The notes below the pieces were generated by a model. The model ran no database searches and was not told the origin of the DNA. It worked only from the letters and a program-made list of their open reading frames with translations. The position numbers and the translations under genes were made by a program. Below, in pieces: positions 1-37,548 of a stretch of DNA of 37,548 nucleotides; the stretch's first letter is position 1; every line of letters starts with the position of its first letter. The DNA is taken from positions 1 through 37,548 of the IMG/VR virus record IMGVR_UViG_3300051213_000590, one strand, 5' to 3'. This DNA is from a virus. Its lineage: Duplodnaviria > Caudoviricetes.

Positions 1-34
1 TCACCAAGGGGCGGGGGTAGTTAGCGCCGCCCGA

Positions 35-387
35 GGGTGACATTGGGTGACTTTTTGGGCGCTTTTTGCCCTCGTTTGGGTGACATGGGCGCTGGTTGCC
101 CTTATAGCACAAGGGCCTTTAGGCACGATTTGGGTGACATAGACCCCTCTAGGGTGACATAGGGTGACTTTTGGGAAAGCTATCTCACCCAACCAACTTG
201 CTGATCTTCAGTGCGTAGAACCACCTAGGGTGACATAGTGTAGATGTTTTACTTAAAAAAAATATATTCATCTCTCCTGTAAAAGAAGAAAGTTTTGGCC
301 GATTTTCCTCTCTATGTCACCCAAATGGGTCTAATGGGCTGATCTTTCGGGAGTTAATCCAAAAGCTATGTCACCCTGTAGTCACCC
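35..387. repeat. Convergent GGGTGAC(AT) iteron array around an AT-rich core; putative replication origin
   Basis: GGGTGAC on + at 35, 45, 78, 132, 152, 162, 228; inverted GTCACCC at 316, 370, 381; AT-rich core at about 245-300. The repeats are seen directly; the origin function is inferred. Confidence 0.75.
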
Positions 388-425
388 ACACACACCAAAC
401 GCCGATGGGAGGCGATATTTGCTGT

Positions 426-839
426 ATGGATATTCGAAGGAAACAAAGACCCAAACCGTGGATGGCGAAGAAGAAAGCGAGGGCAGTTTGGAATATGACT
501 ACAGGAGAGAGAGTCAAGCCCTTCGCTCAGAACTCACACGACAGCTCGTTCTACCAGACGCCCGAATGGAGGGCTACGTCTAAGGCGGTGCTCAACAGAG
601 ATGCTATATGTAAGTGGTGCATAAACCTGGGCAAGCTAACGGTGGCTACGCAGGCCGACCACGTTATCCCTCTCCATAGACTTACAGATATCCACCCCCT
701 TGATCAAGACAATATAGTAGGCTCTTGCGTTTCATGCAACGCTCGTAGAGCAGCACTCGATGCAAGAGGTATTATATTTTATACATTTGAGGATTGGGTG
801 AAATACCTAAGAAGCAGAAATGACCTACTATCTAAATAA
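426..839 (+). CDS. HNH endonuclease, terminase-associated (HK97 gp74-like)
   Basis: FYQTPEWR...CKWC...DHVIP...N..CVSCN pattern; located near terminase genes. ATG 426 is preferred over the track start at 405. Confidence 0.85.
   Translation: MDIRRKQRPKPWMAKKKARAVWNMTTGERVKPFAQNSHDSSFYQTPEWRATSKAVLNRDAICKWCINLGKLTVATQADHVIPLHRLTDIHPLDQDNIVGSCVSCNARRAALDARGIIFYTFEDWVKYLRSRNDLLSK
782..789 (+). promoter_or_regulatory. Possible Bacteroidota -7 promoter box (TACATTTG)
   Basis: Matches TAnnTTTG, 30 nt upstream of the VRR-NUC start. Confidence 0.3.
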
Positions 840-1212
840 GAACATTCCTACGAGGAAGAACGGCCAGCCCGAGCACGAAATGCAGGTGCAGATCGTGAAC
901 TATCTCAAGTCTCACCCATCACACCCACTCTTTACGGCCACCGTAGGAGGTGTTCGCTTAGCTGCGCACACGGCGATGAAGATGCGGGCAGCTGGCTATA
1001 GCAAAGGGACGCCTGATCTTCTTATCTTCGAGCCGCGAGGTCAATATCACGGATTGGCTTTGGAGGTGAAGACGGAGAAGGGCCGACCTTCGGATGAGCA
1101 GAAGAAGTGGATTGCCGATCTGAATGAGAGAGGCTACTGCGCGAAGATCACCAGAGGATATAAGGAAACGGTAGAAACAATCAAAAACTACTTAGATGGT
1201 CAACATATATGA
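820..1212 (+). CDS. VRR-NUC domain nuclease (PD-(D/E)XK)
   Basis: EHEMQ...GTPDLLI...LALEVKTEKGRPSDEQKKW motif. Confidence 0.9.
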   Translation: MTYYLNKNIPTRKNGQPEHEMQVQIVNYLKSHPSHPLFTATVGGVRLAAHTAMKMRAAGYSKGTPDLLIFEPRGQYHGLALEVKTEKGRPSDEQKKWIADLNERGYCAKITRGYKETVETIKNYLDGQHI

Positions 1213-2029
1213 AACCATGAAGGCTGCAAGGCAGCTTGCTGTAAACAGCCTGAATAGCGTTCAAATTGAAAACAACGCTAAGACTGTTGTTTTAGGAAAC
1301 AGGATACAAGGTTATAAGGACCATCAGATATGTTTGTCTATAGAAGGCTATAATAGACCTGCTAGGCAAACAAATGCAATGGAGATATCATTCAATTGCT
1401 ATGCCGCGACTATGCAGTTAAGCTGTCAAATGGCAGAGTCTATTATTGATATGGTATCTTCAGATAACTACTATATATATCCCGAGCCAACTGTCCCAGA
1501 GGAACCAACTCCCGAACTGCTTTCGTGTGAATTTGCAGCAGGGCAAGAGTTGCAGACTAGTACGACATTTGAGGTTGGCGCAGACGCATTCGTTCTAGAT
1601 GCAAATTTAGATCCAGTATATCTAATTGATGGAGACTACACATTGACGGACGGAACAACATTTTCCATAGTCAACAAGTTGATCTCTGTCTGGGAGGCTG
1701 GCGAATTTGGAGAAGGAGACCTTGTCTCAGCAACATTTGCTTCAGGACAAATTATTGAAACTGCTGATGAGGAGATTGTTGTCGGATCTGTCGTTTTTGT
1801 AACGTCAAATGAGGAAACACTTCAGCTTTTAAGCGGAGACTACTTGACATTTTACGAAAGACCATTTTCAATCGAGGTATCTGCCGTTACGGAATGGGGT
1901 GAGATTACGATGACCATCACTGACGATGAGGCTACTAGATACACCGTGAATTTCGTTGATATGTATCAGGACTCTCCTGACTCTGACTTCTTTAAGACCT
2001 CTGTTTCACTGAAGTTCACATATAAGTGA
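1196..2029 (+). CDS. Putative tail terminator/completion protein (DUF3168/SPP1 gp17-like) with an acidic tandem-repeat insertion
   Basis: N-terminal ISFNCYAATMQLSCQMAESIID and C-terminal DMYQD..DFFKTSVSLKF resemble tail terminators. The centre holds two ~60-aa acidic repeats. No other terminator candidate is present in the tail module. Confidence 0.45.
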   Translation: MVNIYETMKAARQLAVNSLNSVQIENNAKTVVLGNRIQGYKDHQICLSIEGYNRPARQTNAMEISFNCYAATMQLSCQMAESIIDMVSSDNYYIYPEPTVPEEPTPELLSCEFAAGQELQTSTTFEVGADAFVLDANLDPVYLIDGDYTLTDGTTFSIVNKLISVWEAGEFGEGDLVSATFASGQIIETADEEIVVGSVVFVTSNEETLQLLSGDYLTFYERPFSIEVSAVTEWGEITMTITDDEATRYTVNFVDMYQDSPDSDFFKTSVSLKFTYK

Positions 2030-2502
2030 GCAACAACAAGCACAAAATCCTTCAGGACATGAGGGTTGCCGCCGCTGAGGGGGCAAAAGAGGTGATGAAG
2101 AAGGTAGTCGAGCCTTCTAAGGATATGATGCCTATCGTGGTGCTCGACAAGGACGGGGAGAGGATGTTCAAGCTGGTGATCGATCACCTGGCGGCGAGCG
2201 GCCTTTTAGAGTCCATCGACGTGGTTACTATCACGATGTTGGCAAAAAACCTGTCTATGTTCGTTATGATCTCGCGAGAAATACAAGATGTAAGCGATAT
2301 CATCCAGTATTACGAGAACGGCACATCTAACGTAAGCGGCAAGATGATGGCTCTTTCGAAGGTTCAGGGCGAGGTGCAGAAGCTGAGCGCGAAGCTCGGC
2401 CTGTCTCCTCTCGACCGGGCGAGGATCCTCGGCGCTTCGGTAAATGCGGCGAATGCTGCTGCTAAATCGGCGGAGGGAGACGCCATCGATGAGCTCACTT
2501 GA
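2026..2502 (+). CDS. terS: Terminase small subunit, P27 family
   Basis: C-terminal LSAKLGLSPLDRARI motif; directly upstream of terL. Confidence 0.85.
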   Translation: MSNNKHKILQDMRVAAAEGAKEVMKKVVEPSKDMMPIVVLDKDGERMFKLVIDHLAASGLLESIDVVTITMLAKNLSMFVMISREIQDVSDIIQYYENGTSNVSGKMMALSKVQGEVQKLSAKLGLSPLDRARILGASVNAANAAAKSAEGDAIDELT

Positions 2503-4207
2503 CCTCACCGTGGTGAATAGGATGTACGACTATGTCGAAGACATCCTAGATGGTAAAATAGTTGCAGGGAAGTATACGAAGTTGGCTTGCCAGCGATTCG
2601 TTGACGATATCTCCTCTGATCAATTTGAGTTCGACGTAGAGTCGGCGGCGCGGTACATCACCTTTATAGAGAAGGTATGCATCCATACGAGGGGTGAACA
2701 CGGTAAACCGTTCATCCTTTCGCCGTGGCAGGTCTTTTTCGTGGGTCAGCTGTTCGGATGGAAGCGTAAGGGCGACCTCTCGAAGAGGAGGTTCACTACG
2801 GCCCATCTGTTCGTCGGGAGGAAGAACGGCAAGTCGCAGCTGGCGGCAGCGATCATCCTGGCTATGGCTGTGCTCGATGACGACGGGGCTCCCCAGTTCG
2901 TCACGGCGGCCACCAAAAGAGACCAGGCGAAGGAGGTTTTCGACGAGATACGCCGTATAGTGAAGGCTTCGGCCCCTTTGAACAAGCGTTTTTCGGTAAA
3001 CAGGAACGAGATCCTTTCGCCCCGCGAGGGTATAATTAAGCCCCTCTCTTCTGACGCGAATACGCTCGACGGGTTGAGCTTGAACGTGGGCTGTGTCGAC
3101 GAGATGCACGCCATGAAGAACGGCGACCTGTACCGAGTCCTCTCCTCTTCTATGGGAAGCCGCAAAAATCCGCTTATGTTGGCGATTTCTACGGCTGGAT
3201 TTGTTCTGGACGGCCTTGCCACGGAATTTGTGAAGGGAGGCAAGGCTGTGCTGGACGGGAACGTGGTGAACGACTCTCTGCTGTTTATGATCTACGAGTT
3301 GGACGAGGACGACCAGTGGAGTGACAGCGAGTGCTGGATCAAGGCCAATCCCAATCTGGGGGTTTCGATAAGTGAAGAATGGTTAAAAGACAAGTACGAG
3401 AACGCCAAGATCTACTCCGGCAGGCATATTACCGAGTTTATGGTGAAGCACTGCAACCTATTCGTAGGTTCCGACACGGTGTGGGTTGAGGAGGAGGTGT
3501 GGATGTCTGAGGACAACGTGGAGCCGCTGCCTACCCCGAACAAGCAGGAGGCGTATATCGGCCTCGACCTTTCGGAGACGGACGACATCACGGCCATTGC
3601 CGTTGCTATAGGCGACGTCAACTCGAGGATTTCGATATATATGCAGTATTTCGTGTGCCGTTCTGCTGTAGAAAGGCGCCTAAAGAAGGATGAGACGTCG
3701 ATTTACTCGAGGATTGGCGAGTACGACAACGTCTACGTGATGGACACTAACAGCATCGACTATAACGTGATCCGCAGGAAGATCAGCGGCTACTACGTTA
3801 TGGACGGGGTGACGCACTACGACGAGGACAACATCTCCAACAAGTTCAATCTGAAGTCTGTAGCTTACGACCGGTGGAACAGCTTGAGTTTGATCCGCGA
3901 CCTGGAAGGCGACGGGGTGGTTTGCTCCCCTTATGGACAGGGATACGCTTCTCTCTCGTTCCCTTCTAAGACGTTAGAGAAGCTGGCGAGGGACGGGAAG
4001 CTACAGCACGGGGGCGACGAGGTGCTTCGGTGGATGATGAGCAACGTAAAGCTCAGGATGGATCCTTCTGGCAATATAAAGCCAGATAAGGAGAAAAGTG
4101 GCGATAAAATTGACGGGGTTGTGGCTGCTGTTATGAGTATAGGAGAGATGTTGTCTTATACTGAGGAAGATGATAGTGCGTTCGAACCCTTCTTCACTGT
4201 AGTTTGA
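2489..4207 (+). CDS. terL: Terminase large subunit (Terminase_1, HK97/cos type)
   Basis: LSPWQ, Walker A VGRKNGKS, Walker B VDEMH, ISTAG, nuclease GLDLS..DDIT, AYDRWN, KIDGVVA. ATG 2489 is preferred over the track start at 2444. Confidence 0.97.
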   Translation: MSSLDLTVVNRMYDYVEDILDGKIVAGKYTKLACQRFVDDISSDQFEFDVESAARYITFIEKVCIHTRGEHGKPFILSPWQVFFVGQLFGWKRKGDLSKRRFTTAHLFVGRKNGKSQLAAAIILAMAVLDDDGAPQFVTAATKRDQAKEVFDEIRRIVKASAPLNKRFSVNRNEILSPREGIIKPLSSDANTLDGLSLNVGCVDEMHAMKNGDLYRVLSSSMGSRKNPLMLAISTAGFVLDGLATEFVKGGKAVLDGNVVNDSLLFMIYELDEDDQWSDSECWIKANPNLGVSISEEWLKDKYENAKIYSGRHITEFMVKHCNLFVGSDTVWVEEEVWMSEDNVEPLPTPNKQEAYIGLDLSETDDITAIAVAIGDVNSRISIYMQYFVCRSAVERRLKKDETSIYSRIGEYDNVYVMDTNSIDYNVIRRKISGYYVMDGVTHYDEDNISNKFNLKSVAYDRWNSLSLIRDLEGDGVVCSPYGQGYASLSFPSKTLEKLARDGKLQHGGDEVLRWMMSNVKLRMDPSGNIKPDKEKSGDKIDGVVAAVMSIGEMLSYTEEDDSAFEPFFTVV

Positions 4208-4213
4208 CGTTAT

Positions 4214-4221
4214 TATATTTG
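4214..4221 (+). promoter_or_regulatory. Bacteroidota-type -7 promoter box (TATATTTG) upstream of portal
   Basis: Exact TAnnTTTG in the terL-portal gap; the same octamer recurs before the major tail gene. Confidence 0.5.
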
Positions 4222-4225
4222 CAAT

Positions 4226-5449
4226 ATGGCAGGCCCATCTGGACTGAAAAAAGTCATTAGATCGATTTTAGGCTACAAGGCTGAAGAGAGGGCCTATGTG
4301 CCTACTGCTTACTACCCTTCGTACGCACCTTTCCGCGCGAAGAATGTAAACACGTACCAATCCATCAGCTCGCTTCAAATTACGGCTGTTTATGCTTGCA
4401 TTAGCAAGATAGCCGACACGATTGCGTCTATGGATTGCATGGTTGAGCAGCTCTCTGCTGACGGATCGAGAACTCCACTTGCAAACAGCCCATACACCAA
4501 GCTGCTTCGGGTACAGCCGAACAGCCTTATGGGTGCTTACGAGTTCAAGCAGATGATCATCAGCGACGCTCTGATTTACGGGACGGGCTATGCTGTCATC
4601 ACGGGCGGGGAGATCTTCTGGATCCCCTCTTCGGAGATGACTTTCGTGATCAACGAAAGAACTGGCGAGAAGATATACAAGTATACTGGCGCCCCGAGTG
4701 CTATCCCGCAAGAAAAGGTCATTGAGATCAAGGCGTTCCGTTCGGAGTCGCCTATCAATGTTCAGATTCAAAATATCCAAACCGCGAAGTCCATCCAGAA
4801 TTACGGGCACAAGTTCTTTGAGAACGGGGGTATGCTGGGTGGCATCTTGAGTACGAAGGAGCAGATCAAGCCGGAGTACGCCAAGGAGATGTCTGACCGT
4901 TGGAAGGAGGAGTATGCTGGCACGGAGAACGCCCACAAGATCGCTATTATCGGCGGTGGTTTCCAGTTCCAGTCGATGACGCTTCCTCTCGACCAGGTTC
5001 AGTTTATCGACATCAAGAAGTACAGTGCTCAGGAGATTTGTCAGATGTACCAGGTTCCACCTGCCATGATTGGTATGGAGGGCAACACGGCGTACAGCAA
5101 CTACGAGCAGCAGGTGCTTCAGTTCTATCAGGGCTGCATCCTCCCTTGGATCAAGCGTATCGAGCTTGAGTTCGAAAGGAAGCTTTTAGGTTTCGACGAT
5201 TCACTCTCGTGCCGTTTCGACGTAGACAGCCTTCTGCGTGCCGACTCATCCGCTCGAGCGACATACTACCATTCACTTCTTTCCGACGGTGTATTGTCTA
5301 TAAACGAGGTCAGGTCACGCGAAGGTCTCTCTCCTGTCGACGGCGGAGACAATCACCATATCCAGCTGAACCAGATCCCTCTGGCTTCTATGAACAACTA
5401 CGCGGACAAAGTAACTAAAAATATAAACAATGGCAATCTTCCTGTATAA
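4226..5449 (+). CDS. Portal protein, HK97 family
   Basis: AVYACISKIADTIAS, FFENGG, EICQMYQVPPAMIG, YSNYEQQ, SINEVRSREGLSPVDGGD. Confidence 0.96.
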   Translation: MAGPSGLKKVIRSILGYKAEERAYVPTAYYPSYAPFRAKNVNTYQSISSLQITAVYACISKIADTIASMDCMVEQLSADGSRTPLANSPYTKLLRVQPNSLMGAYEFKQMIISDALIYGTGYAVITGGEIFWIPSSEMTFVINERTGEKIYKYTGAPSAIPQEKVIEIKAFRSESPINVQIQNIQTAKSIQNYGHKFFENGGMLGGILSTKEQIKPEYAKEMSDRWKEEYAGTENAHKIAIIGGGFQFQSMTLPLDQVQFIDIKKYSAQEICQMYQVPPAMIGMEGNTAYSNYEQQVLQFYQGCILPWIKRIELEFERKLLGFDDSLSCRFDVDSLLRADSSARATYYHSLLSDGVLSINEVRSREGLSPVDGGDNHHIQLNQIPLASMNNYADKVTKNINNGNLPV

Positions 5450-5798
5450 ATTCAGAAACGTAAGAAATAGGCATTCTACGTCTGCTGTAGGCACTGCTGG
5501 CGAACCTGTAGCATCTGAACTTTGGTATTACCACGAGGGGTCTACGGCGCCTACGGCTGCTCAGGCAAAAGTGGTTCTCGATCAATTTATCGACGGCTTG
5601 GGTTATGTTGGCCCGCGCCCAGATATCTCTGCGGCTATGGCGGCTGGTCACGCGGACGCCACGGCAAGAACTAACGCCAATACAGGGAAAGCTTCCTTCC
5701 GCATCGGAAAGGCTGTTTACCAATACGCTGTTGCCTACCACGCTTCTACCGTTGCCGGGGCACTGGCTGCTACCACCACCTGGAAAAACCTTTCGTAA
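5430..5798 (+). CDS. Hypothetical Ala/Thr-rich protein in the head module (possible decoration protein)
   Basis: Tightly packed between portal and protease-capsid genes; codon style similar to the capsid gene. Confidence 0.6.
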   Translation: MAIFLYKFRNVRNRHSTSAVGTAGEPVASELWYYHEGSTAPTAAQAKVVLDQFIDGLGYVGPRPDISAAMAAGHADATARTNANTGKASFRIGKAVYQYAVAYHASTVAGALAATTTWKNLS

Positions 5799-7900
5799 TG
5801 CCATATTCAGATTACCCCGAGGTTATGACCTCAAATGCCAAGAGGGGCCTGGAGCTTAACGAGGAGAACGGAGGCAAGTGCGCTACCGCTGTAGGCAAGG
5901 AGACGGCAAGAATCCTTTCCTCTGGAGAGTCTCTTTCGGAGGATCGGGTTGTACGTATGTACTCCTACCTCTCGAGAGCAGAAACCTACTACAACGAGGA
6001 CGATCCTACCGCTTGCGGGACGATCAGCTACCTTATGTGGGGCGGCAAACCCGCTTTGACTTGGAGCCGCTCTAAAGTCGAGGAGATGGAAGAGAATCGT
6101 GCTATGGACATGGAAGAGCTGACCGAGGCTATCATCGAGGCGGTAGAAGACGCTGTCGAGGAGGTGATGGACGAGGTTATGGCTGAAGAGCCCACGCAGG
6201 AGGACGAGCCGATGGAAGAGGAAGAAGAGATGGTCGATGAGCGTTCTGCCATCAACAACCTCGAGGCAAGATCTATCGCCTGTGAGTTCCGTGCCGACGA
6301 AGAGGACGGGGTGACCATTGAAGGTTATGCCGCTCGCTACGACGAGGAGACGGAAATCGGAGGTCAGTTCGTAGAGCGTATCTCTCGCGGGGCGTTCAGC
6401 GAGGCCGATATGAGCAACGTCGTTGCCCTCTTCAATCACGACTGGAATATGCCTCTCGCCCGTGTAGGTCGCGGCCTGGAGTTGTGGGACGACGGCCAGG
6501 GCCTGAAGTACCGCTTCAAGCTGGGCAACCAATCCTACGCCAAAGACCTCGCAGAAAATATCCGTACGGGCAACGTGTCGACGTCGTCGTTTGGATTCAC
6601 GGTTGAGAAGGATCGGTGGGAGAAGCGCGGCAGCCAGCCGTTGCGTATCATCGAAAGAGTAAAGAAGCTTTACGATGTCTCTCCAACCACCCAAGGTGCT
6701 TACCCAACCACAGATGTAGCCATTTCACGCATGATGGAATTCGAAAAACTCGTAGACAACAGTATTCTACCACAACCCTTCTCACCAGAAATTCAAACCC
6801 AAACTTCCAATAACACAATGGAAAACCCAACCACGCCCGCATACATCCAGAGCTTGGGCGACTCTGAGGCGAATGTCGCCAAGCGTTTCTCTTTCGGTAA
6901 GGCTATCAGAGAAGCCGCAGAGGGCCGTCTGACGGGCCTTGAGGCAGAGATGAACGCCGAAGCTCGTAACGAGTTCACGAGCGCGAAGATCAATGTGTCT
7001 GGCGGTATCTCTATCCCGTCGATGGTTTTGCGTACGCATGGTGACCCCATGTCTGTTGCTAATACGGTGAATACCACGAACCACAGCTGGGGCGGAACGG
7101 TCGGCTCGATGGACGCTGGCTTGATCCCGTACATGATGCCGCAGGATATCGCAACCCAGTTGGGCGTGCGTAACCTCTCCGGCTTGAGCGGAAACGTGGT
7201 GTTCCAAGTTGCTAAGCCTAGCTTGAAGCTTGCACCAGAAAAGCTTGCTGAAGGGGCTCCTGCTACTGCCGACAACATCGAGTTCGCTGCTAAGACGCTC
7301 TCTCCTTCTCGTTACAGCGCATACGTTCGTGCTACCGAGCAGCTGTTGGCTCAGAGCGCAGACGACATGGGTGCATTCATCGCAGCTGAAATCCGTAAGG
7401 CCGTCGACAAGAAGTTCTCTGACGACGTTTACGCTGCTATCAAGGGTAACGCCACCACGGGCTCGGCATACAACCAAACCACTCCCGGAACGCTCGACAC
7501 GTTCAACGCTGATAGCAAGAACCCGCTCAATCTGGAATCTGAGTTGTTGGGCCGCGACGTGAACCTCTCCAACGTGAAGGTGTTGTGCGCTCCGAACGCT
7601 TACCGAAAGGCTCGCACGATGAGCTTGGACGCAGGTAGCGGCTTGCTCTTCTCTGGTAGCCCGCTCGATCGTAAGGACGTGTTGGGATACCCCACCGTCG
7701 TTTACTCTGGCGTTACCGCAGGCGAGTTCTTCATGTTCGACAGCACGCAGCTCGTCACCGGCGAGTGGGGCGGTCTGAACCTCGTTATCGACCCGTACAC
7801 CGACGCTCACTTGGGTGTTGTTCGGATCCTCGCTAACGTGTACAAGTCTGTGACCACGTTGCAGGATGAGTGCTTCGACGGGGTTGCCTCGATGGCCTAA
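5798..7900 (+). CDS. Fusion: N-terminal domain of unknown function + acidic linker + HK97 prohead protease (S78) + major capsid protein
   Basis: Protease motifs IEGYAARY, ALFNHD, SSFGF, LYDVSPTTQGAYPTT. Capsid motifs RFSFGKAI, GGISIP, WGGLNLVIDPYT. The frame is open throughout. Confidence 0.92.
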   Translation: MPYSDYPEVMTSNAKRGLELNEENGGKCATAVGKETARILSSGESLSEDRVVRMYSYLSRAETYYNEDDPTACGTISYLMWGGKPALTWSRSKVEEMEENRAMDMEELTEAIIEAVEDAVEEVMDEVMAEEPTQEDEPMEEEEEMVDERSAINNLEARSIACEFRADEEDGVTIEGYAARYDEETEIGGQFVERISRGAFSEADMSNVVALFNHDWNMPLARVGRGLELWDDGQGLKYRFKLGNQSYAKDLAENIRTGNVSTSSFGFTVEKDRWEKRGSQPLRIIERVKKLYDVSPTTQGAYPTTDVAISRMMEFEKLVDNSILPQPFSPEIQTQTSNNTMENPTTPAYIQSLGDSEANVAKRFSFGKAIREAAEGRLTGLEAEMNAEARNEFTSAKINVSGGISIPSMVLRTHGDPMSVANTVNTTNHSWGGTVGSMDAGLIPYMMPQDIATQLGVRNLSGLSGNVVFQVAKPSLKLAPEKLAEGAPATADNIEFAAKTLSPSRYSAYVRATEQLLAQSADDMGAFIAAEIRKAVDKKFSDDVYAAIKGNATTGSAYNQTTPGTLDTFNADSKNPLNLESELLGRDVNLSNVKVLCAPNAYRKARTMSLDAGSGLLFSGSPLDRKDVLGYPTVVYSGVTAGEFFMFDSTQLVTGEWGGLNLVIDPYTDAHLGVVRILANVYKSVTTLQDECFDGVASMA

Positions 7901-7930
7901 TTTACCCGACAAGATACTTTAGGACGCCAT

Positions 7931-7963
7931 GAGGGGGAGGGAGAAATCCTTCCCCTTCTTTTT
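7931..7963 (+). terminator. Rho-independent terminator after the capsid gene
   Basis: GAGGGGGAGGGA-GAAA-TCCTTCCCCTTC hairpin followed by TTTTT. Confidence 0.85.
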
Positions 7964-7974
7964 ATATTTAATCC

Positions 7975-8547
7975 ATGAAATACGAAATAGTATCTCAAAG
8001 CCTTTCGCCGTACGAGTTTATACCTCAAAGCGTGGTTATGAAGCATCTGCGCCTCTTTGATTATACGGAGGCTGATGTTATCGAATACTATATGAAGTCG
8101 GCCATTGCGATGGTTGAATCCAGGTTGAATATGATATTCAGATCTGCTTCCACACCAACCATTGTAAAGGTGGCAACAGGAAATAGCAGTTTGAAGCTTA
8201 GGGGTCTTTTTATGTTTACGGAAATTGCTGGCGCATACTACTATGCAAATGACGACACCTATAAAGAATTAGCTGGAGATAGATTTATTTTCACCAAGGT
8301 TATTCACCCGTACGAAATATCTGTAGTTGATACGCCTGAAGATCTAAAGCAAAATGGAGACTACACGTATAGCTTTCAATTTAGTGGCGGAGTTTATGCC
8401 TCTCAAGCTCCAACTCAGGTTTTGGAGGCAATCCTACTCCTTGTGGGGCACTACTACAACCAGCGCGAATCCGAACATATCGGTGGCGTGACTACTATGG
8501 TAAAGGAGGGTGTAGACAGGCTTTTAGCATCAGCAAAAAAATACTGA
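7975..8547 (+). CDS. Head-tail connector (gp6-like)
   Basis: MKHLRL..D at the N-terminus and AILLLVGHYYNQRE at the C-terminus. Confidence 0.88.
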   Translation: MKYEIVSQSLSPYEFIPQSVVMKHLRLFDYTEADVIEYYMKSAIAMVESRLNMIFRSASTPTIVKVATGNSSLKLRGLFMFTEIAGAYYYANDDTYKELAGDRFIFTKVIHPYEISVVDTPEDLKQNGDYTYSFQFSGGVYASQAPTQVLEAILLLVGHYYNQRESEHIGGVTTMVKEGVDRLLASAKKY

Positions 8548-8548
8548 T

Positions 8549-9949
8549 ATGGCTTCTATCATTGGAGCCGGGGACATGGATATCCCCGTGAAGTTCTACA
8601 AGAACAATTCTACTGTAGACGAATTTGGAGCCACCTCTCTACAGGCTGAGCTTTTCCTCTCCACCTACTGCCATGTAAAATATATTGGAACCCCGTCTGC
8701 CGGTGCTTCTGAGGAGTTCATCAATGACCAAAAGACGGGTAAGGTAAAGGTTGAAATAACGACAAGGTTTGTTGCCGGTATTGATTTTGATGACTTTTTT
8801 GAGCTTGAGGAAGCCAACTTCAATATATATTCAATACACATTATCGGGAGAAGACAAGCTTTAGTTATAAGGGGTGAGTCAAGGGATGATCAAAGCGATG
8901 TGCCGGGTAAAGTCCAAAAGACTTTATTTATACCAAATCAGATTGGTGTATTGTTTGAGCATATGCACTTCCCAGTCACATATCAGCCTGAAACTGACAC
9001 TTCCGGCGAGCCAATAGTGATTGAGATTCCGTCTGTAAACAAAGAGGAGAACTGGGTTCCCATGTACTATAAGGCCAATCAGCAGGCATATATAGATGAT
9101 GAACACCCTCCTGTAATTAGCAGTGCTAAAATGTATGTAGATGGTGAATTTCATAAGACTTTACCGCTTAGAGGCACTGAGTATCTTCACAATGATGTCT
9201 TCATAGGATATCGCATTGTTCCTTTGCCAGAAGATCCACCAGATCCCCCGGTAGATCCGCCTGAGGAGCCGGTTCAGCTTTTGGGCGCTCCAAGCCCAAT
9301 GCCAAAAGTTTATTACTCTTATACTATTGTTGGAAAAAACAGCAATACCATAGTTTGCGACATAAAGGCTTGGAATGGAAAAGAGTACAAAAGTTTTGAG
9401 TATCGTCAAGACGTAACCGTTGCTGGCTACTGGAGATATGATAAATTCGCTAGATGGGTAACAACTGTTAATGAGGTAGAGTATCCATACGACGGCTCAA
9501 TAAACGTGAATGACGAAGTCAAATGGAAAACAAACTCAAGCCAAAGTCTTGATAAAATAAATATAATTAAGGATCAGCCTTGGAAATTTTATCTTAACGA
9601 TCCATTTTTGGTTTCAAACAAAAAAGATGGCATTTTATACCGAATCATAAGCCCTACTTGGGACGTTTGGTATCCAAATACTGGGTGGATACAAAAAGGA
9701 TTTAACTTCCCTATCGATACTGAAGCTATCGTTGGTGTAAACGGGGCTTATAAGCCTTGGGCTAACTTTGGGTGGTTCCCATATGTTTATGTGCCAAAGC
9801 CTGTAAATATAACTGTGGTTCCAGGCACACAAATAAGGATGAGGGTAGAGGCTTATGTTGGAGATGACGCTAGTCAAGTGCGTTTTAACGGCAACCTAAT
9901 AGAAAATGGTGTAGTCAGCTTCATGATAATCTTAAACGTAGTATACTGA
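8549..9949 (+). CDS. Head closure/head-tail adaptor (SPP1 gp16-like) with a ~350-aa C-terminal extension
   Basis: The first ~113 aa (AGDMD.PV.F...VDEFG...ITTRF...FNIYSI..IGRRQAL.I) fit the head-closure pattern; position after gp6. Confidence 0.75.
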   Translation: MASIIGAGDMDIPVKFYKNNSTVDEFGATSLQAELFLSTYCHVKYIGTPSAGASEEFINDQKTGKVKVEITTRFVAGIDFDDFFELEEANFNIYSIHIIGRRQALVIRGESRDDQSDVPGKVQKTLFIPNQIGVLFEHMHFPVTYQPETDTSGEPIVIEIPSVNKEENWVPMYYKANQQAYIDDEHPPVISSAKMYVDGEFHKTLPLRGTEYLHNDVFIGYRIVPLPEDPPDPPVDPPEEPVQLLGAPSPMPKVYYSYTIVGKNSNTIVCDIKAWNGKEYKSFEYRQDVTVAGYWRYDKFARWVTTVNEVEYPYDGSINVNDEVKWKTNSSQSLDKINIIKDQPWKFYLNDPFLVSNKKDGILYRIISPTWDVWYPNTGWIQKGFNFPIDTEAIVGVNGAYKPWANFGWFPYVYVPKPVNITVVPGTQIRMRVEAYVGDDASQVRFNGNLIENGVVSFMIILNVVY

Positions 9950-9950
9950 T

Positions 9951-10400
9951 ATGGCGGATAGAATTATCATCGACTCATCTGACCTGATGAAGAAGCTCAG
10001 GAAGATGGGCGCTCAGCTTACCAAAGGCGATCAGAAGGAGGTGAGGGCTATTATGTCCAACTCCGTAAAGCCCTGGAAGACGGCGGTGAACTCGTCTATT
10101 TACGATATCGCACAAAGGAAGACGGGCAAGCTCAGTCGTGCTATGGGTATCGGTACGTTTGTGTCGTACAGAAAGGGTATTATAGGCGCGAAGGTTCGCC
10201 CTGTAAACTCTAGGCGCAATAAACAATCGGCAGGATGGAGGGTTCACTTCTTTGCCTCTCCAGCTCGCCAGATGCGGAAATCTAAGAGGTTTCCTTTCCA
10301 GTCCAAATACAAGGGACAGCAGCAAAATGTCCTCAACAGATTTATGTCTCAATATACTATATTTGTAGAGAAAACCATTAAAAACCTTAGAAATGCCTAA
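9951..10400 (+). CDS. HK97 gp10-like neck/tail completion protein
   Basis: Basic protein with RKTGKLSRAM and AGWRVHF motifs; synteny. Confidence 0.7.
   Translation: MADRIIIDSSDLMKKLRKMGAQLTKGDQKEVRAIMSNSVKPWKTAVNSSIYDIAQRKTGKLSRAMGIGTFVSYRKGIIGAKVRPVNSRRNKQSAGWRVHFFASPARQMRKSKRFPFQSKYKGQQQNVLNRFMSQYTIFVEKTIKNLRNA
10358..10365 (+). promoter_or_regulatory. Bacteroidota-type -7 promoter box (TATATTTG) upstream of the major tail gene
   Basis: Exact TAnnTTTG about 27 nt before ATG 10393. Confidence 0.45.
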
Positions 10401-10977
10401 CACGACTATCGCCTCTAACGCAGTAGGGATCTACTTACTCCCTACTCCACAAAACCGCCCTATTCAAACGGTTTTGGGAAACACAGTAGCGACCACCCTC
10501 GCTCCATACGGATCTAATCCTAATGACTATGTCATTGTGAAAACAGGATTAGGTGTTTTCGTTGGAATTGGACAAGTAGTTGCCCCTGAGACTAATCTTT
10601 ATGACGCGACATCACAGATCTCGCTCGTCGGAGCAGCCACCTCCACTTCTATCGAAACTGCTTCCAGCATCTCTGAGGTGGCAGCACGTACGGGCATTGG
10701 GATTTCGGAGATGTTTATCTCTTCTGGCGCTAGCTCTTGGTCTTCTTCAATCGACGGCTTGGTTTACGTTGATGATGCCACGTATGAGGGAACGCCTACC
10801 ACTGCAATCGACGCTGCAAACGCTAAATACTTCGTCATCCTGAAGTTCGAGATTGGCCCCAATGAGGGTTACATCGGCCAGGGTCTGATTGAGAATGCAA
10901 GCATCACGGCGGCCGTTGATGACATCGCCACCTACTCTGTTTCTGTTAAGGGCTACGGGGATCTTATCAAGCTGTAA
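10393..10977 (+). CDS. Major tail tube protein (TP901-1 family) with an N-proximal insertion
   Basis: VGAATSTSIE, SGASSWSSSIDGLV, YIGQGLIENASITAAVDDIATYSVSVKGYGDL. Confidence 0.8.
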   Translation: MPNTTIASNAVGIYLLPTPQNRPIQTVLGNTVATTLAPYGSNPNDYVIVKTGLGVFVGIGQVVAPETNLYDATSQISLVGAATSTSIETASSISEVAARTGIGISEMFISSGASSWSSSIDGLVYVDDATYEGTPTTAIDAANAKYFVILKFEIGPNEGYIGQGLIENASITAAVDDIATYSVSVKGYGDLIKL

Positions 10978-11297
10978 TGAATAAATTCCGAGGAGAATTC
11001 AAGGTGAAAATCGGCGGTGTCGAACTGGACGCCGCCTTCACCAACTCGGTGCTCTATATGTTGGAAGAGCACGAGGGCATCAAGGTTGAGAAGCTGGCTG
11101 AATATATCGAGAATCATCAGATTTCGACGTTCGCCAAGATTTGCTACCACTCTTGTAAGGTGGAGGCTATTAGAAAAGGAAAAGACTTTAAGATTGCCAA
11201 AGAGAGATTCGTCGTCGAGCTTTTAGACGAGAACGATATCGAAGAAATCGGACAGGCGATCAGCAATGCCCTTGCGCTGGAAGAAAAAAAGGATTAA
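10977..11297 (+). CDS. Tail assembly chaperone (gpG-like)
   Basis: Between tail tube and tape measure genes; ends in slippery A AAA AAG. Confidence 0.82.
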   Translation: MNKFRGEFKVKIGGVELDAAFTNSVLYMLEEHEGIKVEKLAEYIENHQISTFAKICYHSCKVEAIRKGKDFKIAKERFVVELLDENDIEEIGQAISNALALEEKKD

Positions 11298-11328
11298 GCG
11301 ACACGGAACCGGAAGCGCCGGTGTCGCT
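11285..11328 (+). other. Programmed -1 frameshift signal (A AAA AAG plus downstream stem-loop)
   Basis: Heptamer at 11285-11291. Stem AGCGACAC (11297-11304) pairs with GTGTCGCT (11321-11328). The -1 frame is open into ORF 11321-11638. Confidence 0.88.
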
Positions 11329-11638
11329 CAAACAGATTTATAATTCAGCACTTGAGGCAGGTATCCTGCCTCATTTGTTTTGGGATATGACCTTCGCTGA
11401 AGCGTCAGCGGTGGTAAACGGTATGAAGCTCAGGGACAGCATAAATTGGAATCATACCGCGACCATATTATCTATGATAGCCAACGTAAATCGATCGTCT
11501 AGTAGCAGGTCATATAAACCAGAAGACTTCCACCCGTATATTAAAGAAGTAAAGAGGCCGGAAAAAGATATAAAACAGACCTTCCAAAGACTTAAAAATG
11601 GCATCCATAGCAAGCGTAACAGCAGCCCTGATACTTGA
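11288..11638 (+). CDS. Tail assembly chaperone frameshift extension (gpT-like)
   Basis: GILPHLFWDMTFAE and KPEDFHPY motifs; reached by the -1 shift (track start GTG 11321). Confidence 0.8.
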   Translation, partial: KGLSDTEPEAPVSLKQIYNSALEAGILPHLFWDMTFAEASAVVNGMKLRDSINWNHTATILSMIANVNRSSSSRSYKPEDFHPYIKEVKRPEKDIKQTFQRLKNGIHSKRNSSPDT

Positions 11639-14315
11639 CATAAGCAAGTTCAAAAGTCAGATACAGGGCGCGGAGAAAGAGTTGTTGAAGATGAATCGGT
11701 CGATGCAGAACATCGGCATGAATCTCTCGGCGGCACTTACACTTCCCATTGGCGCTTTTGCTGCCACAGCCACGAAGACGGCTGCTGAGTTTGGTTTTAT
11801 CCAGGCGAAGATCGCGGGTCTTAGCGGAAGCTCTACAATTATAGAGGGGCTATCTAATTCAGCCAGACAACTCGGCAGGGACACAATCTTCACGGCTGCT
11901 GAGGTATCTAACCTCCAGCTCGAATTGGTTAAGCTGGGCCTCAGGGAGAGAGAAATTAAGGCTGTTCAAGATCAAGTGGTTAGGTTTGCACAGGCCCTTG
12001 ATATTGAATTGGCTCAAGCAGGATCCACTGTAGTTGAGCTTCTCAACAAGATGCCCAACTCCTTCTCTGAATTTTCAACTAAAACTGAAGCGGCACAGTA
12101 TGCTACAGACGCATTTGCTTATGCTGTTGCTACTGCTGCCCTTGATACTGAAGGCTTAACGTCATCTCTCAACTATGTGGGTGCTGAAGCCGACGCTATG
12201 GGTTTCTCATTTGAGAATACGGTAGGTATGCTTGCTGTGCTCGCAAATGCGGGCTATAAGGGTTCTCGAGCCGGTACGCAGCTAAGGAGGATTTTGGTAG
12301 AGGTAGCTGGGGCAAGCGATGACTCGGCTAAGTCTATGAGGGAATTTAACGAGAGCGGGGCCACATTCCAAGAGGTATTGCAGGAGGTGGGTATTAGGGC
12401 TGCTGGTATGGGTGTTGCTTTGCAGGGACAGCAGGGCTTTATCGATCGTTTTGCCAAGGGTATGGAGAACTCTGAGGGATACCTTCAGAACGTCTCTGAC
12501 GTCATCGAGGACTCGCTTCAATACTCTCTCAAGAGAACTCAGTCTGCCTTCGAGGAGTTACAGATTTCATTTACTACTGCTGTAGAGCCAGCCATCAGGT
12601 TGCTGCTTGATGCCTTGACGTTTCTCATTAACGGCTTCTCTGCTATCCCAGGCCCGATCAAGGTTGTTATGGTGGCATTGGCTGCTCTCGCTGCCGTGGT
12701 AGGCCCACTGCTTGTGATCATTGCCAAGTACAACATCTTGATGATTCAGGCGACCGTTGCTAACGCAAGGTTCGCTATGAGTATGAGGACGATGATGGCG
12801 GCTATGGGATGGGTCGGATTGATTGGCCTTGCCGTTGGAGTAATCGCCTCTTTTGCTGTCAGTACAGATGAGGCAACTGAATCATTTGATGACTTCAAAA
12901 ATTCTCTTGAAGGACTGAAGGTTCCTGGAGAAAACATTAGCGCAATACAGGCCGAAGTAAAAAGACTAACTTCAGAAGAGGAAGATTTAATTAGAGTGAA
13001 TAAAGAGTTAGAAAAATGGTTAGCAGACACAAGAAGATACGGTAAAGGGCCAAACCCAGGAAAAAGCATTTTCACTCGTGAAGAATTAAAAGATAACCTG
13101 AAACTACTTGCGGTAATTAGAGCCCAAAAAGCAGAGGCTCAGGCAATGTTGTCATTAGAGAAAGAGAGAAAAAAACAATATGAGGAAAGGATTGAGATAA
13201 TAAAGCGGGACACAGAAAGGCAGCAAAGGGCCGCTTTAACGCAGGGCAGAAGCTTTAATCAGTTGCTTGCTCGATATCGAGAGGTAGAGGCCGCTATAGC
13301 TGGCCTTCAACGACGCGCCAAAGGTGGCGGAGATGTCACAAAAATCCTGGGAGACATAAGCGTTCGCCAAGAGGAGCTGGGCGAGCTGAAGGGTATGCTC
13401 GAGGCTTTGGGCTACTCATTTGATAAGAACAAGAAGGAACTTACGGATTGGGAAAAGGCGCTAAAGACAGCCAATGACTCTTGGAACAGGGCAAAGGCTG
13501 AGTTTGCTGTCACCGGTGACGAGATTGCCAAGCTGGAGGCTTGGGCCGCAGGCCAAAGGGATCTCGCTATTGCTGCTCAGCTTTTAGGGGAGGAAAAATC
13601 GGAAGCGGGTATTAAAGCACTTCAGGACTTTATTGAGTTTACAAAAAGAGCGAATGCCGCGAAGGAAGCAAAGGAATTGGCGGACGCTATGGATGCCGCG
13701 AATAGCGCATTCAAAGAAACCATGTCGGGCCTTGACTTTGAAAAGGGTCTTGGCGGGATCACTGATGCAGAGTATACGCAGCAGCGAGCCGATGCATTTA
13801 GGACTTTGGCTGACTCGATGCTTCAGCTTGGCAATATTGACTTGGCTACTCAGTATTACAATCAAGCCCTTGCTCTAGATGCCCTAATAAAGCAGCAGGA
13901 GGAGTCAAATGAATTGCAAACAACTCAAAACCAAGAGTTTCTTTCCTTCGTTCAAAATATAGGGAATGCTTTTGGCAATATCTTCAGAGACCTGACCTCG
14001 GGATCAAAGACATTTGCAGAGGTGCTCAAGACCAATATGATTGATGCCCTTACAGCGATCCTCGCCAAGCTCGTTGCCATCGCTATTATGTGGGGTATTA
14101 TTGCCATCCTTTCTGGAGGAACTAGCGTTTTATCTGGGGCGGCTCAAGGTATACAGAGGGCTGGTTTTGGTTCCTTTGCTATGGGGCAATTCGGTCTCGG
14201 TAGTTTCGCCAACAAATCGGCACCGGTAACAGTTGACGGATCGATCAGCGGTCATACCATCTATCTTTCGAACAAAAGAGCGTTGAACTCCTACGACAGA
14301 ACTTATGGCGGTTAA
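11598..14315 (+). CDS. Tape measure protein (TP901 family)
   Basis: ARQLGRDTIFTAAEV, LANAGYKGSRAGTQLR, hydrophobic segments, long helical regions; 905 aa. Confidence 0.95.
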   Translation: MASIASVTAALILDISKFKSQIQGAEKELLKMNRSMQNIGMNLSAALTLPIGAFAATATKTAAEFGFIQAKIAGLSGSSTIIEGLSNSARQLGRDTIFTAAEVSNLQLELVKLGLREREIKAVQDQVVRFAQALDIELAQAGSTVVELLNKMPNSFSEFSTKTEAAQYATDAFAYAVATAALDTEGLTSSLNYVGAEADAMGFSFENTVGMLAVLANAGYKGSRAGTQLRRILVEVAGASDDSAKSMREFNESGATFQEVLQEVGIRAAGMGVALQGQQGFIDRFAKGMENSEGYLQNVSDVIEDSLQYSLKRTQSAFEELQISFTTAVEPAIRLLLDALTFLINGFSAIPGPIKVVMVALAALAAVVGPLLVIIAKYNILMIQATVANARFAMSMRTMMAAMGWVGLIGLAVGVIASFAVSTDEATESFDDFKNSLEGLKVPGENISAIQAEVKRLTSEEEDLIRVNKELEKWLADTRRYGKGPNPGKSIFTREELKDNLKLLAVIRAQKAEAQAMLSLEKERKKQYEERIEIIKRDTERQQRAALTQGRSFNQLLARYREVEAAIAGLQRRAKGGGDVTKILGDISVRQEELGELKGMLEALGYSFDKNKKELTDWEKALKTANDSWNRAKAEFAVTGDEIAKLEAWAAGQRDLAIAAQLLGEEKSEAGIKALQDFIEFTKRANAAKEAKELADAMDAANSAFKETMSGLDFEKGLGGITDAEYTQQRADAFRTLADSMLQLGNIDLATQYYNQALALDALIKQQEESNELQTTQNQEFLSFVQNIGNAFGNIFRDLTSGSKTFAEVLKTNMIDALTAILAKLVAIAIMWGIIAILSGGTSVLSGAAQGIQRAGFGSFAMGQFGLGSFANKSAPVTVDGSISGHTIYLSNKRALNSYDRTYGG

Positions 14316-16989
14316 ACATCTATTTAGCACGGAGTATGTCAGCCAAGCCGGGGTAAGGTACAAGCTTGACATCCACCACCTATACGCCAACTCTTCGGCT
14401 GGCACTCCCACGAGTTTCGACGTTTCGAATATTTCGTTGGACTATCAGTCCTCCGATCTGATGCCGCCGCTGATTGGTTCGTCTATGAGGGTGTCTGCCT
14501 ATATGAGCTATGCCCAAAGGGACGCCTTCTTTAACGCTACGAAGACGGAGTACGACAACCCCGTTTCGTGTGCTTTCTACGAGTATAAGGACGATGCTTT
14601 CGCCCTGATATGGTGCGGCCTGCTTGTCCCGGAGGAGTGCTCTGAGATCATCTCTGACGAGCCTATCTCCATTGAGATGACCTTCTCTGATGGTATAGGA
14701 ACACTTGCTCTTTATGATTTTGTGAAGGAGAATGGAGATCCATATACAGATAAGGTGTCAATCGCCAAGACTATATATAGGTTACTAAAAAGGCTGCCTC
14801 ATATTGAGCTTTACAGCTCTCCAGATCAGGTTGTTTTTAGAGAGATTGGAACGCCAACTCCATCTACAGGATCTGCTAATCCATGGAATCCAGCAAATCC
14901 AGTATTCAACAATACTTTTATTACCAGCTCAACATTTAGCATTGCTAAGCAAGAATTACAGAGGGAAAGGGTTTTGGTTCAGGCTAATCCTTTAGAATTT
15001 AGATCTTGCTACGAGGTTTTAGAGGATATCTGCATCGGTATGGGCCTTTCCTGCTGTATGGCGGAGGGCAGGGTGACGTTTTTCTCTAGGTCATATTTGG
15101 CTTTCGTCCCAAACAAGTCTCAGATCAGATACAGAGACTTCGCTGGCAGTCAAGAGTCAGACTTCGAAACACCAATAGACAATCAGTATTATCAATCTCC
15201 TTTAGGCATAGATGAGTTCCTATCTGGGGCAAGTAAGTCATTTCAATACCCAATAAAGGGATATTCTATTGTTCATGAACAATATGGAAGTGACATTATA
15301 CTTGGTCAGATATCTAGGAGAATTGGAAACTCATTCAACATAAACGGAACCAGTTACGCAACAATTTATGTTGTTGACGGTGAAGAGCAAATAACAATCG
15401 AGCACGTAACTGGCCGCAATTCCCCTCAAAACCCACCTTCTAGAGTTGATGACATATTGGTTTCTGGTGACGGGGAAAACACTATACGCATACAAAATAA
15501 GATTGCTGTACTAATGAGGAGTAGGGGCACTTATTCATTTGCTCCTCCATTTAATTATTATACTGTTGGAAACACCGTTGTGTGTAGGATGATTGTTGAG
15601 CTTACTGACGACACCGGAAGAGTTTACAGGCTAAAGAGAAGAGTTATTACTATAGACGAATACAGCAATGGAGATCCAATAGCCTTAGATATTACTAACG
15701 GCATCGATTACTTCTACAAGCCAAAAACATACGCCACATATCCAGGAGGTGGGCCAGCTACGGGTGAGTTTGGATTTACTTGGGTGGCCGACAACCAAGT
15801 TGGCTTTTCAACTGCATTTTTAGAATGCATTGTAAATGATCCTGCATATCAAGATGAAGAATCTCCTAAGGCTAAATGTGAGCTGTTTTTGACGCAAGAC
15901 TTCCCGAATGGCTATTTCCCAGTACCTACAGGATGTGTGCCAGATCAGAATGGATATAGCCTAAACCCAAAGAAAGGATCGGAGTACAATCACTTTAACT
16001 TCAGCATGGATCATGTGTTTGAAGTGCCTAACTCCGGAACCAATTTTGTGTCTTTTGAGGTCAAGGAAAGATGCGTGCTAGTTTATTCAGCAGACCAAAC
16101 ACCTCTCGCAGCAAGCAACAATTACACTTCAGAAGTAGTTCCTGTATTTAGAAGCAGAATTAACGAGACGTATATAAACACTGAGGTATCTGTTGGCCCC
16201 GCTTCTGATACGCCTTGGGAACCAGAGAAGGTTGAAGTGATTGGTTTTATAGCTAGGATTGGTGAGGGTGGAGATGAGATAGAAAAGACTACTATAGCGT
16301 TTAATACGGGGGGGTCTGAGATTATTGACGGAGGCAGCAGCAGAATTTCGGCTCGATCTTACACGACAGACAATACCAGAAGAGGTCTTTTGTGGGCTAA
16401 TTACAATACATTTTTAGGTAATATCGCTGGGCCCACTTTAGACACCACCTGGGCGCCTGAATACGACACAGACGGCTTCAGCGTTGACCTGCACCATATG
16501 GTGTGCTCTGAGGCCGTTAAAATGCGTCAAAAGGCCCGTGAATTCCTTTCTGCAACGGCTATAAACGTACCGGTGATTCATCCATATAGGCTTTTCACCA
16601 CCCAATCCCTGTCTTCGGGCACGGAAACATACCTTCCCTTCGCCATAAAGTTCGACATGCTCAAGGGTCACTGCTCTGTCGATGCTATGCTCATCGGCTT
16701 TGAGAGAGGCGCTATCTTGGAGGTGATTGATTCAGGAAGGATTAGCGGCAACCAAGGCGGTCAGGATGGAGGGCCTTCAGAGCCTGGTTGGGGCGAGGCT
16801 ATCGACGGAAAAGTGCTCGTTCAGGGCCAAAAAGTAGACCTTATCTCCATCACAGAGGCCATCGATCTGGACGTGGTGAAGACGAAGACCGACTTTATCA
16901 CCGTTACGGAGCCTGTAGACCTCAATGATATATCGGCGCCCGATCTCGGAAAGTTAGAACTATTCTCTATCTTTATAGGCAAGAAATAA
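14305..16989 (+). CDS. Tail tip/hub structural protein
   Basis: 894 aa directly after TMP; Y.LDI, IGSSMRV, WCGLL, FSDGIGTL N-terminal pattern; C-terminal ITVTEPVDL fibre-type repeats. Confidence 0.65.
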   Translation: MAVKHLFSTEYVSQAGVRYKLDIHHLYANSSAGTPTSFDVSNISLDYQSSDLMPPLIGSSMRVSAYMSYAQRDAFFNATKTEYDNPVSCAFYEYKDDAFALIWCGLLVPEECSEIISDEPISIEMTFSDGIGTLALYDFVKENGDPYTDKVSIAKTIYRLLKRLPHIELYSSPDQVVFREIGTPTPSTGSANPWNPANPVFNNTFITSSTFSIAKQELQRERVLVQANPLEFRSCYEVLEDICIGMGLSCCMAEGRVTFFSRSYLAFVPNKSQIRYRDFAGSQESDFETPIDNQYYQSPLGIDEFLSGASKSFQYPIKGYSIVHEQYGSDIILGQISRRIGNSFNINGTSYATIYVVDGEEQITIEHVTGRNSPQNPPSRVDDILVSGDGENTIRIQNKIAVLMRSRGTYSFAPPFNYYTVGNTVVCRMIVELTDDTGRVYRLKRRVITIDEYSNGDPIALDITNGIDYFYKPKTYATYPGGGPATGEFGFTWVADNQVGFSTAFLECIVNDPAYQDEESPKAKCELFLTQDFPNGYFPVPTGCVPDQNGYSLNPKKGSEYNHFNFSMDHVFEVPNSGTNFVSFEVKERCVLVYSADQTPLAASNNYTSEVVPVFRSRINETYINTEVSVGPASDTPWEPEKVEVIGFIARIGEGGDEIEKTTIAFNTGGSEIIDGGSSRISARSYTTDNTRRGLLWANYNTFLGNIAGPTLDTTWAPEYDTDGFSVDLHHMVCSEAVKMRQKAREFLSATAINVPVIHPYRLFTTQSLSSGTETYLPFAIKFDMLKGHCSVDAMLIGFERGAILEVIDSGRISGNQGGQDGGPSEPGWGEAIDGKVLVQGQKVDLISITEAIDLDVVKTKTDFITVTEPVDLNDISAPDLGKLELFSIFIGKK

Positions 16990-16993
16990 GGCT

Positions 16994-18379
16994 ATGGCTA
17001 TTGCATACAAGTCCAAAGTATTTTCAAATAGCGCGGCGAACACCTCGCAGGCTCTTTTTACTGCCGTAGCCTCCAATACGCTCGTAAAATCTATCATCTG
17101 CAACAACGATGGGAAGACTACGGGCACCGCTACGCTGAGAATTAACGAGTCTGGAGGCACTTCTAAGCTCATTCGGAGGGTAACCATCGCCAGCGGCGAC
17201 ACCTCGGTGGAGTTGCTGTACGATGTGCTTGCCCTCGAGGCGGGAGACATACTCTACGTCACTTCTACCGACACCGACATCGTATTCATCATGAGCTATG
17301 CAGAAGACAGCGAATCGCTGGTACTTCAGAGCATAGACGTCCTTTCCGACGTAAATACCACAGGGAAGGTCGATGGAGACGTGCTTACATGGGATTCTGC
17401 GTCTTCTAACTGGGTTTCAGAGCCGCTTCCTTTTATCCCGTCATCTATAGATGATCTGACCGACGTCACTATAGTCGATCCTCTCGATCACGACGCACTT
17501 GTTTACGACGAAGTGGCGGGAGAATGGATTAACGGAGCACCCAAGGCACTTGACTTGCCTATTCACAACAATAGTGGTTCTACAATTACTAAGGGTGTCT
17601 TATGCAAGGCAACTGGAGTTCATGGAGACAGGGTGACTATAGGTCCATTTGACCTTGATACAGACAGTCCCAAATACCTAATAGGGGTGACTTATGAGAA
17701 CATCTTAAATGGCGCAGATGGCCACGTAAGATCTTATGGGGAGGTGAGGAATTTGGATACTTGGGCTTACACAGCTGGCACTATTTTGTACGCATCTTCT
17801 ACCGCTGGTGCGTTTGCTTCCTCCGCTCCATTCCCTGAGATTCCGGTAGCTATGGTGACTCGTCAACACGAGAACACAGGGAGGATATTTGTGAGGACGT
17901 GGGCTCCAGGTGGCGGCGGAGGCGGAACTGCTGTGTCAAATCCAACTACCATTGCGCTTACGAATACGGCGTATACCATCCCTGCATATGCTGGAAAGCA
18001 GAACTACCTGACGCTCCCCCCACAGGCAAACTGGACAATCACGCAGGGATCGCTTGGGGTGTCCATCAACACGGCAACAAGCCCCAATAGCATCAACCTT
18101 ACGGGGACGATGGCTGGGAGAACAATCTCGGGGACAATTCAAGTGACCGCACAGGGATTGGGAACATCTACCATCAGGATTCAGGTTTTGAACAACGCAG
18201 GCACTACTCCCGAGTTGATCACAGAGTTAAATTCTAAGTTGAATTTGGGAACCAATGTTTTCAAACTTTCATTTACAATGCAGCCAACGGTCTCACCCGT
18301 ATCGCTAGTGATAGGCGTTACACCTAGCCCAGCAATGGCTGGAAACGTACATTTATCCGCACTATCAATACTGGCATAA
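16994..18379 (+). CDS. Tail fibre/structural protein
   Basis: Two SID.L.DV...DGD.L.(W/Y)D....W repeats, an NNSGSTITKG domain, poly-Gly linker and beta-rich C-terminus. Confidence 0.65.
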   Translation: MAIAYKSKVFSNSAANTSQALFTAVASNTLVKSIICNNDGKTTGTATLRINESGGTSKLIRRVTIASGDTSVELLYDVLALEAGDILYVTSTDTDIVFIMSYAEDSESLVLQSIDVLSDVNTTGKVDGDVLTWDSASSNWVSEPLPFIPSSIDDLTDVTIVDPLDHDALVYDEVAGEWINGAPKALDLPIHNNSGSTITKGVLCKATGVHGDRVTIGPFDLDTDSPKYLIGVTYENILNGADGHVRSYGEVRNLDTWAYTAGTILYASSTAGAFASSAPFPEIPVAMVTRQHENTGRIFVRTWAPGGGGGGTAVSNPTTIALTNTAYTIPAYAGKQNYLTLPPQANWTITQGSLGVSINTATSPNSINLTGTMAGRTISGTIQVTAQGLGTSTIRIQVLNNAGTTPELITELNSKLNLGTNVFKLSFTMQPTVSPVSLVIGVTPSPAMAGNVHLSALSILA

Positions 18380-19545
18380 TGGCAAGCATAGTAACTTTTA
18401 AGCAAAACCCGCAGTTTTTGCAGCAAGTCGTATGCAATATATATGACAATACCACTAACGAATATGGGGATTGGGATTTACAGACAACACTTGAGATTGA
18501 CTTCGCTGAATATATAGCTGTATCAATTACCTCAGGGAATGTTTCAGTTAAACAAAAGTCAACGAACGAGTATCTGTTTTATGAACAACCTTGGGAATTT
18601 TACCGAGATGTATCATTCTTCGTTGGGTTTCCAACCTATGGTTCCCACTCAGCCACGATAACGGGATTGAATAACGCATTGGGAGGTAACAGTTCGTCTT
18701 CACAACCAACTCCAACCCCTGTCTTTGCATTCACGCAATTTGTGGCTAATGGAACTACAATTACACCGGATAATTCATCTGACATACTGACTTTAACGCC
18801 AAGCAGCGGTATATCTATTACAGGAAACGCTAACACAGATACTATAACCTTTGAAAACACGGGTATCCTCGGGCTCTCCACAACACTTCCTATCACACGT
18901 AGTTTAGGTTCTTCTCCTACGATCGGCATTGAAGACGCAACCACGTCTTCATCTGGAGCCATGAGCGCATCGGACAAGACAAAGCTAGACGGCATTACAG
19001 CAGGGGCTGCGGTAGCATCAGTGACGGGGACTGCGCCAATCGTTTCAAGTGGTGGAACTACTCCATCCATCAGCATTACAGAGGCCACTACGTCAGCCGC
19101 TGGCGCGATGAGCGCGGCCGACAAGACAAAGTTAGACGGAATTGCAGCTGGAGCTGAGGTGAACGTAAACGCGAATTGGGATGCGGTAATTGGGGATGCT
19201 GTAATTCTGAACAAGCCAACGATTCCTTCGCAATACTCAATTATTGCAACAAATGCAACGCTATCTTACACGCTAATTCTTACGGATGCCAACAAGTTTC
19301 ATTGGTGCAATTCATCGTCAAACTATACGATTACAATTCCTCTTGCAACATCGGTGGCGTTTGACCTTGGGACTGAAATTGCGTTTATGCAAGTCGGAAC
19401 GGGTAGTGTAACGATTCAGGGAGCCGCTGGCGTTACAGTCAGAACGAGCCAAACGGCCAAGACTGCAAAGCAATACGCAGTAATTGCCATCAAGAAGGTT
19501 GAAACAGATACTTGGGTTTGCGTTGGTGATAGACAAGCATTATGA
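18379..19545 (+). CDS. Tail fibre protein
   Basis: Two ATTS..GAMSA.DKTKLDGI repeats; C-terminal YTL.LTDA...GTEI...Q.GTGSVTI...WV.VGD domain. Confidence 0.75.
   Translation: MASIVTFKQNPQFLQQVVCNIYDNTTNEYGDWDLQTTLEIDFAEYIAVSITSGNVSVKQKSTNEYLFYEQPWEFYRDVSFFVGFPTYGSHSATITGLNNALGGNSSSSQPTPTPVFAFTQFVANGTTITPDNSSDILTLTPSSGISITGNANTDTITFENTGILGLSTTLPITRSLGSSPTIGIEDATTSSSGAMSASDKTKLDGITAGAAVASVTGTAPIVSSGGTTPSISITEATTSAAGAMSAADKTKLDGIAAGAEVNVNANWDAVIGDAVILNKPTIPSQYSIIATNATLSYTLILTDANKFHWCNSSSNYTITIPLATSVAFDLGTEIAFMQVGTGSVTIQGAAGVTVRTSQTAKTAKQYAVIAIKKVETDTWVCVGDRQAL
18890..19157 (+). repeat. Two imperfect ~150-nt intragenic repeats (DKTKLDGI units)
   Basis: gacaagacaaag(c/t)tagacgg occurs twice, about 147 nt apart. 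Confidence 0.75.
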
Positions 19546-20291
19546 ACTTTTTTAATATCATAGCTGCTTCTTTCAATGCGGCGCCATCCGCAGCATTCGT
19601 TACAACGAATTTGCAGGCATACTGGGACGCCAATGTTGGAAGCGGAAGCACGATTTGGAACGATATACACCAAACGTACAACGCGACGCCTTACACGTAT
19701 AACCTTGGACTAGCAAACGGCGCGGCATTCACGACGATTGGAGGCGTCAACGCGGTTTATTTCGACGGCGTGAACGACGTTGCAGGAGTTGGATTCCGCC
19801 CGCAACCCGTCGATGACCCGTTGATAGCGTCAAATTTACTGAATTACACAACCGAACTTTGGATTCGTTCAAACGGCGCTTGGTTGGGAACGGGCAACAT
19901 TTGGGCTGCGGCATACAACCAAGGAACGCGGATGCGTTGGAACGGTTCGGCAATGATTATCTACGCACCAAACACGGATACTTTTACAACTACATACGGC
20001 GGCACGGCGGTATGGACGACGAACACGTGGCATCACATGGTTGTAACGATGGAAAATTTGGGAACCAATGACCGAATTAGCGTATATCGTAACGGGGTTC
20101 TTGTCGGGCAAGACACAACGGGGAATTACGCGCCGACGCTTGCGTACAATGATTTCTATCTTGCAACGTGGAATGGATCTGGGGAGTTGCAGAGGATGTA
20201 CACTGGTCTCGTTCGTCGCTACAATAAGGCGCTAACTGCCGCTGAGGTAACTCAAAACTTCAACGCCGAGAAGGCACGATTTGGATACTGA
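19542..20291 (+). CDS. LamG/concanavalin A-like lectin-fold protein (candidate receptor binding)
   Basis: LQAYWDA..GSGSTIWND, FDGVND, NTWHHMVVT, YRNGVLV, YNKALTAAEVTQNFNA. Confidence 0.88.
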   Translation: MNFFNIIAASFNAAPSAAFVTTNLQAYWDANVGSGSTIWNDIHQTYNATPYTYNLGLANGAAFTTIGGVNAVYFDGVNDVAGVGFRPQPVDDPLIASNLLNYTTELWIRSNGAWLGTGNIWAAAYNQGTRMRWNGSAMIIYAPNTDTFTTTYGGTAVWTTNTWHHMVVTMENLGTNDRISVYRNGVLVGQDTTGNYAPTLAYNDFYLATWNGSGELQRMYTGLVRRYNKALTAAEVTQNFNAEKARFGY

Positions 20292-20581
20292 TGGCACGCA
20301 GATACCGACTCATTGCATCGCCTGATTTGTTGCAGGTGGACTACAATCAACTTGCAGACAATAACATCAACCACACCAGATACAGGCTGGATGGTCAGTG
20401 GGCCATCATAGAATACAAGCCAGACGTGGATATAGACCCATCCATAGAGATATGGGACAACGATCAAGCGTGTGCCTACCTAGAAGAGAATTTCGATGCG
20501 TGGAACGTAGATTCACTAACAGATGACACTGATTACAGCTATACTCCAGTTCCTGGGGCCGGGGATGCCGCCACCGTATAA
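20291..20581 (+). CDS. Hypothetical protein following the LamG gene
   Basis: TGATG-coupled to the LamG gene; acidic. Confidence 0.65.
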   Translation: MARRYRLIASPDLLQVDYNQLADNNINHTRYRLDGQWAIIEYKPDVDIDPSIEIWDNDQACAYLEENFDAWNVDSLTDDTDYSYTPVPGAGDAATV

Positions 20582-20654
20582 TCCCATGTGTGATTTGAAC
20601 AGGGATGGATTCATAACGGTCTCAGATTTGCTCATTTCATTATCTTTGCTCTGA
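20523..20654 (+). CDS. 43-aa microprotein with one dockerin/EF-hand-like motif
   Basis: Translated by hand: MTLITAILQFLGPGMPPPYNPMCDLNRDGFITVSDLLISLSLL. Below the ORF-track cutoff. Confidence 0.6.
   Translation: MTLITAILQFLGPGMPPPYNPMCDLNRDGFITVSDLLISLSLL
20641..20648 (+). promoter_or_regulatory. Bacteroidota-type -7 promoter box (TATCTTTG) before the lysis region
   Basis: Exact TAnnTTTG 7 nt before ATG 20656. Confidence 0.45.
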
Positions 20655-20655
20655 G

Positions 20656-20787
20656 ATGGCTAAGGTCAATATATATATCTACAAGGAGAAGAAGAAAGTC
20701 AAAAGGAAGGGAAGACACTCTAAAAAGAAGTCTAACGACAAGCTGTCTAAGAACTATAAAAAACCTTATAGGGGACAGGGACGATGA
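20656..20787 (+). CDS. 43-aa highly basic protein ending SKNYKKPYRGQGR
   Basis: Translated by hand: MAKVNIYIYKEKKKVKRKGRHSKKKSNDKLSKNYKKPYRGQGR. ATGA overlap with the next gene. Confidence 0.75.
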   Translation: MAKVNIYIYKEKKKVKRKGRHSKKKSNDKLSKNYKKPYRGQGR

Positions 20788-20999
20788 ACTACGAACTTGC
20801 TGCGATACTGCTTACAGCCGCAACTATGGCTGGCGGACTGATTCGAACATGGATCGTCACTCAGGAAGAGCTGACGAAGGTTAAGGGTCGCCTATTAGCC
20901 CTAGAGAAATCCGAAAACGAGGTCAAGCGTATCTTAGAGAAGTTAGAAGACACCATGATCAGGCTCGATCGCCTGCTCGTAAAACACGGAATCGAATGA
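20784..20999 (+). CDS. Holin-like membrane protein (N-terminal TM plus coiled coil)
   Basis: Hydrophobic N-terminus, heptad C-terminus; immediately upstream of the endolysin. Confidence 0.55.
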   Translation: MNYELAAILLTAATMAGGLIRTWIVTQEELTKVKGRLLALEKSENEVKRILEKLEDTMIRLDRLLVKHGIE

Positions 21000-21427
21000 G
21001 ACCAATTTCACACATCGTCATTCACTGCTCCGCAACTAAGGAGGGTGCAGATATCAAAGCCGCTGACGTCGACGCCTGGCACAAAGCCAAAGGGTGGGAC
21101 GGCATTGGCTACCACTTCTTCATCAAGCTTGACGGAACCATCGAGCTTGGACGCCCTATCCACAGAATCGGGTCTCATGTTGCTGGACATAACAAGAACT
21201 CTATTGGCATCTGCTATGCAGGAGGCTTGGAGGAGGATGGCAAGACTCCTAAAGACACCCGTACAGACAAGCAGAAGGCTTCTATGAAGAAACTCTGTGA
21301 AACCCTTCTCCGCAAGTTCCCCTCCGCCAAGGTAGTGGGCCATAACGACTTCGCAGGGGTCACCAAAGCCTGCCCTTCGTTCGACGTTCAGAAGTGGGCC
21401 AAAGAAACGAAGCTGGCTTCTAAATGA
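20996..21427 (+). CDS. Endolysin, N-acetylmuramoyl-L-alanine amidase (Amidase_2, T7 lysozyme-like)
   Basis: IVIHCSAT, GWDGIGYHF, GSHVAGHN.NSIGICYAGG, GHND...KACPSFDV. Confidence 0.95.
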   Translation: MRPISHIVIHCSATKEGADIKAADVDAWHKAKGWDGIGYHFFIKLDGTIELGRPIHRIGSHVAGHNKNSIGICYAGGLEEDGKTPKDTRTDKQKASMKKLCETLLRKFPSAKVVGHNDFAGVTKACPSFDVQKWAKETKLASK

Positions 21428-22242
21428 ATAAATTACTTGTAAGCGTTTCGGGTGGAAGGTCTTCAGCCATGATGGCAAGACACATCCAGCAAAGCGAGAA
21501 GTATAAGGATTTTGAAAAGCTCTACGTGTTTGCTAACACGGGAATGGAGCGTCCAGAAACCATCCAGTTCCTCAAAGACATGGAGGATCACTGGGGACTC
21601 GATCTGGTAAAGATTGAGGGCGTTTATTCGGAGGATATGGGAGTAGGCATCAAGTATAAGATTGTAGACTACGACACAATCGATATGAATGCCAAGGTAT
21701 TTGAGGAGTCTGTAAAGCACTATAATAAGGGTAGCTTTGACGGACTTCCTTATTCAAAGGCCCCATATTGCAGCCAGGCAATGAAGCAGCGCCCTATAGA
21801 CAAGCTGGCAAAAGATGTGTTTGGCACAACAAAATATATTACAGCTATTGGTTTCCGTAAAGAGGATATGCCAAAGCGTATAAACTGGATCGACATAAAG
21901 CACGACGAGAAGAGGATCTACCCTCTCCTCACAGACTATGACGAGCCAGTAGGAGTTACTGACCTAGGGAAGTTCTGGAACCAGCAGCCATTCAAGCTCA
22001 ATATCTCATCCCACTTAGGCAACTGTGAGCTGTGCTGGAAAAAGTCTGATAAGGTACTTGTCGAGGCCATCCAGAATGGCACTCGGTTTGTGGGGTGGTG
22101 GAAGCAGATGGAGGATCAGTATGGAAATACTGCATTCAGAAACAAAAACTCCATCATGGACTATGTGGCTATGTCCAAGTCGCCAGAAACCATGAAGATT
22201 AACTTTGAGGAGACAGATGACTACTGTCTTTGCACACTATAA
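21424..22242 (+). CDS. PAPS reductase-family (PP-loop) protein
   Basis: SVSGGRSS PP-loop, FANTGMERPET, YCSQAMK..PI, IGFR.E, GNCELCWKK. Confidence 0.85.
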   Translation: MNKLLVSVSGGRSSAMMARHIQQSEKYKDFEKLYVFANTGMERPETIQFLKDMEDHWGLDLVKIEGVYSEDMGVGIKYKIVDYDTIDMNAKVFEESVKHYNKGSFDGLPYSKAPYCSQAMKQRPIDKLAKDVFGTTKYITAIGFRKEDMPKRINWIDIKHDEKRIYPLLTDYDEPVGVTDLGKFWNQQPFKLNISSHLGNCELCWKKSDKVLVEAIQNGTRFVGWWKQMEDQYGNTAFRNKNSIMDYVAMSKSPETMKINFEETDDYCLCTL

Positions 22243-22253
22243 AAAACTAAACC

Positions 22254-22415
22254 ATGTGGCAATTTTTCGCAGAAAACTGGCAGACGCTGACCCTGGCGGT
22301 AATCACCTGTTTGGGCACGTTTACGGCGCTGACAGAAAGCACGGCAGACGACAAGATCGTCGACGTGATCAAGAGGATCCTCAACGCGATCATCTTGGGC
22401 AAGCCGACAAAGTGA
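22254..22415 (+). CDS. Small membrane protein (holin-like)
   Basis: Translated by hand: MWQFFAENWQTLTLAVITCLGTFTALTESTADDKIVDVIKRILNAIILGKPTK; A-rich start context. Confidence 0.7.
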   Translation: MWQFFAENWQTLTLAVITCLGTFTALTESTADDKIVDVIKRILNAIILGKPTK

Positions 22416-22642
22416 AGCCGCTTGACATTGCGGCTCTTTTAGGCAAGCTAGACCTTACCGAAGTCTTTAAGACCAAAGGCGACCTCAAACGGTGGTCAGC
22501 CAAAAGGACGATAGGGGGGCTTATAGCTGTTACCGCTTGCAACGATATCGTCTTCAACGGAATCACGTGGCCAGCTGTCGCGCTGTGCCTCGTGGCCATA
22601 ACCCCCCTTTGCCTATCGTTTATGGAGCAAGAGCGTGAGTGA
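22412..22642 (+). CDS. Small two-TM membrane protein (holin-like)
   Basis: GTG start overlapping the previous TGA; KRWSAKRTIGGLI followed by hydrophobic segments. This is the 3' part of track ORF 22205-22642. Confidence 0.65.
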   Translation: MKPLDIAALLGKLDLTEVFKTKGDLKRWSAKRTIGGLIAVTACNDIVFNGITWPAVALCLVAITPLCLSFMEQERE

Positions 22643-23738
22643 TCCTCGCGATTTGGCCCCTTTGGGGGTGGTGTACAAAGGCTTCCATAGTCCTTGGGGC
22701 GTGTTGAAATCCCATTTTGTGATGCCAAGAGTCAGCGGGCGATAAAGACCGCATAGACTCTACGCATACACTCATATAGTCCTTCGCTACCTTGTGGTGG
22801 ACGTGATGGGTGTAGATATACTTGTGCTGGCAAGCCGACCACGCATCGGGAGCTTCGTGGGCCATCAAGAGCGGCAGGTTGGCCGTTCTAGCCCCGTCTC
22901 CGTGCGTGAATCCAATCAAGTTAGTGTCGAAGTTGATGTACTTCCTGTGCGAAGGCGACACATCGCACGTAAAAGTGTCTACCTTATGGAACCACGAAGA
23001 CACGACGTCGGCAAGGAAATATCCCGACATATAATCGTGATTTGAGGGGCAGTAGACGAAGTGAACGGGGGCGAGTGATAGTAGGTGCTCAACCATGCCG
23101 ATATATAGGCTCTTTGCGGCCTCAAATGCCTCGAACCACATACCGTCTGTATCCTGGGGGACGCCCTTTGTAGTAGTCCTCCTCGTGTTGTCGGTGTGGA
23201 GGATGTCATTACCACCCACAAACACGATCTTAGAGATGGGATATACCGAAGCCGCTGAGGTGAGCTGGTAGATACATTCTATGCAGGCGTCTACGGCTTC
23301 TATGATGTTGTAGGAAGAACCGCCTGTCTCCGTAGTAGAAACGTACTTTCCAATATGCACATCGGCGGGGTTGATGATTAGGAGGCAGCCCTCCTCGCCG
23401 TAGTCTATAGGCTCAGGGAACTTGTAGTCGTAGGAGTAGTTCTTTACGTCATCAACGATCCGCTTGGCAACCTCTTCCATAGACACCTTATTCGTGGCGA
23501 ATATGGAATAGGACTTGCCCTTATGCCAATAGTAGGAGATATTCTCTACTGGGATGCCCTGCTCATCGGCGTACTTCTCGAGGTTGGAGTCGATGTTTCT
23601 GGATAGCTTCCTGCGGAGAGCGTCGTTATACTCTATATTGTACTCCTCCGAGATTATCTTGGCGACCTTTGCCTTCGCCATACCCATTCTGTAAAGCTCT
23701 ATAGCCCTACGTATGTACTCGTTAGTCCGTCCTCTCAT
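22620..23738 (-). CDS. Calcineurin-like metallophosphoesterase with N-terminal HTH-like region
   Basis: ADVHIGK, GNDILHTD, SNHD, FTHGD, HHVHH motifs. Confidence 0.88.
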   Translation of the reverse strand: MRGRTNEYIRRAIELYRMGMAKAKVAKIISEEYNIEYNDALRRKLSRNIDSNLEKYADEQGIPVENISYYWHKGKSYSIFATNKVSMEEVAKRIVDDVKNYSYDYKFPEPIDYGEEGCLLIINPADVHIGKYVSTTETGGSSYNIIEAVDACIECIYQLTSAASVYPISKIVFVGGNDILHTDNTRRTTTKGVPQDTDGMWFEAFEAAKSLYIGMVEHLLSLAPVHFVYCPSNHDYMSGYFLADVVSSWFHKVDTFTCDVSPSHRKYINFDTNLIGFTHGDGARTANLPLLMAHEAPDAWSACQHKYIYTHHVHHKVAKDYMSVCVESMRSLSPADSWHHKMGFQHAPRTMEAFVHHPQRGQIARITHALAP

Positions 23739-24270
23739 GGATGTTGTATTTGTCTAGGATGTCTAAAACGCTGACTTTGGAGTTATAGTCGTGGATGACA
23801 TTGGCTAAACAATACATAGGCGGAGCAACAGAGGGGGTGAGCTTGTAGTTCGAAAGCCCATTGATGTCTCTCATCTTGTGGGGGATGTTCCTCGATGCCT
23901 TGTAGAGCATGGCGTCCTCTAACGCGGAAGGGTACGAGCCCCTATCGATAAAGAATGAATTCATACCATAATAAGTCTCCGCGATGTGCCTATAACACTC
24001 CATCATGTCGTAAATATCGGAATCTAAGGACGTTTCCCAAACAGAAACCACCGTCTTTCCCATATTCCGAGCCTCGAAGTAGTGTGTGGCGTCAGAAATC
24101 AGCTTCATAGGAAGGTAGCAATACCGGCGTAGAAACATCGCCATCGCCGTCCTGTACTTCGACTTGCGAGGACTAAAAGACTCATCCTCGTTGCACATAT
24201 CTTTTACCAGCTCGTATACGGCATCTACTTCTAGTGGCTTAAATGCCTGTATCTTATCTAAGTGATTCAT
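23722..24270 (-). CDS. Hypothetical protein, possible DnaA domain IV-like HTH
   Basis: RKSKYRTAMAMFLRRYCYLPMKLISD weakly resembles the DnaA C-terminal helices. Confidence 0.5.
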   Translation of the reverse strand: MNHLDKIQAFKPLEVDAVYELVKDMCNEDESFSPRKSKYRTAMAMFLRRYCYLPMKLISDATHYFEARNMGKTVVSVWETSLDSDIYDMMECYRHIAETYYGMNSFFIDRGSYPSALEDAMLYKASRNIPHKMRDINGLSNYKLTPSVAPPMYCLANVIHDYNSKVSVLDILDKYNIHERTD

Positions 24271-25706
24271 TTACTTGTTCCTGTGATAAAGAAAAACATC
24301 TCGGTATAGGCTTCTTTGTCTACTACCTTAAACAGGTAGGTGTGCTTCCTTTTGCCGGCCGGGTCTTTTGGGATGCCGTGGCTCTCACACTTACCCTTAA
24401 ACGTCCTCATAGAACCCGTCTGGTTGCCGTTCTTTACGCAGAACTGAGCATAGCCAGAATATAGGCGCTCTTGGTGGATCCACTCGCAGTCGGAGTCGTT
24501 CCTGTTGCCTACCTCGAGACCTGCGGCCCCCAAGAAAGAGAGGAACACATCCCCATCATGCCGGAAGTCGTCCAAGATGGTTGCCAGCTTAGATGGCCTT
24601 ACCATCTTTCCGTACGTGTTCTGCATGGTCACAAAGCAGCGGATCATATCGAAAAGCATCTCCTTCTGCTCTATGGGGTTCATAAGCTTCTCGCTGATGA
24701 AGGGGTCGCGCTCGCTCTCGGGGATGGCGTTCAGGAATTGTATGATGTCGATCCTCCTCGAGATACCGCTATCGCCCAAGGCGTGGGTAAAGCCGAACTC
24801 GTTCGAAGCGACGATCAGGGAGGCCCTCGGGACGAAATACTCGACCTCTTTGTACAGCCTGCGCCCGGAGATCTCTTCTTTCGAGACGATCTGCTTCAGC
24901 ACGTCCTTGTTGCCTAGGTTCCCCGAGGCGTCACCGCAGATACACAGTATGTGATTGGCAAGGTCGATCCTATAGCGTGACTCGTCCTTCGTAAGGTTGG
25001 ACAGGTCGTCTACACGGCATACGTTGCGCTTACCCACCACGTTCACCACGGCATCGATCAGCGTGCTCTTTCCGCTCGCTGCCACACCCATCAAGATGAG
25101 CATCCTTTGGCTTTGGAGAGGATCTCCAGCCAGAGAGTTCGCAAGCGAAGCCAAGGCGTAGTTACGCATCACCTCGTCCGGGATGGCCTTTTCGATAAAG
25201 TTCTTCCATACCGTGCCCTCTTCCCGCTCTCCCATATACTTGAAGGGAAGGCAGTAGGTGAAGACGTTGGTAGGGTCGTGAAACTCCATAAACACCATAG
25301 AATCTCTGTTAATCATCAGAGACCCGTCTATGAAGTTGAGTCCTCGGGGGTTCGTGTTGACGTTCGTGCCCCATCGGTCAGAGCAGACCGAAAGGCACTT
25401 CTCTACAGCACGTACGAAGTCCCCGTCTATGGAAAGGGAGATAGGGCATCCTAAGCGATCGAGAGAAGCCTCTATAAGGTCGTAGATGCGCCCAGGTTCA
25501 TAGAAACACCCATTCCATATATGCACAACCTGGCCTATGATAAGTATAGGCATGGCGCAGTCGTTCGCACTGTAGTTGATGAGGGAGGCCACAGCAGAAG
25601 GCATAGCCTTCGCTCCGACCTTCCCCTCTCCAACCAAAGTGACAATCGTTTTGCCGTCTAGTTTAGTTATCTTTTCTAGGATCGAGTTCACGAATCTTGA
25701 GCTCAA
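24267..25706 (-). CDS. D5/P4-alpha-like SF3 helicase lacking an N-terminal primase domain
   Basis: D5_N-like LNFIDG...HDP...T, Walker A GVAASGKST, LKQIVS.E.ISGRRLYK, IVASN, GISRR, C-terminal winged helix LY..Y..FC..NG. Confidence 0.88.
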   Translation of the reverse strand: MSSRFVNSILEKITKLDGKTIVTLVGEGKVGAKAMPSAVASLINYSANDCAMPILIIGQVVHIWNGCFYEPGRIYDLIEASLDRLGCPISLSIDGDFVRAVEKCLSVCSDRWGTNVNTNPRGLNFIDGSLMINRDSMVFMEFHDPTNVFTYCLPFKYMGEREEGTVWKNFIEKAIPDEVMRNYALASLANSLAGDPLQSQRMLILMGVAASGKSTLIDAVVNVVGKRNVCRVDDLSNLTKDESRYRIDLANHILCICGDASGNLGNKDVLKQIVSKEEISGRRLYKEVEYFVPRASLIVASNEFGFTHALGDSGISRRIDIIQFLNAIPESERDPFISEKLMNPIEQKEMLFDMIRCFVTMQNTYGKMVRPSKLATILDDFRHDGDVFLSFLGAAGLEVGNRNDSDCEWIHQERLYSGYAQFCVKNGNQTGSMRTFKGKCESHGIPKDPAGKRKHTYLFKVVDKEAYTEMFFFITGTSK

Positions 25707-25896
25707 CAGTTTCCAACCTCTCGACCAAAGAGGCCACGGTGACCTCTAACTCGTCCTCTTTTGCGGCCTTTTTGATATAGGTCAGGTACTCGTGAATCAG
25801 GCCAAGCACAGCCCCTACAGCCACAAACCCATCCTCGTCATGCGGGAGGTCTTGAACGTCCAGCAGAAGGGTCTCTAAAGCCGCTTCAGCAGTCAT
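25663..25896 (-). CDS. Hypothetical protein
   Basis: Packed ORF in the minus-strand operon. Confidence 0.6.
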   Translation of the reverse strand: MTAEAALETLLLDVQDLPHDEDGFVAVGAVLGLIHEYLTYIKKAAKEDELEVTVASLVERLETVELKIRELDPRKDN

Positions 25897-25897
25897 C

Positions 25898-26203
25898 TCA
25901 GAAGGGGAGGTCGTTTACCTGCTTACCAGACATATCGGTAGTGAATGTCTTGGGCTGTTGAGGGCCTTCCTCGCGTGCAGCCATGCGCTTGCCGTTACCT
26001 ACCACCGGCGTCTTCGGCCAGTCGTTGGTTTCTTTGGCTTTGGCGCGGCTGTTCTTGTCGAGAGACTGACAGACCATAAAATCATGCCCATAGGGGCTGT
26101 CCGGGGTGTCGACAATCTTAAAGTCGGCATAACGGCGGCCATCTTTCCCGATGGTCACAAACTTCTCGTCGATTTTCGACAGGTCAATAGAGAAAACAAT
26201 CAT
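25898..26203 (-). CDS. Putative single-stranded DNA-binding protein
   Basis: IDLSKI...GK.G.RY, D.YG, P..GNGK and a C-terminal DLPF tail; next to the helicase. Confidence 0.7.
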   Translation of the reverse strand: MIVFSIDLSKIDEKFVTIGKDGRRYADFKIVDTPDSPYGHDFMVCQSLDKNSRAKAKETNDWPKTPVVGNGKRMAAREEGPQQPKTFTTDMSGKQVNDLPF

Positions 26204-26463
26204 TGTGAAATGTTACGGATGTGTTTAATCAGTTCTTTCTGGGTGGGGTTGCGCCATTCTGCTGGCGACATAGCACTGAGCTTGAGCTTGGGGATCATAC
26301 CCTCCAGCTGTTCTTTGGAGAGTTCTCCCGACCAAACCAGCTCTGAGAGTTCGTCTTTCCTATCTTGAGGATAGTTGGTTGTGCTAACAAGGTATGAAAC
26401 GTATGGCCTTATGTCCTCTTCTTGGAAGAGATCATCGATCCAGTCGTCCGCTTCTGATTGCAT
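26200..26463 (-). CDS. Hypothetical protein
   Basis: ORF with ATGA overlap to the SSB gene. Confidence 0.6.
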   Translation of the reverse strand: MQSEADDWIDDLFQEEDIRPYVSYLVSTTNYPQDRKDELSELVWSGELSKEQLEGMIPKLKLSAMSPAEWRNPTQKELIKHIRNISQ

Positions 26464-26563
26464 AGAACACGGAGAAGATAAGGGCCGAGATAAAGGTAGA
26501 GAGCACTACGATAACGGTGCTGTACCACAACAACAGAGCGGCGGACTTCAATACTTCAAGCAT
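26432..26563 (-). CDS. 43-aa membrane microprotein
   Basis: Translated by hand: MLEVLKSAALLLWYSTVIVVLSTFISALIFSVFYAIRSGRLDR; fills the operon gap. Confidence 0.5.
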   Translation of the reverse strand: MLEVLKSAALLLWYSTVIVVLSTFISALIFSVFYAIRSGRLDR

Positions 26564-26771
26564 TACAAACGGTTTTAAGGGTTTTCATAATTTCTTCCTC
26601 GGTAAAATCTAAAGCTTGGGCCATAGACAAAAAGTTGTAGATCAGGTCTTCCACGTCATGTTCTCCATCGATAGAAACGGTCATGGAGTCTCTGTTGCGG
26701 CAGATTTTGATCTCAAGAGTGGGCCGGGAGGGACTCAAACCCTCATGGTTCAATTTAGAAGATTGATGCAT
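26556..26771 (-). CDS. Hypothetical protein
   Basis: Packed ORF. Confidence 0.55.
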   Translation of the reverse strand: MHQSSKLNHEGLSPSRPTLEIKICRNRDSMTVSIDGEHDVEDLIYNFLSMAQALDFTEEEIMKTLKTVCNA

Positions 26772-26825
26772 TGTTCAGTTATGCTACCAGCCCTTTGGGG
26801 CGAAGTTAAACAAGTTTGGATTGGT

Positions 26826-27056
26826 TCAGTCTTTTTTCGACGTAATTTCTTCGGTCAGGAAATCCATTATTTCCCTAGAAGCGAGTGCTATAGGAGAAAT
26901 ATCGATTTTGTGTCTGGCGTCCCAGAGGAACACGGCGATGATATTAAAGTATACCTCGTCCGCACCTGGCCCGCTGTCGTCAAGCCAGTATTCATAGTCG
27001 ACATAGAACTCTATGTCCTCCCAGTCGGGGATCTTAATGATGTCGTAGTCTAGCAT
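26826..27056 (-). CDS. Hypothetical acidic protein
   Basis: Overlaps the end of the MTase gene; acidic. Confidence 0.6.
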   Translation of the reverse strand: MLDYDIIKIPDWEDIEFYVDYEYWLDDSGPGADEVYFNIIAVFLWDARHKIDISPIALASREIMDFLTEEITSKKD

Positions 27057-27807
27057 CTTCTATAGCGTTAAAGATTTGATATACAACTTGTGGCACTACA
27101 GCGTTTCCATAGGCCTTTACTGACTCTTTTCTCCATTTTGAAAAGGTAATTCCGTCCAATTCACGGGGAAGCCCATCATCTCCGCCACAAACCGTGGGTT
27201 GAGTTGGAAACCCTGTCCAGCTCTTTGCCGAAGCGTGTCCTGCAATGCGTTCCCGTGTTTCTGTTTCGCCTTTTCGAGTGTTTCCTTGCTCCTTGCCGTG
27301 TTCCAGTCGAAAGCGTTCGGGGTGGGAAGCAACGAACCAGATCCTGTCTCTTTTGTGCGGTGCGCCGAGGCCAGCAGCTGGAATGATACCCGTCCAGACT
27401 TCGTACCCAAGACCCTCCAGGTCAGAGCACACCTCTTCGAAGACCAAACCGTCGTTCCAACTAACGAGGCCGCGAACATTTTCGCCCACAACGTAACTCG
27501 GGGCAATCTCTGATATGATTCTAAACATTTCGGGCCACAGGTGGCGCTCGTCGTTCTTCCCAAGTCGCATTCCTGCATTGGAATAAGGCTGGCAGGGAAA
27601 GCCTCCGGTGAGTATGTCGACGGATCCTCTCCATTGGGTTCCATCGAATGTTTTGACGTCGTCATAGGCTTTTGATTGGGGGAAGTGATACTGAAGCACG
27701 GATTGACAGAATGGATCTTTCTCTACGTGGAAGACGTTCGTCCATCCCATCCACTCGGCAGCGAGGTCAAAGCCTCCTATACCGCTAAATAATGATGCGT
27801 GATTCAT
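27034..27807 (-). CDS. C5 cytosine DNA methyltransferase, alpha chain (motifs I-VIII and X)
   Basis: SLFSGIGG, GGFPCQPYS, GENVRG, APHKRDRIWFV, KAYGNAVVPQV; no motif IX in this frame. Confidence 0.93.
   Translation of the reverse strand: MNHASLFSGIGGFDLAAEWMGWTNVFHVEKDPFCQSVLQYHFPQSKAYDDVKTFDGTQWRGSVDILTGGFPCQPYSNAGMRLGKNDERHLWPEMFRIISEIAPSYVVGENVRGLVSWNDGLVFEEVCSDLEGLGYEVWTGIIPAAGLGAPHKRDRIWFVASHPERFRLEHGKEQGNTRKGETETRERIAGHASAKSWTGFPTQPTVCGGDDGLPRELDGITFSKWRKESVKAYGNAVVPQVVYQIFNAIEDARLRHH
27117..27665 (-). CDS. C5 methyltransferase beta chain in an alternative frame, nested in the alpha gene
   Basis: LLPTP.A.D and LNPRFVAEMMGFPVNWT (motif IX-like); same layout as M.EcoHK31I alpha/beta. The start codon is uncertain. 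Confidence 0.75.
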   Translation of the reverse strand: MTTSKHSMEPNGEDPSTYSPEAFPASLIPMQECDLGRTTSATCGPKCLESYQRLPRVTLWAKMFAASLVGTTVWSSKRCALTWRVLGTKSGRVSFQLLASAHRTKETGSGSLLPTPNAFDWNTARSKETLEKAKQKHGNALQDTLRQRAGQGFQLNPRFVAEMMGFPVNWTELPFQNGEKSQ

Positions 27808-27829
27808 ACATTATGGGCCTATTTTGCCT

Positions 27830-28000
27830 TTAAGAAAGGGATTTACACTCATCTTCTTTGACTACGGCATAGTCAAGTTCAGGACACCAGACGTATGAGG
27901 GATCGAATCGTGTTCGCAATTCCTTCATAGCGGCGTCAGCAATTTCGTTGTTTGAGCCTTCTGCCAGCTCAATCAACTCGTCTTCAGGTAGTTCGTTCAT
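27830..28000 (-). CDS. Hypothetical 56-aa protein
   Basis: Translated by hand: MNELPEDELIELAEGS...KSLS. Confidence 0.5.
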   Translation of the reverse strand: MNELPEDELIELAEGSNNEIADAAMKELRTRFDPSYVWCPELDYAVVKEDECKSLS

Positions 28001-28023
28001 GTATTACAGAGTTTGGATCATTT

Positions 28024-28269
28024 TTACTCCCGAGTTTGGCTAGTCTGATCAAAAAGATCAAATTGATCACCAATCTCCCTTAATGCACCTCCTAAAATCT
28101 TTGCAAGATTTCTAACTGCCTCAAGTTCAAGAGACTCTAACCATCGATCTTGTACTGCTACGGGACAATCCTCAAAACAAGTGGGTTGTTTTTTCTCTTC
28201 ATCTTCAAACTTGTGCAAGATGTACACTCCGCTTAAGTTCCTGCGTTTTAAATCATCCATAGTATCCAT
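28024..28269 (-). CDS. Hypothetical protein
   Basis: ORF with RNLSGVY...PTCFEDC. Confidence 0.6.
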   Translation of the reverse strand: MDTMDDLKRRNLSGVYILHKFEDEEKKQPTCFEDCPVAVQDRWLESLELEAVRNLAKILGGALREIGDQFDLFDQTSQTRE

Positions 28270-28276
28270 CGCTTTT

Positions 28277-28471
28277 TCATTTCTTGTTTTTGGTCATTAG
28301 AATCCACTCTACAGCCATTTTGGCGTCCAATAATCCATCTAGGCGCCAACTCATCATTTCGCGGTACTCGTAGTCATCCTCGCTCTGCTCCTTTTTTGCG
28401 CGTGTCTCAATGCACAGCGCGTTAATTTCGCGCCAGGCGCGGTACAGAGCTTTGTAATCTCCTAGTTTCAT
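28277..28471 (-). CDS. Hypothetical protein
   Basis: Packed ORF downstream of the tRNA-like cluster. Confidence 0.55.
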   Translation of the reverse strand: MKLGDYKALYRAWREINALCIETRAKKEQSEDDYEYREMMSWRLDGLLDAKMAVEWILMTKNKK

Positions 28472-28485
28472 TTGTGGGGGTTTAG

Positions 28486-28587
28486 TAGTCAGGGCAGGAT
28501 TCGAACCTGCAATGTGGGCTCCGTAATGAGGGTCGTACCATTTCGACTTACCGAACTTGAGTCCGTTTACCTATCCACTACCTGACT
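28486..28587 (-). ncRNA. tRNA-like RNA with an expanded, non-canonical central region
   Basis: Acceptor AGTCAGG/CCTGACT-A, D-loop-like GGATAGGTAAAC, T-arm GCAGG-TTCGAAT-CCTGC; 102 nt; no standard anticodon arm. Confidence 0.7.
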
Positions 28588-28686
28588 AACGCTGTCTTTC
28601 CTGCCGTCATCACTTTTCTTGCAGTGAGCCGTGTTTCCTAGTCTCCAGGAACCAATAGCACCCGTTTATACTCTGGGTACACCGAG

Positions 28687-28763
28687 TGGTGCTCCCTGCT
28701 GGGCTTGAACCAGCGACCAGCGGATTATGAGTCCGACGCTCTAACCGACTGAGCTAAGGGAGC
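28687..28763 (-). tRNA. tRNA-CAT, probably Ile2 (lysidine type)
   Basis: GCTCCCTTAGCTCAGTCGGTTAGAGCGTCGGACTCATAATCCGCTGGTCGCTGGTTCAAGCCCAGCAGGGAGCACCA. Full cloverleaf with encoded CCA; resembles E. coli ileX as recalled. Confidence 0.92.
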
Positions 28764-29154
28764 GAGGAACCCTCGAGCGGATCATATCTAAGATATCATC
28801 CCTATTCTCGATGCCCATAGACACCAAATACTCGTCAAAGTCAGATATCACACAGTCTACGTTGTAGTTCTTGATCGCACGCTGAGCAAGGACGTACATC
28901 TCATGGTAGCCCTTCCAGTAGAGCATATTCGACTCGTGTTTCTTGCGGGCGTAAACCACAGCGTAGTGATCGGTATCGAAGTAGGAGCTGATGGTCACAT
29001 ACGTAAAGTGTCCCACCAAAGCACACATGATAGCAGCGCGAGGCATATACTGCTCTTTCGTCTTGACCCCGTTCTTCCTCTCTATGCCCACCTTGCGGTA
29101 GAAGCTCTCGATGATGGGGCCTAAACTTTCTTTATCCATGATTCTTGATTTCAA
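28741..29154 (-). CDS. DnaA C-terminal (domain IV)-like DNA-binding protein
   Basis: YMPRAAIM...ISSYFDTDHYAVVYARKKH parallels the DnaA IG..F.RDHTTV.HA signature. The 3' end overlaps the tRNA. Confidence 0.6.
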   Translation of the reverse strand: MKSRIMDKESLGPIIESFYRKVGIERKNGVKTKEQYMPRAAIMCALVGHFTYVTISSYFDTDHYAVVYARKKHESNMLYWKGYHEMYVLAQRAIKNYNVDCVISDFDEYLVSMGIENRDDILDMIRSRVPRSLSSVG

Positions 29155-29353
29155 ATTCTTGAACTAAAATCTCGCCGTCAGCAGACCTGATCATATACAC
29201 TATGTCTCGAAGGCGGTATACAAGTGCCGTAACTATGTAAGGGGTGGCGTCTTCGTCAACAACATGACATACTATATCTCCTATTTCGAACTTTGGTTCC
29301 TGATAAATACGCCGTCTACCGTTTTTCCAGTTCTCGAAGCGATTTCTTTCCAT
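29132..29353 (-). CDS. Hypothetical protein (KFEIGD.V SH3-like start)
   Basis: PKFEIGDIV motif; start uncertain. Confidence 0.55.
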   Translation of the reverse strand: MERNRFENWKNGRRRIYQEPKFEIGDIVCHVVDEDATPYIVTALVYRLRDIVYMIRSADGEILVQEFEIKNHG

Positions 29354-29595
29354 GCTTTCTCTAAGGCTTCATCAGGTTCATATCCCAATTGGTAAGACAA
29401 AATGATTAAGGTCACGAAGCTGTCGCCCAATGCATCCAACAGCTCGTCTTCGCCCTTCTTCTTGGAAAGGCAGCTCGCAAGCTCTCCCACCTCCTCCACC
29501 ACCTTCAACATCTGAGACTTGGCGTTAGAAGGTGCCAAAAGGTCTCTTTCTTGAGCCCAGTCGCGGATAAACAACTGCAAGTTATTCCATCTCAT
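29281..29595 (-). CDS. MazG-like nucleotide pyrophosphohydrolase
   Basis: WAQERDL, QMLKVVEEVGELA, DALGD..VTLII, EIASRTGKTVDGVF. Confidence 0.9.
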   Translation of the reverse strand: MRWNNLQLFIRDWAQERDLLAPSNAKSQMLKVVEEVGELASCLSKKKGEDELLDALGDSFVTLIILSYQLGYEPDEALEKAWKEIASRTGKTVDGVFIRNQSSK

Positions 29596-29974
29596 CTTCA
29601 GAGTAGATATTGAGTTTGTACAGGTCGCTTACCTTCAGGACGATACGAGCCAAGGCCCGCTTCTCCGCCATAGCGACGGGGTAAGAGTTTTTGGTGTTCG
29701 CTGGCGAAGATTCGCCAAAAGTGACGATATATTGACCGTTTTCTTTGTGCCTGGCCTCAGCACGGACACAGTAGCAACTTTTTTCTACGTTCGTAAATTC
29801 TCGACACGCCTCAAGGTTGATATCGTACGTCTCAATCACCTTGGCCTGGATCCTCTCTACGCCGCTCCTCGTGATCACCACGAAGCCCTGTGGAGCCTTC
29901 CAGAAGTCGTCTTTCGTAAGGTTGTACTTGGCAGCCAGCTCGCGGAACTTCTGCGCTTGCGATTCTTTAACCAT
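29582..29974 (-). CDS. Putative single-strand annealing protein (Rad52/ERF/RecT-like fold)
   Basis: TFGE...N.YPVAMAEKRALAR.VLK...IYSEDE pattern. Confidence 0.55.
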   Translation of the reverse strand: MVKESQAQKFRELAAKYNLTKDDFWKAPQGFVVITRSGVERIQAKVIETYDINLEACREFTNVEKSCYCVRAEARHKENGQYIVTFGESSPANTKNSYPVAMAEKRALARIVLKVSDLYKLNIYSEDEME

Positions 29975-30200
29975 TGATCAGTTGTTTGTAAGCCCTCTCG
30001 AGCTTGTATTTCAATTCTTCGTTCTCCCTCTTTAAGTCAGAGCACATACCACTCAAAGTATGTACCGCCGTAGCGGCATTCATCAGGTCATTTCTCAGAT
30101 CCATCCACGCCTCTTTTTTCTCGCCGCTCAATCCCGTCGACTGAATCGAAGCCAGATAGGCCGTTGCCGTGAGCTTCGTAATGAGTTGATCCACGTTCAT
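29967..30200 (-). CDS. Hypothetical coiled-coil protein
   Basis: Packed ORF. Confidence 0.55.
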   Translation of the reverse strand: MNVDQLITKLTATAYLASIQSTGLSGEKKEAWMDLRNDLMNAATAVHTLSGMCSDLKRENEELKYKLERAYKQLING

Positions 30201-30387
30201 AGTTATCGATTAGGTATTGGATATAGGTCATAGCTTTCTTGAGGTCTTCCACGCCTCCTTTATCGCGCCAGCGGCTCACATACTTGATGACGTTGCCCTC
30301 GCAGAAGGGGATGTCATTCTTGAAGATGAATTCCGTCGGCTGGATAGCCATCTTGGAATAGTGCTTAGGAGAAAGTCCATTTTTCAT
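30088..30387 (-). CDS. DUF3310 (SaV-like) protein
   Basis: PKHY...IQP.EFI...FCEGNVIKYVSRWRDKGGVEDLKKA..Y. Confidence 0.88.
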   Translation of the reverse strand: MKNGLSPKHYSKMAIQPTEFIFKNDIPFCEGNVIKYVSRWRDKGGVEDLKKAMTYIQYLIDNYERGSTHYEAHGNGLSGFDSVDGIERREKRGVDGSEK

Positions 30388-30823
30388 TGAGCATCTTGCT
30401 TTCGTAGTACCGGAATACAGGGTGAGAGAATTTTACAGAGACGAATGGGGCGGAACCGCGTGGCTTGAGGAGCATCACCTTCTCTACCTTGCCGGTATAG
30501 ACCACGTCGCAGGGCTCGGTGGTTTCTTCCGCTGTGCAAGAGTCTTCGATGATCTTGTTGGCGATCTGCTCGGCCTGGCGGATATCGAGCAGCGAAGGCA
30601 GCCACTCGGGAGAGTAGAACGAGATTCTTGAGAGCAGGTCGCGGCCATAATGCTCGGCCCACTCCTCGTCGATGGTCTCGTTGTCTTCGATGTAGTCTAT
30701 TGTGTCCTCAAGCCGCCACTTGACGAAAGAGTCCTCGAAGGCTTTAGGCTGGATCTTGCAGTGAGCACGGATGACGCCGCGCTCTCCCAACAACACGAAG
30801 GCAAGTTTTTCAATGAAGGTCAT
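30365..30823 (-). CDS. Hypothetical protein
   Basis: ATG 30823 overlaps the upstream stop (track start 30874). Confidence 0.6.
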   Translation of the reverse strand: MTFIEKLAFVLLGERGVIRAHCKIQPKAFEDSFVKWRLEDTIDYIEDNETIDEEWAEHYGRDLLSRISFYSPEWLPSLLDIRQAEQIANKIIEDSCTAEETTEPCDVVYTGKVEKVMLLKPRGSAPFVSVKFSHPVFRYYESKMLNEKWTFS

Positions 30824-31101
30824 GACAACCACTTTAAGTGTTCCTCTAAATTGTCCACATCCAAACGGATGCACAAGTCTAACAACTTTTCTCTACTCAA
30901 GTCAAGGTCGGCGTAAACTTTTTCTTGGTAGTAGGTGGATTCCCTCACCTCCAAGAGCAGCCTGCCCTTGATCATCCACGCCAGGTGAGCGCAGCAGTCT
31001 TCTACCATAGTTTTCTGGCCCATAAACTGGCGGCCTTTGGCATTCTTGAGGTCATAAAACAACCTCATCATCTGGTTGGCGGAAGGGATCAGTTGAGACA
31101 T
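30820..31101 (-). CDS. Hypothetical protein
   Basis: Packed ORF. Confidence 0.6.
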   Translation of the reverse strand: MSQLIPSANQMMRLFYDLKNAKGRQFMGQKTMVEDCCAHLAWMIKGRLLLEVRESTYYQEKVYADLDLSREKLLDLCIRLDVDNLEEHLKWLS

Positions 31102-31292
31102 GGTTTTTGGGATGTGAGTTCTTCCATAGCAGTTATTTTGTGGGCCTTGTTGTAGATCCTCAAGACTTCTACACAGTCTTTGACGGCCCTCACGGCTTCT
31201 TGCAGACCCTCGCTGGGGGCCACGATAGACAGGAACATAAGGTTCACCGCCAGGTCTTGCAGGTCTTCTTCAGTCCTCTTGAAGTTCTTCAT
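31089..31292 (-). CDS. Hypothetical protein
   Basis: MKNFKRTEEDL... start is preferred over the track start at 31463. Confidence 0.55.
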   Translation of the reverse strand: MKNFKRTEEDLQDLAVNLMFLSIVAPSEGLQEAVRAVKDCVEVLRIYNKAHKITAMEELTSQKPCLN

Positions 31293-31593
31293 CGTACATA
31301 TCGTTAAGGGATTCTGTAAAGCGCACAGCGAAGTTGTAGGCAGATGCCTGATCGTTAAAGATCTGGACACCGCGTTTCTTGTAGTCTTCCTCCCAGAGGT
31401 AGACCGTAGCGACGATGCCTTCGGGTTCTTGGGTGATACACACCACGTAGGGGTTGCAGTCAAAGCCGCTGATCTTGGCGCTTACATGGCCCAAGCCCTC
31501 TTCGTAGACGTCGCGCTCGAGATAGGCGCTCCAGCTCTCGCTCTTGGTCTTGTAGACCACCTTCGAGTCTTCAATCCTTACGTAGTATTTCAT
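31270..31593 (-). CDS. Hypothetical protein
   Basis: MKYYVRIEDS... start. Confidence 0.6.
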   Translation of the reverse strand: MKYYVRIEDSKVVYKTKSESWSAYLERDVYEEGLGHVSAKISGFDCNPYVVCITQEPEGIVATVYLWEEDYKKRGVQIFNDQASAYNFAVRFTESLNDMYDEELQED

Positions 31594-31643
31594 AGGAGAT
31601 TTTTGTGAAAATAGAGTTGCCAAAGTAGTCCTCCTCTGAGAAC

Positions 31644-31826
31644 TTATAGCCTTCCATATCTTTCTTGGAAAAGCCTTCGCATAGAACGGTCTGTTTGATC
31701 TTCTTCACTCCAGTGCTGGTATGGGTAGATGACATTGAAGATTTCTTCCAGTTCAGGAGAAAGCACAGGCGTGCGCTTCCTCTTTTGCTCTAGATAGAGC
31801 TGCTTATAGGTCTTATTTTCTTCCAT
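31644..31826 (-). CDS. Hypothetical protein
   Basis: MEENKTYKQL... start. Confidence 0.5.
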   Translation of the reverse strand: MEENKTYKQLYLEQKRKRTPVLSPELEEIFNVIYPYQHWSEEDQTDRSMRRLFQERYGRL

Positions 31827-32110
31827 TGTAGAGGATTTGTCGTAAAGTAGTGGTCGCATGGCGCAGTATAGTGCCTTTCTTGATCGCCCCAGTATATTGA
31901 GCCTACATACACGCGCTGGCCCCAGGTCTCGCCGTCGTCAGACACCTCTACCACGTCGCCGACCTTGAAGCCGTCGTCAAACATCTCCTCAGCCATTCTT
32001 GCAACTCCCAACAACACGACAGCGGCGTGCCTGTCTTTTTCGTTGCCGTTCCTGATGGCTTTCGCCCGCTTGCGAAGCCTCTCGATGAATTGCTCTTCTC
32101 TTTTTGTCAT
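31790..32110 (-). CDS. Hypothetical protein (FKVGDVVEV SH3-like domain)
   Basis: ATG 32110 lies next to the upstream stop codon. Confidence 0.55.
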   Translation of the reverse strand: MTKREEQFIERLRKRAKAIRNGNEKDRHAAVVLLGVARMAEEMFDDGFKVGDVVEVSDDGETWGQRVYVGSIYWGDQERHYTAPCDHYFTTNPLQWKKIRPISSSI

Positions 32111-32322
32111 AACGCTAATTTTTGGCGTACAAAGCTTTCGATTTCTTCTAACCACTCGCCGTCCCAGATCCTTCCGTTGTGGATATTCTCAAATTCTTCT
32201 GCCCATTCGATAGCGAATTCCGGGTGAAGAGCAGATGAGATATTGTAACCCTGTCTATCAATTTCTGAGGCCACAGCAACAAGGGTCTCTAGATACGATC
32301 GAAGTCCGTTGGGGTAGTTCAT
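32107..32322 (-). CDS. Hypothetical protein
   Basis: Packed ORF with acidic C-terminus. Confidence 0.6.
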   Translation of the reverse strand: MNYPNGLRSYLETLVAVASEIDRQGYNISSALHPEFAIEWAEEFENIHNGRIWDGEWLEEIESFVRQKLAL

Positions 32323-32489
32323 GATTTCTTGATGAATCGGTAGGTGATAGGGCCAAAGTCTTCTATAGTCACGTAGTGGTAAATCCTGTCTTTGAATTCT
32401 CCTGAGAAGAGGAACTCAGCAGGAACCCATTCTTGGTGCTCCCAGTCGCGAACCAACACCGTCTCGCCTCGGGTGAACTCAGTATGCAT
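32319..32489 (-). CDS. Hypothetical 56-aa protein
   Basis: Translated by hand: MHTEFTRGETVLVRDWEHQEW...FIKKS; ATGA overlap. Confidence 0.55.
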   Translation of the reverse strand: MHTEFTRGETVLVRDWEHQEWVPAEFLFSGEFKDRIYHYVTIEDFGPITYRFIKKS

Positions 32490-32853
32490 AGAGGTGATTT
32501 TTTACTGAAACAACTTTCTTGTAGGTCACGCCGTCGATGACTTCGCCGTTGAAGTCTACCCAGTTGGGCTGGCGCTTGGGGTTGTAAGAGATAGCGCCTT
32601 CTTCTACAGGGTAGAGCCTGCTGAAGTTGCAGGTAGACACCTCCACTTTCTTGCAGGAAACCCAAGCACAGACCTCCTTGTGAGCACCCTCGTGTGTTTT
32701 CTTGGCCGTAGACTTGTGGTTTACGAGTCTTGCGTCATACATAACCAGCTGTGCGTCCATAGGATTGACGTACGTGACGTCATTTCCTCGGCGAATCTGC
32801 CAGTGCATATAGTGCTCTCCTGGCGCTAAGTGGAACCTTACCTTAATCATCAC
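32479..32853 (-). CDS. Conserved phage hypothetical protein
   Basis: KVRFHL..G..YM.WQ, HKEVCAWV, ISYNP pattern. Confidence 0.65.
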   Translation of the reverse strand: MMIKVRFHLAPGEHYMHWQIRRGNDVTYVNPMDAQLVMYDARLVNHKSTAKKTHEGAHKEVCAWVSCKKVEVSTCNFSRLYPVEEGAISYNPKRQPNWVDFNGEVIDGVTYKKVVSVKNHLYAY

Positions 32854-33080
32854 TTCAGTCTGTTTTTCTTGGAGTCATAAGAGCCCCATGATTTTGCAAC
32901 GGGTGAACGATTTACAATCTTGGAGAAGACGACTACGATGTCTCCGTCTTGCAGTTCTGAGACGTTATACCATCCAGCTTTTTCGTCAAACAAAGAGTAG
33001 TTGTACCCGTAGATCTGGATTCCTGAAGCGAGCCAGCTGTTCACTTCTTTCTTGCTGTTTGCCTGCACGTAGATTTTCAT
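32850..33080 (-). CDS. Hypothetical protein
   Basis: ATGA-coupled ORF. Confidence 0.6.
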   Translation of the reverse strand: MKIYVQANSKKEVNSWLASGIQIYGYNYSLFDEKAGWYNVSELQDGDIVVVFSKIVNRSPVAKSWGSYDSKKNRLK

Positions 33081-33286
33081 AGATTCGTAAGGTCGATTAA
33101 AATGTCTCCCGAAGGGCTCAGGTATTCTTGTTCAACATAGAATCTTGCAGTCCTCTGATAGTGGCCTTGCAAAGCCTTGAGCACATCATTCTTGATGAGG
33201 TAGCTAAACAGCTGGAGCGTTTCTTGCTCCGTAAGCTCACCGTTCTCGTAGGCGAAGATGAGGTAGAGTTCTTGGTGTAGGTTCAT
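33077..33286 (-). CDS. Hypothetical early protein
   Basis: YENGEL...LF..LI...LQGHY.RTA pattern. Confidence 0.65.
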   Translation of the reverse strand: MNLHQELYLIFAYENGELTEQETLQLFSYLIKNDVLKALQGHYQRTARFYVEQEYLSPSGDILIDLTNL

Positions 33287-33543
33287 AGCGCAGTAACGAT
33301 TACATCGATGTCATAACAGTCTGCGTGCAGGTCGCAAACTTCGCACCTGGAGAATGAAGAGTCAAGCCCCGTAGAGAAAGAGAACGTAAATTTTTCGTGG
33401 TACACCGAAATTCTTGAATCCAACTCCCTCACGAATTCTTGGACTCGATCGATTTGTTCTTGGTTCAAGCCCGAGTTGTCGTCGTTGATAAAAGCTGGCA
33501 GGAAAGAACCTGCGATGCTCAAGGTGTCGAAGATGTAAGTCAT
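33283..33543 (-). CDS. Hypothetical early protein (CxxC)
   Basis: INDDNSGL...FSRCEVC. Confidence 0.6.
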   Translation of the reverse strand: MTYIFDTLSIAGSFLPAFINDDNSGLNQEQIDRVQEFVRELDSRISVYHEKFTFSFSTGLDSSFSRCEVCDLHADCYDIDVIVTAL

Positions 33544-33671
33544 TTTTTCTTGTATTCAGTGATTCCGTCGTGCTCAACAACAACGTACGAGCATTCTTGC
33601 ACGTAGATGACTTCATCTTTTGCGATGAAGTAGGCGTGACCGTCTTGGTCGAAGTAGAGAGGGTAGCTCAT
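33540..33671 (-). CDS. Hypothetical 43-aa protein
   Basis: Translated by hand: MSYPLYFDQDGHAYF...EYKKK; ATGA overlaps at both ends. Confidence 0.55.
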   Translation of the reverse strand: MSYPLYFDQDGHAYFIAKDEVIYVQECSYVVVEHDGITEYKKK

Positions 33672-33868
33672 AAGAGGTAGTATGAATACAGCCAGCCGCA
33701 GTCGTCGTCGTATAGGTCGCTTTCTTGCACAGGAGAGCCGACCAATTCTTGCAGACGCTTCACGTCTACTCGTTTCCAGTACCCGAACCGCAGGTACGTA
33801 GCATCGCCTCCCAAAGTCTTGCAGACCTGGAACTCGCCTAATTCTTGGGTGATAGCTTCAGTCTTCAT
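33668..33868 (-). CDS. Hypothetical protein
   Basis: MKTEAITQE... start is preferred over the track start at 33994. Confidence 0.55.
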   Translation of the reverse strand: MKTEAITQELGEFQVCKTLGGDATYLRFGYWKRVDVKRLQELVGSPVQESDLYDDDCGWLYSYYLL

Positions 33869-34112
33869 CGAATGTAGTCCAGCAAAAGAGTAAGTCTTCT
33901 TCGAAAGCTTCTTCCAGGTCTTCGACCTTGTAGTATGTGCGGAGGATATACAGCAAGTTCTCCTCGTTTGCAGCGTAGAACATACCAGACTCAATCAGGT
34001 AGCCCTCGCTGATTTCTTCGCCAGTCACAGAGTCTTGTCGCATTTCTTGATGATTAAGAACAACATCATTAACAGTAAGAGGACAGAGTAAGCCACTATC
34101 ATAGCTCGACAA
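33858..34112 (-). CDS. Hypothetical acidic early protein
   Basis: RQDSVTGE...EGY...WT.F pattern; very acidic. Confidence 0.6.
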   Translation of the reverse strand: MSSYDSGLLCPLTVNDVVLNHQEMRQDSVTGEEISEGYLIESGMFYAANEENLLYILRTYYKVEDLEEAFEEDLLFCWTTFDED

Positions 34113-34860
34113 AGAATCTTGTCGTCAGACCGAGAGCCTCGCGCTCGCGAGTCGTACGCTTGACTCTAAGTCCTGCGATATACGCTCCAGTCTCAGGAGC
34201 ACCCAACTTGCGGTCGAGGAATCTTGCGTCTGTCTCGTCAGCGTCGAAGACAGGAAGCCCGCGCCATTCTTGAGGCAGACTTGCATTCTTGCGGACTCGG
34301 CCAGTCTTTGAGTCGACATCGGCGAATGGAACCGCGATGCCCAGGTTATACTTGGTCGCTACGTCGAGCAATTCTTGCCAGTCTAATTCTTCGGAGTAGC
34401 TGAGCGTCAGGTGATAGTTGGGGTACTTCTCGAGCAGCTTGACACGGTTGAGTACCTTCGTGTAGTCGTAGAACTGAACGTCGCTGAATTCTTGGAGGAT
34501 AGACTTGAACAGCTCGGGCGATAGGTCGCTGGTGCCGTTGAGGCGGATAGCCAAAGTGTCTCCGTATTTCTTGCGGGCAGACTTGATTTCTTTTCGTAGC
34601 TGCTCAATGAAGTCTAGACGGTTAGAGTAGAAGTAGTTCGTGCGCCCAATTCTTGCCTTGTGGATCTTGGTGTCGAACTTGGCACGCCCTGCGAAGTGCA
34701 GGCACGTAGCCCTGCAGCCCTCTGAACTTTTTGGACATACATTCTTGCCGCTCGAGTCGTATGGCGACAGGTACACAATTCCTGTGTTGACGTCTACCTT
34801 GACGCCCTTGATAGTCTTGGCCGAAGAGTTTACGCCCAAGATATAGCTGAATTCTTTCAT
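34099..34860 (-). CDS. Gp88-like protein (radical-SAM-like Cys motif)
   Basis: NVCP..SEGCRATCL..AGR, IRLNGTSDL, VQFYDYTK, NYHLTLS.SE, D.D.TD.RFLD. Confidence 0.8.
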   Translation of the reverse strand: MKEFSYILGVNSSAKTIKGVKVDVNTGIVYLSPYDSSGKNVCPKSSEGCRATCLHFAGRAKFDTKIHKARIGRTNYFYSNRLDFIEQLRKEIKSARKKYGDTLAIRLNGTSDLSPELFKSILQEFSDVQFYDYTKVLNRVKLLEKYPNYHLTLSYSEELDWQELLDVATKYNLGIAVPFADVDSKTGRVRKNASLPQEWRGLPVFDADETDARFLDRKLGAPETGAYIAGLRVKRTTREREALGLTTRFFVEL

Positions 34861-35099
34861 GACAAAGAGTTTGCGATTTCGTTCCAGTCAACTTCTTCCA
34901 GGTAGGCAAGAGCCAATTCTTTGGCAAGTCCATCCGAATTCTTGTATACCAAACACCGAGCATATTCGTACAGCTCGTTTGCCCTATCGTGGCTGTCGAG
35001 TTCTTGCCACCCCCACACGACTTCTTGAATCTCGAGGTCTGAAAACACTTCGAGGTTCACTTTCCAAGTGGCGAAATTCGCCCATCCGTTGTATCTCAT
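34857..35099 (-). CDS. Conserved phage early protein
   Basis: YNGWANFATW.V.L...VDW.EIA motif. Confidence 0.7.
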   Translation of the reverse strand: MRYNGWANFATWKVNLEVFSDLEIQEVVWGWQELDSHDRANELYEYARCLVYKNSDGLAKELALAYLEEVDWNEIANSLS

Positions 35100-35100
35100 C

Positions 35101-35277
35101 TCAGTATTTTGTAACGGTTAGACACACATTTTCTTGCTCGTCAATCCAGCCGGTGATTCGGCAAGTCTTGCGACGAATTACACTGCGACCATTCTTGCGA
35201 ACCTCCCACAGGAAGGCGTCAGCGTTCAGCCCCCATACAGAGAACAGACCGCGAATTCTTGATTCGTTAGTTTTCAT
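35101..35277 (-). CDS. Hypothetical 58-aa protein
   Basis: Translated by hand: MKTNESRIRGLFSVW...VTKY. Confidence 0.55.
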   Translation of the reverse strand: MKTNESRIRGLFSVWGLNADAFLWEVRKNGRSVIRRKTCRITGWIDEQENVCLTVTKY

Positions 35278-35456
35278 TTCTTGTCTACTTTTTGCCAGCC
35301 ATAGCCCGCGTAATATCCTGGACGATTGTTGTCATATACCTCAAAGTATTTTTTGAGAGTCTTGAATTTCTTGGTGCGCTCAGGGATGGACACAATACTG
35401 CCCACGAAGAACACGGTTTTCCTAGACCTTTGGTCTTTCAAGTAGTACTCAATCAT
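35274..35456 (-). CDS. Hypothetical protein
   Basis: ATGA-coupled ORF. Confidence 0.55.
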   Translation of the reverse strand: MIEYYLKDQRSRKTVFFVGSIVSIPERTKKFKTLKKYFEVYDNNRPGYYAGYGWQKVDKK

Positions 35457-35538
35457 TTTTGATAGCCTCGATTAGTTGATACGCTGTGAACACGCCCACA
35501 ATTGTGAGCACGAGAACGATGACGATTGAACCGAACAT
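35449..35538 (-). CDS. 29-aa single-TM peptide
   Basis: MFGSIVIVLVLTIVGVFTAYQLIEAIKND; A-rich start context. Confidence 0.45.
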   Translation of the reverse strand: MFGSIVIVLVLTIVGVFTAYQLIEAIKND

Positions 35539-35549
35539 TTCTTTTTTTT

Positions 35550-35870
35550 TTACAGCCACCGAGGGCTAACAAAACGGTCTACACTTGAATTCTTGGATTC
35601 TTGGATTCTTGCAGGCTTAACCTTCACAATCCTCCTTTGTATTGAGCTACGACCCACCGAAGAGGCTCGAAACATAGATCCTCCTGAGCCTACTGCATGG
35701 AATGAACGTGCGCCACCGCCATGCACGCCGCCACCTTTGCCGCCACCGCCGCCCACTATGAACGTAGGACGCCCCGTGCAGCTATCGAAGTTCGCGAACT
35801 GAGCAGAGCACACACCGCCCCCAATTATTGAGAGCAGCACAACAAAACACATGACTTTTGAATTCATCAT
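35550..35870 (-). CDS. Putative secreted Gly-rich basic protein
   Basis: Signal-peptide-like N-terminus with cleavage VCSA|Q, a Gly-rich tract and an Arg/Lys-rich tail. Confidence 0.55.
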   Translation of the reverse strand: MMNSKVMCFVVLLSIIGGGVCSAQFANFDSCTGRPTFIVGGGGGKGGGVHGGGARSFHAVGSGGSMFRASSVGRSSIQRRIVKVKPARIQESKNSSVDRFVSPRWL

Positions 35871-35920
35871 TAACGGAATTAGTTAAACGGTCATGAGCCA
35901 CCCTAATAGGCTGGCGAATT

Positions 35921-35970
35921 TGGGCCTGTGGTGGGATTCGAACCCACCTAGCACACCTAGTGCACAGGCC
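35921..35970 (-). ncRNA. Mini tRNA mimic 1 (acceptor stem plus T-arm only)
   Basis: GGCCTGTG-CACTAGGTGTGCTAG-GTGGG-TTCGAAT-CCCAC-CACAGGCC-CA. Confidence 0.7.
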
Positions 35971-36119
35971 ACCCCCAAAGAGGTTGATACCTACAGGTAG
36001 CCCCATAGGTTCAAAACACATAGTACATACACCTTTGCAGTACGCTACACACCCCACCAAACAGCCAGCACACCCCACAAAAAATGAGCACGAAGGAGCC
36101 GAAGAAAATAGAAGGGCCT

Positions 36120-36193
36120 CGCACGTGTGTACGTGTGCGCGTGTACGTGTGTACGTGTGTGCGCGTGTACGTGTGCGCGTGTGTGCGCGTGTG
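36120..36193. repeat. 74-bp perfect alternating purine-pyrimidine tract (Z-DNA prone)
   Basis: cgcacgtgtgtacgtgtgcgcgtg...gtg with no break in alternation. Confidence 0.9.
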
Positions 36194-36478
36194 AGCGTCT
36201 GCAATTTCGCCCCCCTGCACCTGCACAAACGTTCCCGGGAACGTGTGAGGGGGCCGCGCGAATATTACTAGCCGCGCCGGTCACGTTGACCTTTCCGCCC
36301 GCCCCGCAGGGTTGGGCAGATAGGTTAACTTTCACCAAATTTCGCGTCTGTGGCCTCTTGTTATTGCTTAAGGTGTGGACGCTCACCTATATACGTCCAT
36401 GCATAACGCAGCCCGCGAAATTTCCGCTAATCGTTAACCCGATATCTCAATGAACGCAACGTCGAGGATAAAATAAAT

Positions 36479-36527
36479 GAGCACACGTAGGAATCGAACC
36501 TACCGGGGCCGCCGTTCGGCGTGTGCT
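36479..36527 (-). ncRNA. Mini tRNA mimic 2 (acceptor stem plus T-arm only)
   Basis: AGCACAC-GCCGAACGGCGGCCCCG-GTAGG-TTCGATT-CCTAC-GTGTGCT-C. Confidence 0.7.
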
Positions 36528-36537
36528 GGTGCGGAAC

Positions 36538-36927
36538 TTATTCCGCCGTATCGCAAATAATTTGATACAAGTCGTATGCACTCATGATAGATGCGTGAAT
36601 CGATTCGGCCGTATGAACGAATGAGGTAGTAAATGCCCGCGCCGTATCTCCTCCCGCTACTGCAGAAAAATTGATATCGGCCGAATTAAACACGCTAACG
36701 CCGTTAACCTCCACACGAATCGTGTGCATAGCCGTCAGGCTCCAACTTGTTTTCGATGTAGCCTTCGCCGCGCGCATACCTAGCGCGAATTTGGCGAAAC
36801 GATTCGCGGCAATTGCTACGGCGGTGCGTTCACTTACGGCGCGCTCGACGTCGACTGCAAGGTGGCGAACAATTGTTCCGCGCTTCGCATGGCAAATTGC
36901 CATTACTTCGATTTGGGTAGTTTCCAT
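36538..36927 (-). CDS. Hypothetical protein, probable first early gene
   Basis: 129-aa ORF downstream of the TACCTTTG box. Confidence 0.7.
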   Translation of the reverse strand: METTQIEVMAICHAKRGTIVRHLAVDVERAVSERTAVAIAANRFAKFALGMRAAKATSKTSWSLTAMHTIRVEVNGVSVFNSADINFSAVAGGDTARAFTTSFVHTAESIHASIMSAYDLYQIICDTAE

Positions 36928-37014
36928 AACTGAAAAAATTTAAGGGTTTGTTATTCATTGTTATTCGGTCGGCGGGTTGCATCCGTTGACGCCCCCCCTT
37001 CGTTCCGACCTTGA

Positions 37015-37022
37015 CAAAGGTA
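37015..37022 (-). promoter_or_regulatory. Bacteroidota-type -7 promoter box (TACCTTTG), candidate early promoter
   Basis: Exact TAnnTTTG on -, about 90 nt upstream of ORF 36927. No -33 TTTG at canonical spacing. Confidence 0.55.
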
Positions 37023-37304
37023 CGAACAACTTTCGCCGATTGATTCACTCGGATGCAAAAAAATTCGAGAAAATAGCCGCTATATATATGTAGACTTTGC
37101 CACCAGCACCGAAAAAATAGCGGACGCGCGTCCCATATGGGGAAAAATTAGCGCCGATTCGATGCGCCAAACATCGAACGAAGGAACGCCACACACCCAA
37201 ACAGTTTGGTACTAGTAATTACGCTAAATGCAAATAACTAAAACAAAACGGTCGGATGTTGTTACTAATTAAATGCAAGTAATTCGAATGTATAAACTAG
37301 TGCC

Positions 37305-37457
37305 ATCGACGAAACAAGGGAAAAAATTATACACCCCCGAATTTTATACTACCGACGAAACAGCGGAAAAATTTATACACCCAAAATTTATACTATCGAC
37401 GAAAGGGGGGAAAACATTATACACCCCGAACGTATAAATCCGTGAAACATCGACGAA
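37305..37457. repeat. Three ~45-bp imperfect tandem repeats plus a partial fourth
   Basis: A(T/C)CGACGAAA...GGAAAA..TTATACACCC...TATA units start at 37305, 37351, 37395; ATCGACGAA again at 37449. Confidence 0.85.
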
Positions 37458-37548
37458 TGCGTGAAACATACGTGGAAAATACGTTGCAAACGGCTGAAAC
37501 CCCTGTATTTGCTGGCACTCCAGGGGTAGGGGGGTGCCAAAATTATAC

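Follow-up and report, generated by a model that had tools for sequence, protein, structure and literature searches.

What does a short word, repeated on one strand through the early genes of a tailed phage, signal, and what reads it? In the window (the whole 37,548-bp stretch of a Caudoviricetes genome analysed here), a sequence-only reading had noted ATTCTTG, which is CAAGAAT in the sense of the leftward early genes. All 20 positions given for this 7-mer were exact, with no reversed copy, and the estimate of about 50 TCTTG cores and about two in the opposite orientation between 32429 and 35611 agreed with our count: this densest part of the zone holds 50 TCTTG, 37 TTCTTG and 20 ATTCTTG on the top strand, compared to 2, 0 and 0 reversed copies, respectively. 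Over the whole window and both strands, ATTCTTG occurs 28 times where 6.6 are expected, a number reached in none of 100 dinucleotide shuffles. While the 7-mer is indeed enriched, the selected core is the 5-mer TCTTG (CAAGA in early-gene sense) with a preferred extra T, and letters six and seven vary among relatives. Likewise, the word does thin out leftward, but the zone reaches beyond the few copies reported at 29-32 kb, to about 28 kb (28148-35611, top strand), with 5-16 TCTTG per kb increasing rightward. Its right border is the triple tandem at 35589-35611 (top strand), present with the 8-bp spacing described before; it lies in a stretch that is replaced in a strain from runs X5/X6, and the related genome G003 has a separate triple with 7-bp spacing near its own zone border. 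No helical spacing was found between sites, and the triple formed no RNA structure (z 0.15). The terminal leader that follows (35612-37548) is nearly without the word (a single TCTTG at 36356) and gave no Rfam family; it contains a leftward 129-aa ORF (36538-36927, 51% conserved in G002) and, on the same strand, a promoter-like site (37015-37022) of the TAnnTTTG type, the Bacteroidota -7 promoter consensus. Promoter mimicry by the top-strand word, which resembles TAnnTTTG, was rejected, as the first T is not favoured.

Codon use, amino-acid composition or local repeats could produce such a word without selection, since Lys, Gln and Glu are frequent in the small early proteins and dicodon-preserving shuffles recover most of the CAAGA copies (70 of 77). 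Nevertheless, the enrichment persisted against synonymous shuffles (44 versus 18.8, with a maximum of 27 in 1,000 shuffles), and in dicodon-preserving shuffles of the window alone none of 300 reached the observed counts of CAAGAAT (25 versus 13.1) or CAAGA (77 versus 70.1), the margin for CAAGA being small because these shuffles hold two of the three frames fixed by construction. The motif is not bound to one frame, as noted earlier (CAAGAA frames 15/3/14 in the 11 rightmost early genes), and synonymous choice depends on whether a codon completes the word: the Gln codon CAA was used at 28 of 29 positions before GA compared to 22 of 58 elsewhere, the Lys codon AAG at 39 of 45 positions where it completes the word compared to 62 of 138 elsewhere, and xCA codons at 10 of 12 positions before AGA compared to 89 of 441 elsewhere. 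Late genes and zone-less relatives showed this bias weakly or not at all. Non-coding gaps within the zone carry the same density (30 sites in 2,504 bp of seven genomes), the flanks of the sites are unrelated, and minus-strand genes are not equally dense throughout, those at 22.6-28.5 kb showing no enrichment (11 versus 12.2). The word is thus built through synonymous codon choice in all three frames, and a neutral origin, contradicted by the codon-context and gap-density tests and by the purge described below, is highly improbable.

To the right-end enrichment we can add two features that the sequence-only reading missed, namely the five-letter core and the removal of the same orientation elsewhere. 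In the rightward late arm of the window (405-22642), top-strand TCTTG occurs 14 times versus 24 expected and TTCTTG once versus 6.8, while the reverse orientation is normal. The description of the word as nearly absent from the structural half therefore holds for the top-strand orientation, which is under expectation, but not for CAAGA in late-gene sense (45 versus 37 expected). In the leftward genes left of the primase (22620-24270, minus strand), the window alone gives 3 versus 4.8, and the purge becomes visible in the family pool (12 versus 33). When all 1,024 five-mers were ranked in six less redundant genomes, top-strand TCTTG was the highest in early genes (297 versus 149.9), the lowest in rightward late genes (46 versus 116.8) and the lowest in the leftward genes left of the primase (12 versus 33.0); its reverse orientation in late genes was normal (240 versus 210.9). 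In the sense of the late operon, CAAGA showed a small excess (357 versus 321.5), similar to that of zone-less genomes (178 versus 157.7). Word polarity follows the DNA strand, not gene direction, and this same-strand purge in both rightward and leftward genes favours DNA polarity over an mRNA code. A plain mRNA-binding regulator, one of the readers proposed earlier, is accordingly disfavoured, with CAAGA depleted in the mRNA sense of the genes left of the primase and normal in late-gene sense. Nor does the word track the sense strand or avoid the late sense in the manner of mRNA cis-elements or early-shut-off sites of the RegB-like or stoperator-like kind. Restriction-modification avoidance, including one-strand type III patterns, makes a site rare genome-wide, whereas this word is the most enriched five-mer in the early genes. 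Top-strand TCTTG is a selected, orientation-specific DNA word, dense toward the inferred right end and cleared from that strand elsewhere; its reader is probably a directional machine acting on DNA.

The window is a lambda/HK97-type siphophage, in which the HNH, small terminase and large terminase genes (405-4207, plus strand) fix a terminase-left map and hence the inferred right end. This end was placed from contig starts and junction-spanning records: 10 genomes have their first base 245-423 bp upstream of the HNH gene, and another three read straight through the right-left junction. The zone is present in 10 of 14 family genomes; its density is highest 2-4 kb inside the inferred right end and has faded away 10 kb from it, and the last 1-2 kb are skipped. 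Across seven genomes, the last 1.1 kb held one site versus 3.8 expected. In most relatives, its left edge is the D5-type primase/helicase gene (24267-25691, minus strand). Between homologous genes, density and polarity are kept, but site positions are only partly shared. Substitution rates were lower in four of five independent pairs of close relatives, which together with the codon-context tests and the conservation in the family backs the earlier proposal of a selected second code near one genome end.

Comparison with published phages points to a candidate reader. E. coli phage LLS has 20 of its 23 Chi sites on the top strand, toward the right end, and P. aeruginosa phage MD8 has 32 Chi sites versus 0 (Zheng et al. 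2025, PMC12315714). The present word likewise occupies the top strand of a terminase-left map in a broad cluster toward the inferred right end, free of frame and gene; this freedom in position and frame counts for a Chi-like signal, which by geometry would be the closest known fit. We therefore consider, with a probability of about 0.35, that TCTTG works like Chi, stopping a host helicase-nuclease of the AddAB type that enters at the right end. The right end would be a free cos end that leaves the capsid first and stays open while terminase holds the left end, as in lambda. In a Bacteroidota host using AddAB, the enzyme would enter there, move leftward, read the word on the strand whose 3' end was entered, stop degrading within the small early genes and pass a single-stranded tail to recombination. 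AddAB Chi is 5 bp long in the studied case, and the B. fragilis site had not been established as of 2010 (PMC2887965); the word resembles it in length, asymmetry and likely host phylum. If it is Chi, the ends of phages would reveal the Chi of a Bacteroidota host.

Several observations fit this assignment poorly. The 5-mer matches no known Chi in the sources found, and its density of 12-14 per kb is far above that of LLS or MD8; the present case differs further in the purge of the same orientation, the empty last 1-2 kb and the likely annealase. Chi biology as described in the literature found predicts no purge of the active orientation, and the last 1.1 kb is nearly empty even though an end-entering nuclease meets it first. 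Neither the left-arm purge nor the word-free last 1-2 kb is explained by AddAB; as a guess, a stalled enzyme or crossovers in the structural arm might be costly, and a true Chi would then carry a cost absent from the literature found. Chi-rich lambdoids mostly lack a Rec module, which can comprise an annealase, a nuclease, an SSB and an inhibitor, so a phage annealase together with an exonuclease-like gene, which is present in the window, would also speak against Chi. The 130-aa core protein (29582-29974, minus strand) is a predicted Rad52/Sak/Red-beta-like annealase by a weak fold match: its best match was RAD52 (Z 7.4, rmsd 3.8, 106 aligned), with a dsRBD tied at Z 7.3, and RecT gave weak matches in 7 of its 76 homologues. 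From these matches, the phage likely carries its own annealase, and we lean toward a phage Rec module being present. The protein occurs in genomes both with and without the zone; a 101-aa protein had no fold match. The earlier statement that the motif has no description stands insofar as openly available papers yielded nothing on this word or on zones that pair enrichment with a purge, but right-end, one-strand Chi clusters had already been published (PMC12315714).

The host is probably a bacterium of the Bacteroidota, because, of 52 phage records with a match to the 130-aa protein, 49 belong to phages of Flavobacterium or Tenacibaculum. Other clues were less informative: no relatives of the 101-aa protein were found, tRNA-Met reached at most 91% identity in 401 genomes, a methyltransferase search gave no host names, and a terminase search returned nine loci, the one close locus lying in a Parvibaculum bin and being taken as a binned phage contig. 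An AddAB Chi could be expected to be over-represented in the host and skewed to the leading strand of its replichores, and the sequence-only reading had proposed testing Bacteroidota chromosomes for such a skew of CAAGAAT. No clear skew emerged in 22 genomes of this likely host phylum: with gene-direction effects removed, TCTTG ranked among the ten most leading-strand-biased five-mers in one of 24 stretches (G206, z 3.3, rank 3), which was not replicated, and in G285 it leans the opposite way (z -2.9). CAAGA is the commoner sense form in most host genes tested, which would place the active form on the wrong strand. The Chi skew of E. coli has itself been attributed to gene-direction effects (10.1101/2021.07.08.451572). 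Two apparent signals were set aside, namely an all-plus run of matches in four Bacteroidota genomes, which was a listing artefact with a listed density about half the genome mean, and pattern/reversed-control ratios in 151 and 41 genomes (from below 1 to about 4), which are inseparable from Gln-Glu codon use.

Alternatively, CAAGA(A), which reads leftward along the bottom strand, could be where a host FtsK-type translocase loads to pull in the first-entering DNA. The KOPS/SRS words of FtsK/SpoIIIE are similarly short, A-rich and polar, with an AAGAA core and a density that rises toward one locus. KOPS vary from family to family, that of L. lactis being the A-rich GAAGAAG (PMC3384302). The direction fits, the leading-strand five-mers of both G285 and G076 are topped by AAGAA, and tandem triples mark the zone border in the window genome (G000) and G003. 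However, KOPS-like sites should be avoided in the opposing orientation along the route of the translocase, whereas here that orientation is untouched in late genes and it is the co-oriented copies beyond the zone that have been purged. In the phage, selection on the leading C is strong (38 of 49 AAGAA), and many host stretches show G-rich leading words instead. We regard this explanation as quite unlikely, although the word may still provide KOPS-like or protective loading sites, as the sequence-only reading proposed.

Gradient and purge would be explained in one step if CAAGA, on the non-template strand or in nascent RNA, kept early RNA polymerase going (by antitermination or polymerase-driven DNA entry) and were thinned and purged where leftward transcription should stop before running antisense into the late arm. 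Promoter-like sites lie upstream of the zone, and in four genomes (G000, G002, G010 and G012) its start coincides with tRNA-half-like hairpins or follows closely behind them. Yet the word does not build up in the sense of the 22-kb late operon, the first leftward gene (the 129-aa ORF) lacks it, and known antitermination sites number few per operon, so that a transcription signal appears unlikely.

Similarly unlikely, in our judgement, is a phage-encoded directional DNA protein (an HNH nickase, the primase-helicase, the DUF3310 protein or an ejected virion protein) that loads on or nicks at the word, its action being useful in the right arm, for recombination-dependent replication or for coating the first-entering DNA, and harmful in the arm packaged first. 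Such confined action accounts for both enrichment and purge and agrees with the lack of clear host skew. Loss of the zone falls on a single branch of the primase tree (15 loci, support 100/100); this branch is also devoid of the DUF3310 gene (30088-30387, minus strand; 12 of 12 loci with the zone, 0 of 15 without), a weak candidate reader; some members of this branch show a weaker, different word (TCTCGA, 21 versus 2 in L364 and 19 versus 5 in L375). This loss is, however, a single evolutionary event. Moreover, although its small terminase and primase are nearer the zone-less clade, G012 keeps the word. The same genome has, at the end of the tail module, a 397-aa gene shared at 90-96% with G003 and G011, and this combination fits host tracking.

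More generally, phages may carry zonal polar DNA addresses: in the arm that enters first, one strand would bear a lineage-specific word of 5-7 letters, which is erased from the rest of that strand. Its reader would be a directional machine other than RecBCD/AddAB or FtsK, such as a phage or host loader, a nickase or a polymerase factor. We put this idea slightly short of an even chance. If the class is real, the present family, whose sister clade has lost the word or exchanged it for another, would be its cleanest case, and cultured cluster A mycobacteriophages would offer a bench model. A word other than Chi would point to an undescribed direction-reading step in early infection, encoded via synonymous sites. 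The purge of the same orientation, in rightward late genes as in the leftward genes left of the primase, is new here. When early regions of phages are recoded or rearranged, such a hidden signal can be destroyed.

No CAAGA zone was found in 80 loci with GP88, whose family member in the window (34099-34860, minus strand) lies inside the dense zone and marks a small-gene early region common to cluster A mycobacteriophages; nor did Tenacibaculum phage JQ, Flavobacterium phage snork6-1, 50 kb of Caulobacter phage Sansa or the first 16 kb of HMO-2011 contain such a zone. A polar 7-mer suspected in Cluster O mycobacteriophages was wrong, the actual element being a 17-bp palindrome (PMC4351075). The stoperators of cluster A are likewise polar, present in many copies and found in phages with the same genome layout. 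They are repressor sites of about 13 bp over both arms, oriented by transcription direction, whereas the present word has 5 bp, lies inside genes of one arm only and lacks late-sense enrichment. TGTCAAG was seen in cluster A phages. Words differ among cluster A phages isolated on or known to infect M. smegmatis, in line with a phage-encoded reader, and the cultured mycobacteriophages Nyxis and Twister carry a zone of another word, ATGCCT, on the same map, on the top strand of the early right arm. In Nyxis, no purge was detectable in late genes (11 versus 11.5), and TGCCT exceeded synonymous shuffles (32 versus 9.6).

All 20 ATTCTTG sites that the sequence-only reading had listed in the right arm were present at their coordinates, and the claimed strand polarity held: between 32429 and 35611, forward and reversed counts were 20 and 0 for ATTCTTG, 37 and 0 for TTCTTG, and 50 and 2 for TCTTG. 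A position matrix showed an invariant CAAGA core on the early-gene strand, with A preferred as the next letter and unrelated flanks. Compared with protein-preserving synonymous shuffles, CAAGA was in excess in the 11 rightmost early genes (44 observed, 18.8 expected; maximum of 1,000 shuffles, 27) and in the next 13 (28 versus 10.8), with 45 versus 37.3 in late genes. Similar density in all minus-strand genes was not seen, as those at 22.6-28.5 kb had 11 versus 12.2. Synonymous choice tracked the word in every frame, in line with its reported spread over all three: glutamine was CAA in 28/29 cases before GA versus 22/58 elsewhere, lysine was AAG in 39/45 cases between C and A versus 62/138 elsewhere, and four-fold codons ended in A in 10/12 cases before AGA versus 89/441 elsewhere. 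Such choice was slight or lacking in late genes and in zone-less relatives. Dicodon-preserving shuffles, which hold two of three frames fixed by construction, still left an excess of CAAGAAT (25 versus 13.1) and CAAGA (77 versus 70.1) in the window's early genes (0/300 shuffles each). The early-gene excess over both kinds of shuffle sustains the claim of a selected signal, and a neutral origin of the enrichment is extremely improbable.

Outside the zone, the word was purged. Across the late genes of the ten family genomes with the zone, top-strand TCTTG numbered 74 against 179.9 expected and the reverse orientation 357 against 321.5; the proposed near-absence from the structural half therefore applies to the top-strand word and not to its reverse. 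In the four other genomes, top-strand TCTTG stood at 145 against 111.4. Five-mers were ranked in a less redundant set of six genomes (the window, G000, with G001, G003, G009, G011, and G012), the genes of relatives being taken from a simple ORF picker. Top-strand TCTTG ranked first of all 1,024 five-mers for enrichment in early genes (297 versus 149.9). It likewise ranked first for depletion, both in rightward late genes (46 versus 116.8), where TTCTTG was reduced to 3 versus 33.5, and in those leftward genes that lie left of the primase (12 versus 33.0). Because rightward and leftward genes are depleted alike, the loss tracks the DNA strand and not the message, which eliminates early-shut-off sites and any general mRNA element as explanations. 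Other words were purged from the window's late genes (405-22642) as well: GGACC occurred once versus 16 expected, and CTGCAG, GTTAAC, and AACGTT were absent, matching, as expected, restriction-site avoidance.

The zone was present in 10 of 14 family genomes (G000-G005, G009-G012) and absent from G006-G008, while G013 lacks most of the early arm and shows no purge. Since several zone genomes are close kin (G000/G002, G003/G004/G005, G010/G011), they represent about six independent lineages. Where the right end was intact (seven genomes), the last kilobase had a TCTTG density of 0-0.3 per kb; the density was 11-14 per kb at 2-4 kb from the end, fell below 2 per kb from 10 kb onward, and was 0-1.1 per kb farther in than 14 kb. 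The same density was found for non-coding gaps within the zone (30 sites in 2,504 bp) as for the zone itself. Zone onset lay 1.2-2.2 kb from the right end. Most early genes are not common to different lineages, so the word was rewritten into different genes; in shared ones, some positions recur between relatives and others differ, and positional conservation is thus partial. In four close pairs, the substitution rate inside sites was about half the outside rate or less (13/385 versus 391/6,836; 4/314 versus 276/7,039; 14/310 versus 752/6,962; 11/155 versus 752/4,560). Because the most distant pair had equal rates (30/110 inside, 811/2,820 outside) and a control pair of late genes likewise had the lower rate inside sites (9/159 versus 1,404/14,143), we treat these rates as supporting evidence only. 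The word is a strand-polar DNA signal, real and selected, written in one zone, erased elsewhere, and kept across the phage family. That it serves leftward transcription, which the strand-bound loss would permit for a signal that has to fade before the late arm, is an unlikely reading.

The window is the entire virus record. Rightward genes up to 22.6 kb comprise HNH, small and large terminase, portal, head, tail, and lysis genes, followed by a leftward exonuclease-like gene, a D5-type primase/helicase, and many small early genes. Among the 13 family genomes with an HNH match, 10 start 245-423 bp before the HNH gene and 3 cross the right-left junction without a break; from these record starts and junction crossings we infer a unit-length, cos-type genome in lambda orientation. 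Ahead of the HNH gene (1-450), GGTGA(C/G) is repeated eleven times, in either orientation; the copies, possibly terminase-binding sites or origin iterons (P4-like), number 9-12 in G001, G003, and G009 and only 2-3 in G006, G007, G010, G012, and G013. At the right end (37300-37548), GTATAA(A/T)TTT and TCGTCG(A/G)T repeats are spaced by ~40 bp, and similar ATCGACGAA repeats occur in G002-G004 and G009. The host is probably a member of the Bacteroidota, as suggested by cultured-phage records matching a 130-aa core protein (49/52 from Flavobacterium or Tenacibaculum phages) and by a TAnnTTTG-type promoter-like site (37015-37022, minus strand), in the form of the Bacteroidota -7 consensus. Public sequencing runs containing the window were mostly freshwater metagenomes. 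The strain from two runs (X5/X6) differs by whole-gene indels and has 139 other letters in place of a variable insert at 35538-36276, which holds a CA-rich purine-pyrimidine repeat (36120-36190), G-rich GGCGGTGG-type repeats, and the triple tandem. On the minus strand, a third tRNA-like gene (28486-28587), overlooked by ARAGORN but matched by the Rfam tRNA family at 31 bits, adjoins tRNA-Met. Two half-tRNA-like hairpins (35923-35970, folding z -3.5; 36480-36527, z -1.7; both minus), with an acceptor-like stem, a short side arm, and a T-loop arm, had no Rfam match and are possible RNA-processing sites; G002, G006, G010, and G012 have related T-loop elements as well (three near-identical copies in G010), frequently where the zone begins.

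The best single mechanism, with a probability of roughly 0.35, would be a Chi-like signal read at the right end by an AddAB-type enzyme of the host. By analogy, the zone's layout would work like a terminal Chi cluster. According to PMC12315714, phages LLS and MD8 carry top-strand Chi sites close to a right end that is accessible to RecBCD once terminase has bound the left, and such Chi-rich phages mostly lack a recombination module of their own. The window's family shares this geometry but differs in its word, density, empty terminal leader, purge, and likely annealase. B. fragilis has an AddAB enzyme, whose Chi was still unknown in 2010 according to PMC2887965. KOPS-like loading is more doubtful: the L. 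lactis KOPS contains the AAGAA core found in the phage word (PMC3384302), but the purge runs opposite to KOPS logic. Nothing in the open-access literature searched describes the TCTTG word or the purge.

After duplicates, distant matches, and loci with little upstream DNA were dropped, 27 primase loci were compared. Zone and DUF3310 gene occurred together in 12, and neither was found within the fetched flanks of 15 (two with <1.5 kb upstream); as these 15 form a single clade (support 100/100), one evolutionary event accounts for the difference. Some of the 15 show a different word, TCTCGA or top-strand TCGAG, which is weaker than TCTTG, over-represented in early genes, and scarce in late ones; in the sister-clade genomes G006-G008 and loci L364 and L375, the early arms have this TCGAG/TCTCGA enrichment in less polar form and the late genes are depleted. 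G012 retains TCTTG though its small terminase and primase sit nearer the zone-less clade, and one of its late-arm genes is 90-96% identical to that of G003 and G011, which would fit host tracking. Primase matches with one TGA were seen at G009:C1:30579-32006 and, in another record, G015:C1:8701-10128. The 130-aa core protein has a confident predicted fold (pLDDT 93.8) matching RAD52 best, with dsRNA-binding domains tied and Red-beta, Sak, and Mgm101 lower, so the phage likely carries its own annealase. A phage-encoded directional protein as reader of the word is about as improbable as the transcription signal.

Chromosomal skew was assessed in 24 stretches of 60-300 kb (one overlapping another) from 22 genomes of the probable host phylum, Bacteroidota, most picked for a rhodopsin gene, with gene direction controlled. 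Many stretches had a leading-strand bias with G-rich words on top. With some strand assignments weak, TCTTG reached the top ten leading-strand-biased five-mers in 1/24, as the third-ranked word (z 3.3) of an unreplicated stretch, G206:C13:200001-300000 (L321-L325); in G285 it leans the opposite way. Chi skew has been attributed to gene orientation, and computational Chi prediction can fail (10.1101/2021.07.08.451572).

Among 80 loci around the GP88-family gene, no CAAGA zone was found. Some carried other one-way words by raw strand counts (CTCGT 22 versus 0 in L023; TCTGCC 17 versus 0 in L038), and lineage-specific words of this kind were seen at GP88 loci of unrelated phages (L022-L024, L038, L010, L020, L050, L051, L018, L080, L055, L043, L015). 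An ATGCCT word, described below for Nyxis and Twister, was not clearly shared by L5, Bxb1, or DarthPhader. Top-strand ATGCCT/TGCCT zones occurred in the cultured cluster A mycobacteriophages Nyxis (L280, at ~45-50 kb of the record), with TGCCT at 32 versus 9.6 in right-arm early genes and no purge in late genes (11 versus 11.5), and Twister (L282, right arm), with ATGCCT at 16 versus 2 reversed.

Follow-up and report, generated by a model that had tools for sequence, protein, structure and literature searches.

Anticodon-less mini-tRNAs between phage genes as candidate RNA-processing signals

What is the top half of a tRNA, an acceptor stem stacked on a T-arm, doing ten bases behind the first leftward gene of a tailed phage? 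The DNA that raises this question is a whole virus record of 37,548 bases (hereafter the window, meaning the entire stretch analyzed), in which 51 open reading frames (ORFs) were scanned. Genes for terminase, portal, capsid, tape measure and amidase lie on the plus strand; the minus strand carries primase, exonuclease and small genes whose function is mostly unassigned. The genome contains no integrase or resolvase family, tyrosine integrase included.

The first leftward ORF encodes a protein that matched neither a family nor an Atlas entry and for which three homologues were found. We infer that it is an early gene from its position and from a promoter-like motif upstream, TAnnTTTG, which has the same letters in the related loci L001 and L163 and is the putative start of the transcript that carries the tRNA-like element. 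We take TAnnTTTG to be the consensus of the Bacteroidota -7 promoter element. Because this motif is present and a Shine-Dalgarno-like motif precedes just one of 39 genes in the window, a Bacteroidota species is the likely host. When cultured phages were searched by protein, the matches had mixed hosts. Parvibaculum was rejected as host: the only genome match was a 33-kb contig in a Parvibaculum bin, which is likely a mis-binned phage contig. Several short repeats with a GTATAA core lie near the record end (37300-37548), are kept in L001 and L164, and are possibly origin or packaging signals.

A predicted tRNA fold reduced to acceptor, T-arm and a small D-arm

37015..37022, minus strand: TAnnTTTG motif upstream of the first leftward ORF
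36538..36927, minus strand: ORF of 129 amino acids, the first in the leftward arm, with its stop codon 10 bases ahead of E1
36480-36527, with discriminator C at 36479, minus strand: E1, a mini-tRNA of 48 bases with no anticodon arm and no encoded CCA
36521-36527/36480-36486, minus strand: acceptor stem of E1, AGCACAC/GTGTGCT, seven Watson-Crick pairs
36508-36520, minus strand: mini D-arm of E1, four pairs, loop ending in GG
36487-36503, minus strand: T-arm of E1, 5-bp T-stem GTAGG/CCTAC and T-loop TTCGATT
35924-35969 (35923..35970 including an extra pair), minus strand: E2, a second mini-tRNA of 46 bases, with a 7+5 bp stack and GG in a 15-base linker

The 17 bases between the acceptor stem and T-arm of E1 comprise the mini D-arm and a 4-base linker. 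The initial annotation had described them as replacing both the D and anticodon arms and as holding a hairpin with a two-base loop (GCCG-AA-CGGC). The anticodon arm is indeed gone, but a shrunken D-arm with its GG is retained, and both the minimum-energy fold and the register shared by relatives give a hairpin of four pairs with a 5-base loop (GCCG-AACGG-CGGC).

A scan of the window for this layout returned E1, E2 and two longer tRNA genes, while, for linkers of at most 30 bases, no such element arose in 1000 dinucleotide-shuffled versions of the window. The 7-bp acceptor and canonical T-arm originally proposed are borne out at 36480-36527, and the proposed start of the element 10 nt past the stop of ORF 36538-36927, on the same strand, also holds. 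The folding energy of E1 is modest (z -1.98; 10 of 200 shuffles fold equally well). E2, which may form an additional G-C pair (35970/35923), has a z of -3.44, with 0 of 200 shuffles as stable. As had been anticipated for tRNA scanners, ARAGORN called neither E1 nor E2 in the window. Rfam assigned E1 to no family and scored E2 at 22.5 bits against mascRNA-menRNA, for which the cut-off is 42.5, and an exact search of viral contigs for the 3' half of E1 gave 0 matches.

A separate tRNA-like element of 101 bases, with a 70-base inner region, lies at 28487-28587 on the minus strand between a tRNA-Met gene and a small ORF. It is missed by ARAGORN, reaches 31 bits against the Rfam tRNA model (cut-off 29), and is retained by L164 apart from a single A-U to G-U change.

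Alleles and distribution of the element

Three close relatives have the same locus (L001, L163 and L164), and each carries a mini-tRNA at the place of E1, 5-9 bases past the stop of the same gene. In comparisons of the window with L001 and with L163, eight of the 16 pairs of E1 differ in both bases, none differs in one base only, and none is broken. A phage with 66% terminase identity (L177) retains the E1 layout as well, and the inner loop ends in CGG in all five E1-type sequences, L177 included. Letters change, yet the stack, the T-loop and the mini D-arm with its GG persist, a pattern suggesting that the fold is under selection. Between the window and L001, however, E1 has an identity of 60%, against 88-93% for its flanks, and L001 and L164 share one E1 allele. 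Block exchange is therefore likely, and the events are fewer than the changed pairs: with only three distinct E1 alleles, the eight double changes may represent one block swap rather than eight events.

E2 is identical in L001 and L163. In L164 a different mini-tRNA takes its place, of a type that is present three times in the record G005, and still closes the stretch that begins behind E1. E2 alone could form a histidine-like G-1:C73 pair, so a reading of the elements as charged minihelices was dropped. Directly behind E2, window positions 35540-35890 are not alignable with L001 5447-5752, a swapped small-gene module. Larger tRNA-like elements with acceptor, T-arm and odd inner regions occur in L177 (769-849), L186 (~1410-1495, minus strand) and L176 (526-601 and 2120-2181); in L177 and L186 the larger element stands directly behind a mini-tRNA, forming tandem pairs. 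ARAGORN called none of these larger elements in L176 or L177.

Beyond the close relatives, 179 loci (1.86 Mb) retrieved via neighboring proteins were scanned strictly, with a sum of acceptor and T-stem of 12 bp required. The scan gave 15 matches, two of them with longer linkers (25 and 28 bases), whereas each of 10 shuffles gave 0-1. When viral contigs were searched with a motif, 37 loci were returned; ten have a perfect 12-bp stack at the matched site, six of these ten being in additional records. Letters not fixed by the search pattern were counted in a set of 17 matches, which includes near-copies and one match that is probably part of a true tRNA: GG is present in the linker of all 17, CCA is encoded at 74-76 in 0 of 17, C73 occurs in 12 and A1-U72 in nine, and an ORF stop lies at most 15 bases upstream in ten. 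The split between acceptor and T-stem varies (7/5, 6/6 or 5/7) around a sum that is always 12, as the scan demands, and lengths across the class range from 40 to 51 bases. In G005, three identical copies lie between small genes, each 6-8 bases past a stop-like codon. No mini-tRNA was found in most of the related records examined or in the scan of Flavobacterium phage snusmum6-1, and the element is therefore dispensable in many phages. Eight contigs of 47-100 kb (L197, L203-L205, L209, L211, L213 and L216) share one tRNA-like element whose acceptor has 7 bp and whose T-stem is imperfect.

A search with the G005 element matched unannotated gaps in mycobacteriophage Konstantine and its kin. Konstantine has seven elements in a region of small genes, five of them 6-8 bases past an annotated stop; Streptomyces phage Endor1 has eight, Gordonia phage MakoManhole three and Sheen one. 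Many elements of these four phages mismatch at the first pair, leaving 11 bp. In mycobacteriophage Wildcat, the 16.3 kb examined contain six perfect stacks, and 199 of 200 shuffles gave none. Four Wildcat elements lie in intervals 162-163, 163-164, 164-165 and 168-169, the four 'Motif 1' intervals in the excerpted text of PMC7474061; the correspondence is by interval, and these elements differ from E1 in a T-stem that closes with C-G and in a linker of 20 bases. The same text presents Motif 1 as a conserved intergenic sequence motif of unassigned role in the most highly expressed early region, reports low points of RNA-seq coverage at these gaps with neither promoter nor terminator found, and calls the region mosaic. 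Such dips would fit cutting without proving it: they are reported for intergenic gaps generally, including gaps without an element in our scan, and can result from poor reverse transcription of structured RNA. In Wildcat (L347) gaps 166-167 and 167-168, a second motif of PMC7474061 has a hairpin, GGU and a TCGAA-type loop; it failed the scan and may be a more degenerate form of the element. The excerpted text of the paper on phage Patience contains nothing on such motifs.

The RNA between E1 and E2

A structured non-coding RNA lies between E1 and E2; this bracketing had been missed in the initial annotation.

35971..36478, minus strand: non-coding stretch bracketed by E1 and E2, about 500 bases (277 in L164)
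~36200-36478, minus strand: covarying multi-helix RNA, the first ~275 bases of that stretch (L001 4868-5150; L163 770-1045; L164 18266-18542, minus strand)
36371..36399, minus strand: predicted pseudoknot, a 6-bp hairpin plus a 5-bp loop pairing
36447..36455, minus strand: boxA-like motif shortly after E1; the window copy is degenerate

Across four sequences (the window, L001, L163 and L164), 34 of the 74 named pairs show changes in both partners, and pairing holds in 95.9% of cells, compared with 38-47% when partners are slid; the structure was derived from the same four-sequence alignment on which it is scored, which favors it, and all four alleles come from close relatives. In the pseudoknot region, 44 of 44 cells are paired in the four sequences and five of 11 pairs have changed on both sides; for the 5-bp pseudoknot helix alone, all 20 cells are paired and two pairs covary.

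Rfam assigned the bracketed RNA to no family, and microRNA and snoRNA matches to its AC repeat fell far below the cut-off. A loose motif of the RNA returned at least 120 loci, mostly chance matches; a tighter motif returned only two already known records, and a profile search of all collected loci just the four known alleles. A conserved protein in the first half of the stretch was rejected, as there is no shared start and L164 has none of the 25 codons. The second half contains an AC-rich repeat (~36115-36195) with predicted pairing to a GT-rich tract (~36040-36085); both tracts are present in L001 and L163 and absent in L164.

The boxA-like motif is nearer to the Bacillus subtilis consensus in L001 (4889), L163 (780) and L164 (18517, minus strand), and similar motifs lie by mini-tRNAs or in early leaders of L177 (692) and L176 (420). 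The L001 motif agrees with 11 of the 13 letters of the B. subtilis consensus given in the excerpted PMC13753749. As a lead only, the motif could load Nus factors for antitermination.

Precedents and explanations for the element

In plant mitochondria, t-elements set mRNA ends through cleavage by RNase P and RNase Z (PMC1920247, in excerpt), and the t-element T-arm motif has an exact match in E1 at 36490-36500. In a Haloferax construct, two flanking t-elements release an RNA via RNase P and tRNase Z (PMC4326828, in excerpt). Mini-tRNAs share with t-elements a non-canonical, non-coding tRNA-like fold with the T-arm motif at RNA boundaries, where a flanking pair can release an RNA. They differ in occurring in phages of bacteria, in being 40-51 bases long and repeated between genes, and in being known from sequence, whereas t-element ends were mapped experimentally. 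Bacterial RNase P has other non-tRNA substrates, including pre-4.5S, pre-tmRNA, OLE RNA and some phage-induced RNAs; these provide precedent for phage transcripts, but in the excerpted text of PMC4919922 none is described as a free-standing module of acceptor and T-arm that recurs between phage genes.

The likeness to mascRNA and menRNA lies in a 7-bp acceptor, a small D stem-loop that follows directly and carries two G, a canonical T stem-loop and the lack of an encoded decoding function; the D stem-loop of mascRNA begins at base 8, and its two G dock on the T-loop (PMC11693755, in excerpt). mascRNA keeps an anticodon-equivalent stem (nucleotides 19-33), in contrast to the 3-4 base linker of the E1 type, and stands in a eukaryotic lncRNA context that is absent for E1 and E2. 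Membership in mascRNA-menRNA (RF01684) was rejected, since E2 scores below the cut-off, E1 has no match and the anticodon-equivalent stem is missing. By analogy, the elements may work like a t-element or mascRNA while standing outside RF01684 by score and by that stem. We infer an elbow contact between the D-loop GG and the T-loop, the letters for which are present in all five E1-type sequences.

Other known classes were rejected as well: canonical tRNA (RF00005), given the missing anticodon arm and no ARAGORN or Rfam match for E1; the tRNA-like domain of tmRNA, of which only the T-arm matches (14.3 bits compared with a cut-off of 47, and none by ARAGORN); and bacterial Y RNA of the YrlA type, which had no Rfam match.

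In our judgment E1 is probably a cis-acting, t-element-like cut signal for RNase P and RNase Z of the host, which is assumed to possess both enzymes. The parts that are kept (T-loop, 12-bp length and GG) are what these enzymes read; the parts that are lost (anticodon arm, acceptor identity and encoded CCA) are those on which decoding, charging or anticodon nucleases would depend (PMC13434031, in excerpt). RNase P and RNase Z recognize the stack of acceptor and T-arm together with the elbow; t-elements and mascRNA are among their substrates (PMC1920247 and PMC4919922, both in excerpt). The tRNA mimicry and the putative processing signal proposed in the initial annotation gain support from compensatory changes, from the kept stack, T-loop and GG, and from placement at stop codons in many phages.

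Under this proposal, the linker GG would dock on the T-loop to form an elbow as in mascRNA, RNase P would cut the 5' end of E1, and RNase Z or exonucleases would cut its 3' end. The cut before E1 would create the 3' end of the first early mRNA; the cut behind E1 and that before E2 would release the bracketed RNA with defined ends; and the cut behind E2 would create a fresh 5' end for the genes that follow. The excised stub would itself be a by-product, to which CCA may be added. More tentatively, as a serious possibility that falls short of being probable, phages of at least two bacterial phyla may use 40-51 base mimics of the tRNA elbow as punctuation, by which an early transcript is cut to single-gene messages and a pseudoknotted RNA is excised, with the marks replacing terminators and being exchanged as modules.

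The relation to terminators can be viewed behind the capsid gene, where we compared 56 loci with a capsid match, representing 35 distinct related sequences. A tRNA-like element follows the capsid gene in 11 of the 35.

Capsid-side elements, late operon, 42 to ~70 bases: L090, L091, L101, L106, L107, L109, L132, L133, L135, L139 and L149

A run of four U follows a hairpin in two of the 11 sequences with the element compared with 21 of the 24 without it, although the capsid-side label needs only two changes on the tree, so that these are two independent contrasts, not 35. L134 has neither the U-run nor the element.

Placement of this kind would also suit a fold that is left uncut, remains on the mRNA's 3' end and blocks 3'-5' exonucleases or aids termination. 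Elements do sit just past stop codons, that of L139 occupies the place of a terminator hairpin with U-run seen in its sister L142, and in the window and L163 E1 has a U-rich run behind it. However, L001 lacks that run and in L164 it is interrupted, and terminator-like sites in 35400-37548 number 0 (2.6 in shuffles), observations on which an intrinsic terminator was rejected. E2, moreover, comes after a non-coding RNA rather than a gene, and a plain hairpin would suffice as a barrier, with no need to keep the T-loop, the 12-bp length or GG. We therefore consider an uncut barrier or pause site unlikely.

The product could instead be the freed stub, a small RNA that receives CCA and then soaks up or misleads tRNA-targeting defenses or sensors that read the acceptor end or elbow; this we likewise regard as unlikely. 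The frequencies of A1-U72 (9/17) and C73 (12/17) suggest some selection on the acceptor end, and a first transcribed region would presumably give early, high levels. Yet a stub with no anticodon loop lacks the target of the anti-phage tRNases named in the excerpted PMC13434031, CCA is encoded in none of the 17 matches, acceptor letters vary freely among close relatives, and one copy per gene gap, with no array, fits a role in cis. The missing anticodon loop and CCA leave the decoy function suggested in the initial annotation less well supported. A free stub would also need the same cuts, and thus adds to the cut-signal explanation more than it replaces it.

Start codons stand 14-29 bases behind the element in G005, L004, L020 and L139, Shine-Dalgarno motifs are nearly absent (1/39 genes), and a boxA-like motif follows E1. 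These features would suit an elbow that serves ribosomes or a phage protein as a platform, coupling translation of the neighboring gene or loading an antitermination complex. Behind E1, however, there are ~275 non-coding bases and no start codon, in actinophages the copies stand before genes that have purine-rich start motifs of their own, and the boxA-like motif is degenerate in the window, all of which makes a platform very unlikely. Least probable is a role at the level of DNA, as an attachment site derived from a tRNA or as a repeat causing the early region's genes to shuffle: the three identical copies in G005, the different region behind E2 in the window and L001, the block-swapped look of E1 and the mosaic Wildcat region (PMC7474061, in excerpt) would agree with it, but the genome lacks a tyrosine integrase or resolvase family and pairing is kept where sequence is not (points on which an attP tRNA-fragment site was rejected), the 5' acceptor strand, needless for an attachment site, is present and co-varies, and shuffling may be a side effect.

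For the cut signal that we favor, no description of such elements between phage genes was found in searches of an openly accessible literature library. This locus adds covariation at the level of alleles, a pair of elements that brackets a new structured RNA, the contrast of swapped terminators, and cultured phages with a published expression pattern. If the proposal is true, it would reveal an overlooked layer of early phage expression that is run by host enzymes of tRNA maturation, and would place a mitochondrial-style principle of punctuation in bacterial viruses, with a natural double t-element cassette like the engineered form. It would explain the unexplained RNA-seq pattern of Wildcat, be testable in cultured phages and point to small non-coding RNAs between such marks. 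The elements would then also offer RNase P and RNase Z natural minimal substrates, and supply compact parts with which multi-part transcripts can be cut in bacteria.
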